From: Bispira polyomma
Taxonomy: Eukaryota
Length of the DNA stretch: 64,000 bases
Reading direction: 5' to 3'
NCBI GenBank assembly: GCA_965649765.1
Contig: OZ287755.1
Location: 60,450,001 to 60,514,000 of the forward strand
Made by a program: the position numbers and the translations under genes. Below the pieces are notes generated by a model that saw nothing but the letters and a program-made list of their open reading frames with translations, searched no databases and was not told the DNA's origin. Positions within the stretch are counted from its first letter, which is position 1, and the number at the start of each line of letters is the position of its first letter. Below are positions 1 through 64,000 of the stretch, in pieces.

Positions 1-145
1 AGAATACCACCTTTAAGTACGACTGGAAAGTGTTCTGGCCATTTCTGTATTTTTCTACCCTACTTTGTAAGTAAAGAGAGATCATTTGGATGAACAATAA
101 CATATGTGACTTTTTAAACCCGACCAGACATGCATACTTTAAATG
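1..145 (+). repeat. Dispersed ~145-bp direct repeat, copy 1 (copy 2 at ~2142-2285)
   Basis: agaataccacctttaagtacgactggaaagtgttctggccattt...catgcatactttaaatgt aligns by eye with agaatgccaccctttaaaacgactgaaaagtgttctggccattt...catgcacacttaaaatgt at 2142. Confidence 0.8.
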
Positions 146-324
146 TGGACTATGTATAATCAATACAAATTCTTCACTTTTTTTTCACACAGTATGTATT
201 GTCACATATATACTTCTTTCACACAAACATTTCTCACAGACATTGAGATTTAATGTATATGGCCTTGGGATAGGGGGAACAAGACTCGTATCGATTGGCT
301 GTACTTGTGAAGTCAATATTATGT

Positions 325-2075
325 TTAGTTTAAATTTGATGTCGTTTTTAACACATCTTGGGCCCTCTTCACAAAGATTCTTTATCCATTCTTTGCTTTA
401 TTTTAAAGAATTTTCTTTATTTTGCTTAGCATTTTCTTACTCTTTAGAACACAAAGATTCTTTCCCAAGAATTATTCTTTATTTAAAGAAAATTTTGAAA
501 AAAATGCCTAATAAATACAGACTGGTCCAGAGTAGTCTTTATGTTTTAAGAATTTTCTAGAAATGCTTCGAAATATCAACTAGAATACTGTTTTATTCAT
601 TTTTGGTACTGATTTCACTTGACTATCATAAAACTTAATCTTGATAACTTGTAAAAGCTTATTTTTGCAACATAAATTCTCAAATCACAGGGTATTGTTT
701 TGTAATAATGAGTCAAAAATATTTATGTAGTTCCAGTGTGCTATTTTGAAGTACATAGCAAAAACAAAGCACTAACCTTTTAACTTTCAGTGGTGAAAAA
801 CATATCCAATTGAAAGTTTTATGTGCTAAATTAGCCAAACAACAATACATGTGTTTCTGAAGAAAATAGTATAGAATACATCTTCATATAATTGCAAAAA
901 TTCGACAGGTAAATTTGTATCATGTGTTTGGCCATTTTACAACACAAGATACGAATTTCACATAATTTTTTTTTCCTTTATTCAATTTTTTTCACTTTTA
1001 AACAAAAATATCCTAAGTATGTGTATATTCAAGTGTACCTTTATTATCCTGTAGTATTTTGGTAGTTTGTAGTTGAAAAAATAAACAAGTCATAGAATAT
1101 ATTTTTATAACTAAAACATTTATATTATATCGTATTATGTCCTCACACTACTGTATCTTAATAAATAAGCAGTTTTAATTACAAAGATGACATAATGGCA
1201 CATGTTTGACCTAGGTAGTAAAGCACTTGAATTTTGCTATGACTCACAACATATGCATTATTTAGAATTGCCATAATAATGCAATTTATCACACTTCTAT
1301 TACACAATTTAAAAAAGATTTTAAATTCCCATGTAATCATTGTCTTTTTTTATAAATATAGTTAGTTTGTAATTCTACTGTTGAAATAGCAAATATTATA
1401 ATGGAGAGAATTTTTGTTAGTTTAGTGCACTGAGCTGTACATGGCACATGTTTGACCTAATTAATAATTTGGATACAGTGCACATACACTTACTCAATAC
1501 AATGTGAATGGTGTGGTTATGTAATATGTAAACCAAAACTGTAAATAACTAAATAACATTAAAAATGAAAATTAAGTATGTAGTTATTGATTGGTAACAA
1601 AAAGACTCACTTTACAACACTTTAGCATGTACAAATTTCAAAAATTGTTTATATGTTTAAATAAAACAGTAAAAATATTATACGAGTAATACTGGGGAAC
1701 TCCCAGGAAGTGTGGTTGTTTTGAAAATAAAGAAAGAATAATTCTATGCTTAGAATGAACTTAGAATCTTTGTGAATAGGTTGTCACTTAGAATAAAGAA
1801 TTTTCTATGCTTAGAATAATTCTTAAAAAATAAAGAAATTCTTATTCTTAGTAAAGAATCTTCCTGAATAGGGCCCCTAAGGTCACATCACCATAGGCAG
1901 TTCATTTATGGAGGAAATCACGGGAGCGTAGTTGGTCTAGCATTTTCTGCTCTACAGACCAACATTATTCAGCAAGTCTGCTGCTAACCTGCCCACATAC
2001 ATATCAGGGCATAGATTTAAACTCAGGATGGCAGATGCATCCCAATCAAATGTTTATTTACTTCAACCTTGGTCC
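325..2075 (-). mobile_element. Old diverged tRNA-type SINE split by the 360-1876 MITE
   Basis: The minus strand of 1878-2075 reads gagtttaaatc...gtgggcaggttagcagc...gagcagaaaatgctagaccaact...gatttcctcca...gtgaccttag, the same layout as the younger SINE family. Its tail gatgtgttaaaaacgacatcaaa resumes at 325-359 beyond the MITE. Confidence 0.55.
360..1876. mobile_element. Non-autonomous PIF/Harbinger-like DNA transposon (~1.5 kb)
   Basis: Left end gggccctcttcacaaagattcttta is the imperfect inverse of right end taaagaatcttcctgaatagggccc. Flanks CTT/CTA are a near-perfect 3-bp TSD. Both arms carry aagaat/attctt-rich subterminal repeats. No transposase ORF. Same terminal motif as the elements at 35113, 35851 and 41502. 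Confidence 0.75.
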
Positions 2076-2329
2076 TTCATTTTCCACTGGTGATCTACAT
2101 AATGGTGATTAAGAAACTCTCAACATTTTAGGAATAAATTAAGAATGCCACCCTTTAAAACGACTGAAAAGTGTTCTGGCCATTTTTGTATTCCCTACCC
2201 TAATTTGTAAGTAAAGAGAGGTAACTTGTATGAACACTAGCATATGTGTTTATTTAAACCCGACTAGGCATGCACACTTAAAATGTTAACAAAATAATAA
2301 AATAAAATAAATGTGATGGTCAAATTGAG

Positions 2330-3440
2330 AAAAATATCCAACTCACTCCAAATGTGGTAAACTTAGTTTTCTAAGTCTTGGCATTTTTGAAACTCGGATT
2401 TCCTCTAGACTTACCACGGGAGAATTTGTTCTTGGTCAAAGTTGAGGTAATGGAAATTCAGCAAAAAAAAATCACAACAGATGTGCAACAGTATCTTAGT
2501 GAAGAAACAAAATGGGAGCTATTATGGCACCTTTTAAAGAAACTCAGATAGGAGATGTGCATGTACAAACCTCTTTTAAACTCAAGTACTTAACTGTAGA
2601 TGACATGGTTGAACGTGTTAAGTTTCTTGAGGTTGGATCTGGGCAACATTAATTTGTCAGGCTTAGAATGGGGAGGACGAAACGTATACAGATATGTCAC
2701 TGGCGTTTGGCGTACACCTGGGGGCCCTCGCGTGTGTACGAGTTACAGATTCGTTAAGAAATATTTTAAGTACACAATAAATGACTATCTATACTTATGT
2801 GGATGACCTGTATTGAGTTGCCGTCCAAAAGTATGACATCATACTGCTATTTTTGGCGGGAATTGGGTTTACTCATCTCAACACCAAATTGAGTTGCCGT
2901 CCAAAAGTATGACGTCATACTGCTATTTTTGGCAGGAATTGGGTTTACCAATCTATATCTCCAGAAAAACTGAAAAATATCTTAAACACTGGCAAGGATT
3001 TTCATGCAAAATCCCAAGGCTAAGAAAAGGGACCCTCAAAGTCTATTGGGGACTCAATTTCATACATAGATGTGTGTGTCCTTCTTAAGACCTTGCACAA
3101 TGCACATAACGACAATGCTATTTGACTTACAGCGTATCTTAGATCTAAAATGGCTTCTCATATACAATGGCACTTTCATATGTGTGCAGAGACCTTTGGC
3201 TCCAAAACACAGTGTGTTTATAGATAATTCTTTGTCAGGTATTTATTTATTTATTAGGGGATGCTGTGTATAGAGTCTCCCTCAATCCTAATCTAGGATG
3301 GGCAATATTATACCTAGAGTAATGCAACTTCATTGTCATGTTAAAATTGTGGGGACCACTACTGTCCCTAAATGGGGTTATTCTGCATTATAAGAAGCAG
3401 GCCGTAGTTCAGTTCATGAATCATAGTGGATGTAGAGGTC
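2330..3440 (+). pseudogene. Degenerate DIRS/Ngaro pol remnant (RT + RNase H)
   Basis: Fragmentary translations FLKLGFPLD (~2385), LAFGVHLGALACVRVTDSL (~2700), IYTYVDDL (RT YxDD, ~2788), VFIDNSLSGI (~3215) and QAVVQFMN (~3398). Many stops and frameshifts, plus a ~60-bp local duplication 2814-2872/2890-2948. Confidence 0.7.
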
Positions 3441-4512
3441 ATGCGGGGCACCACCTAGTGGTGGTATGATCAGTTCTAGGGAACCAGTCTCACCTCAGCC
3501 ACGGTTCATTGCATAGTACTATAAAAGCCTCAGCATTTCCAGTATTCTACCTTGTTGCTGCTAGACTGACAACATAAAACAAATATCAGAGGTCAACGAA
3601 AAGGGTGGCAAAGTTACAAATGAGTTGAAACTACAATTTTTCTTTTATATATTTTAGTATCTTGCTTTTAATCTGATTGTTGTTTATTATACTCTGTTTT
3701 ATTGCAACGGTCATAATGCCTAAAGTAAAGGTCTACTGCCTACCGTCGCAATATGGGCCTAATCTGACGGATTAATTAAAGTTACACAGCCCAGCTACAT
3801 TTAAAATTACATGTATTAATCACAAATTATGAACTAACTTACTGCCAAATTAGCGCTACACCCTGCAGTAATATTATCCTGTATTTAATGTTTTATTTAC
3901 AGATAACCTTATATTATCGCTCAAATGACATAATATCACCCAGGCTTATTATGGGTCTAGCATCGAATATTTAGCCATAGATAATATGTAGGGATGAATA
4001 TACAAACCCATGAAAACCGATACAAGGTAGTATGTACTTATTAAAACCAAATATGAGCAAAAGTATTTTACCTGCAACATACGGCCTGTTTACATTAGTC
4101 CAAAAATTACGTAACTGTAAAAATATTAATAAGCGATAACTGTGCAGAACATCAATATTTGGAAGTATCTTATCCAAAACATTTACCATGCATTTAAATA
4201 TGGTACACTATTACTACAACGACATAAGTAGACATGACAACCAGATATCACTTATTTGTTTACTGCAATAATGTAATGAGAAAGTCGTAATAAATAAATG
4301 CCAAAAAGTATATTTTTTATTTCTTGTGCCCTAACTGTAATGAAAATAACTTCCAAGGACAGAGATAGTTTTGACAATTGAACAGAGCAACCACAGAATT
4401 ATGATAAATGTATTTATTATATCACTGGCTGACAAACACCACTTATATGTGTTTGGTATGTATGCCTCAATGCCTCATCATAAAAGTCATTTAATGTCTC
4501 ATGTTTAGTAAT

Positions 4513-4968
4513 TTAAGAAGGGAAAATATAATTTTTGCACAATCTTGTCATCCTGATAAACAATTCAGACACTGCAGCTTTTCCAGTGGAATGAAACAGG
4601 TTACCACCAGTGTCGCATCCCTGACAGTAATTACTTATTGCAGGAAGAAACAAAAGCGCATCTCTTACCGACCCACCACTAGATAATTGTTTTCCCCTAC
4701 CAGATCCTTTTACATGGTTACAACATTTTATTTTGTATTTAGGACGAGCGTCTGAGATGATGTATATCAAGCTAGTGGTATACAAATTTATCAATAATAA
4801 AAATACTATGCAGTGTGAAAATTACATCCCATATGGTCGTTTGTTTTGATTAAGATCATATTTCAGCGGAACTTTGAACCAAGAACCTGAAGACTTTGCC
4901 TTACCTTCTACTGCAATAACAGCTGCCACACAGAAGCAGAGGAGTAGGACACCAGCTATAGGTCTCAT
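4513..4968 (-). CDS. Putative two-exon cargo gene inside the pogo element: 100-aa signal-peptide protein (exons 4968-4905 and 4751-4513)
   Basis: Exon 1 encodes MRPIAGVLLLCFCVAAVIAVE and ends G|gtaagg. A 153-nt intron ends catctcag|. Exon 2 continues in phase as DARPKYKIKCCNHVKG...LCKNYIFPS*. Exon 1 is homologous to exon 1 of the oxidase gene at 43083-43188. Confidence 0.5.
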
Positions 4969-5025
4969 ACTGCTGTAAAGGTAATACTATCAGTCATTAT
5001 GGGCAACACCACTTAATTAAAAATG

Positions 5026-8000
5026 TCAAAGTGAAAATCGGCAGCAGGCATAGATTGCATCACATTCACTGTTGTAACCAACACACAACGAGTGGTACCA
5101 TTTATCACAAATGTCACACTGCACCCAATTCACTGTGCTGTTGCATCCAATTGGTTCAGGTAACCCACATTTCTGACAGCAATCACTGTCAAATGCATCC
5201 TGCAACATATCAACCATGCCAAACATGTAGCTGGAAATGTAATTGGTAGTGCAGCAATGAAAAAATGTTTACCAGAGAAGAACTACATGAATATTGTTTC
5301 AAGGTTTAATGTTAAACAATGTTTAATGCTTTAACAGTTTGGGTGTAGATTGTTACTTTACATATTGATTTACCTTGGCCTGAGAATGTTTGGGTGAATG
5401 TTGTGGCTGAGATGTGGCTTTGGTTCTTCTCTGACTGTGGGTTCTCCTCTTCTGCAAAAGTCAATGGAGGAATGACAGTGTTAACCAAACCTACACACTC
5501 CAATAGACATTTCGAAAGACACATTTCACCATGTAGGCATAATACTTTTGAAATAGTAACAGCTAAATTAATGATAATTTGTTTAATTTGTTTGGACCAT
5601 ATTATAGAACACATCTCTGTCATGACGTGTAGCCAGTTTATTGGTAGACAAAATGGAGAGACAGCCTTATTAAAAATACTGGCAACCGGTTGAAAAAACC
5701 TACTAGCGTCAATATTAATGTTTCTCATGACATTGCTTGTGCCACCTGAGCAAGGGCCAAAACTAACAAGGTAAAATGAGTTATATATTACTTTTCCAGT
5801 AGATTCAATCGGTAACAATTGGACCTCTGCACAATCTTCCAATATAGAAGCAGCTGGTCTGGTTGCTGTCTTCTTTGATTCACTTTTACTCTGTTAAGGA
5901 AATTACATACAAATATGGAATATCCCAATGCCCGACATATATGAAAATCTAGACACATCACTAATCATATCTAAACTGAATAGTTAAGACATCCACCTTC
6001 AAAAGAATCATGAGCTATGACTGTTATGCTGTTATATCATTACTGGTTATGCGTGCAAATGCTACTAAAACTAATTCTAGTGGACGACAAATGATCCTAA
6101 TCATCAGTGTATGCATGGTAAGTTGAAGTCTATATAAAAAGAATTACTTTCAGCCTACTGGATTGTCGTAATGGTACATCTGTAGAGCAGTCAGCAGCAT
6201 CAGTTGGTGTGTCGGCAGCATTTAAAGGGGCACCTAATGCTGCTGGGATATCTTTCTTGGACTGCAACATGTACAAATTTTTGATCGACAGAATTTAAAC
6301 TTTAGCAATACTACACAAAATGAATCATAATTATAGTTCCTCAAAGGTTACATTGAAATACAGATATGTTTATGGTGGTATTGCTGAACAGGAAAGATGA
6401 ACATCGTTGAGGTAATAAATTGTATGCAGTTCAGGTATTTAAATATAAAGCTTTGTCTGAGTTGTGGTGCATGGAGGAGACAATATAGCCTGCTTCTCCT
6501 TTAGCTGCTGGGCGATTTCACTTGTGGTTATCACTCGACCATTTAAGATGACCCTATTTTTGTAGGGACATCAAAATTATCATTTGAGTGTCTATTTAGT
6601 ACAGGAAATGCCAACTGCACTTCTGGGGGTAAACTTCGAATTGCAGCAACAGGGTGAGGGTAATGGCCACATTTCACACACGGCACATCATCTGTGGGTG
6701 CAGCTGCACTATGCACATCAATCTCACTCACATGAGGCAAAGATACAACTCCTTCACATACTGGGGTTGCTATTTTGACTACCCTATATGAAGTATTCGT
6801 CTGTTGTAGATCTAAGTATTACTTGCCAGCAGTATACTACACGAGAAAATATGTTGTACCAGTGACTATTTCAGCCATGTTAAAATGGATATTCATGAGG
6901 ATGCATTATAAATTAATTTAGTGGATGGGAATTATCAATGTTTAATGCAATATTGCGGGACCTAGGAAAAAATTTATATGAAGTAAATCAGTGAAATTCT
7001 TTTTCTTAATTTGGTATCATCAATGGCTGTCGGGTCGAACGGATATATTCCTGAGCGCTTGAATGCACTCTGGATGACAGTCTTTGTAGCAGCTTTACAT
7101 GCTAAATTCCAGGCAGTTGGAAAGTACTGCTTCGTTACCCTAGCCCGGGCAGACCTGGCACCAGTGGCTATACACAGACTGTTGTATTTTTTCTTGATAT
7201 GATTGAATACTCCAACATCAAGGGGTTGTAAGATGTGAGTAGTATGGGCGGGCAGTCCCAAAAAGATAATCTGTTATTGAATTGAACATGTCATTATTTA
7301 CTTCATGCAGAATTTGATAGGTGCAGTCATTTAAAGAATTTTGTTAATAACATTTAAGCTTTCAAATTTTTAAGGTGTTGTGTAACATTCAACATATTAT
7401 AATTTGCAATGTTGGTACTAACAGAGACCATTAAGTTGTAGCAAGTATTTCAATAATTGGAGATGACAAGAGCCCTGTGAGAGGCTGGTGATATTGAATC
7501 AAACCTCCTTGTAATAAAAATCCCTGTTTGTGTTTCAATGGCACATGCATTTGAATTTGGATATTTAACGTCCACTCTGGTACCTTCTAGTAGGTTATAT
7601 TGGGACGGGTAGTTGGAAACGCTGGAGGAAACACTGCATACAGTCGGTCAAGGTTCTGCACTGAAACCAGCGGCCCACAGTAAGAAACTATCACCTTTCC
7701 CACATAGGCATCGACAGGATTCGAACTCACGCCGCCCAGAGGTGAGAGACCAGTGATTGTGAAGCACAATGCTTGCTAACCACTAGGCCACCGCGGCCCC
7801 AATGGCATATGCAGTGCTAATTCACAACACCATCTTTACTGTGAGTTTGGCTTTGTAAATACAATAACAAATACATTATAATCCGGTTTCACTTAGTGGG
7901 TGCAGGTTACAAACTTATGGTTATCATAGAAATCAGTTGAATACGTAAATGTTCTGTAAGTGTGCTATAACATGAGGTGCATGTGCTCATTTAATGTGAC

Positions 8001-10070
8001 ATATGCTTGAGACCATATTTTTAGTGCAGTGCTGATATCATGCTTTCAGAAGTTTTGTACTGACTCTTTCCTTGATGGCAGCTTCCAAAACCTCATAACT
8101 AAAGTGGGAGTCGTGATTGTCCATGAGTAATAATATAGGACGGTCCGAGCCACAGCTTTTAAGAAACAAATTAAAGAACCATTCCTTAAACAGTTCTCTG
8201 TCCATGTAGCCTGCAATTTACAAAGTAAAAATCAATACACAAAACTGGGACAGGGCAAGTGGTTTCACAACCTACATATTCCACTGATACGGATATTTAT
8301 TTAAAGTAGAACTGTAACTGAACTGGTAATCTTTTCATTCATGTGCAACAACTATTTTGCTTTTTACATATTGCTTGCTGTTGATTATGTGAGGAATTAG
8401 TTCTTCAGTTTACCATTTGGTGAGGTTCCGAAAAGCCAATTCTTGGGTAACTCATCCATTCCACTGAGCATTGGCATGGACTTCGAATAAATAAAAAAAC
8501 TGGGGAGGAGTTCACCATCAGCCCTGATACAATTCATGGAGGTGATGTGATCAATTGTCGCCACCTTTACGTAATATTCACAAATGAGCATCAATGAAGA
8601 CAAGTAATTTTGAAAAATAACTTTCTTTGGGGGGTGTCAAATTAAACTTAATCAATCTAAAGGTAAAAGAAAAGAAGGGCTATTCACAGGAAAAAATACC
8701 AGCACTTCTTTAGACAAAATGAAAAGAAAGCTCATTATAAAGTTCATTATAAGAAGAATTTGTTTGGCAAATGATAAATGTAGGAGTTTAGGCATTGCAT
8801 ATTCTGAATTCATCCATGTTGTTACACCTTTTCCTGGTAGGTTGCCTCCCCGGCAATCCCGTAGCACTTCTCCCTTGTCTGGACGTGGCTATTGATCCCA
8901 CTTTCATCACAGTTAAATAACCTTGTGGGATCATCTAGTATGGCATTATCTTTGAGAACTTTTTCTGTATGTTGTGTGGAAACAATGACGTTGGTTAATT
9001 TTGGGTCATGGCATAGCACTCACATAATTTAGTCAAACATTATCAACAAATAGCAGCAACACGTATTTCAAGGTTGTTAAAGCAATTTACTCATTTCATA
9101 GCATTTACTGACAGTGCATTTTTAACTTTTAGTTCATAAATAAGTGGTGGCTAAAAAAAGAGTTACCAAGTAGGTTGAAAAATTTCATTATCGTGTATTC
9201 ATCACTCTGTGATGCACGTCTGGCGTCCAATGTCTGAGGCACAGTCCATTTGAGGTTGTGTCTTTTTTAAATTCACGGAACCATTTATCACTTGGACCGA
9301 TGTCAAACTGGAAATTACTGTGGGTGATGGTGTTTCGCCTTCTCTTTACCAAGTCCTAAATGAAATAATTAGTTTGGGTTAAATGCACTGACATTTTCCT
9401 CCTGTAAAAGTCTGTTAATAGTTCATAATTGTGTATAAGTAGTACTTATTCATTGGTGTCTTTTATAGGAACTGTCAGTTAATAGTATACTGATTATATT
9501 TCATAATGAACAGTTAAACCGTTACATATATTGCGGATGTCTGTTGGGCATTGCTAACACACTTACCTCTCACCTTTATGGTCCCTGTTTGTATGTTGGC
9601 CAGAGATTTATGTAGGAAAGTTGGTACTTACTTGTTAGTGGTGGCTGGTTTACAGTGTAACATTGTGACTAACTACTGTACACTGCTTACCTCCCCTAAA
9701 ATAATTGCCCGTTGTGATATAGCATATGTAATTGTGTTGAAAGCGATGTTCAACTCAAAATAAAATCAACCAATGACATTTAATTAAAGTAGGTACACAC
9801 AAAACCACACATCGCAAGTCTTGTCTCTTTAAAGGAAAATTCTGTCCAGCATTGTAGACAATATATTCTACTAATGCTTGTTCTTCAGCCTCAGTTAGAA
9901 GAAAGTCTCGGCCAGGTTTATGAAAATCTTCCACCTTTCTACGTGCATGGCGCCTAAGTGTTTCTTTGGGGATTTTGAACATCTTTGCAGCTTTGTACAC
10001 AGATAATTCACCCTTCTTTATCATCCCAACTGCTGTAATAAGTGTGTCTCTGTCATATTGGCAGCGCTTA
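5026..10070 (-). pseudogene. Multi-exon pogo transposase (HTH_psq + CENP-B HTH + DDE_1) with probable C-terminal PHD finger; frameshifted
   Basis: Exons ~10070-9797 (YDRDTLITAV...SVYKAAKMFKIPKETLRR), 9355-9167 (GPSDKWFREFKK; 1-nt short in an A run), 8964-8828 (FNCDESG), 8564-8414, 8210-8065 (LLLMDNHDSH), 7270-~7000 (LPAHTTHILQPLDVGVF). There are 35 residues between D2 and D3. Further exons lie at ~6810-6490, ~6262-6149 and ~5891 onward, and a PHD-like CQKC...WVQCDICDKWYHSLCVG...YAC at 5026-5200. GT-AG phases were checked for exons 2-6. The start codon and the splice into the PHD are not resolved. Confidence 0.85.
7550..7800 (-). mobile_element. tRNA-derived SINE in a transposase intron
   Basis: A box TGGCCTAGTGG and B box GTTCGAATCC on the minus strand. 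13-bp TSD aatggca(c/t)atgca at 7537-7549 and 7801-7813. Similar to the copies at 42139, 45344 and 60747. Confidence 0.92.
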
Positions 10071-13000
10071 ACGGTGTGTGAAAATGAATTAACATGGTTA
10101 CACACATACAGCATATTTGTATATATTTCATTGTGTATGTTAAAATTCATAACAGAACCATCAACAGGTTACATATTTATTTTTCTATGATTTGTAGTCT
10201 ATATTATTTGTTTGGTTTTTTGGGGGGAGGGGGGGATTGCAGACAGCTGTTATTTTATTCTCTCCTTCAGTAAATGTAGGACTAATAATCAATAATGCTT
10301 TGCAACTTCCTTCCTGTTTACGTCTGTCTGCATGTGTGGGTTAATCACAACATTTGTTTATCAAAATAAAAGTTTTTTTTACTGTAAACTTATACTACAA
10401 ACAGTGGATAAGGTGCAGCAGTAAGTGTTATTGTGCTTATATGTGGTTTTTACCTCTATTTTTTGCAGTATTGACATTTTTTTTTTTTCGTTTTTGTTCA
10501 TTCTGACAGATGTAAACAACAACAAACCGGATGTTTTTAATTGACTGTATAATATTAATTTTAGTGGTTGTGGCATACATAAAGCCTTGTAAAGGGTGTT
10601 CATAATACATTGCATATAAACTGCCTTTATTTCGTCTGTATGTGCATTCAGTATTTTCTATTTATATGGCAATAAATCCGACTAGACCCATATTGCGACT
10701 GGACCCGTAATGCGACGGTAGGCAGTATGGTTGTAGTAGGTGTCATACAAGGCATAATCGTCCGGTTGGTAGTCGATATCAGGTTGTTATATCTGAGGAT
10801 TTGGTTACAGAATAACTTTTATCTGATAGTGAAACACGCAGTTCAGGTGGTATGGATAGTCTAGCTGTGGTTTCGTGAGAAATATTGTCACAACTCCAAA
10901 AAATGGGGAAAATGATGGAACGGCTTGACAAGCGCGTGTCGGATACAGAAACCGTGCTGTCAGCTAATAAAAACAGGCCAATTCTGACATAAATTCTAAG
11001 GAAAATTCTGCTAGCTCGAGTGTGGGAAGCATTGAAAACAATGAGAATACTGTTGTACTGAGAACTCAGTTTCTGAAACAAAATTCCTCTATTCAAAGCC
11101 ATGTTGAGGCACGATTGTTAGAGCTGAAACATCTTAATGAGAACCCCGTTAAAGGTAAGCTCAAATCACAGAGAGGTGGGGGGTCTGACCTATGTAGATA
11201 AACTCGACCAACTTAGGCGGGCCCACGCTCAGAGACATGTTTCTGGCAGCAGCTTGAGCAATTCAGCCACACAGGGCACCGGTAAGAGCAGTACGTTAAC
11301 AAACGCTGGCACAGCCAACTGTAAGTTTTATCAGGATGGATCCTGCAAGTACCGGGCAGCTATAAAACTGGGGAACACGTTCTTTAAACATGTATGTGAG
11401 AATTGTAGTGGGGCTCATAAAAGTAGTAGCTGTAGCAAAAAGCCATTAAAAGACTAATGGGCCACTGCAGAAATTCAGTGGCTGATATCAAAGTAGTTAG
11501 TAGACAGTTCTATGGCACTGTATTTCAGGATTTCCATCTGCTCGACAGACCTAGTATTATTGACTTATGTAAATATAACAGTAGTGGTAACAACTATAGC
11601 TACAGCCAAAGCCACAAGTAGCATTCTCACTGTCCCCCACATGCCGACCTCGCATAGTACCACCCAGCATGAAGGCAATACTAGTTTTTTGGGGAAAAGG
11701 AGTGTACAGAGCAAGGCTGGGGTCACAGTTGGGAAGGGTGCCAACAAGTGTAAGTACACAGGAGCTAAAGTCACAGACAATTCTAAAGGGGTGGCTGTAA
11801 AGAATAGGTTTCAAACACTACAAGAAATAGACCAAATTAGAAATGACAAAGAACAACTGTGGGTTCTGTCGTAGGCAATCGCATAGCTAAAGCTAGTCAG
11901 GCCCAAACAATGGGAACCATAAAGAGGGTTAAGGCTCTCACACCCCAAGCAGATCTGGTTGGCCCCAATAGCAGTGGTAGTGCAAGTGAAAGTATGCTTT
12001 GGAACTTAAGCAAAAAGTAAATAAAAGGGATCTTTTGGACAAGGCTAAAACTTGTGATACATACTGTGCTTGGTGGGAGCAAATAAGGTGGGCTAGGGCT
12101 TCACCCCTTTGACAGATTTAGGCTGTCGGGTATGGGACAGTGGTTCCACCAATTATAGTTCTGACATCTTAAAAATGCACAAGTTACTGTGTGAAGATGG
12201 TAGGCAAAACTTTAGAGGTTTGCAAATTCCAGTAAGTTCACAGCTGAACCCTGAAAAATAGGCTCAATATTTAAAAAATACTGATACTGGCAACTCCCGC
12301 TATTAATCAAATATGGGTTTCCTCTTGATGTAAGACGTGAAAATATTGATCAATCGGATGGAACCAATCATAAGTCGGTCAACGATATTCCACAGCATGT
12401 GGCCACATATCTTGCTAAAGAATGTAAGTTTGGTGCAATATTGGGCTCGTTTTAATATCCTCCAATTATTAACATGCATTTCTCGCATATGATGTCTCGA
12501 GACACGTCTAGTTCTGCTAACAAAAGGGTCATCATAGATCTTATCTGACCTATTTGCCTGTCTGTAAATGCAGGGGCATCTGCCAGTGAATATCTCGGTA
12601 CTGAGTTTTTATTGTCCTATCCCACTGTGGATAATATAACCAGGGAAGTGGCAAAGCTTGGCAAATGTTGTCACATTTTCAACGTTGATATAAGTCACGC
12701 ATTTAGTCTTCAAGCAAATTTCGGGCACAGTCAGATACATAATAGCTCAAGAGGGCTCATATACACACTTATATCGACGATTATCTGCGTCTGGCACTCC
12801 CTAGTAAGATTGAGAAAATATATTACAGACTGTAGGATCTGTTTGCAGAATTGGGCCTGACTGTCAGTCCCAAGATACTTGTACCACATAGTACTGAGGT
12901 GGTCTGCCTAGGTATCTTGATAAATACTAAAACTTTTACAACCTCTATTTCACCAGAAAAGCTCGAACAAATTAAGACGTTGTGCGAACAATGGAAAAGA

Positions 13001-14373
13001 AAAAATGTATGCACCAAGAGGGAACTACAGTCACTGCTTGGTTCCCTCTTGTATGTATCACAATGTATTAAGTACTCTCGTGTGTACCTTAATCGCATGT
13101 TGCAACTTCTTAGGGACAACCATAGTAAGAAATTTTCAGACACAACTGAGTTTAGAAGACATTTAAAATAGTTCACCACTTTTATGCAGCAGTTTAATGG
13201 GTCATTTTTTTGCTCACAAACCAATACAAGCCCAGGTTGAGCTGGATGCTTGCCTTACAGGTATGGGAAGCATATGCCGACCAGGTTTATAAACTTAACA
13301 TCCCTATTGAAATGGCCGACAATAACATAGCCTCCTTAGAGATGCTTAATATTTTGGTGGCCCTCAGAATCTGGGCCCATGTTTGGCATGGCAAACGGTT
13401 ACTGTTTAAATGTGACAATCAAGCGGTGGTTAGTGTCCTAACTAGTGGTCGCACACAGGATCCTGTCTAGGCTACTTATTCTAGGAACATCTACATGGTA
13501 GCAAGCCAACATGATATTGACATTGAAGTAATTCATATTTTAGCAGTAGAGAATAAGTTGCGAATTTGCTCTGTAGATGGGACAAAACCAGGGAACATTT
13601 TAAACTGCTGCATGAATGGGTGGGACCTGTTACATAGATTCCTACCCATGTAGGCCTCCTAAGGGTTGATAACAGTATATAGTGTATGTATAGCAAATGT
13701 TGTGTTTTGTGTATATAGGTGAAAACCCTGTGGAATCCCTGCTGACCAAGTGGGCCTGTGGCAGGTTGCACACTGCTTCTGCTGCCTCTACCTGTAATAC
13801 GTACAACAGCATGTTTAGACTCTTCATGGCCTTCACCATATTTATGAATTTACCGCTTAATCAGGTGAACGCATTGCAGTTATTAGCTTATTTGGAATCC
13901 AAACCACTTGTCAGCCATTAAGGCAAAGTTTACCATGTTTCACATGTCAATTGAGGTCTTTTCGGAACCCCGAATAACCTATTACAACAAGCACTTCTAG
14001 TGAACCGGCCTCTTAAGGCTAAATTAAAAAGTCTTTTTGATATTCCCATTTTATTAGATTTAGTTCATAAGTATGATTGTACCTACATGGGACAAGTTTT
14101 TAAGGCGGTTTATCTAACCAGCTTCTTTAGTTTTTCTTCGTCATTCTGTGGCTGCTTTTTCTCCACTGAAACACTTGGCCAGGGGGACGTGCTTTTCAAG
14201 CCTGGCTATGCTGTACTCTTGGTCAAATGGACCAAAACCATGCAGACCAAAGATGCAGTCAGGTTGCTTTCACTGCCTGCTTTGCGCGGTTTGAAACTGT
14301 GTCCATTTACCCCCATTAAAAAATCTTTAGCCCTTGCCCCCCCTGGCCCGAATGCCCGTCTGTTTTAGTACAA

Positions 14374-15435
14374 CTAATCAAAGATTCAAACAGATTTGTT
14401 TCAGATATTGAAGAAAAGCTCTTAGAACTGGGGTACTTCCTTTAAAAGCACAGGAGAACACATATTTTTTGCAATAATATTTATGATATTTAATAAGTGA
14501 TGATTATTCTCGTTGGAAGTATAGCCTAAAAGAATAACATTTTTACTGATATTAATTTCTATATCTGCATTTTGGAGAAAAGTAATCCTCACCTCCCTTA
14601 AAAATTTTAAAGTTGTGTCACATTCAACAAAAAGATGACTAATAGATTCCTCATATCTGTTGCAAAGCCTGCATAAATTATTGTCCGCCTTTCCGATTTT
14701 ATATAGAAACTTTTTCGTACCCAGGATTTGATTAATAATACGGTATTGCAGCCAAATTAAGTCATTGTCAAGAATACTTTTGAAACATATTGAATAAATA
14801 TTTTGCCATTCATTGGTACTGAAGCAGACTTCTAACAGAAGCTCCCATTTGTGCTTCAATTCACTGTCAATATTATTTGTGCTTTTTAGTTCATCATAGA
14901 AGGGTCGAATACCTTTTTAAACTTTATTCAGTTGTGCAATTACTACTGGTAGTATCGGTCTCTCAAGTCTATCTCGGAAGTGTTCTTTTTAAAAAAAATA
15001 TTTAGACACCTTTTTAACCTCATATAGTCAAGAAAGCTCACTTGTATTTGGAAATGTTTGCTTATTTCAAATTTTGACATGACGTTTCCCTTACTATTGT
15101 GTATATCGACTATATTTTGTATTCCTTTTTGGTAGCATGTTTTGAAAAAAGTGGGGTATCTAAAATTCTACTATTGTACCACAGAGGGGTTTTCATTATT
15201 TCTTGTTGCTTAGAACAAGTTTGTTGTAAAAGATTTGACCAAGACAATAGTGTCTCTTTCACAATTTGTTTGTTGTTCGAGATGCTAGAGCTTTTGGTCA
15301 CAGATGGCCTACCATGACTAGTTTGTTTGGGTCGAGGGTATAATTTTGACTGATTATTTTCCACGGCTAGTCTGAGCCATTTGTTAACTTCTTTATCCAA
15401 GATATGTTTAAGATGAAACAATCCAGGTCTACCAG
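14374..15435 (-). mobile_element. Internal fragment of Tx1/L1-type LINE ORF2 (C-terminal zf-RVT region) inserted in the Ngaro YR gene
   Basis: WLQYRIINQILGTKKFL...LCRLCNRYEESISHLFVEC and TPLWYNS motifs. Flanked by a 49-bp duplication of YR sequence (14325-14373 / 15436-15484). No poly(A). Confidence 0.85.
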
Positions 15436-16294
15436 CTTTAGCCCTTTCCCCACCTGGCCCGAATGCCCCTCTGTTTCAGTACAAGCTTAACTCCACCTGG
15501 GTCCCTTTGACTGACGCATGTGTATGTCGCCATCTTAAAAATATATCTCCAGTTATTAAACTTACAAGATTCAAACTTGACATTTCACGCTTTCCGACGT
15601 TTAGGTGCGACCTTTGCTTTAAATAATAACATCCATCTTCAGGACATTCAGCGTCACGGCACCTGGATGTCAGACTGCGTCTGGCGCTATTTCACGGATT
15701 CAGCACAGGTTGGTACTCAAGTGGCTGACTCGTTACAGGCGGCCCTACAACCTATACACTAGTTTGGTGTTTGGTGGTTTAGGACACTCCGTGTCCCCTG
15801 TCTATAATTTCAAAAACTAATTAGTCAAAAATTAAATAAATCAATTTGCTTGGGGCATAAGGTAACCTTACATTTGGATAGTACATAATGTACTCATCCA
15901 AATATTTTGTAATCTAAAACTAAAATCTATTAAACTTTATTAATTCAAATTTAAACTTAATTTCAAAATTAAGTTCACCTTTATCTTATGGTAACCTCAA
16001 ACCTAATTAATTTAAGCTTAAACTTAATTTCAAATTAGGTTCAACCTTAACTTATGGTAACCTTATACCTACCCCAAAAATTTATCAATTTATGGTTACC
16101 TTAATTTAGTTAAGTTAACGTAAACACACAAATGCGTAGCCCAATAATTATACCTCCGTTTCGAAAATGTATTAACCGTAAGTATCCACTATGCCATCCT
16201 TAAAAGATGTTTTTAGTGACCATTCTAACTATTTTTTTTTGCAAATATCATTTAAAACTTTAATATTTCTTTGCAAAGTGATTAAAATGGGAAT

Positions 16295-19200
16295 ATAACG
16301 ATCCTAGTATTGTGATGTCACACAATTTGAAATCTATGGTGGAACGTCACATTTGTAAACAATTCTCCCAGAGAGCCCCTTCTATTGTGACACAATACGA
16401 GTATTGATCCAGCATATATAAACGTATTATATAGGTTACACAACTTTTTAAAACGTGTATATTGTTTTGAGTGAATTGTATTTTTAAATATGTTCCCTTA
16501 TGTTCTATAAACGAAGAATACAAAGTATTGTAGTGAGAAGCCCGGGTCGCGGCAGCGTTCCACGATCAGAAGTTCTACCAACAACCAGAAGTGACGAACG
16601 GGAAGCCGGGTTCTTGGTGTAGATATTTGAACTAACAAGTGGTTACAAACAATTATGCACGAAGACGTATCTGGGCTGTCTCCACAGGCCAAGTGCAGCC
16701 ATTAATACAGTTACAAAGAAGACTGTTGACTACAGACAGTTTAGAAGACTGGTACCCTGTACATTGTCACAAAGTTAGTGTAAAATTACAATAATGGTAC
16801 CAGAAGTAAATTGGTGTGGATTTTGTGCCAAATTTACACCTTGAATTGAAACTGTGATAAATACACCATTTATATAATATAATATAGAGTTGATTAGCAT
16901 TGTAATTTATTTTGATAGTTATCTTTGGCGGTTTTTCATACATCAAATTACTTTGATTTGGCGGTTTTTTCGTACATCAAATTACCCGGGTTACACTGCT
17001 AATATCAAAATAAATCAACTCTATCAGTAGCATAAATATAATATTTGTGACCGTGCTATTGTGTGGAGTATTGAATAAAAAAGTAAATTATTGTAAATTA
17101 GTGTAGTGATATTTATTCAAAAATATTGATAAATATTAAAACTAGTGAGTCGACAGATTGCGACATTACTGGTTTATAGTCGCATATATACTTGCTATTG
17201 AAACTGTGTATTTTGCTTTAACTAAGTAATTTGAAGCAAAGTTATTGGTGTTGAGTCACTGTCGGTAGATATTTGTTTGGTGGAAAACAGTGACATATAA
17301 AGTAATTTCGGGTGCATTACTTTGTTAGTGCAGTTGCATACATACATTGCAATTTAGTAACTGTTAGATAAAGTGCAGTTACATATAGATTATGTAATTG
17401 AGTAGCTGTCGATATATAGTGCAGTTAGGTAGATATTGCATAAATATTGTGTAATTCATTGACATTGAATTAATATTATATATATTATATATATATATAT
17501 ATATAACTATATTTGTCAGAAAAAGAAAATAAATTTCTGATAATTTTATGTTTGGCTTTAAAAAATTGCATAAATTCATTGCAATTTAAAATATATTGGA
17601 AATTCAATAAATTCTAAAATAATTGGAAACTGAACTTAGTGTTGCACTAAATTTGTGAATCATAATAATTGATTTGCATTAAGATCAAATAAATTAGTGC
17701 ATAACAACTCAATAAATTGTTAAGTTGCCTTTCAGTGTGATTTAGTTAATTGGAAAAAAAGCTCAATTAAGTACTTAAGTTGCATATCACTTGCAATTCT
17801 GTTGCTTAATTATTGCTGGAAGTTTGTTACAGGAGTCAAGTAGCAAAACGAAAGAAAGTAAAATGGCTGAAAATTCAATGTTGTGCTGATTATTAAAGTG
17901 ACTCGGATAATTCACAGAAGTGTCATGTTCATTCAGTAACACAGGGATTTGTCGCATCAGGTGGTGATGTAGTTGAAGGAACATTGTTTTAATTGTCACC
18001 AAAAAGGGAAGTCGTCACATCAGGTGATGCACAGAAGAATGTGGTCAAGTCAGAGTCATGATTGGATGTCATGGCAAGCAAACTGGAGGTTACAGAAAAG
18101 TTATTAAATGTGGTTGACATAAAGACTGAGTCATTGGATGTCTTGATGGCAGATTGTGTCAAAACATTGTCAAACATGGGTTTTAAAATGGATATAAGCG
18201 ATGAGGTGCCATGAAAAAAGTTTGAGGAAATGAAGGTGGAATTTGGTGTAGCCATTAAAGCAGTGCTGAAAAATTTGATATGGTGTGGTAGTCGAATTGG
18301 GCCAAAAGGTGGAGAAAGACCAAAAAGATGTTCTGGATAAGCTGGCCTGCACGGATGGACAAATTACTCACCTTCAACAGAAAGTGGTTACTGTAGAAAA
18401 GGATTTGAGTGGCATCAAATTGCACATTCAGACAGCAGAAGTGAAGGTAGCAGGTGCAGAGCAAGAAGTGAAAAACCTTCATGTCAAAGTTACACAGGTC
18501 TGTCAAGAAACTACCCATCAGCTGGCTACTATAAAACAGGAAGTCAGTGCAGTTAAACGGGACATTAGATCCACCACGAGGGAAGTTTATCAAGTAAAAT
18601 CTAATGTGGTCACCAAGGTTAATACCCTGCAGAAAGAAGTGTTGTGAAGATGTCCGTTCAGTCTGCTGAGGAGCAGCCAGGCCAAATCACACAAGAACTT
18701 TATCAGCATGTCGCATCAAGCAAATCTGACGTTCACGCGCTTGAAGCCAACATTCAAAGAGTACAACTTGAGGTATTTAATGACGTTCAGGAAACTCAGA
18801 GTGATATGCAGAGTAACACTCAGAAAATTGTAGGACTCAAAAAGGACATAGGTGGCATCTCGGTGCGCATTCTGTCCACGGAACAGAAGATTGATGACCT
18901 TGGAAGCAAACTAGGAAGTCGGGAGATTACAATAAATCCAGATTTTGCGAACCTGAAGCGTGTGTGAGTGTTTTAAAACAGGATGTGGATAACCTTAAAT
19001 CCCAAACAAATCCGTCTTCGACTGATGCCGTAGCGACACATAATATCGAGTGTAACTCTCTTCAGGAGGATAGCAATAAATCTTTTCAGGAAATATCTGA
19101 TTTAAAAACTAAGCGTGATTCTTTCGTAGATCGATATTTACCGGAAAAAGAAGCACAAGTCAAACGTGTGCAGCAAATACCAGGAGTTAAAGGTGTATTG

Positions 19201-20335
19201 GTAGCAAGAGCTGGACAGCTAGTTGATCTGAAGCAAGCATTCTAGGAGGATATCCTTTGCTAAAAAGGCTAAAGTGATTTGCAATCGAGTTGACAGCTGG
19301 TGTTACAGAACTGAAACAGAAATATGGGGTAGACTTTACATCACCATCAGGATGGCAAAAGGACTTGGAGTGGACTAGGTATGAGCTTCCAATATCGATG
19401 ACTCAAGTGAAGCCGGTCAGTACACCTCATCCACAGTTCAGTGTGCCAGATAATCTGTCATCTACACCTGTTATTGAAGCAGTTTACAAAAAGTTGTTCA
19501 AAGAAAGAACAGTCATTTCACGTTATGTTAGAGGGGAAAGGAAGTCGTATGAACCACCTGCTGTAAACAGGACCTATAGCAAAAAATTACGTCCTACTAA
19601 ACGGCCAGTTACTGATGTAACATTTGAATTTGACAGTAATGATGCTCCTAGTTCAACAGGAAGTAAAGCAGAGGGGTTACTAGTTGCAGCACGTTACACT
19701 AGCACTTCACCTGTAATTGGGAATGTGAGAAATCGAGGAAGCTTAGGTGTTCCCAGGGGAGTACTGGAGAGGTTTCATTGGGCAGTTTGAAACGTATGCC
19801 TGGAACATGCCATGGACAGAGGCCAACAAGATTGACGCATTTTCCATGTGTCTGAGGAAAGAAGCTTCAGAGTATGCCAGCATCCTATCCACTCAAGCAA
19901 GAGGTAGTTTTGAGGAAATTAAAACGAAGTTTAAAGCTCATTTTAAGAAAACAGATATTCCCAGTACCGTTAGATGGGAGTTACTTTCAGTGGAGCAGAG
20001 GGTGGATGAATTATTGGAAAGGTTTTTGTCCAGACTTCAGAAAATATTCATCAGCGCATATCCAGATCCAGCAGGAGTAATATTGTGCGATGTTTATTAA
20101 AGCTTTCTTGAAGGGTTGTAGAGACAAATATTTCGCATTACCAGCTGGTACAAAGTCTCCTTTGACGTTAGAGGAAGCGTTCAAGTATGAACAGCAGGAA
20201 CAGCACATGAGGAGGGCAATTCATGATAAAAAGGCATCCGCCAAGATGGTACAGCAATTACAATTTGAGTCGGATCGTCTAGATGAGGATGTTGCTGTAA
20301 ACATTAAAGCCAGACAAGTCAGCCCTTTCATTTGA
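16295..20335 (+). mobile_element. Truncated Ty3/Gypsy LTR retrotransposon: 5' LTR, PBS and degenerate gag
   Basis: LTR-like segment ends ...ttaca at 16790 (start uncertain), followed by PBS tggtaccagaagt. A long coiled-coil region lies at ~17980-19250. Capsid-like motifs WRGFIGQFETYAWNMPWTEANKIDAFSMCLRKEA, LLSVEQRVDELLERFLSRLQ and FIKAFLKG lie at 19747-20335. No pol. Confidence 0.8.
16795..16807 (+). promoter_or_regulatory. Primer-binding site, likely tRNA-Leu
   Basis: TGGTACCAGAAGT lies 4 nt after the LTR end CA and is complementary to a tRNA 3' end ACTTCTGGTA-CCA, as found in metazoan tRNA-Leu(TAA). Confidence 0.6.
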
Positions 20336-20789
20336 AATATTGCTGAAGTTTTTCTTTTTCTAGTCATGTACAATATTTCAGCATTGATACCTTCTTGGTA
20401 TGTGCATTGTGTCACGTTTGTGAATGGTGTACTTGGACAAATATTCATGTTTTTCTTACAATTTTACACCTTCTTATACGTATGCCTTCTTATATTTATG
20501 CTAATAAATTGATAAAATCAATGTTAAAATTTAGAAAATTCAGCTTAAAATGTTATTTAATCAGTCCACTAATATTTTCACAACTCATAAAGCAAATATC
20601 ATATTTGAAAATGGACTTTAAGGCCTTTATAACAATGTAGTGTATGTTTCTAGACAGTGAATCCTTCACAAGGTGGTTTTGTGGCGATCGTTTTTTGTGT
20701 TTACGTCACTAAAGCCTTAAGGTTACCTTCAATTGATGGCTATCTTAAATATTCATTGCTTGAGTTAAGGTTACCTTATGCCCCCGTAA

Positions 20790-21270
20790 AACTTGAAATG
20801 TATATATATGAATGTTAGCTCTAACCCTGGTCACCAATAAAATGTACTGCAATTGTTTTACTGTGTTCAAACTAAGGTAAATTGTCACTATAGCTGGCCC
20901 ATGAGCAACTGATTCTGGAGGCTTGTGCTCGACTTGACATTGGGTTTCTGTAGTACATATACCAAGTAAAAAGAATATTATTGCCGATCTTATGTCATGG
21001 TGGTCACAGTGCAGGGACCCTATTACAAACTTACACCAGTTTGTTAAGTCACCTGTGTGGTAATGTACAATTTTATCATTCAGAAGTTGATTATGATATT
21101 TAAATGTGCAAGTTGGATAGACTTACTGGACAGGGTGGTACACTATCCCTGTAGATTTGTGTTTCATCTAGCTTTGACTTCCAGCCTGTCACGCTGAACT
21201 GTTTGAAGACGATGATTTAGGATTTCTGCCTCTCCCCCTCTCCTTGGACTATTTTCCCTATCTGCACTTA
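20790..21270 (+). pseudogene. DIRS/Ngaro RNase H C-terminal remnant
   Basis: LEACARLDI...VVHIPSKKNIIADLMSWW (~20915-21005) resembles the HIxGxxNxxADxLSRW motif. Confidence 0.6.
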
Positions 21271-23573
21271 ACAGGTTTTAATACATATCTATATATATAT
21301 ATCTTACAGTAAATTTGCGTAACCAATAAATACGCGTATTTACTGATATTTTCAGAAAATAAGCAAACTTACTGATTTATTCAGGAAATATGTGTAATCC
21401 CAAAAAATTTCAGTTAATACGCATATTTACTGGTTTTTAGGTCCAGTAAGTTCACATATTTCCTGAATTGTCTCATTATTTATTGAAGTGATGAATTACT
21501 GGTTACATTAAGTCTTTTTTATCCATACAATGTATTATTTTATGGTGGTAGTGATTTTACCAGTTATTAATGAGTTCATCTTTATTTATTACATCAATAC
21601 TAATGTTATAATTATTCTTTAAAATATTGACACTGAAATTACTTTTGAAATATAATATCAATGACATTTTCTTATATATTTTGATAATAAATAAAAACTG
21701 TTGGTAATGGCAAGTTCATTTATCAGTTCCTTAAGTGTGTGATGAGTGATAAAGGCATAAATTAACAAGAAGGAATTCAGGTTTGGAGATTTATTCTCTG
21801 TACATGTTAGTATCTATGTAGAGTTTGATAAACATTTAAAATTTGTAAAATATATGTAAAAACTTTTAAATCAGCCCATACGGGTAATAATAAGCCCACA
21901 AAAGCGGACATAAACATAGTAGAACAAAGGTATAACCCATGAATCTGTTATGTTAAAAACAAAAACCTCATGATACTATCATTAACATATATAAAGGACT
22001 AGCCATTAACAATATGTTATAAAAAGTTACGTGATAAAATAATAAGAATGTAATCATACAGAAGTGAAGGCACCTATTTAACTAGCAGTGAAGGTTCCCA
22101 ACTGCAGAGCTTTAATCCCTGGTAGTCCACACCAGGGGGTAGATGCAAGCTGAAAACCAGCACCACACGGATCTGAGTTCAACCAACCAGCAGTAACACG
22201 CGAGCTAGGTAAAATGAAGAGAGTACCTTAATGATGGAGGAGAAAGGGGAGGTTGGTAGGAATTTTTACTTTTCTCCAGTGTTTACTGGTGGAAATTCGT
22301 TTTCAAAATGGTGCCACAAGTTGGGGCAGCATAAGCTAATTCATCAAGAGGGTCAGTTGGTGATTGGTTAACCCGATATGGCTGGGTAAACAGGATCAAC
22401 CAGAAGTGTTTTTAAAATAATAGTTAAGGTGTATTATGAACTGACACAGCAGTCCCCTAAAGTGGTCATGCTAGTCACAGTTCCTTAAATGTGTGATGAG
22501 TGATAAAGGCATAAATTAACAAGAAGCAATTTAGGTTTGGCGATTTATTCTCTGTACACGTTAGTATCTATGTACAGTTTGATAAACATTTAAATTTTTT
22601 AAAATATATGTAAAAACTTTTAAATCAGCCCAAACCCAAAGTCAAAATGAAGAAGGGATAATTTCTGCAAAAGTGGAAGGAATTATTGAGGCTGCTTGGG
22701 AAGTAACTTGTAGGTATGTCCATACAGCAGAGCTTCTCCACAGCCTATGTGCCATAATATTTTGGAGTGATATGTTGTTATTGAAGGCCAGTATTGCTCC
22801 AGATCTTCTGAAGATGTGGAATCTGTGTAGAGTGTGGCTTATGCCTACATGCTGTAGTACTGTCCTTAGAGCTGCCCTAATGTGTGAGTCCACTATTGGA
22901 TGATATGGAGGTGATGCAGTTACAAATATGGGTGATAAATCTGAGGTCTTCCTGGATTCAAGAAGCTTATAAAGAGCCTTAACTGGGCACAGGAGAGGTA
23001 TTTTTATGTTTGGCAGTTGAACCACACGTGATTTGGAACGATCTTGCATGTTCTTAGCCTACTTTATAATTATGTGTACTCCAGGAGGTCCAAATATGAA
23101 ATCTTGTCTTAACAAGTGCCTTGAGGGATCAAATTTCTTTCTAGAATGGGGGGCAATGCATAAATCCATAAAATAGCCCTATAAGATATGGGATCACTTA
23201 GTATTTCACACATTTCTGAAATTTTTAGGAGTTGCTTAATGTCAAATACCCCTTTTGGAGCAGTCCTAAATTGGCTGGAGTAAGCTGTGTAGTTAAGGGT
23301 CTCAGTGCAGTGGGTATTCTGTCAATAGCTGCCTGTCCTAGTGTATCAGATGATGCTGTAGCACCTGAAATTATATGTTAAGATTTAGGTTAAAATGAAT
23401 TATTGGCACAGATTTACGTTCAAATTGATTCAGTAACTGCATCATGTCTTGGTTGGGAGGCTTGTCCGAATAGATTCTGGACAAAGCATCCGCCAAAATG
23501 TTCTTTTTACCCTTAATATGTATTATTTCTAATGTGATATCATACGTAGAGGTGAGTAATCAGATGTTTCTGA

Positions 23574-24609
23574 GGTATATACTATACCTCGGAATTGCCG
23601 CCCTATTCCAGCCGGGCGGCAACTTGATTAAGGTACAACATAAAAAAATAATTGTATAAATGGATGTATCTATCTGAATACTTCCTCCAAAAAATTTCGT
23701 TTTGGTATCACTAGAAAGCTCTTATAATGTACCTTGTGATAGGTTTCACTAATTGTAATTTAAATAAATTGCTGATGAAGATATTGTAAAATTTGGATTG
23801 TATAATTAAAATCCAGTCCAACCTGCTACCCTCTAAAGAGGCATAGCTCTATTCCAACTTCCATTCCAACCTTCAGTACAGCCTGCCTCCCTGTAGAAAA
23901 GTATATCTCCATTCAAACTCTCATTCCTACTCCTATTCCAACCTGCCGCCCTGTATAGAAGCCCAGCTCAATTCCAACTCCCATTCTAACTTTCAGCCTA
24001 GCCTGCCACCCTATGGAAAAGTATATCTCCATTCCAACTTCCATTCCAAACCCCAGTCAAACCTGCCGCCCTGTACACAAGTATGTCTCCATTCCAACCC
24101 CTATTCCAACCTGCCGCCCTGTACAGAAGCCAAGCTCCATTCCAACTCCCAATCTAACCTTTAGTCCAGCCTGCCTCTCTGCAGTGAAGTATTTCTCCGT
24201 TTCAATTCCCATTCCAACCCCCAGTCCAATCTGCCACCGTGTAGAGAAGCATAGCTCCATTCCAACTCCCATTTCAACCCCTATTTCAACCTGCCGCCCT
24301 GTACAGAAGCCTAGCTCCATTCCAACTTCCATTCCAACCTTCAGTCATTTTTGCTGGGTTTTGCACTCAAAATGGTGATTATTTATTTAAAACTCAGAAA
24401 GAACTTAAGATAAAATTTGCAATACAATAAGATGAGAAAGCTTATTGTATTGTGATTCCTGTGCTGTTTGTTGCATCAAAATCCGTTAAGAAACGGCTGA
24501 GATATTTAAACTTGCATACAAGTACCCAGCTTATGACCAGGGCGGCAGTACAGGGCGGCATTCTGATTTCATTCCGATTCCAGTTCTATTCCAAGGTGTG
24601 GTATATACC
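23574..24609. mobile_element. Non-autonomous DNA transposon with 9-bp TSD (Merlin- or MULE-like), 1036 bp
   Basis: TSD tgtttctga at 23565-23573 and 24610-24618. 22-bp TIR GGTATATAC(T/C)A(T/C)ACCT(C/T)GGAAT. Splits the Ngaro RNase H at TCIRN|I. Confidence 0.9.
23815..24345 (+). repeat. ~60-bp minisatellite (about 9 copies) inside the 9-bp-TSD element
   Basis: Unit approximately acctgccgccctgtacagaagcctagctccattccaactcccattccaaccttcagtcca. Confidence 0.9.
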
Positions 24610-27600
24610 TGTTTCTGATACATGTAGCTAAATATGCGTCCCTAGCTTTGCCAGTCTGGACGACCAAGACCACGGGCATGTTATCACAATGGACTGTCAC
24701 CCTCTGGTGAGCCCAGTCTTTTCCCCAAACTTTCAAAGCCACCACTATATTAACCATCTCAAGTTGTGTGATATGTAGGTCATATTGATATATGTTGTAA
24801 ACAGGTGTATAGTAAACTTGATCATTCCAAATTCCCCCCAAGCCTGTGAGGCATGCGTCCAAGTACATTTCTTTGTTTGCCTTAATTGGGAGAGGATTTA
24901 TGTATGTGACCCCGTTGTACCTAAATAGGAAAGTAATAAACCCATCTAAATCGTTTTTTATGTTGTTGGTGATTTTAAAGCATTTAGCCCCAAGGGATGC
25001 CCTGAACACTGCGAGAAGACGATTAATGAAGCACCTAGCTGGTTTAACACATTTGTGCATGTTTTCCTAATATAGATTGAAAATTTGTGCCAGAAATCCA
25101 AGATTTGGTGCGAGCCTCCACACAAGTTTCAAAAATTTCAGTAAATTTTTCCTTAGTTATGCTGATTGTTCCTTCAGAAATCTCAACGTATATACCCAAA
25201 TATGTCATCCTAGTAGAGGGTGCACACATCTTGTCAGGGTTCATAGGGAGACCTACATAGTTCAGTAATTTACACAGCTGATTAAACCTGTGTTCTGCCT
25301 CAGATTTCGGACATACACAAGCATAGTCATCGATGTAACAGTGCAACTTATAGCCCAGTGTTTTTATCCGGTCTGCTATAATATCCGAACATCGCTGAAA
25401 AATAGCACTGCCGTGGGCCCAGCCGAACGCCACGGCATTGTCTATGTAGTACTGCTCATTATGTTTAATGCCCAACTTAAGTGCGTCCACCGGATCAACT
25501 CTTAAATTTCTAAATGCCCTAGCCACGTCGGCCTTGAACATAACTGGATTTTCAGTATCCCTTACACTTTCTGTTATATTATCAATACTAGAAAATTTCA
25601 ATGAGAATTTTGTGTCATCATATAATTCCCGACTGACATTGTCGTTGACAGAACTGCATCGCGGATATGAAAGGCTAAGAATGACGCAACGTTTAATAAT
25701 GTCTTTTGGTCTGGTAAGCAAAGGTGAGCAGTGAAAGTGAGGATCTGGGATATTGTCTACAGGACCTAACATGGCACCCTTAATTCTTTTCTTTCTTAAG
25801 ATATTCATTAATAGCCTTAGAAAATTGCAAAGCAGAGTGATGATTAGTAACGTCTTGAGAATTTAATTGTTCAGAATCACTAAGTGAAAGTGGAAAACCA
25901 AACTTTAAATACTGTGTGACTATTTTGTCGGGGTGGTTTTCAGTAATGTCCTCCCACGCATCTATATTCAATTGTGATTTAATGGGAATGCGTGCTTGTT
26001 TATAATTGGGCACCCCAGTACTTCTTATAATGTTTGCTACTTTTGTCATTTCCTTTATGTTGTCTATCTGAACCGAATCTCTGTCAGGTCCAATAAATTT
26101 GAATAATTTTTCAGAATGCTTAATAAACCCTATGTTCTTAGAGGGGTCTGAAATGTCCCTAATGTCATTTAGTTTTGAAGATGTGTGTACTATGTCGGGG
26201 CTGACCAGCCCGTCTAGGGATTCACAGGCGGAGTAACCAAGAGTTTTCCACTCACCTTGAGTTTTCCACTCACCTTGAGTTTTCCATTAACCCTGTTATT
26301 TCCAGGGTTACATTTTTTGTCTACATTAATTGTTACATCATACATTTCAATAACTGAATCTATGATGTCAACCATATACTGCTCATAATCACAATTATGT
26401 TTTTGGTAGCAGGCCAGGTCTCTCTGATTCTGGAAAACTAAATTAGCATTGTCTCGCTCAATATTGTTATGTTCATATGTGTACCAACATGTTTGGACAC
26501 ACATTTTGACCTTTTCTTGAGCCATGGTGATTATATAAAAGCCCGGCAATTCAGACAGTCGTTGATACCTTAAAGTAAGGTTTAAAGTATTTCCTATCAC
26601 ATAACAGAAACCTGACCAAATTGGGTATGCTAGAAAATTCAAGTACACCACCTGGTGAGAACGATTATCTTGTGGACTAACATACATATAATTTATAGTG
26701 GACACGTCACATGTAGTGACAGTTACATCACTATATACAAGTGCATTATGATATTCATAATGACCAACATGATGTATATATTCATGAGTTTGACTTTCCA
26801 GAGTTGTACTTTCCCAGGATTCAACTGTGTTTCCATTATATAACTTTACATTTTCATCAGTGTATACCTGATCTATAATATTGGCATTACTTGGTTTCAA
26901 ATTATGTGTAATTTCTACAGAACTCTTAGTTCTAGCGTTAGATTTTTTATCACTTTTACTGTTGCAATTAACGTCATGTTCAAATGTTCGTCCACTTGGT
27001 CGTCGACTAGTTACCTATTATTTCACTGATTGCCATCATCTGGCTTTTTAATGGCACTTGCCTTGTTACATTTATGTTCTGGGTGAGCACTTTCTTTATT
27101 TAAATTTCGATAACAGTAGTTTCAAATGTGTCTGTACTGGCCATGATCATTTTCATTACTACAAGAGCCATTGTTATAGAATTTACACAAAACTTTCGCC
27201 TTCTGGGTGTGCTGTGTGGTCTGGGGGTTAACAAGAGCCAGTTGTGAGGTGCTGAGGCGGTTCAAAGCCTATTGCATCGCATTCGCCCAGTCGAGATGCC
27301 CCTCTTCTATTTCCTGCATGTTACCGCCCCATGCCGCCCGTACTGCCATTCATGGTAGCGAGTCTGCATCTCGTAGCGAGTAAATCATCTGGTGCAGCAT
27401 TTGCCTCATCATGGTAGGGTCAGATACCTGCGCGATGTTAGCTAGTTGCCCTGCTGCCCAGTGGGACATAGTCAGGTCATGGAAGTTCGGTCTCTTCCGG
27501 GCTGTCCCCCCCTAGCCAACCCTCGTTGGCCCAACGCAACTGAGGTTCTGCCCCACACATGTCTGTAATGTTGCAATGGCCAGATTATTGATAAAAAAAA

Positions 27601-29029
27601 GGTCTTACCTTGCGAAAGTTCTTGACGCAGGTTAGTATCTTAGGCAGCCAGCCTTTGGTTGACAGCAGCGTTGACATCAGGAATTGACTTCAGCACATCC
27701 AGTCTTGGAATAATGCCGTCCCGTTGATAGTCATGATGTTGGTGATGACCCTTGTATGAAGTAGAGTGTCCGAGTTGGTGACCAGCTTGGACTGGACGTA
27801 AGTTCTGGGGTAGCGGTATCGCTGCCTGGGGACGTAGGTCGAACATAATGTCGTTTCTGGCCGGTATTACAGGGGACGTCAAAGGGGTTCAATTAACCGA
27901 CCCTTTCAGTTCAACACGGTCTATCCTTTTGCTAATGTCAACGTTGGCCGACTGGAGTCGCTGTAAAATAGTCATTACTCCAGACAGTTCAGATCCATTG
28001 CTGGATATCTCTGTCTCAGCTGAAGGTTCTCTTAGATTCCTTACCACTGGGTCCTTGATTTTCGCCGACGCTGTCCTTCTGGTGGTCAAGGGTTTCTTTG
28101 TCGTTTGAGGAGCGCTTCCAGGTGTTTTCTTTGTCTTTCCCATACTGTTACCCAGTTTAGTGTACGAGTATACAGTATACTTTAACTTAACGTAAAAACT
28201 AAAAACCCTGACTGATTAAAAACATGTAAAACAAAATTTTCCAATTTTTACTTTTCTCCAGTGTTTACTGGTGGAAATTCGTTTTCAAAATGGTGCCAGA
28301 AGTTGGGCAGCATAAGCTAATTCAGCAAGAGGGTCAATTGGTGATTGGTTAACCCGATATGGCTGGGTGAACAGGATTAACCAGAAGTGTTTTTAAAATA
28401 ATAGTTAAGGTGTATTATGAACTGACACAGCAGTCCCCTAAAGTGGTCATGCAAGTCATATTTTTACAGGATAAACTAAAGTTGGACCTGCTGTTGTATT
28501 TAAGGTTAGATTTAAAACACTAGCATCTATTGTTTTTGCACTGATTTTCACCACAGTTACATTTTGTAAATCCTTTTCCACCACTTCTTTAAATTTTGAA
28601 GTGTTATACCTGTTTAGTTCAAACTTAGGGCTGAGCAATCAATGTCAGTCTTGGTGTATAAAATTAAAGGTTGTAGGTAGGCCTGATATTTTGCCTCATT
28701 CTAAATATAATGGTGTTAAACGTCTCAAGCCCAGCTGGGTATGGCATGACAAGACTCCACATATTAATGAATTACTGTGAATGGTTACATGTGTGGCTGT
28801 CCGTGCTTGCGGGGTCTTTGTAGGATTTATGTGTAAGGGTCCCTTCAATTGCATTCATTGAGTTGGTAGAACAAGGTGATACTTTTCAACACCCATCAAG
28901 CGTCACCCTTGTGCTCTATGAGATAAGCCCAAATATGTGTAATAAAAAAATTATTCAGTGTGTTCTACCTATGTTTGACCAAGGCTTTCCAGTTTCCCTC
29001 TTTTCATATTATCTATATTTATCAAACTT

Positions 29030-29670
29030 GACTGGCTTGTACTGTGCCAAAAAAATGGTAATTTCTAGACTGTTATTCAGACATGGCTTGGAAGCGTAAT
29101 TGGAGTTAATTTATCTCTCGAACCCCCACATATATTATTTGGAGAATGTCAATTGGGAATAACCTACTCGCCTATGAATGTTGTCTACATGACTACCAAG
29201 CAATGTATCAATGGAAGGTTTGACTACCTTCGACTACCCAAGTATTACAAATATATAGATATTTTAAATACATATTGTTAAAAAGGATAAACTTTCGGGG
29301 GAAAAAGTAATTGTTAAATATTAGAAACACAGATAAATACAAGATTTGATTACCTTACGGTAAAAAAACTTACATTGATCTTTCTACCTCAAAACCAACA
29401 CAATGTACCACACATCCTATATCTTCTATTTACAGAATTTAGAATAGTGTAGGTTAGTGTAGAAAAACAAATTTTTTTTACACACATTGAATGTATAGGT
29501 TGTAAGGTTTCGCCTTTAATATATTTACCATTTGCTGTACTTTACTGTTTGTTACGCTGTTAAACCAGTATCTTTTGTGTTACCTTATGAGGTGCAGGTT
29601 TATTGTGAAGCCCCTGTGAGTGGCACAGGGTGTCTGAAAAATAATTTAATAGAAACTATTTGTAAAAAAA
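29030..29670 (+). repeat. Old duplicated block with L1-like ORF2 C-terminal remnant (paralogous to ~40030-40960)
   Basis: cagacatggctt...ccacatatattatttggagaatg...atgaatgttg...atgact aligns to 40093-40220, which translates in part FWKCIQTWLKHVTEVDLYLAPPHILFGE. Confidence 0.65.
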
Positions 29671-30233
29671 TGTCCACATTACCAACAACACGTTTGTCCT
29701 CATGAACTCTATTTTATATAAACATGAGGTGGTAGAATCTATGTATAAAACCTGGGACAATCAGACAAACATACCTTTTGAAACATAAGTAAATGTATAC
29801 TCAGGGGCTTAGCCACCTATAACGCCAGTACGCCCATGCGTACCAATTTAATGACAAGAAAAAATGTTTTTCTTTAAATAAATAAATTTTATATATTTTT
29901 TTGTTTATTTTATAAAATTAAATAACATAAATCTATGGTATTTAATAATAAAAAAATAATGACAGATAGAATGGCGGCCAGTCAACTGTGTATTATAGAG
30001 TACACAATATGCCATTTATATAACCTCAAAGAGGGGGCCAAATATAACCTATTATAAAGACCGGAAGTGCGCATAGAACACAAAAGCCGTCAGTGCGCAA
30101 TTCATAGCCGTACTTTATCTGGGAGAATAGATCACGGAAAAATAGTTCCGTCAGTAGCTACAAAAATAGTTCACATTAAGTTGGGAAATATCTTATTTTT
30201 TGCTTTAAAATATATTATTGTCAGTCTTTATAA

Positions 30234-30374
30234 TAGAAATAAAGTACATGGGCTTGTACTTTATTGGAGAATCAAGGACAGCCTTCCGGCATAATGCCGG
30301 CCCTCGTCCATTATTCCGCCGTAAGTCAGTCCTTGATTCTCCAATAAAGTACTCGCCCTTGAACTTTATTTCTA
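30234..30374. mobile_element. ~140-bp hairpin MITE-like element
   Basis: Near-perfect inverted arms tagaaataaagt...gtactttattggagaatcaaggac / gtccttgattctccaataaagtac...actttatttcta. Confidence 0.7.
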
Positions 30375-30427
30375 CACTAAAAGGTACTAGAGTGGACGTT
30401 AAATATCCAATTAAAATTCAAAAATTC

Positions 30428-30812
30428 AAAGAGGGGGCCAGTCAACTGTGTCTTATAAAGTACACAAAATGGGTTGTATGTAACCTCAAAGAGGGGGGCA
30501 GGCAACTGTGTATTATACAGTACACAAGATAACATGTATATAACCTAATATAGGGGGCCAGTCAGCTGTGCATTATACAGTACGCAATACGTCTTGTATA
30601 TAACCCAAAAGAGGGGGGCCAGTCAACTGTGCATTATACAGTACACAAGATGGCAAGTATATAACCTCAAAGAGGGGGCCAGGCAACTGTGTATTTTACA
30701 GTACACAAGATGGCACGTATATAATCTAAAAGAGGGGGGCCAGGCAACTGTGTATTTTACAGTAGACAAGATGGCATGTATATAATCTAATAGAGGGGCC
30801 AGGCAACTGTGC
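30428..30812 (+). repeat. ~61-bp minisatellite (about 6 copies; single units at ~29970-30045 and ~38970-39035)
   Basis: Unit aaagagggggccaggcaactgtgtattatacagtacacaagatggcatgtatataacctc. Confidence 0.9.
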
Positions 30813-31250
30813 ATCGCTTGTTTGTTTGTCCATGTTATAATTTTTATATTACATTCTACTTTATAATACATCAAATAGTCTGTTCTATTCTGTATAAAAC
30901 AACTATATGCCACACCTCTGCCAATTTGATATTTATGAGAGTTTTAAGTGAAAAAAAACCCACTTTGTCGAAACAGTTGAATTGTGCTTGTTATTTTGTG
31001 TATCAGCATGCATATACCTCATCCTCACTGAAAAAAATCAGTTATGTATGTTTGATAGGTAATTAATTCTATGTCACTTACTAAGCTAAATATTGGGCCT
31101 AGTTTAAAAGATAAAGCCCCTTTAAAATAATACAGAAAAACATTTTGATCATCGATATAGTCTAGATGGATTTTGTGCAAATTTTTAAAAGGTTAAACTA
31201 GAGGGAATACATTTATTTAAAACATAGCTCCTATATACCAGCCTATATTA

Positions 31251-31620
31251 TAGGAATAACACCCGACAAAGCAGGGTATACGCAGCATTTTGATTTTACC
31301 ATGACTCAAGGAGTAGACCCACAAAGGCGAAGCATGAGTAGGTCTAATCCTTTAAGAATGGTAAAATGCTGCATATACCATGCCTTGGAGTGTGTAATTC
31401 CTATTCTAACATGACAACATAATAAACAAGATAATACTTGCCTTAATTTTCAAAAAAAATGACCATATTTTTTTGGCGATAAACGTAAATAAACATAAGC
31501 TGTTTCATCTTTATTACGATTTCAGGAGAACTTTTTGGAACAGCCATGGGTGTATGCAGAATTTTACCGAGGCTTACGGCCAATCAGAATCGTGGACACA
31601 GCCGTGTTGCGTTAGAATAA
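31251..31620. mobile_element. Hairpin-containing non-autonomous element, possibly Crypton-like
   Basis: Imperfect stem 31251-31403 (taggaataacac...gcagcatttt...accat / atggtaaaatgctgc...gtgtaattccta) with a central ggcgaagc loop. A third copy of the gtatgcag motif and ccaatcagaat lie near the end. The family call is inference only. Confidence 0.45.
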
Positions 31621-34600
31621 GATATTTAGGGAAGCTTATTAACTATTTATTTAAAAATTAATTGATAATTAGTATCTTTGAAAGCAAAACCTAAAAAGTA
31701 GGATGTCTACTGTGTGTAATTTCAATTTTAGAGAAGACAAACAGCATTTTTAACTGATTGTGCACTTGATTAAAGAGACAGAAAAGTATTCTTTTACTAT
31801 GTTGTCAATAATGTGGAAGTAAATTTTAATCTCTGGAGTTCAAAGGATAGATTAACAATTGATTAATTATTGAATATTTGATATAATACATAAATATGTA
31901 GCATCTGCTGAATTTTGTCTTTTTTATTAATTAAGTAAAAAGACTCAAGTTACAGATTAACTTGTCGCCTTTTATTTAGAGGAAATACCCTGACACATTT
32001 AGGAATCCTTGGTTAAGAAACTTAACCCAATTAGTAAACAACATAATTACATTCACGAGATTAAATGATTGAATATTTAATAAGTCAAACTCTTTCAAAT
32101 TATTTATAGTTAGATAGATAATTTTTCATTATACTGAAATTGTGTTCTACATATACAGATATACAAAAGTTTCACATGTTTTATTAATTGTAACACTCAA
32201 CCTAAAGGCTTATAAGTCACTTTAAATTAAATATTCTAATCCATTGTGTTTATACAAATAGGTATAAATTTATTAAACTTTATGTATCTTCAATTTAAAA
32301 AAAGTATGATTTCCTATATTTCCATAATTACACAGAAACATCGCCAAGAATATTACAATTTAGATATTAAGATTTAACAAGTACCCTATGATAGTAAACC
32401 AGTCAGTAACCCTGTGACAGTAACCCTATGACAGTAATCTAGTAGTGTCAATATACACAAACATATGTGGCATTCAGTCATCAAATTTAGTGTGCGTCCA
32501 TGACCGACCAGTATGGCCAAGTGATATTTGATACATTAGCCAGATGAAGGAATGTGTGAAATACAGAAATAAAAAATAGTAATAATACTCGTTTGGGCAT
32601 TTTTATTCTCATTGAACATATTGGTAAAAAACATCAATATTCTACATTCTAAACAGAGAAGAAAAAAGGGCTAATGCCTGCCCTGTACAATAGTATAACT
32701 TTTATTGACATAATTATTAATACAACATAATACAACATTAAAACAATATTTCCCACAATTGGGTTTTGGAAAGGTACTTGACCTGTTAATAATTAAACAA
32801 ACAAACCCAAGTTAAAACCATAAAGAAAAAAGGGGAGGGACTAAGGGTGGGCAAAGAAAGTACTGGCAGCACAACAATAATCCAATGCAAAGAGTCCATA
32901 AAATGTGAGGTTTATATTGACACCAACACAGAAGACAGGGTGTGGAAAAGTTTGGGGGAAAGTGAGAAATTAAAAGATAAATTAATTGAACTGTCTAGAG
33001 GTTCAACTTCCCCCAAAGCAGAGAAGTCTACAGTTGAACTGTCTGAAAGTGTAAACTTTGGACACCCAAAAGTGAGGAGGCAACAGAGAGACCCAGAATG
33101 TTGAATTGTCTGAAATGTGTAAACTTTTTACCCCCAAAAGTGAGGTACTTGTATGGAGACCCTGAAGGGATCTGTGTGTGAACAGGAGTGAACAAGATGT
33201 GTTAATTTGATTATGACTTGCACAGCTGACTGAACCTGCGCACACAGTGCCCATACCACAGGGTTTGTGCTTATGGCATCCGAGTATCTAAAAATGTAGA
33301 ACTTTCGTTACTGGACGCAAATTTAAACATACAATCCATCCGATAAGACGCAGATTTATTTCAAACTGCCATTTTTCACTTTTAATTTCACAGTTTCTAA
33401 CAAATATGTTTCAATTTAGTTCTGGCTAAACATCTCAGCTTCCAGTCGGTTGGTGTTTTCAATGGTAGTTTCTAAAACTCGGAATTATGTTAGGGTGATA
33501 TGAAAATTGCACAACTTTTTAAAATTCACAGTTCAAATATCTAAACTTTATTTTATATTATAATTATCAAACAAAATGGTCAATAGCTTATTGTTTGATG
33601 TTTATCATAATTTTATGGGTAACACTGGTTTGTTTTTGATATATGAATGTCAATATTAAATTAGTGTTTGATCTAAATTTTTATATTCTATGTTATTATA
33701 ATCCTGTTTTTTGATAAGTGTGACTTTCATATGAATTGTTGTGCTTTATTTATCTTCAAAATACATACTGAATAATTCTTTTTGTATGTTAAAACTGACT
33801 AATAAATCTAATATCATTATTGTATACATTTATTGTACTGGTAACTATAATAACAAATATCTATCAGATGAATAAAAGCTACTTCGGGACCACACATGGG
33901 AAATGTGTTCCTTGTACCCCACTTTAAAAATCCTACACTTGACTCTGTGAGTTGCAGGTATACCTGGGAACATACTATGAAATGTTGAGTTGTATTTGTA
34001 ATAAGGAGAGCACAGGGTGAGTGAAATTTGTTAAAAGGTGCCTGATAGCCAAAGAACAGGGGGGAGAAGTATAGTCAGGTGATAGGGGGTGAGCTGGCTC
34101 TGACTAAAACAGTTAGCCTTTCTAGGGCTTACTAGGTAAGTCAGATTCTAGCTGATAAGGAGGCAAAAGATAAAGTGATAAGTATTTTCAGGTTTCTTGT
34201 ATCTATTCCTCATTTTGGATTTCTATATTTATTTTCACACATATATTTTATCTTTTAAGGGTAATTTAATCCATCTTGCTTTCTAACTTGGTTTCCTGAT
34301 GACAATGTAGCCCTTGTCATTATATAAGAATAATGTGTTAAGTTCTATATAAAACTGTCTCTGATTTTTTACTTGGCAATAACCATCAACGATTTGATAT
34401 TCTCAAACCTATAAACAAAAGCTGAATAACATTTTTTTAAACTAATAAAAATTTAATCAAGTATTACCTAATAATAAATATGTTATTGTTGTTTTATCTT
34501 CCCACATCTTGTACACATAAACGAAAGGCGAATTGCTTGGTCGTTGGTGAATGATAAGGTTCATTTAATTGCTTATATTTTATACTATTTTCGCTACTCG

Positions 34601-35112
34601 ATGTGCTTTTGTAATGACAATATTTGTTGTTGAGATCAGCTGTTTCTTCTACCCCTAATATATTGGTTAGTTGTACTGACATCTAGCGAGTGAACACTGC
34701 AAGAACCATATAAGGAAAATCTGTTTGACATATCATACACCGACTCAGTTTAGATTTTGACAGTTGTCACAAGAAAAGACAGTGTGAATAAAATTCTGAA
34801 AAGAGTGATAGAAAATAGAATCTATGAAGAATGATTATTTGATGAAATTACCATTTATTAGCTGTAAAAACAGTGTAGGGAGGGAGGTTTTAAAGTGACA
34901 GTTTATGTTCAAATTAAAAATCATCTTTAATTTTCAGCCATTTTTTTTTTAATGTTTACATGAAAACATAACTGTTTTCAATTATCTACATACATATTAC
35001 AACTATATTATCAGCATCAACCTAGAGTATCATCTACCAATAAGAGATTGTACTTATAACACAAATATTAGCCTTGCGTACTTTTTGGTACATTTAAAGG
35101 AAATGAACCCTG

Positions 35113-35180
35113 GGGCCGTATTCACGAAAGGACTTAGCCAGGTCATAGATTTTGGCTAAGTCATTTTGTGAATACGGGCC
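35113..35180. mobile_element. 68-bp Harbinger-like mini-MITE
   Basis: CTG TSD on both sides. Arms gggccgtattcacgaaaggacttagcca / tggctaagtcattttgtgaatacgggcc. Confidence 0.85.
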
Positions 35181-35571
35181 CTGCAGTCTAGTTTGTAGTT
35201 TCAATAACATAAAGTCACCCAAGTGGTTGTAACGCACCAGGTGAAAAGGCACAATGCTAGTGACATAAAAGAAGTTTAGTTTCAAAAATACAAACCTAGG
35301 TGTGTGGGTAAAATATTCCATTTGGGATACTATAATACAAGAAGTTAAAAGACAAAAGGTCAGGTGAAAGATCCACAACGTTAAATCCATCACAGACCAC
35401 GACAAAGTGATTTTTTTACTTTTTCAACAATTATTTCAACTGTTTAGGCATATCTCTGTACAAACTACATTACAAGTATTCGAGGGTTAGACATTTACAC
35501 TAACATAGAGATATGGAGGAAAACCCCCATTTACAAAAGTAATTTAAAATAGAAACGTTTAACAAAAAGTA

Positions 35572-37053
35572 GAAGCATTTATCAAATAATGATCCTAATT
35601 TAGGCATATTTTGGACTTTGAACCTCTATAACTCAACCAGTTTCCAACATATTTTTAGTATTAGTGGCTCAACTAATATGTATGGCATTTATTTATCATT
35701 TTACCAAGTATTATGCCCACGTTATGTATAGAAATATTTAATTGATCCTATTTGTGACCAAGTGACAGTGTGAACTCTTCATTAATACACTACATGCATT
35801 ATTATATGTTTGCCATATATGGGCATTTTGTTTAACGCTTGTGGAAGCTGGGGCCCTATTCACAAAAGGGCTAAGTGCAGACGTTGTCCTAAATCTAGCA
35901 CAAAAGTATACTAGATCTAAGACAAGGTCTTGGCGTATTTAAACATAGCATATTGTATTTAATGGCTTATTTATTGTATATGTAAATATCGGACCCCAAC
36001 TTATGATTTGGCTAATCTTAGGATGGGCTATAGTCCAACTTAGGATAATAATCTGTATCTTAAGATGGGCCACCAGGCCATCGTACTAGCCCATCTTAAG
36101 ATTTGCCAGGAAAACAAGTCAAACTTGAGATTGGATTAAAATTGAAAACTAGCCCAATTGAGATTTAGTATACAGGAATATAATATGGAAAACTACTTTA
36201 TATGAACTAAAAATATTGAAAATTCTGATAAACAATTTAGTATTAGGTACAACCAAGATCTGGTTAACACTAATCTAGAAAAGCTCACTGATTTGATTTA
36301 CTTTTTTCTTCATAAATGCTTTAATTAAAATGAGGATCTCTGTTTATATCTGATTCCTTAAGCTATTCAATAATATCTGTACCCCAGTACACTTTGCAGA
36401 GATCTAGTTATTACAAACAAATCAAGTAAAACATGGCTTCCCATTATATCAAGGTATCAAATTTATCTGTGCAAAAGGCATAGTAAAAGGATAAGTGTAT
36501 TGTGATCATACAACAATTTGGGGCAATTTTTAAAAAGAACTATACTCTTAGAAAGATACATTATAAATGTAAGTTTATCAGTAAATCAAGTACTAACTGG
36601 AATATTTAATAATGAGCTTGAAACCTGCAATTACATTAAAACTATTAACATTAAATCATCATCATGTGATTAACTATTATACAATTCAAACATTTTAGAT
36701 CTCCAGTTTTTAATTTTAATCCAATCTCAAGTTTGGCTAGTTTCCCTTGCCAATCGTAAATAGGATAGCTCATCTTAAGATGGCTGCGAAACACTTATAA
36801 TTATAGGTTGGACTATAGCCCATCTTAAAATTGGCCAAATTGTAGGTTGGCCTCCGACATTTACATAAAATGTCAAAAGTGAATTTGACATTAAATACAA
36901 TATGCTAGATTATATGTTAAACAATTGTATAATTTTTTAGAATATTATGCTTTTGTACATTTTTGATTTTTTTCCCTCATCTTGATCGACATATATTATT
37001 ACCTATATTACTTAAATATGCCTAAATTAGGATCATCATTTGATAAATGCTTC
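35572..37053. repeat. Nested foldback structure including a Harbinger-like end at 35851
   Basis: Outer 40-bp inverted pair 35572-35611/37014-37053. Inner ~200-bp imperfect inverted pair ~35945-36152/36704-36908 (e.g. aaacttgagattggattaaaatt / aattttaatccaatctcaagttt). ctg|gggccctattcac at 35851. Confidence 0.7.
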
Positions 37054-40000
37054 CACAGTATTGGTAAAATACTAAAAATATAAAACAAATCAGTGGGTTG
37101 GTGGGTGTCATACAGTACTACCTATGCTACCAACTAATTGTGTGAAGTATAAGTGGTACATAGAAATTGTATAGCCAAACCTAGCCACTAATACCCATAC
37201 ACCAAACCACACATATAGCCATACATATCTTGTGATACACTAGACCATTCAATTAATTCGTCTAGAGTCAGCATGTGATGACAGCCCACCTGGCAGCATT
37301 CAGTAAAACATTACATATACAGATCACCCCAGACCACCCATAATTAACATCACCCACACTAGAACTCCAGCCAGTGACCTATAAACCCCAAACTCACTGT
37401 GTGTAAATAAGGTAAAGGGGTCAATTATTGACCATAACACCGGGTAGTTAGATCCTATTAATATTAAGTCACCAAGTTTACTAGAGTATGTTGTTGTTAG
37501 TAAAACCTTGTGACAAGCATGTCTGCAAGACATGACAACCCATAATTAACATCACCCATGCTACAACTCCAGCCAGTGACCTATACACTCAAAATTAATT
37601 ACTGTCCCACTTGTAATGACTAAAGCTTAAACCTTAGCAGACACGTGTGTACATACATGTATATGTTACAAAATGTTATAAAACAGATGACTTAAACTCA
37701 CTGTGTGCATATATGGTAGAGGGGGGATGTACACTACACCACTGCTCAAAACCATTACAACAGGAAAACCGCCTTAAAGGCAAACGACGGGGAACCCGAT
37801 AGTAGTGGAGTATATATCTTGGGCCAGGAATAATTTCAGCTTTTTTACAGTTCAGGAAAAGTTTACAGTGTGGAAATAGTAATTGTACTGGGCACTGTTA
37901 CCACAACAATGGGTGAGTAGGGGCACTTTAACTATATACATTGTACAATATGTATTGTTCAGACATTATGTTTTAATTATACATTTTGTGATTAGTTTTT
38001 ATAAATTTACTGGCTTTTTCTGTAAGAAGTTAATAATTTATTGTTTCTCCATATCATACCACAAGATGAACTAGAATTAACGTTTAGCTAATAATTTAGT
38101 AACCTGTGGTGTTTTTTTTTTGTTGTTATTTTATGACTTTTCTTTCTGTAATTAATAATTTATTGTGTCTGAATAAATAGGCTCTAAAATAGGTGACATT
38201 ATATGCTAACAAAATTGAATCACAAAGTTACCAACACCTTGATGTTTTTTGTAGTCGAGATACAAATGGTAGAAATACAATTTATTTTAGATAGTTATGT
38301 ATAAATATGTTTTATAGTATACAGAATATCACACTTGTTTTGTGTATCTACATATGCAAAATATAATGGGTGGATTTGGAGCACATTTAACATAGTTTAC
38401 TCTATATTGAAACAAAAAAATTCATCTTTTTGGAGTGGGGCACAATGAGAAATTATATTGTAAACTACAAATGGACCCTGTGTAATTTAATCATCTTATA
38501 GAATCTACACATTTGTTAACATAAAAACTGCTACACACAATCAGGGAAAACACCATATATGGTTATTTGATCTCAGAGAATACCTGTACAGAATGATTCT
38601 ATATAGTGTAAAGAGGAACTGTTAGCTCAAACAAAAAATCCCTACAAACCAATTTTGAGAGTTTCACTAGGATTAATTTTCACTACTGACAATTTTTAGT
38701 TTTAATATCTGTGAATTTATTTTCACTATGTCAACTCGTCAGTGAAAATCGCTCAGAATCAATTCCTAGTGAAAATGTCCACACTATCAGCAACAAGTTT
38801 GTTTTTATGATCTCTATTTTAAATACACATGAAGTGGTATGTCTCAAACCAAGAACAAATAGACAAACATTCTATAACATATAAGTACATGTATACCATA
38901 GTTTTAAAACTACATCATACACTTTTATGCTACAGTTTATGTTCTCATCATCTTTAAATATTCATAACCATGCATTATACAGTACACAAGATGACATGTA
39001 TATAACCTAATAGAGAGGGCCAGGAAACTGTGCATTACTTGTATGTCAATGTAATATTTATATTTATTATCCACTGTGACGTCAGCATGGCGTTTTTCTA
39101 GTTGATTCTGGCCCGGCACCCCGAGAAAATGTATTAGAAAATTATAGTAGTTACATGTTTTAGTGTCACTTTATTGCAATATTCCAGACAGAAAGTAGCT
39201 AAACGAGTGGTTAACATAAAATATAAACCTTGAACAATATCCCAGTACATTTTTTGTACACCTTTCTAAATATCAATATGTGTTTAAGTTAATTCTTTAA
39301 GGTACCAACTCTATACGTTTTGGCGTTCTGATTTGCATTGTGACGTCATAATGTAGGGTTTTAAAACGTAAAAGGGGATTACTTAGAGTTTTGAGTTGTT
39401 TCAATATTTTAACATTATCATAGTGAACAAAACAAAAAAATTATTTACAGGTAGACAGGCCAATCTGTGTATAATAATAAAAAAAAAAAAATTATTTGTT
39501 AAATTTTCCTTTGTTGTCGACCTGTCGGCATGTCGGTCTATGGTATTGCATATAATATTATTTTGGGACTATTTTTTTTGTACTACTTTTTAAAATGGTG
39601 GAAGTGAGGGGGAATTCTAACCTTAGCCATTATGCAATAACTACAAAACTTTATTTTAATGTGGTAGATATATAGGTACATATTTTAAGCTAATTCTATA
39701 AGGTGACAAGCCAGAGTTTTTTGGTTCCTATTTTGTAGTTTGCCGTAAATTTTCAATATTTTATCCGTCTGTTTTGTGATATATATTTACATTACATTGT
39801 ACTTTATAACTTATCGAACAGGCTGTTCCATTCTTTATGAAACAGATATCCCACACAATTTCAAAACAACCTCTGCCGATCTGATATGTGTGAGAGTTTT
39901 AATTGGAAAACAGTTCAATTCGACTATTTTTTTTGTATAGGAGTATGCATATATCCCCCACAACAGTCATGTATGCTAGATAAAGATAATGCTGTGTGAC

Positions 40001-41501
40001 TGAATGAGCTATATATTAAGCCCAGTCTAGTTAAGCTTATACTACACCTATTTGTATGTTGTGGGAAAATAGGTAATTTCTGGAAATGTATACAGACATG
40101 GCTTAAACATGTAACTGAAGTTGATTTGTATCTCGCCCCTCCACATATATTATTTGGAGAATGACGATTGGCAAATGGCTACTTACCAATGAATGTTGGC
40201 TATATGACTGCCAAACAATATATGTTTAATTGCTCTAGAAATAACGAAAGATTAAATATTTTTGAATACCAGGCTTTTTTTAGGTCAAAATTGAAAAGCA
40301 AAGATACTTATCCGTAATTGAAATGCAATTTGGAAAATTTGTCAACAAGTGGTCAGTGTTTGTAAACTTTTTTAAAAATAATTTCTAGTATTTAAATTTG
40401 TCTAGTTATTTTACATAGTACACCTACTTCTATATGACATATATTAAAAGTCTCAATGTGAGGTTTGCCTTACATATACATATATTATTAAAAAGGGTCA
40501 ATCACCTTGCAGGGCAAAAGAAGGAAAAAATATGGTAAATGATAGATATACAAATAATTCCTCTAATGGAAAACTCTAAATGCAAGATTTGATTAAGTTT
40601 ATGTAACAAAACTCTCACTGATCTTTTTACCACTAATACTATACAATCTTCTCGTCATCCTGTATCTTCTAATTACAGAATTTAAAAAAGTGAAAAAAAA
40701 AACCCCAACAAAACAAATAAATTCCTTAACCACTGTTTAATATATTAAGAAACACACACATTTGTACTAGGTACATATATACATGTATGTTCGCGAAACC
40801 TATGGATTCACAGGGTGTAAGGTTTTATCATTATTATATGTACCATTTTGAAAGGTACTGCAGTTTTTTATAAAGTCCCCGTGAACGGGGTGCAACCTCT
40901 TCCCACTGTACAGGGTGCCTGACAAATTATTTAATTTAGGCGGAATAAACTATTTCTAAAAAAAAAATTGTTGGAGATATTATAGAATGACACTGTAAAC
41001 ATCAATGGAGTCTATGTGGGTTTTGTGCAATTTTGTAAAAGGTTTAACTAGAGGGAATGTAACTAATTCTTTAGGTTTTATAAATTATTTGCTTTTCTCT
41101 CATTAATTGATTTTACTTACCATTAATTATTATTGTGTCTGAATAATATTAGTTTTAAAACTGGGTGATTACATGCTAACGATATTTAGTTACAAAGTTA
41201 GTATAGTATATATATATATATATACAGCGAGAGATATTTGTATGCAAAGTTGGTTGACCATGGGTCTGGTAACTTTAAAAGGTTACTGCATGGCCCACGG
41301 ATAAAGTTATTTATCCTTTTAAAATTGGTGTTTGACACCTGTCACGCAATCAATTGCTTGTTATATCACTAGAAGTTATATCACTAGAGGTAAACACAGC
41401 AACAACTTGTAAAAATCTCAAATACACATATAAATATATTTACCCGAAAAAGTTACTTGCAATCGGGCTTTTAAGTTTTAAAACTTATTGGGCCGCACCA
41501 G

Positions 41502-41608
41502 GGGCTGTATTCACGAAGAGACTTAGCCAGGTCTTTGGCTTAAATCTAGCACAAAAGTATACTTAGTTAGGCCTCAGACCTGGCTAAGTCCCTTTGTGAA
41601 TACAGACC
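41502..41608. mobile_element. 107-bp Harbinger-like mini-MITE
   Basis: CAG TSD. Arms gggctgtattcacgaagagacttagccaggtct / agacctggctaagtccctttgtgaatacagacc. Shares the internal taaatctagcacaaaagtatact with the 35851 element. Confidence 0.85.
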
Positions 41609-42138
41609 CAGAAGTTAGTGGCAGTGCGTAATGGGTACTGCAGCAAAATCACACACTGTATAATTACTATAGACCTACTTACATTACAACAGTTATACAT
41701 ATATATGTGTCTCTTATATCTGATTTATTATATCTTATGTTTCTTTTGAGTAACACCAAGCAGTGTACACTCTTTCAAAAACAGTGGACACTTTTTTAAT
41801 GGAAATATTGCCAAGTGTAGCAAATGATAAATGAAGAAGATTTGGTTAAACTGATCCTGTCCTGGTCAAACAGACAGTCTCATATTATTAACAGCAGAAC
41901 GTGCAGTATAGTAGTCTGCATTACTTTAAATTCATATTCAAAATTAACGAACCATTAGCCTGTTTTTAATATGGATTAAAAGCTTTACTTTACCTGTTCT
42001 TTACTACCCAAGTGCAGCCATCTTACACCAGTCATTATCATCCTCTTTGTCGATAACCAGTTCTAAACATTCTTAAAAATTTTAGCGCACCACTTGGGAT
42101 AGGACCCATTTACAAAAAGGCAAGTCATATAAAATGGT

Positions 42139-42378
42139 GGGGGCCGCAGTGGCCTAAGGGTTAACAAGCATTGCGCTTCACAATCACTGGTCTCTCACCT
42201 CTGGGCAGCGTGAGTTCAACTCCTGTTGATGCATATGTGGGAAAGGTGGTAGTTCCTTGCTGTGGTCCGTTGGTTTCAGTGCAGAGCCTTGATCAACTGT
42301 ATGCAGTATTTCCTCCAGCGTTTCCAACTATCATTCCCAATATAACCGAGTGGACGTTAAATATTCCAATTCTAATTC
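42139..42378 (+). mobile_element. tRNA-derived SINE
   Basis: Same family as 7550. TSD catat(a/g)aaatggt at 42126-42138 and 42379-42391. Confidence 0.9.
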
Positions 42379-42740
42379 CATATGAAATGGTCAACAGAGC
42401 CACTGTGTATTTCACTGTACTTAGATGCCTCAGGCTGGTATTGATGTAATCTGTAAATAATAAACCTTAACAAACACTCTCAGGTATACATACAATAATG
42501 TAAAAATACTTCTAAAACGAATATGTAATTAAACTTAGTATTCATTTACATATGGAGATTTTTAATTTTCAAAAGAACAATAAAATGAATGGGATATGAG
42601 ACAAATCTATAAGTGTAACTGGTGGAGTGCAATTTAAGTGGGTTAGAATACCCAATACTGTCTTCGAAAAAAACTATGGACCTTGATAACAGTACTCTCT
42701 TCTCTCTATTGTGCAGCCTAACTTATATATATTAATACTT

Positions 42741-43058
42741 GCAGGCTCCTTCGAAAGTGAACGTTTAACTTTACCTGCAGGCTCCCTGGAAAGAGAATGT
42801 TTACCTTTAATTGGAGGCTCTTTGGAAAGTGAAGATTTACCTTTACTTACAGACTCTTTGGAAAGTGAACGTTTACCTTTAATTACAGACTCTCTGGAGA
42901 GTGAACGTTTACTTTTACTAGCAGGCTCTCTGGAAGTGAATATTTACCGTTAATTACAGGCTCTTTGGAAAGTGAACCTTACTTTTACTTACAATCTCTG
43001 AAGAGTGAACATTTACCTTTTACTTGCAGGCTCTCTCAAAAGTGAACGTTTACCTTTA
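42741..43058 (+). repeat. 36-bp minisatellite (about 9 copies) immediately upstream of the oxidase start codon
   Basis: Unit gcaggctctctggaaagtgaacgtttacctttactt. Preceded by a TATA-like cttatatata at ~42722. Confidence 0.9.
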
Positions 43059-43082
43059 GTAAGGACCTCATCTTGCCCCACA

Positions 43083-43188
43083 ATGGCTGAAGATATTACC
43101 TACAAGCAGGGCAGCAGTATGAGACGTCTAGTTGGTATACTTATTATCTTCTCCTGTCTGGCTATGGCAGCTGTCATTGTATTAGCAG
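43083..43188 (+). CDS. Oxidase exon 1 (N-tail plus hydrophobic segment)
   Basis: MAEDITYKQGSSMRRLVGILIIFSCLAMAAVIVLA, donor G|gtaagg, phase 1. A second in-frame ATG (MRRL) is an alternative start. Confidence 0.75.
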
Positions 43189-46100
43189 GTAAGGCTAAGT
43201 CTAAAGGTGTTTGCAAAAAACAGCACTAATGACACATGATCTAAATCTAGTATAGTATTATTTACCATAGTATTATTATTGTTAACTTTAAAAAAGTGCC
43301 AGTTTGATATATATCATCTCGTCTCAGGCACTTGTTGTCAAAGAAGGCATTTTCAAAAATATAAGTGACAAGGTCTAGCACGAGAGAAAAATGATATGAT
43401 GATGGGTAGACCAGAGATATGGGACCTGGGATTTGACAGCTAGTGTGGTGGGTGAACCAGAGATATGGAACCTGGGATCTGACAGCTAGTGTGGTGGGTA
43501 AACCAGATATGGAACCTGGGATCTGACAGCTAGTGTGGTGGGTAAACCAGAGATATGGAACCTGGGATCTTACAGCTAGTGTGGTATGTAGACCAGAGAT
43601 ATGAATCCTGGGATCTGACAGCTAGTGTGGTGGGTAAACCAGAGATATGGAACCTGGGATCTGACAGCTAGTGTGGTGGGTAAACAAGAGATATGGAACC
43701 TGGGATCTGACAGCTAGTGTGGTGGGTAAACCAGAGATATGGAACCTGGGATCTGACAGCTAGTGTGGTGGGTAAACCAGAGATATGGAACCTGGGATCT
43801 TACAGCTAGTGTGGTATGTAGATCAGAGATATGGATCCTGGAATCTGATAGCTGGTGTGGTAGGTAAACCAGAGATATGGAACCTTGGGATCTTACAGCT
43901 AGTGTGGTATGTAGACCACAGATATGGATCCTGGGATCTGACAGCTAGTGTGGTGGGTCGACAAGAGATATGGAACCTGAGATCGGAGAGCTAGTGTGGT
44001 ATGTAGACCAGAGATATGGGACCCAGGATCTGACAGCTGGTGTGGTGGGTAGACCAGAGATATGGGACCCAGGATCTGACAGCTAGCCGTAAGCTGTTTC
44101 ATTCTACTGGAGCAACAACTTGAAAACTGCAATGTTTGATTTGTTTGTTTAGATGAAAAGTGATTACTGAAAGTCTATTTCCCCTTATTAAACCCCTAAA
44201 TCTCTCCAGGAAAAACAAGGCGGATTACATTGCCTTTACGATGAACCACTGATGCATATGGATTAAATCTATTTGATGTGATCTGGAAACTCCTTGGTTT
44301 TTTACATTACACACAGACAATATGTGCAGAGCATAGCGCACCAGAACTGGAGTGCAAGGCAAGGACGCACCAAAAATGCAGAAGTTGAACATTTTAGCAT
44401 ATTTTTAGAAATTAGGCAACTAAAATCTATCTATAAAGTTGCCTCTATCCATTATTCATTGTCTTACTCATCCAGAACCACACACAAGTGTATTTAATCT
44501 TACTTTGTTTGAGACTTGCATTAATACTACACAAAGTTGCAAGTTAATAGTATGTTCTAGTGTAAAGTACTCTCATCTGTGAAATGTTTGTAATTTTGCA
44601 AAACAAATCATTTGACCAAAACATACATCACTATCTAGGTTTCATCACAATATTAACAGACTCATGGAAGAAAATCATTGAACCTACTAACTACATTAAC
44701 ATATTATACAGGCCTGAACAAATTGGAAATAAAACAAAAATATTGAAAAAAGGGATTTAAATTTACTTTGGGGCAGTAATGGATTAAGGCTTTCTATTAT
44801 CCGAAATACTTAATTTCTTAAGTCCATAAATTAAGTTGGGAGTGTTTCTATTTTTGAAATAAATGCTTTCCGAAGTTTTTGATAACAAGCTTTGGAAATG
44901 TTAAGTCACATGACCTGAAATTCGACAGCAATAACACATAGGTAGAATATTTGCAGTGGTAAAGTCAATTCTGCTCAAAGGGTATCAATGATATGGTAAA
45001 TACATATGTTTGTTATGTAAATAAGTATTTGTATCTTTCTTACAAGATCTATTTTGTTGCATTTTTTACTACATTTTGCAAATATGCCTTTGGACAATGC
45101 CTTTAATTAGATCGTGCACATATATACATACCACAAATATAATCCAGCATTGTTAGGCCTGCAAGTTTTAGTTCAACACTTTGAACAAAAATTACAACAA
45201 ATATACTGTGACCTAGTGGCTAACACACTCGAGTAGGAACACAGAGAATCTGGGTGTATTCCAGCCTGGGTGACCTGGTACCATCACATACAATGTGACT
45301 TGATGACCACCTAAAATAGCGTCTTCTGTCATTGGGTCATGTCGGGCCGCGGTGGCCTAGTAGTTAGCAAGCATTGCGCTTCACAGTCACTGGTCTCTCA
45401 CCTCTGGGCGGCGTGAGTTCGAACCCTGTCGATGCCTATGTCGGAAAGGTGGTAGTTCCTTACTGTGGGCCGCTGGTTTCAGTGCAGAACCTTGATCAAC
45501 TGTATGCAGTGTTTCCAACTACCTGTCCCAATATAACCTAAAACAGGTACTAGAGTGGACGTTAAATATCTAAATTCAAATCAAACATTGGGTCATGTCC
45601 CAAATTGCAGGCAAAAGATCCTTGTGAGTTGTAAAAAATGTAGGTACATGCCCAACCCTCACATTTCAGTTCGGGAAATTATAGTTTAATGATGCTGGTT
45701 GGCTGTTAAGAAAATATTAATGGGTACCATATATATCACATACAGGTAGATAAATGCAAAGTAAAAATTTGAATACAATTGAAACAGTTTAGCCAAAATA
45801 CATCATTTAAGGTGTCTGTTATTCCTATATATTGCAGTTGTCCTCACCAATAAGGTTAAAGATGATGACCATGAACAGTTCAAAGTAACCTCTTTAACAG
45901 GTATAGTAACTGTATATGCATGACAGAGTCTGTTTATACGCAAGTATTTTCTGCATAAACAATGCCTTAATTATATGTAGGTCTAATTTACGATGTACAA
46001 ACATGTTACAGACAAATTCATAGGTCTAGCTACTTGGCAGTATACGCCTGTTTCAGATGAATTCCGGTCTGGCTACTGGGTGGTACTTCCTGAAACGTTT

Positions 46101-49100
46101 TATATATGTGAAGCCGGTCACACCTTTCCATTGAGCCGGTATGATAATCCTACTTTTTGAAAATATTTGAAACATAACACAGAGTGAGAGTTCCTTCTAA
46201 TATCACAGTAGTAAGTCTGCATTCGTTCTACTTCCAGATACATTTTATAATGTGCAACGATTATATTTTAAACTGTTCGAAATAATCGTCGTAGAACTCT
46301 TCATTTCTGTGTTTGTCTGTATTAGTCACAAAGCGTTTTACTTAAGTAGCAGTAAGCTATTGTGGCGGTTCCACATTCAAGTTCGATCGGGAGAATGGGC
46401 CCGTTTTTGAGATCGGGGTAGTCGGGGTGCACAAATCGATATAGTTTGATTTTTGAAAATGTGAGGTGACCTTCCACATCGAACTGATTGTGCCACATTT
46501 TAACGGGACATCGATTCTGATCGACCTTATAGGTAGTAGGACTTTCAACACCAATTTTCCCTGACCTTCCCAACCCTTGTGGGCTCGAATTGATTGGCAA
46601 TAGGATCTGATGTATGGCAGCAGGATAGAACATATCGCATAACTATGTATGCCCACAAATGTGGGTCTAAATAAGACCAAGCTTTTATTCAAGAATTCCA
46701 AAAAGAATATCACTAAGTTGCAACATATGTGGCAAGAAGTGACAACCGTTTTCCAAAAGCTTTACAAGAGAATCTTAAAAAAATTAGACCAAAGCTTGTT
46801 CAAACAGATTGTAAATTAAAACACAAATTACTAGAGGTTACTGACAAGGGTTTAGTGGTTGTGTCGATACTGACTGGCAAACGTATCTATAGCATGTTCT
46901 GATAGCACCAATTAAAGAGGTAGGTTTCCTCAGCATGGTATTAATTTGCATAAAATTTTGAACTTTTCCTCTAACAGAAAACCCACCACCAGAGGTATGT
47001 GCTGATGTAACAGTAGACATGGCAGTAGTGGGTGCTGGAGTGTCTGGCGTGTACTCAGCCTATAAGCTATCCCAACACTATGACTGGAATATCAATATTT
47101 ACGAGGCACAAGACCGGATTGGTGGGAGGACCTTTAGTGTTGAGTTGCCAGGTATAACTGACTTCAAGGCAGACGTCGGTGCTATGAGGTTCAAGAAGAC
47201 AGATCATCAAAGACTTGCTAAATTAGGGGAAGAGTTGGGTCTGACTACACAGCCGTTTGGTACACCCTCTGCAGAAGAGTCTTTGTATTACTTTAGAGGA
47301 CATGTGCTTAATAAAGATGATATTGCCAGTGGTAATGCACCCTATCAGATGACTGACAAGGAGAGAGAACTCAGCCCAAAGTTATCTGATCTTTGGCAGT
47401 AAGTATATGATCACATATAAAATGTACTAATCAAAATCCCTTCTCTGACACCATTGTATCCCACCTGGATTCAAATATAATTGTGTGCATACCATTGTCT
47501 TTGTCATAGCAATAATCTTTATTTAAAAAAAATCATAATTGTTTTCATCTCTGGTTTAAATGGTATTCAGGTGATAAAGGTCTAAATGTAGATAGCAGTA
47601 AATATATTCATGTACATGCTGATGATTCACACATTTTAGTGATTAAAATTATTTTCTAAAAGTAATAAAAAACTAAATATTTTTAGCTTGGTTTACAGTG
47701 TATAAGCATATTCAATATTGCGATAAAACAATTTATTTTTACCAGTTACTGGAATAATCTGGTCATCGCTAATGAATCCAAGAACTTAGATGACCCTTAC
47801 GACAAAATCTGTACAGATGGAAAGAAGGCATATGAAAAGGGGTAGGAATAATCATAACTTGCTAAAAGTTTTATTCCTGCTGATAATCTTTTTTGATTTC
47901 TAGCACAGTTAACTTTTTTTTAAATACTTTGGATGTGTAAAAGTGCTGAAAATTATAAGAAACAACTAACATATTACTGCAACAGGCTATTTGACGGTTT
48001 AGTGGTCTTATTGTTAGAAATCAAAGGGCCAAATCAAAGAGATTAAAGTGTAATATTAAAGTGTTATATATGATATATTATCATCACTTTGTTTCTATAT
48101 AATTTAAGGTGTAACAAAAGATTGGGAAATCAATATAGTCCAATATGTTATAAACCAATATGAAATAGGAAAAGCAATAAGTATATTCATCTAATTTACT
48201 TCATTTGTAGTTTGTTTTCTTTCTCCTACAATCATTGCTTTTTCACTGTGCAAACTTCACATATTGACAGAAACTCAGATTATGTTTGCAAATGTATTAC
48301 TGGGATATGATCTAATATATTGCAAAACACAATACAACTGGAATATCACAAAATAGCGCAATACAAATTCTCAGCAGAATACTTATCGCTAAGATAAATA
48401 AATTAAGAAATACTAATACTACTTTACAAGATTATTCCCCTCATAATATCTTTCTTTGCTAATATTTCAGACACATGAATGCTTACAAAGAGGTAGCATC
48501 TATGGAAGCTCTGGAGTATCACAAATACATGATGGGTTTCCATAGTGTGGCTGGAAACAACTGGAACTTTGCAGAGTGGACTGAGCCAGGGTTTATTCCT
48601 AGTCGGCCATCTGGGGACAAGTTCACTTTTAAGGAGGGGTTCCAGGCATTATCATTGACCATGATGGACAGGATACTACAAAATACCAGGTGAGAATCTA
48701 GTGGATTAGATTCTACCGCTGAAACTTTTAACAGATTATTATTAATATTATTATTGTTAATTTGTGTAGCACCATATCGATATACATTCTCCCCTAATCC
48801 TAAATACAAGAAAAATATTGAAGCCAATAAAAGCATCTGGTGGTAGAGACGAGGGTCTAGTTATCTCTGCAGTTCAATATTGTAAAAAAGTGTACCAGCT
48901 GCTCAAGCTCTCATAACTTGTGTTGTCCAAATAAGTGATTTGACAATGAAGCAATGAAAGTTTTCTATTGCAATAAACATTTTTTTGCAATCAAATTCCA
49001 AATCTTATTTCATAAGATTCTTTTAGTTCAAGTAGAATTTATTGTTTGCAGATATTCCATCGTAATACAATGGTAATTTAAACGGTAAATTACAAAAAAG

Positions 49101-52100
49101 CTCTTTATAACAGAATGTAATGGTAACCTGATCACTATCTTAAATTATCAGTTCAATGAAAAAATGAGAGCATTGCTGGAAATGTTATAGGCTTGTGATT
49201 TATTAGAAATTTAAAACTCTATATTTACTTTGCCTGAGATAAATGAAGTAATAGCTAGTATTTGTACCAAATATTACCTTTTCTTTCTGGTTCAATTCTA
49301 TAATGTATTTGTCATGTTTATAAAAATGCAATATACAGTTGTGTTTATATTGTAGAAATCAGTTGTTCAAACAACATGAATTAATATCGGTGTCACATAA
49401 TGGAACACTGGCCTTCCTTAAGTTTATAAACAAAGGCACTTCTAAGGTATGTCTTTTATGGAATAGTACGTACACCAAAAGGTAACCAGAGAACTTTACG
49501 GGAGGTAGAATATGTTATACTTAATCACTTGTTTGTAACATTTTGTTTTTTTCTCAGTATCCTTTCTTTCAATGCCGTTATTAATGCCACTCCTGAATCT
49601 ACACTAAACTACACACAAATGAGATAAATATTTTTTATTGTTTTTAACATTTTATTTATCTTCTTTTGTGTTTACAATAATGACATGACATTTAGAAAAA
49701 AAAACAAGAAACAAAGTTACACAGGTTACATTTAAAACTTAGGTGAGATTTCAAATTAAAAGTTATTTCGATGCTAATATACTCTATAAAAGAAGACATA
49801 ACAATTAAAAATAAAAGATTACACTTTTTCAGATTCAGCAGACTTTACCAAGAGGGTGTACCGTTAAAAACAAAGTCCACTTTTTTTGTGTGGACTCTGC
49901 CAAATTACGTGACTTTTTTTTTAAAAAAAAGAAAAAAACAAAAAAAAACTTCTTTTTTTAAAAATATTTTTATTGTTCTTTTTGGTTTACATATATACAA
50001 GTCAAAAATACGACACAAATTCAACCTTAGTGAGAAAACACATTCAATATAATCACTTAATTACCAATTTTCCATAGTCATTTAGTGGCAATTACATTCG
50101 AAAAGAGCAAAACATCAAATTACCTGGGTACATCTATAAACACACGTACATATATTTATATATACAGGCAAAAAAACAATACTCTTACACATGTACAACA
50201 GTTCTTGTAATTTTAGGTCTATAAAGGGTTTACAATACAATACATTATTATACCACTAATTATAATTCTAAAAAGATAGCATGCCATGTCAACCATTTCC
50301 TTTTAAATCCCTCGTATGTATTATTAACTTTTGACAACATCTCCTGTTCAAAATATTTTGTTTCAGCAATTTTTTGTAAATGATATATGTTAAGATCTCT
50401 GTTTTTTGGGCATTTGTAAAAATATAATGTCTCGTAATTGTTAAGATAAAATTTAGTGGCCAAAAGTTTTGATCTTGTTCTAAATTCTTTTGTCCCTAAA
50501 ATTCTATGTAAAATTCGGTATTGGAACCATATAAATCCATTATCATTTATAGTATAAAAACAAACTTTATATATTATTTTCCATATGTTTGGAATTTCTT
50601 CAATATTTAAAACTAAGCGCCATTTTGTTTCATTTTTTGGTAAATTGTCACATGATTCTTGCATTTTTAAATAAATATTTTTACTTCCGGTATGGGAGTT
50701 TACTAAAATTCTTATATGAAATGGAATATATGGTCTTAAAAAAGGACAGACAATATTTTTCGCACTTTGCAGTAAAACTGGCTGAACAAAACGTTTTACC
50801 GTAAAGTAGTTAAGAATATTCACTGGAAAGTTATACCGAAACTTGATCTCTTCCAAGGTTAAGATGCAGCCTTCTAAGTTTACAATATCTCCAATAACAT
50901 GAATACCATGCTTAAACCAATCTGGAAAGAAAAGTTTATCCGTACCAATATGGCTATTGAACCAAATACTGCTGCAGTTTTTGTCTTGAGTAGTGTGAAC
51001 TTTTGAAATTTTACAAAGTTCTCTAAAATAAGTAAGAACTATTTTCCAAAAGGGGTTTAATCTTGATATTATAGTAGTACACCACTCACCCCCTAGAGTA
51101 AATAATTTTGTCAGATCTCCAGCTACATGTTTAAGGAGGATAAACCAGTTTTTTCTTCTTACTGAAATCATACGCTTTATCCAACTTACTTTCAAAGATT
51201 TTTCAAAATTATATATATTAACCATGCTGAGCCCCCCCCCCCCCCCCTGTAAATTATTTTTACACAGTTGTTTTCTCTTTATCTTGTCTGGTTTCCCATC
51301 CCATATATATTTAAATAAGAGATTGTTGATGTCATTGAGAATCTCAACTGGTGTTGGGATTGATGAGAACAAGTGGATAAATTTTGATAATATTAGTGTC
51401 TTAATAATTGTGATTTTTCCAGTCGGTGTCAGGTATCTGAATCTCCATGATTGGAGTGTGTGTTGGGCTCTTGTCAATGCTTTCTCATAGTTCAAACTTG
51501 GTATTTCAGACAAATCACATGAAAATTTTAGTCCTAAAAGATTAAACTTAGAGTCTCCCCAGTGTAGTTTTGATGTAACTTTCAATTTTTCTTTTGAGCC
51601 AATTTTACTACCAATCCAGACAAGTTGAGTTTTTTCAGTATTCATTTTTAGTCCCCACAAATTACCAAAAATCTCTTTTCCAATTTGGAGGCCCTTAATT
51701 TTTGAAGATTTCTGAGTGAGAAAGCTTAATATTTCGGCTACCAACAAAAAAAGATATGGAGCAATTGGGTCTCCTTGTCTACAGCCCCTTTCTACCGGTA
51801 TTGGATTAGATAAAACTCCACATTGTATTACGTATGCATTTATATCTCTGTTAAAAAGTTTTATCCAGTTAATGAAATTTTCACAGAAACCAAAATAATT
51901 GAGTACTTTATGGAGGAAAGCCCATGAGACAGAATCAAATGCTTGGTAACACTTTTTAATTTAGTTTTTCAGACTTGGCGGGAATAATGTGACATTCAAA
52001 AAACAATGTTCTCAAGTTACATTTTAAACGGTGGTACAACTTTAAATAACATTACTTCTAACAGATTTCAACAGAGTTTACAGACAATTTGAGTGTAACA

Positions 52101-55100
52101 GACTCCACAGAATAATATCTTCTTCTTTAAAACTTATAGACTTTGTTTTTCGAGCCATTATTTCAATATCGATCATTTTTCTAATGTTTGAACAAAAAAC
52201 TTTGAAAATGATATTAACCTCGTTTCTTTTACAGGTATATATATGCCATTTTCCATATAGTATTAAAAAGTTGATAATGGTAAACACACTATTGTTGTAA
52301 CAAGGAATCCCAAGTAATATTTCTAGAATTGCAAGATCCAGCTTTATCTGGAAAGTCTCAAGAATTAACTCCCTGATATTCTTCCACAATATCACAACAG
52401 ATTTGCATTCATAAAAAAAATGTTCTATTGTGTCCATTTTACTACATTTTTCACAATTTGGTGAAGTAGCCTTTTTCCAAAGAAACAAGTTGGAGTTACA
52501 TGTGACAAATCTGTTTAGGATAGTATACTGGAAACTTTGTAATCTAGAGTCCTGGCATATTTTGTAAAGAAGTTTAAAAACTGGACTCCAATCTAAATTG
52601 TCCAAGAAATGATAGTATTCTGTCCATTTATTGACTGCAGTCGGATATTTATAAGTAAATGCTAAATATTCATAAATGTCTTTACTTTTTATCATTGAGA
52701 TGTCTTTCCGTAAATGTGGAATATCGTAAGTTGTCATTTTCATTGGTTTGATGTTGGTTCGAACAAGATCTTTCCATTTTTTAGGAATTAAAGATATAAC
52801 TGAATTAAATACTATGATAGGAATACTGCATTTAAACTTGATGTTTAGCTCCTCTCTAGTTAAAAATTTGTTACCATGTATTAAATCTCTCAGATATATT
52901 ATCCCATTATCTTTCAAAAAGTCATATTTACGATTCAATGGTTTATTCTCAATCAGAATGAAACAATTGCTTTGTAATTTCTCTTGCATAAATTTGTTGT
53001 AATTCTTAGATGCCACTGAATAAAAGGAATACCAACAATGTAGTACTTGTTTATAGAATTCACTACCAATTGACCAAACATTTAAGTTGCTTAGATTAAC
53101 TTTGGAAAATATGGTGGTTGAATCCGAGATTCCACATACCGTCTTTGCTAAAAGTCTCCATTTATTTACAAAAGTATTATTACTGTTACAAAATAATCTT
53201 TTAACCCAGTATGCCTTAATTGCAATGATAGTTTTGCTAAAATCTGGCATCTTAAGACCCCCCCCCCCTGCTCAATGCTATTAATAATTGCATCTTTTTT
53301 AACTTTTTGCCTTTTATCTTTTCCCCAAAGGAAACTGAACAACATGTCATTCACTTCATTTATAAAGTGGTCAGGTACATGAATCATACTACAAATGTTA
53401 ATGATAAGACTTAATATAAGACTTTTGATGACCACTATTTTACCTCTAAGGCTTATTGCTTGACTAGACCACAGGTTGATAATCGTTTGTATATCTCTTA
53501 GTTTGGGTTTTAGATTTAAGTTATATACTTCATTTTTATTATGAGAAAACCAGACCCCTAGCGTTTTAAAAGTGCCTTGCCTTAATTTTTTTTGGATATG
53601 TTTGTCTTTCAAGGTTTTCTCGCTAAGGGGGATTAGTTCTGTTTTTGATTTATTAAGTTTTAGACCAGAACAAATACTAAACAATTCTAATTCATCAAAA
53701 GCATACCTCAATGAGTTTTGATCATGTAAAGAGAGAGTTGTATCATCAGCAAGTTGATTAATCTTAAATTCAAAGTTATCAATTTTGATTCCTTTAATGT
53801 TTGTTTCAGACCTTATATCTATAGCTAAGAATTCAACAACTATTATAAATAAGAGTGCACTTTAACAACAACCTTGTCTTATTCCATGGTAAAGCTTGAA
53901 AAAAGGAGAACCTTTGCCATTATTTATGACGCAACTTTCAATATCAGAATATAACATTTTGACACAGGCTATGAAATCCTCTCCAAAGTTAAGAGCTTTG
54001 AGGCATTTTATTAGGAAAGACCAGTTAACAGAATCAAAGGCCTTTTCAAAATCCACTAAAACCAAGAAGCCAGGGATAGAATTTTGATTTGAATAATCAA
54101 TTATGTCAAAAATGGTCCTAATATTTTCACCTATAAATCTTCCTTTAATATATCCCACTTGGTCAGGGTTAATGATTTTATCTAAGACTTTTTGTAAATG
54201 TGATGCATAAAGTTTTGTTAAGATTTTGTAATCAGTGTTTAAAACACTAATAGGTCGCCAGTTTTTCAGTTGACATAGATCTTTGTCCTTTTTTGGGACT
54301 AAAGTTATGACTCCTCTTTTCTGGTCAAGCGATAACTGGCTATGTTCAAGAGACCATTTGAAACTGTCATAGACAAAATATTTGACCTCGCACCATAAAA
54401 ATTTATAAAACTCTGTTGACAGCCCATCTGTCCCAGGTGATTTATTGTTTGACAAATTTTGCAATGCTTTTGCACATTCGTCTATTGTGATAGGATTATC
54501 ACACATAATTTTGTCCGTCTCATTAAGTGGCTTTATGTTGGGATTATTCAGAAACTTATTTTCAATATTTTCTATCTCTTGTTTGTCAATCAAAGGGCTG
54601 TTACTGTTATACAAATTTTGAAAGAAACGTTGTTCTTCCATTAGTATTTCGTTTTCATTAGTGATAGGCCCATTGGAAGTGTCTAAACGTTTTATACATT
54701 TTGTGTTGTAATTTTGTTTCTCCAAATTGAGAAAATACTTATTAATATTAAAATACTTAAATATTTTTCTCATTTTCCATTATGTGTTTTGCTCTTGAGC
54801 GCACTATAGAAGCATTTGCTCTAGTGGTGTAAAATTCATTTAAATCTAATTTTGTTGTTTCATATGATTCTAAAATTTCAGGGGTAGGATTTTCATTCAG
54901 TTTTATCTCTATAGTTCTGAGTTTTTCAATCATGTCAGTTTCAAGTTTTCTTCGTTGTTTTGCTTTGAAAGAGGAGTAAGAAATTGTTTGTCCACGAATT
55001 TTGCATTTAATATAGTCCCACAACAATGACTTGTTCTCAAAAGTACCATATTCTGTATATGATTTTGTTAATAAATTGTTTATTTTGTCAATATATTCTC

Positions 55101-56889
55101 TGTCAGTTAATAAGCTGTTATTGAACTTATAAAACCCTTTACCTCTATGCCATTGTGGAGTTAAGTCAAAACTGATCCCTATCAAACTGTGATCTGATTT
55201 AATACTAGGAATAATTGATGATTGTATGTTTTCATATTGCATATCACTAGCGACAAAGAACATGTCCAATCTGGATTGTACTAAACCCCCTCTACTTTTA
55301 TTGCGCCAAGTGTATTGTCGTAATTTTGGATGTTGGTGACGATAAATGTCACACAGATCAAATTCTTCCAATAAATCTTGTAACTGATTAGAGTAAGCTG
55401 ACAATGTTTCGCCTGAGCCTCCATTTTTATCAAATTCGGGAGCTAAATATGTGTTAAAATCTCCTGCAAGTATAATCTTTTTTCCCATAAAGTATAGCAG
55501 TTTATTACGGAGAAAGGTAGTAAAATCAACTTGCTCTCGTACGTTATTCTTTGTTGGAGCATAAACATTGACAAAAATTAAATCACAGCTATCAATTGAT
55601 ACATTGAGTAAGAGAAATCTACCCGATTCATCTGTAAATTCTTCATGAATTTGTGCATTATAATGTTTAGGTATCAGAGTGGAAACACCTCGTGCATTAC
55701 TAGCACCATGTGAGAAATAAAGGTCAAAATTATAGAAATCTTTTTTCCATTTTGACTCCGACTCGACAGTACAGTGAGTTTCTTGGAGGAATACTACTCC
55801 TTTGTGATTAGCTTCCAACCATTTTAATATTGATATTCGTTTATTGCTATTAGCTACGCCATTTGTATTAAAACTAAAATTTTTAAAATTGCTTTCCTGA
55901 TTCATACGTTATAGAAGTATAACTATATGATACTTTTCTGTATAATAAGATAAGCAAGATCTTTGTAGCTGCAAATCAACAAATGGCTTATGCAATCAAT
56001 TATCTTTGTTGAATGGAACAGGGAACCAAGTCCTGAGATATTCATGATATTCACATACCTAATAATTATTAACTCTAACAGAGACCGTGAACTGAAGAGA
56101 AACTTATTTAGACACGATATACTTTTAACTTTTACAATAATAAGATTTTTGTCACCAACTTTCAAATGTAACCGTGTGAGCAAACAAAAATGGAACACAA
56201 AGAAGATATTTAAACTAAACTTAAACAAGCAAACTGATGACAAGATATACAAGATACAATCAAACATATATACATAAGTGACAACATTTATAGATACAGA
56301 GTGGTAGATCATAACTGGACATTTAAAAAAAAAAAAAAAAATTATTTATTTATTTTAGCAATGGTACTAGCCAGTAATAGTACATTAAGCACAAAACTGC
56401 AAACTGTTGAACATATTTTATAACAATTGAAAAGTTTTAAAACATTTTCACACCTGGCGTAACAGCGCATTACATTATTTCAGGCAAACTATAATGGAAA
56501 ATATTAGTAAATTTCAGTAATGGCACTAGCCAGTAATAATTAAGTACAAAAATTGCAAACTGTTTCACATATTTCATAATAATATTTCAAATATTTAAAC
56601 GTTTTCACAGCTGATGTAATAGTATCATACAACAATGAGTATCATAAACTACATATATTTGTAGAATTTCAATTTTGTCAGTATTAGCAATTACATATTC
56701 TAATATTCATTAGATGGAAAATAGGCAAACTGATGTAAAGATTTGTCACAACAATAGAATAGTTTAACTTATTTTTCACAGCGGATACAATAGTAAGCAT
56801 AATTACAACACACACTATGGTACTTACATTTTGACTTTCAAAGAATAGTACATTATATCATGTATACACATGATATCCCCACAAATACA

Positions 56890-56924
<35 letters not shown>

Positions 56925-59900
56925 AAATATATATATATTTATATATACATATATACCCATATATACATATATCTATGGCAGTTTTTGCCTATTTAACTCT
57001 TTCAATCATAAAACCAAATCTGATGGAACAGCATATAAAAAAGTCTATTATGTTATATATAACAATTTGGTTTTGGACATTCCAGTGTATCATTTGTATT
57101 ACGTGTTTCAAGATTTTAGCTTATAGTGGTGCAACATTTACATAACCATATCATGAGATTACATGTCAATTAATTGCTTGTCTGATCCGTAAAATAGTTC
57201 AGGATTCCAAAATCTTTAAGCGCAAATCCTGAACTAAAGTCCATACATCAAAAGTAGTCAGATAAACTGTTATTTTACCTAAGTGTGTTTCTAACCTTCA
57301 TTAGATTATAGATTTTTATAGATTTTTAATGCGCTTTATTGATGCTAGGCATCTTCTAAAGCGCAACAGCAGAATCATTAGTCTAATCATTAAGTCCATG
57401 GACTTAATCATTAGTGCTTTTCCCAGTTTGTTTTCACCTTTCCAGCAATCTGGTTTCCAGAGATCATTGTCCATGAGCGAGAGTCCTGTTCCAAATACTT
57501 TGTCATTTGGGTTAGCTTCCGCAAGAGTGGTTTCACCAGTGGACTTCAGGAAGAGCAGAGTTGTTCATTTTGGCCGAACTTTGCAGTGAGGCCTATATCC
57601 AAGATGTTATCTACTTCTTTTTCCCATACCAGCTGTTTGAAGTTGGTCACTTCTCTGCCTAGCATTTTAATCTGGACTGGATCATCTTCATGGAGGATGT
57701 CACCAGCTTTCTGGTGATCGCCAAACAACTTGGCCTTTTCACACGTGAGGAATTTCTCCATACTAGAGTAGGTTACTCCCTGGACATTGAAGACACACTT
57801 AAAGTGATTTGACAGCTTACTGTGACATCTAAAGAATCCTGTGATACCATTTTTGGTGATATTGAACAAATCATCAAGCTTAAAGGGTTCTGGTAGACTG
57901 TCCAGGTTATCCACGCTGTAAACCTTGCTGTTTAAGATCAGTTTGTCTCCATTAAGTTTCAGCTCCTGGATCTTATGTTGCTCATCTTGCTGCTTGTAGG
58001 ATCGTAAGGCGGCAAATACTGGGTATAAAATTTTGTTGGCAGCTTCCACTTTTGGTGGCATGTCATCAAACAGGTGTAGACTGTGTTTCTTTTTCAACAG
58101 ATCCTTTTCTGAATGCTCCTAAACGGTGGATTCTTTCAAAAGTCTTTATTCCAAAGCTGTGTTCATGGTTTAAAAACTCATTGAAAAGACCAGTGACATA
58201 CACATCCAGGTTTTTATCCCTTGATTCCTTGACCCCAGCTATCCTAAGGTTATTTCTTCGCTGATAAATTTCAACTTTCTGTACGTGTTGCTTTAGTGCT
58301 TGATTCTCAGCTTGTAGTTGAACTATTTCATGCTTTAACTTTGATGCAGAGTTTGTAGCTTCATCTCTCACTATCTGTAGTTCAGTTTTCATCATTGACA
58401 GTTCATTTTTGAGTGGTGTCAGATGGGCTTCAAACTTTTCTTCCAGCAAATCAGATAATATAGAGCGTAATCCATCATTGTCTATGATCAAATGAGTATG
58501 CCATGTCCATGTTAGGTCTTTTTGTGACAGGTGTTTTGTGAGACATTTTTGTATATCCACTTTCTGAGGAATATTGTAGTTCATGAAACAGAATACCAAT
58601 TTAAAAGTACAAATTATATATCCAGATTGTAGGAGTTCCTAACAAAAAGTAGGTATCACAGTCTTTCAGATATCTACAGTGTACTTGTATATGTTGTGTG
58701 TATGTGTTCAAATAAATTAGGTACCACAAGCAGGTGATTATCTTAAAATTAGAGTCCAAATAATTCTAGTGTGGGAGAAATAGTACCAATAAACAGTGTT
58801 TCTCTCTCTGTAGCACTAATAACCTATATCCATTCTCTGCAGGTGTGTTGAAATAGTTTTTTTTTACCCCTTCTAATGTTTACCACAATCTAGCACACAA
58901 AACCCCCAGTGTCCCCACAAATGTGTCTCTCTCTCTCTTTAGCACTAATTAGCCCAAATACTATTCTCTACTGCATGGTGTGTTATATTAGTTTTTTGAC
59001 ACCCTCCATATTTCACACATGTGCAGGCTAACAACTTACTGGCACCTCTCAGGCTAATGAATGTTTTAATGCATGACTGATTCAGGCTTTGGTAATATTA
59101 TATTAAATAAGATCCTATTCCATTTTATAAGCCACAAATAACATTTATATGTTGGTAATTTTCATCTTATTTATATCCAGTTATGATCACCAACAAAATC
59201 TCTTTCATATCATACTATTTTCATCATGAACAGATTGAAAGAATCTACTGTAAAAATCACTTTTATCAGAGCTAAAAAATATCCTGTCTCTCTTGGTTAA
59301 GACTTAAATTTACATGTATCTCTATTTTCCTAGAGATACAAAATGAGATAAATAATAGTTTTACTTTAAAGCTATGATTTACAACTTTAATTTTTCTAAA
59401 GTTGTCTTATTTATTGCTATAAGAGCAATATATTTATAGTCTTTTGGCTTGCCGGTCAAACACGATTTCAAAGTGACAATGTGGGAACAATTTTCAGATT
59501 GTAGATGTGTGTGCTAAAGAAGTTATCCTGGGTTTACCCGTTGAAGCTCTGAAAAGGGTTAAGTTTGCTGACAGGGACCTCTCTCAGGCTTTTGATAAAC
59601 TACTGCCTGCAGTGCAACAGGTATGATCCAGCATTAAATTTAAGTTACCTATATTGATATATATATATTGACATCTGTCAGCAAAGTTACTAAAAGGAGA
59701 AAATATGCAGGTATTACATTCACAATACTGTTATTATTGTTTTGTATCAGTCATTAGGTAATCCAGTTACCTGAAGTCAAATTGTTATATAATATGTAAA
59801 TTATATAAGAGTATATCAGAAGTCTTACCCATGTATAGTATGACCCAATGATAGCTTTAACTTTCTGATCATACCATGAGTTCAACCAGGGACCCTGCAG

Positions 59901-62900
59901 TCACAATTAAAACGGTAACCAATGGGTAACAGATACCCACAAATTTAAATGTGAAAAATATTCATTCAGGTGATCCTTTGTCATTTACAGTTTTTTGTAA
60001 AAGATGTGTACTATATTATAGGGTCCTGCTTTCAAGATGTACTTGGTTTACGACAGGCCCTGGTGGAGAGATGGAGGCAAAGGTTTAGTCTATGACCAAC
60101 TAAGACGGCACAATGTGTCGGTGAAATCAATCCAAACTGACCTCCAGGTTGGAAGCATCTTAGACTTGGGTAAACAACTACTGATTCTTTAGCAATCCCT
60201 GTAGATGGAGCAACCAAGGAAATACTTACTTTTTCTATTATATTAAAATTTATACCACACCTTTATCTACCTTTGTGTGGTATTCATACGTAATTCATCT
60301 TAAGTTTGCAACTTTGGTGGATACCCTAGATTACAGACAACTGGGCCTGTTAAGTGAATCATCTGGTAGCAACAAAATGTCTGTCTCCCATAACAATAAC
60401 AGCATTTACCTAGTAGATTAAAACAAAATAACAAAAAATGTTAAATGAATTGCATTCAGATTTCTGTGGCCTCTACAGAGGTCTCTCTCATGCTGATTTG
60501 TCTCTGCTGTGCAACAGGTATGATCAGGATTAGAATTAAGTGTCATCATTTAACAGTATCTTTAAGCAAAATAACATATTGCATTCAGACTTTTCGTTGT
60601 CTCTTTATGTACAGAGGTCTCTCTCTGCTGTGCAACAGGTATGATTCAGGATTAGAATTAAGTGACTTACATGCTTTTGTATATTGTAAAATGCTATATT
60701 GCACAGTAACAAGACCCAGTACAAAAGCCATGTATTCTATGTCTCAGGGGCCGCGGTGGCCTAGTGGTTAGCAACCATTGCGTTTCACAATCACTGGTCT
60801 CTTACCTCTGGGCGGCGTGAGTTCGAATCCCATCGATGCCTATGTGGGAAAGGTGGTAGTTCCTTACTGTGGGCCACTGGTTTCAGTGCAGAACCTTGAT
60901 CAACTGTATGCAGTGTTTCCTCCAGCATTTCCAACTACCCGTCCCAATATAACCTAAACAGGTACTAGAGTGGACGTTAAATATCCAAAATTAAAAAAAA
61001 ATATTCTATGTCTTACTGTATGTATTATAAGATTGTATAATTTTCATCACACAAACCTAAGACATATACAAATAACTAGTTTTCCCCACTCTGCATGCTA
61101 ACCTCATTACACATGAAGTCAATTCTGACTTTAAGGTACATGGGATTTCACTGTGAATTCTGTATTTTTCTATAGACATTTCAAGGAACTTTATGCTTAA
61201 AAACTATAGCAAACTGAAATGGTTAAGACTTGTACGTCTTTTAAATTAACAGTTTTATTTTAGTCCAACATCTGTAAAACATCCTTGTTTAATTTTACAA
61301 TTATACCTCAACACAATTTTTCACTAGAGGATGTTTATCAACAAAGCAGTACATGGGGAGAGTGGATAAAATAATATCTGAGACTAGTTAACAATCAGAG
61401 TAATAGACAGAGATTGTCAAGTCCATTCAGGGCTATATCATATGGTGCACAACATTAAGGCTATGTTATGTGAGGGCCAAAATTCGTACCTTATGGCATC
61501 AAACTGGCATGGTTTCTTTCGTCCTTTAATTTGACAAAAACAATAGACGTCTGTTAACTACATAATACGTAGAAATGTACTGCATGAACTAATCAATATA
61601 TACATAAATTACTGTAGCAGTAACTGGATTGTAGGTGTGGACAGCACTACAGGCAAATCTGTACTGCTGGTCTATGGTGACTGGTGGAACAATGTTCTCT
61701 TTTGGGCTCCTTACATGGAGAATGGGGTCAAGCATGCCTCAGGGATTGAGTCTGAGTTCCTTGCATCAGAGAAGTTGATAAGACAGGTCAATCTCCAGCT
61801 GGCTGAAGTGTTTAATCTCAGTGAGAGCGAGGTCCCCATCCCAGAGGTCTCTCTGTCACATGGCTGGTATGCAGCACCTTACTGGGGGGCATGGCATGGG
61901 AAGGTGGGTGGGTATCACTTCCCAACAGTGAAGGCTAGTGTGCTCAAACCTATAGATAACAAAGGTAAGTGGTCTTTCATGACAGCAGCATCAGCACATA
62001 CTGTAATATGTGTATCAATAAGTCTGTTGGCTTTGAATCATAGTAATATTTATTGAACAATTAAAACAATCTACATTATGTTCGGATGCTATAGGTGAAT
62101 TAAACGTACATACTAATCAACATTATCATACAATTATCTAGGGCAGGTAATTAATTTAACGTTGCCAACACTGGCTAATGGGGATATTTACTGATTTCAC
62201 ATTGTATTGGCAATCAGTAATCTGAAAATATTTTGGGTTGGTGGTTATATTTAGAGAGGTAGCCTACATAAATTATCGCCCAGTATCTAATCACAATTTT
62301 CTTTCAAAAGTAACTGAAAGGGCAGTCATTAGTCAGATCATAGAAATATTCTGTAACATCCTCTTGTATCTGCTTATTGTTTTTATTGTACTTATCACAG
62401 TACAGCATTGATTGTGATATTCAATGATATTTTGGACCTATTAGCATCGTTTGATACTGTCGATTACATGGTATTATTACAAAGGCTATACACCATGTTC
62501 GGTATCGCAACATTCAAATGGTTCATCTCATATCTGTCAGAAGGATCCCAAAAAGTCAGTGTTACTGGTATTAAATCAAACAGTGATAGATTAGCGTATT
62601 GTGTCTCCCAGGGTTTTGGCAAGAAAGAATTTTTACTTGTTGGACCACACATACAAAAGCCAAAAATAGTTTGTGATTGGATAACAGCTAGTGACCAGTT
62701 GGTGTTGGATTAATGATAAGCTATTATTTCCATTCATGTGGCAAATACAGTAAAAATATTAAACCCTCAATAACTGACTTGAGTTTCCCAGGAAATTATT
62801 TCGAAATTATCTGTGACCTTGTATATCTATACTCTTTTTTGTATTCCAGGGGTTTATGTTGTTGGGGAAGCCTTCTCAGACGTCCAGGTTTGGGTGGAAG

Positions 62901-62956
62901 GGGCACTAGAGACTGCACAGAATATGCTGACTCAGCATTTTAACATTACCGTCTAA
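43083..62956 (+). CDS. L-amino-acid oxidase-like flavoprotein (achacin/aplysianin/escapin-like), 10 exons, 567 aa
   Basis: join(43083-43188,45838-45900,46978-47398,47746-47841,48471-48689,49356-49446,59498-59620,60022-60169,61635-61964,62850-62956) = 1704 nt with no internal stop. All introns GT-AG with matching phases. Motifs: VVGAGVSG (FAD Rossmann), EAQDRIGGR, VGAMRF, EGFQALS, FKMYLVYDRPWW, YWGAWH, VYVVGEAFS..Q.WVEGALETA. Confidence 0.9.
43404..44086 (+). repeat. 46-bp minisatellite (about 15 copies) in oxidase intron 1
   Basis: Unit gggtaaaccagagatatggaacctgggatctgacagctagtgtggt. Confidence 0.95.
45344..45585 (+). mobile_element. tRNA-derived SINE nested in an older SINE-like element (~45208-45720)
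   Basis: Perfect 14-bp TSD cattgggtcatgtc at 45330-45343 and 45586-45599. The host element has a degenerate A box gtgacctagtggctaa, a B box-like gggtgtattcc and a tail gatgctggttggctgttaagaaa. Confidence 0.9.
45838..45900 (+). CDS. Oxidase exon 2
   Basis: ttgcag|...|gtatag, 63 nt, phase 1-1, VVLTNKVKDDDHEQFKVTSLT. Confidence 0.7.
46978..47398 (+). CDS. Oxidase exon 3 (FAD-binding GxGxxG, RxGGR, GAMRF)
   Basis: ctaacag| acceptor, ORF 47019-47402, donor CA|gtaagt. Confidence 0.95.
47746..47841 (+). CDS. Oxidase exon 4
   Basis: accag|...GG|gtagga, phase 2-2, YWNNLVIANESKNLDDPYDKICTDGKKAYEKG. Confidence 0.85.
48471..48689 (+). CDS. Oxidase exon 5
   Basis: tttcag|...AG|gtgaga, in frame with ORF 48475-48693 (KEGFQALSLTM). 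Confidence 0.9.
49356..49446 (+). CDS. Oxidase exon 6
   Basis: ttgtag|...AAG|gtatgt, NQLFKQHELISVSHNGTLAFLKFINKGTSK. Confidence 0.85.
49955..51944 (-). mobile_element. 5'-truncated Tx1/L1 LINE (3' part of ORF2 with internal deletions, 3' UTR, A-rich tail)
   Basis: Starts at KAFDSVSWAFL, includes RQGDPIAPYLF and ORF 50260-51747 (LTPTGKITIIKTLILSKF, WFQYRILHRILGT). YADD and the zinc knuckle are deleted. aataaa plus an A run at ~49955-49975. Confidence 0.9.
52078..55905 (-). pseudogene. LINE ORF2 (apurinic endonuclease + reverse transcriptase + zf-RVT), broken by three or more lesions
   Basis: ORF track pieces 54757-55905, 53862-54773, 53166-53711 and 52078-53250. Confidence 0.93.
57410..58599 (-). 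pseudogene. LINE ORF1 (coiled coil + RRM + CTD) fused to a NADAR/YbiA (DUF1768) domain; frameshifted
   Basis: Coiled coil, then YQRRNNLRIAGV and FERIHRLG (L1 ORF1 RRM), CTD LFDDMPP...GDKLILNSKVY, then SKLSNHF, YSSMEKFLTCEKA, DPVQIKMLGREV and KFGQNEQL. After a 1-nt shift it continues FLKSTGETTLAEANPNDKVFGTG...WKGENKLGKALM. Confidence 0.88.
59498..59620 (+). CDS. Oxidase exon 7
   Basis: ttttcag|IVDVCAKEVILGLPVEALKRV...AVQQ|gtatga, phase 0-0. Confidence 0.9.
60022..60169 (+). CDS. Oxidase exon 8
   Basis: tatag|GPAFKMYLVYDRPWW...IQTDLQVGSILDL G|gtaaac. Confidence 0.9.
60747..61001 (+). mobile_element. tRNA-derived SINE
   Basis: A and B boxes, TSD tattctatgtct(c/t)a at 60733-60746 and 61002-61015, A-rich tail. 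Confidence 0.92.
61635..61964 (+). CDS. Oxidase exon 9
   Basis: ttgtag| then ORF 61637 (VLLVYGD...PYWGAWH...VLKPIDNK), donor G|gtaagt. Confidence 0.92.
62408..62720 (+). pseudogene. L2/CR1-type RT remnant in oxidase intron 9
   Basis: LDLLASFDTVDYMVLLQRL...FKWFISYLSEGSQKVSV...YCVSQG resembles LDLSAAFDTVDH...WFxSYLSxRxQ...GVPQG. Confidence 0.75.
62850..62956 (+). CDS. Oxidase exon 10 (terminal)
   Basis: ttccag|GVYVVGEAFSDVQVWVEGALETAQNMLTQHFNITV*. A possible ATTAAA poly(A) signal lies at ~62980. Confidence 0.92.
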
Positions 62957-64000
62957 TTATAACAGGTTTTAAAGAGGACATTAAAACTGATTTTAATGAT
63001 GTTGAGTTCCTTCTGTCGCTAGATTTTAAAATTGCACTATACTGTGATTATATAATGCTTTAAAATAAGTCTGTTGAAAGGCTAGATAAATAGAGAGTAG
63101 CTACAAGTAAGATTGTGAAGCCACAGATATTGTTGTGTTTTAGTGTATATAGTCAGACTTGTGTTGTGTGTTAGTGTATATAGCTAGATTTTCCTTGTTG
63201 TGAACTAAGTGACCCTATAGTTTCTGGGTGTTTTATGATGCAGTGTCCACCCAGTGTCAATTGACTGCGTGAGGGGGACAGCATCCGATGTCAGTTTCTA
63301 AGGACGGCTCACTCTTAAGTCCTGGTCGATTAGGTGTCACCCAAAAAGTTCAGCAAAAACATTCAGTGCCCTATTTGACCTTGAAGTGATGATAACTAAA
63401 TAAGAGAATAGCCTTGGGATAATTAGTTTATTCTATGTTAATCTACTTTATATACAGAACTGAAGACTAAGCCCACTGGGTTTAAGGTTGTCATAAGTGA
63501 CAGCTTAAACTGAGATTAAGAAAGTTTAAGTTAAGGTTACCCTAACGTGAGATTAAGTTTCCGAGTATAAGGTCATCTTAATTTAAGATGCCAAGATGAG
63601 TTTAAGGCCATCTTAACTTGAAGATGGTGTTTTAAGTTTAGATTAACCTTGAATAGAGTTTTTATTTTATTTGAATTTTGAGTTTGTGACACAGGAGGGC
63701 TTAGCCTTGATAACATGAGTATATTATTTTATGTATATTTTAAAGTAAAACAACACATTAATATAGTTAGAATAAAGCAGTAACATGAATAAAGTGTAAA
63801 AGAGTGTAAAGTAAAAAAGAAAATAAAAGCAACCCTGTTCTAGCTAAAAGACTAAAAATAAACTAAAAGCACATCTAGTTTAGAGTCCCGTGAAACCTTA
63901 TGTGATGTACCACTAACTTACTCAGCCTTACTTGCTAGCCTAATGCCAGCCCTTGTTACATTCGCAGAGGTTGCAAATCGAGTAAATCGAGTTACAATTT

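What the first reader, a model, noticed from the sequence alone, without database searches (positions are those of the whole stretch)
4513..5007. pogo transposon carries a spliceable signal-peptide cargo homologous to exon 1 of the neighbouring oxidase gene
Seen: about 20 bp after the PHD stop, the minus strand reads ttgcccataatgactgatagtattacct...cagcagtatgagacctatagctggt...tggcagctgttattgcagtagaag|gtaaggcaaagtct...atgatcttaatc. This aligns with the oxidase ttgccccacaatggctgaagatattacct...cagcagtatgagacgtctagttggt...tggcagctgtcattgtattagcag|gtaaggctaagtct...atgatctaaatc (~43073-43247). The similarity extends ~60 bp into the intron, so the copy arose at the DNA level. Splicing 4968-4905 to 4751-4513 gives an open 100-aa protein: signal peptide MRPIAGVLLLCFCVAAVIAVE plus a basic mature part with 5 Cys. 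Inference, three alternatives: (a) Pack-type capture of the first exons of a secreted oxidase paralog (exon 2 could end at TCTG|gtaggg, and KIKCCNH weakly resembles KVKDDDH); (b) a functional secreted or antimicrobial-like passenger peptide; (c) the transposon donated a leader exon to the oxidase (exon shuffling).
Basis: partly seen in the sequence, partly recalled or inferred. Interest (0 to 1): 0.85.

Follow-up and report, generated by a model that had tools for sequence, protein, structure and literature searches.

The report
Oxidase gene fragment captured by pogo transposon
One copy of a pogo-type transposon holds a 560-base copy of the start (leader exon plus part of the first intron) of an amino-acid-oxidase gene 7.6 kb away; it looks like an inert by-product of DNA repair, a kind of capture already described in animals, not a new secreted-peptide gene.

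Summary
Window 4446-5004 (minus strand) lies inside a complete pogo-type element (3736-10725, 22-bp inverted ends, TA duplications). It starts 20 bp after the stop codon of the element's PHD-like last exon. Six other copies of this pogo family lack the piece and join the two flanks directly.

The piece is 96% identical to the 5' end of an oxidase paralog just left of the window (C8:60446787-60447356), not to the window's own oxidase (about 70%). It holds 36 nt of 5'UTR, the 64-nt signal-peptide exon and the first 459 nt of a 1.3-kb intron. An 11-bp duplicated pogo target flanks it, with 2- and 3-nt microhomologies at the junctions.

This fits a local, templated repair insertion, a single-copy "Pack-TIR". 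In all five paralogs exon 1 splices directly to the FAD-binding exon. The proposed frame has a stop in the source copy and indels in other paralogs, lies in an interspersed repeat, and has no protein relatives.

The idea that the transposon donated the leader is rejected. No RNA data exist for this organism here, so expression is untested. It is a new member of a known kind, of modest interest.

The parts
3736..10725 (-). Complete pogo-type (Tc1/mariner-pogo) DNA transposon, 6,990 bp including the captured piece. Its transposase coding region is split into several blocks: HTH_psq, DDE_1 and a PHD-like C-terminus.
   Evidence: Homology to five 92-94% copies and one 79-83% copy ends at 3731-3734 and 10727. 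Pfam gives HTH_psq at 9755-10150, DDE_1 at 8038-8205 and 6974-7261, and a weak PHD hit at 5026-5226.
3734..3757 (.). TA target duplication (3734-3735) and 22-bp terminal inverted repeat on the 3' side of the transposase.
   Evidence: the same 22 bases (2 mismatches) in inverted orientation at both ends, each preceded by TA.
10704..10727 (.). 22-bp terminal inverted repeat on the 5' side of the transposase, and TA target duplication (10726-10727).
5026..5226 (-). Last coding block of the transposase (PHD-like Cys/His finger), stop codon at 5026-5028.
   Evidence: ORF. (PF00628, E = 0.003, below Pfam's cut-off, so 'PHD-like' only).
5005..5015 (-). First copy of the 11-bp duplicated pogo target (TAAGTGGTGTT). 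Its last two T are also shared with the parent gene (microhomology).
   Evidence: three-way comparison of the window, empty pogo copies and the parent gene. One search reports a joint 4434/5005 with 11 letters fitting either side.
4446..5004 (-). Captured host piece, 559 bp with unambiguous origin, copied from the oxidase paralog at C8:60446787-60447356.
   Evidence: 96% identity, ungapped, no homology beyond either end. Absent from six other pogo copies.
4969..5004 (-). Copy of the oxidase 5' untranslated leader. The upstream ATG at 4995-4997 is out of frame here because of a 7-bp deletion shared with the parent gene.
   Evidence: alignment of six leaders.
4905..4968 (-). Copy of oxidase exon 1: ATG plus 21 codons plus 1 nt (phase 1), a hydrophobic signal-peptide-like leader, followed by a GTAAGG donor at 4899-4904.
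   Evidence: Mean Kyte-Doolittle value 2.7 for residues 4-21. No signal-peptide predictor was available.
4446..4904 (-). Copy of the first 459 nt of the parent gene's intron 1 (about 1,298 nt). It includes part of an old interspersed repeat (about 4549-4804).
   Evidence: About 35 dispersed 68-88% matches to 4549-4804 elsewhere in the genome.
4513..4794 (-). Judged a chance or secondarily opened frame in intron sequence.
   Evidence: The parent copy has TAG and TAA in this frame. Indels break the frame in paralogs. No Pfam family and no protein relatives in 5.8 billion proteins.
4435..4445 (-). Second copy of the 11-bp duplicated pogo target. Its first three bases (TAA) are shared with the parent gene (microhomology).
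4413..4418 (-). AATAAA, a candidate polyadenylation signal of the transposase gene. The captured piece therefore sits between stop codon and signal, in the 3'UTR and in sense orientation.
   Evidence: Read from the sequence and conserved in the empty copies. Function is inferred, not shown.
43083..43188 (+). Leader exon of the window's own oxidase gene: in-frame ATGs at 43083 and 43119, donor after 43188.
46978..47402 (+). Second coding exon of the window's oxidase (FAD-binding GxGxxG fold). The phase-1 acceptor AG is at 46976-46977. The exon's 3' end was not determined.
   Evidence: (PF01593 E = 9e-15, PF13450).

Best explanation
This is a single-copy 'Pack-TIR', a host gene fragment captured inside a transposon with terminal inverted repeats. 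A pogo-type transposon landed 7.6 kb upstream of a flavin amine/L-amino-acid-oxidase paralog, in the same orientation. Later the element suffered a break between the transposase stop codon and its polyadenylation signal. Repair or replication then switched template, at a 2-nt microhomology, to the nearby oxidase gene. It copied 559 bp (5'UTR, signal-peptide exon 1 and the first third of intron 1). It switched back at a 3-nt microhomology, landing a few bases upstream of where it left, which produced the 11-bp duplication of the pogo target. Shown here: the insertion, its parent, the direction of copying, the junction anatomy and the lack of further copies. Inferred: the repair mechanism. The piece has no promoter of its own and no matching acceptor exon. 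It is most likely an inert passenger in the transposase 3'UTR, and it has not been spread by transposition in this assembly.
For: (1) The piece lies inside an element with intact 22-bp inverted ends and TA duplications. (2) Six other family copies (C2, C3, C4 twice, C9, C11) join window 5005 to about 4445 with nothing between. (3) The parent is 96% identical over 570 ungapped bp, 7.65 kb away on the same strand, with no homology beyond either end. (4) The parent context is ancestral. The parent gene stays collinear with four other paralogs through the leader, intron blocks and FAD exon, and has open downstream exons. Of 14 differences that outgroups resolve, 10 are derived in the parent and 4 in the captured copy. 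(5) The junctions share TT and TAA between pogo and parent, and 11 bp of pogo target are duplicated. (6) Only two high-identity copies of the piece exist in the 1.04-Gb assembly, the parent and this one. (7) Short-read unitigs from public DNA runs reproduce the captured copy exactly (439 bp, no differences). A second unitig carries the 13 differences expected of the parent. (8) Proximity in cis, microhomology, an internal breakpoint and capture after insertion are the features that Tan et al. 2021 (PMC8277862) report for single-copy Pack-TIRs made by transposition-independent gap filling.
Against: The mechanism is inferred from the end product only. Microhomologies of 2 and 3 nt are short and could arise by chance. 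A 6-11-bp flanking duplication is not a stated hallmark of the gap-filling model, and it is equally compatible with a staggered break or with reverse-transcriptase-primed insertion. The unitigs break at both junctions, so no independent read was seen to bridge pogo and cargo. The best run may come from the individual that was assembled. Expression was not testable, so 'inert' is an inference from the missing promoter and the lack of frame conservation.
Confidence: 0.75

Rival explanations
1. The captured leader is part of a working new gene. Either exon 1 splices to the open frame at 4751-4513 to give a roughly 100-residue secreted cysteine-containing peptide, or it forms a chimeric transcript with the transposase.
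For: The copy keeps its ATG, a hydrophobic leader and a consensus GTAAGG donor. The downstream frame is open for 97 codons in phase 1, which is rare in Markov resamples (42 of 5000). The T at 4652 that removes the parent's TAG is specific to the captured copy. Tan et al. report that an appreciable share of Pack-TIRs are transcribed, mostly as chimeras.
Against: The homology to the parent starts only 36-38 nt before the ATG, so no oxidase promoter was copied. The frame has TAG and TAA in the parent and is broken by indels in two paralogs. It lies in an interspersed repeat. It has no Pfam family and no relatives among 5.8 billion proteins. Equal-sized real stretches of this window reach the same open length in 11% of cases. 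An ATG after the transposase stop would be a downstream cistron. No RNA data exist.
Confidence: 0.07
2. The piece arrived through RNA. A short unspliced oxidase pre-mRNA starting at the transcription start was reverse-transcribed into a nick in the pogo element by a LINE enzyme (target-primed reverse transcription), which would explain the flanking target duplication.
For: There is a 6-11-bp target duplication. The piece starts close to where the homology among paralog leaders begins, which could be the transcription start. The target is A/T-rich. LINE-like reverse-transcriptase ORFs are present in the window.
Against: There is no poly(A) or LINE 3' tail at the end of the piece. The piece ends inside intron 1 at no recognisable RNA 3' end. 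The parent is only 7.6 kb away on the same strand, a cis bias expected of DNA template switching and not of retroposition.
Confidence: 0.1
3. The direction is the reverse: the transposon carried the leader first and donated it to the oxidase genes (exon shuffling).
For: None beyond the shared sequence itself.
Against: All five clustered oxidase paralogs have the leader in a collinear context with conserved intron blocks. Six other pogo copies, including a 79%-diverged one, lack it. The captured copy differs from its parent by only 4%, whereas the paralog leaders differ by about 30%.
Confidence: 0.01
4. The insertion is an assembly artefact, with a chimeric read or mis-join placing oxidase sequence into the pogo copy.
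For: No read or unitig was seen to bridge either junction.
Against: The captured copy has its own 21-23 differences from the parent. Short-read unitigs reproduce it without a single difference, alongside a separate unitig matching the parent. The clean duplicated target and microhomologies are biological signatures.
Confidence: 0.03

Closest known systems
Single-copy Pack-TIRs of animals (Tan et al. 2021, Nat Commun 12:4280; PMC8277862)
   Same: Host sequence lies between the inverted ends of a cut-and-paste DNA transposon. The parent copy is close by on the same chromosome. There is microhomology at the breakpoints, the breakpoint is internal, and capture came after insertion, as shown by family copies without the piece. 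It is small (their median is 224 bp) and single-copy.
   Different: It carries an 11-bp duplication of the transposon target around the piece. The piece sits exactly between the transposase stop codon and the candidate poly(A) signal of an apparently full-length element. It holds a complete signal-peptide first exon with its splice donor. The paper text I searched had no occurrence of Tc1 or mollusc terms, so I cannot say whether pogo elements were among its cases.
Pack-MULEs and Pack-CACTA of plants (transduplication)
   Same: Gene fragments including exon-intron pieces are copied at the DNA level into a TIR transposon.
   Different: Those are typically non-autonomous, multi-copy and mobilised, and often combine several genes. 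Here there is one fragment, one copy, no sign of mobilisation, and a different superfamily (pogo, TA target).
Turmoil-1 transduplication in C. elegans (PMC2572040)
   Same: An animal DNA transposon holds sequence derived from host protein-coding genes.
   Different: There the coding pieces lie in the inverted terminal repeats and are old. Here the piece is internal, recent (4% divergence), and its parent lies next door.
Templated ('filler') insertions at repaired double-strand breaks; FoSTeS/MMBIR template switching
   Same: A short stretch is copied from a nearby template in direct orientation, with 2-3-nt microhomology at both switches and a small duplication at the return point.
   Different: Those terms describe a mechanism, not a genetic element, and the mechanism is inferred here, not observed.

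Membership tests
Pack-TIR (transduplication in a TIR transposon) | Non-transposon host sequence lies between the two terminal inverted repeats of one element | tested here: met
   TIRs with TA duplications at 3734-3757 and 10704-10727. The piece is at 4446-5004.
Pack-TIR (transduplication in a TIR transposon) | A parental copy of the captured sequence exists elsewhere in its native gene context | tested here: met
   C8:60446787-60447356, 96% over 570 bp. It is followed by the FAD exon (60445538-60445915) and a further open exon (60442546-60442761).
Pack-TIR (transduplication in a TIR transposon) | Other copies of the same transposon family lack the piece | tested here: met
   Six copies join the flanks directly.
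Pack-TIR (transduplication in a TIR transposon) | Multi-copy, i.e. the chimeric element has transposed | tested here: not met
   Only the parent and this copy are found at high identity in the assembly. It therefore belongs to the single-copy class.
Pack-TIR (transduplication in a TIR transposon) | Transcription of the captured piece | not testable with these tools
   No RNA run holds the stretch. The three runs found are genomic DNA.
pogo / Tc1-mariner-type DNA transposon | Terminal inverted repeats flanked by a TA target duplication | tested here: met
pogo / Tc1-mariner-type DNA transposon | Transposase with an N-terminal psq/CENP-B-type helix-turn-helix and a DDE_1 catalytic domain | tested here: met
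   PF05225 E = 9e-9. PF03184 E = 2.5e-6 and 3.5e-4 on two separate blocks, one just below cut-off. The catalytic DDD residues were not mapped, because the coding region is split and no full model was built.
Flavin amine oxidase / L-amino-acid oxidase (parent gene family) | FAD-binding Rossmann fold with GxGxxG, and similarity to amine or L-amino-acid oxidases | tested here: met
   PF01593 E = 9e-15 and PF13450 E = 3e-13. PDB amine oxidoreductases and L-amino-acid oxidases score E = 3.5e-14 to 1e-6. Substrate was not tested.
   Stops in the parent copy, indels in paralogs, no protein relatives.
   The leader has a hydrophobic core, a basic N-terminus and small residues at -3/-1, judged by eye and by a hydropathy mean. 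No SignalP-type tool was available.
   No RNA runs.

The most novel reading that the evidence does not exclude
The chimeric element may be a natural 'leader-exon trap'. It is an apparently complete pogo that carries, in sense orientation behind its transposase, an ATG, a signal-peptide exon in phase 1 and a strong splice donor. If it transposed into an intron of another gene, it could splice onto downstream phase-1 exons and send a new protein into the secretory pathway. Alternatively, the secondarily opened 97-codon frame could already give a new secreted peptide. The family has spread a passenger before: the 252-bp SINE at 7548-7799 is shared by most copies. The evidence here does not exclude either reading, but nothing supports activity.
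Probability: 0.05. Interest if true: 0.75.

Novelty: new member of a known kind. Interest (0 to 1): 0.3.

Why it matters
This is a clean, datable example of how a cut-and-paste transposon picks up a neighbouring gene's first exon. Parent, empty copies and both junctions are all available in one assembly. That makes it a useful illustration of the transposition-independent gap-filling route to Pack-TIRs in an invertebrate genome, and for the pogo group. The cargo is of a kind that could matter for exon shuffling: a start codon, a signal peptide and a splice donor. As it stands, it is a single unmoved copy without evidence of expression. It adds a case and does not change understanding.

Tried and rejected
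(1) Oxidase exons downstream of the piece. tblastx of window 1-5100 against 40001-64000 found only the leader, so this is not a full inverted paralog.

(2) A small oxidase exon 2 between the leader and the FAD exon. The conserved intron blocks turned out to be an old tRNA-like SINE relic, not coding. Leader and FAD exon have matching phase-1 splice sites in all paralogs.

It has no Pfam family and no intact copy in the genome. Among 5.8 billion proteins of 51-163 residues it has no relatives. That blank says nothing about longer or shorter proteins.

(4) RNA evidence. No RNA run is on record. The three runs laid are genomic unitigs. They cannot show expression and they break at both junctions. 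The 4434/5005 'skip 570' joint seen in all runs is expected from the other pogo copies, so it cannot be read as an empty allele.

(5) Other host captures in the family. The 678-bp extra piece in the C2 copy is an ordinary high-copy repeat, with 3,788 first-look candidates.

(6) Earlier notes of this scan: nothing on this place or these words.

(7) The joined (spliced) protein model was not sent to any search. The frames were searched exon by exon, by reference.

(8) The organism was not identified. The tools at hand hold no named eukaryote genomes, and I ran no further search on it. A molluscan affinity of the oxidase is only my recollection of similar secreted oxidases and is not claimed.

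Full report
**Checking the observation**

Within the window, the minus strand of 4885-5003 aligns with 43077-43208 at 70% over 132 columns (blastn E = 8e-13). Weaker collinear blocks follow further into the intron: 4754-4810 with 43266-43320, and 4504-4604 with 44089-44200. The window has no N and 35% G+C.

**The genes around it**

The exon at 47019-47402 (+) matches Pfam Amino_oxidase (E = 9e-15) and NAD_binding_8. It also matches solved amine oxidoreductases and L-amino-acid oxidases (E down to 3.5e-14). The 'oxidase' is therefore a flavin amine/L-amino-acid-oxidase-type gene.

The window is G000:C8:60450001-60514000, in a 1.04-Gb eukaryotic assembly. FAD exons of close paralogs (82-88% protein identity) lie at four other places:
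- C8:60445538 (-)
- C8:60535181 (+)
- C8:60565788 (+)
- C8:60610553 (+)

More distant ones lie at C8:56.63-56.72 Mb and C11:12.05-12.22 Mb. This is a tandem gene cluster.

On the minus strand from about 10150 down to 5026 lie blocks that match three families:
- HTH_psq (9755-10150)
- DDE_1 (8038-8205 and 6974-7261)
- PHD, weakly (5026-5226, E = 0.003, below cut-off)

**The piece is inside a transposon, in this copy only**

Five copies of this element at 92-94% identity (C2, C3, C4 twice, C10), and more diverged ones (C11 at about 80%, C9), match the window from 10727 down to 3731-3734.

The ends carry a 22-bp inverted repeat (2 mismatches) starting CTGCCTACCGTCGCA, each flanked by TA. This is the signature of the Tc1/mariner-pogo group. 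The element is 3736-10725.

In six of those copies (C2, C3, both C4, C9, C11) the sequence matching window 5005 is directly followed by the sequence matching about 4445, with 11 bases fitting both sides. The C10 copy is not informative at this point. The stretch between is therefore an insertion private to this copy. It starts 20 bp after the transposase stop codon (5026-5028). It ends just before an AATAAA (4413-4418) that is conserved in the empty copies. It sits in the sense orientation, in what is presumably the transposase 3'UTR.

**The parent**

A genome-wide search found one near-identical copy: C8:60446787-60447356 (-), 96% over 570 ungapped bases, 7.65 kb to the left of the piece and just outside the window. 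There is no homology between the two loci beyond either end.

That locus is the 5' end of the oxidase paralog whose FAD exon lies 1.3 kb downstream (60445538-60445915). A further open exon lies at 60442546-60442761. The parent region stays collinear with the four other paralogs through the leader, two intron blocks and the FAD exon.

Two other paralogs match at 68-71% over about 390 bp.

Of the 23 differences between piece and parent, two fall in the chance extension into the pogo target. Of the 14 that outgroup paralogs resolve, 10 are derived in the parent and 4 in the piece.

Together with the empty pogo copies, this fixes the direction: oxidase gene to transposon.

**What was captured**

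I aligned six leaders and the acceptor regions of five FAD exons. Exon 1 is ATG plus 21-23 codons plus one base (phase 1). The FAD exon begins, after a pyrimidine-rich tract and AG, in phase 1 with a conserved PPPE-x-C...VAVVGAG stretch. Exon 1 therefore joins the FAD exon directly, and intron 1 of the parent is about 1,298 nt.

The captured 559 bp are:
- 36 nt of 5'UTR (4969-5004)
- the 64-nt exon 1 (4905-4968)
- the first 459 nt of intron 1 (4446-4904)

The conserved intron blocks just beyond the captured part are a tRNA-like SINE relic, not an exon.

The frame 4751-4513 is open in the window, and from an AG at 4806 onward for 97 codons. The evidence against it as a coding exon is:
- The parent copy has TAG and TAA in this frame.
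- Two paralogs have an 18-bp insertion and single-base deletions there.
- The stretch 4549-4804 matches about 35 dispersed loci at 68-88%, so it is an interspersed repeat.
- Pfam finds nothing.
- A search of 5.8 billion proteins of 51-163 residues finds nothing.

An open frame this long occurs in 0.8% of first-order Markov resamples. It occurs in 11% of equal-sized real stretches of the window, many of which are transposon-coded. The T at 4652 that removes the TAG appears derived in the captured copy, judged from one outgroup.

I conclude that this is intron sequence with a chance or secondarily opened frame, not an oxidase exon. As required, I did not search the joined model, only its pieces by reference.

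**Junctions and mechanism**

Read on the minus strand, the structure is as follows:
- The pogo sequence runs up to TAAGTGGTGTT (5015-5005).
- The oxidase piece follows (5004-4446).
- TAAGTGGTGTT comes again (4445-4435), and the pogo continues.

The parent has TT just before the first captured base and TAA as the last three captured bases. So both junctions have microhomology, of 2 and 3 nt. Between 6 and 11 bp of pogo target are duplicated. The parent shows no inverted ends or target duplication of its own, so the piece is not itself a mobile element.

The same-strand parent 7.6 kb away, the microhomologies, the internal breakpoint and the capture after insertion are the features that Tan et al. 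2021 describe for single-copy Pack-TIRs made by transposition-independent gap filling (PMC8277862).

I therefore favour template switching during repair or replication of a break in the resident element. This is an inference from the product. An RNA-mediated route (a LINE enzyme copying an unspliced pre-mRNA fragment) would also give a target duplication. It lacks a poly(A) or LINE tail and does not explain the cis proximity.

**Independent support and limits**

No RNA run holds the stretch. Three public runs (two samples, one study) are genomic. One unitig equals 4443-4881 with no difference. Another carries 13 differences, exactly the number that separates the parent from the piece in that span. 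So both copies exist in the reads.

Unitigs stop at both junctions, so no single record bridges pogo and cargo, and the best run may be the assembled individual. The 'skips 570' joint seen in all runs is what the other pogo copies would give, and cannot be read as an empty allele.

**Function**

The piece brought no oxidase promoter, since homology starts 36-38 nt before the ATG. It has no partner acceptor exon and lies after the transposase stop. Most likely it is an inert passenger that lengthens the 3'UTR of this transposase copy.

If its donor were used, the resulting exon junction downstream of the stop codon could expose that mRNA to nonsense-mediated decay. That is speculation. The leader peptide looks like a signal peptide: basic start, 17 hydrophobic residues, small residues at -3/-1, mean hydropathy 2.7. 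No predictor was available.

**Verdict**

The case is a new, well-resolved member of a known kind, of modest interest.

Noticed in passing
window 7548-7799: A 252-bp SINE-like repeat is nested in the pogo element, flanked by about 12 bp fitting both sides. Most family copies share it, but the C10 and C11 copies lack it, so the family spread after acquiring this passenger. Unitig depth there is about 10^6. Related copies lie at window 45374-45541 (oxidase intron 1) and at C8:60443188-60443393.
   Followed up: partly
C8:60442546-60646487, and C8:56.63-56.72 Mb, C11:12.05-12.22 Mb: There is a tandem cluster of at least five or six flavin amine/L-amino-acid-oxidase paralogs, with more distant groups elsewhere. 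The leaders differ in start codon. The window's gene and the 60535181 paralog have an in-frame upstream ATG adding 12 residues. The 60535181 and 60610553 paralogs lack the second ATG, and the latter lacks both.
   Followed up: partly
C8:60447255-60447318 (parent exon 1) versus window 4905-4968: Five of the 23 differences between parent and captured copy fall in the 64-nt leader exon. At least three of them are derived in the parent and change residues, and one more puts a glutamate in the hydrophobic stretch. The working gene's signal peptide seems to have changed faster than its fossil copy.
   Followed up: partly
window 45159-45338 and the matching intron-1 blocks of all paralogs: An old tRNA-like SINE relic, with a box-B-like GGTTCGATTCC motif, is conserved at 70-79% in intron 1 of all five oxidase paralogs. 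It therefore predates the tandem duplications.
   Followed up: partly
window 42900-43060 and 43380-44000: Tandem repeats of about 38 bp lie directly upstream of the oxidase leader exon. A satellite of about 45-48 bp fills part of intron 1.
   Followed up: no
window 50260-56312 (-): A run of long ORFs (495, 390, 181, 303, 382 and 129 aa) lies just downstream of the oxidase exons. It looks like a large retroelement and was not examined.
   Followed up: no
L024:583-1261 (C2:32020394-32021124): The C2 copy of the pogo family carries a 678-bp nested insertion. It belongs to a very abundant, young repeat family (94-98% identical copies, 3,788 first-look candidates).
   Followed up: yes
window 3736-10725: This pogo family is unusually long (about 6.4 kb without the cargo). 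Its transposase coding blocks are separated by non-coding stretches shared by all copies, suggesting introns, and it ends in a PHD-like zinc finger. No full gene model was built.
   Followed up: no
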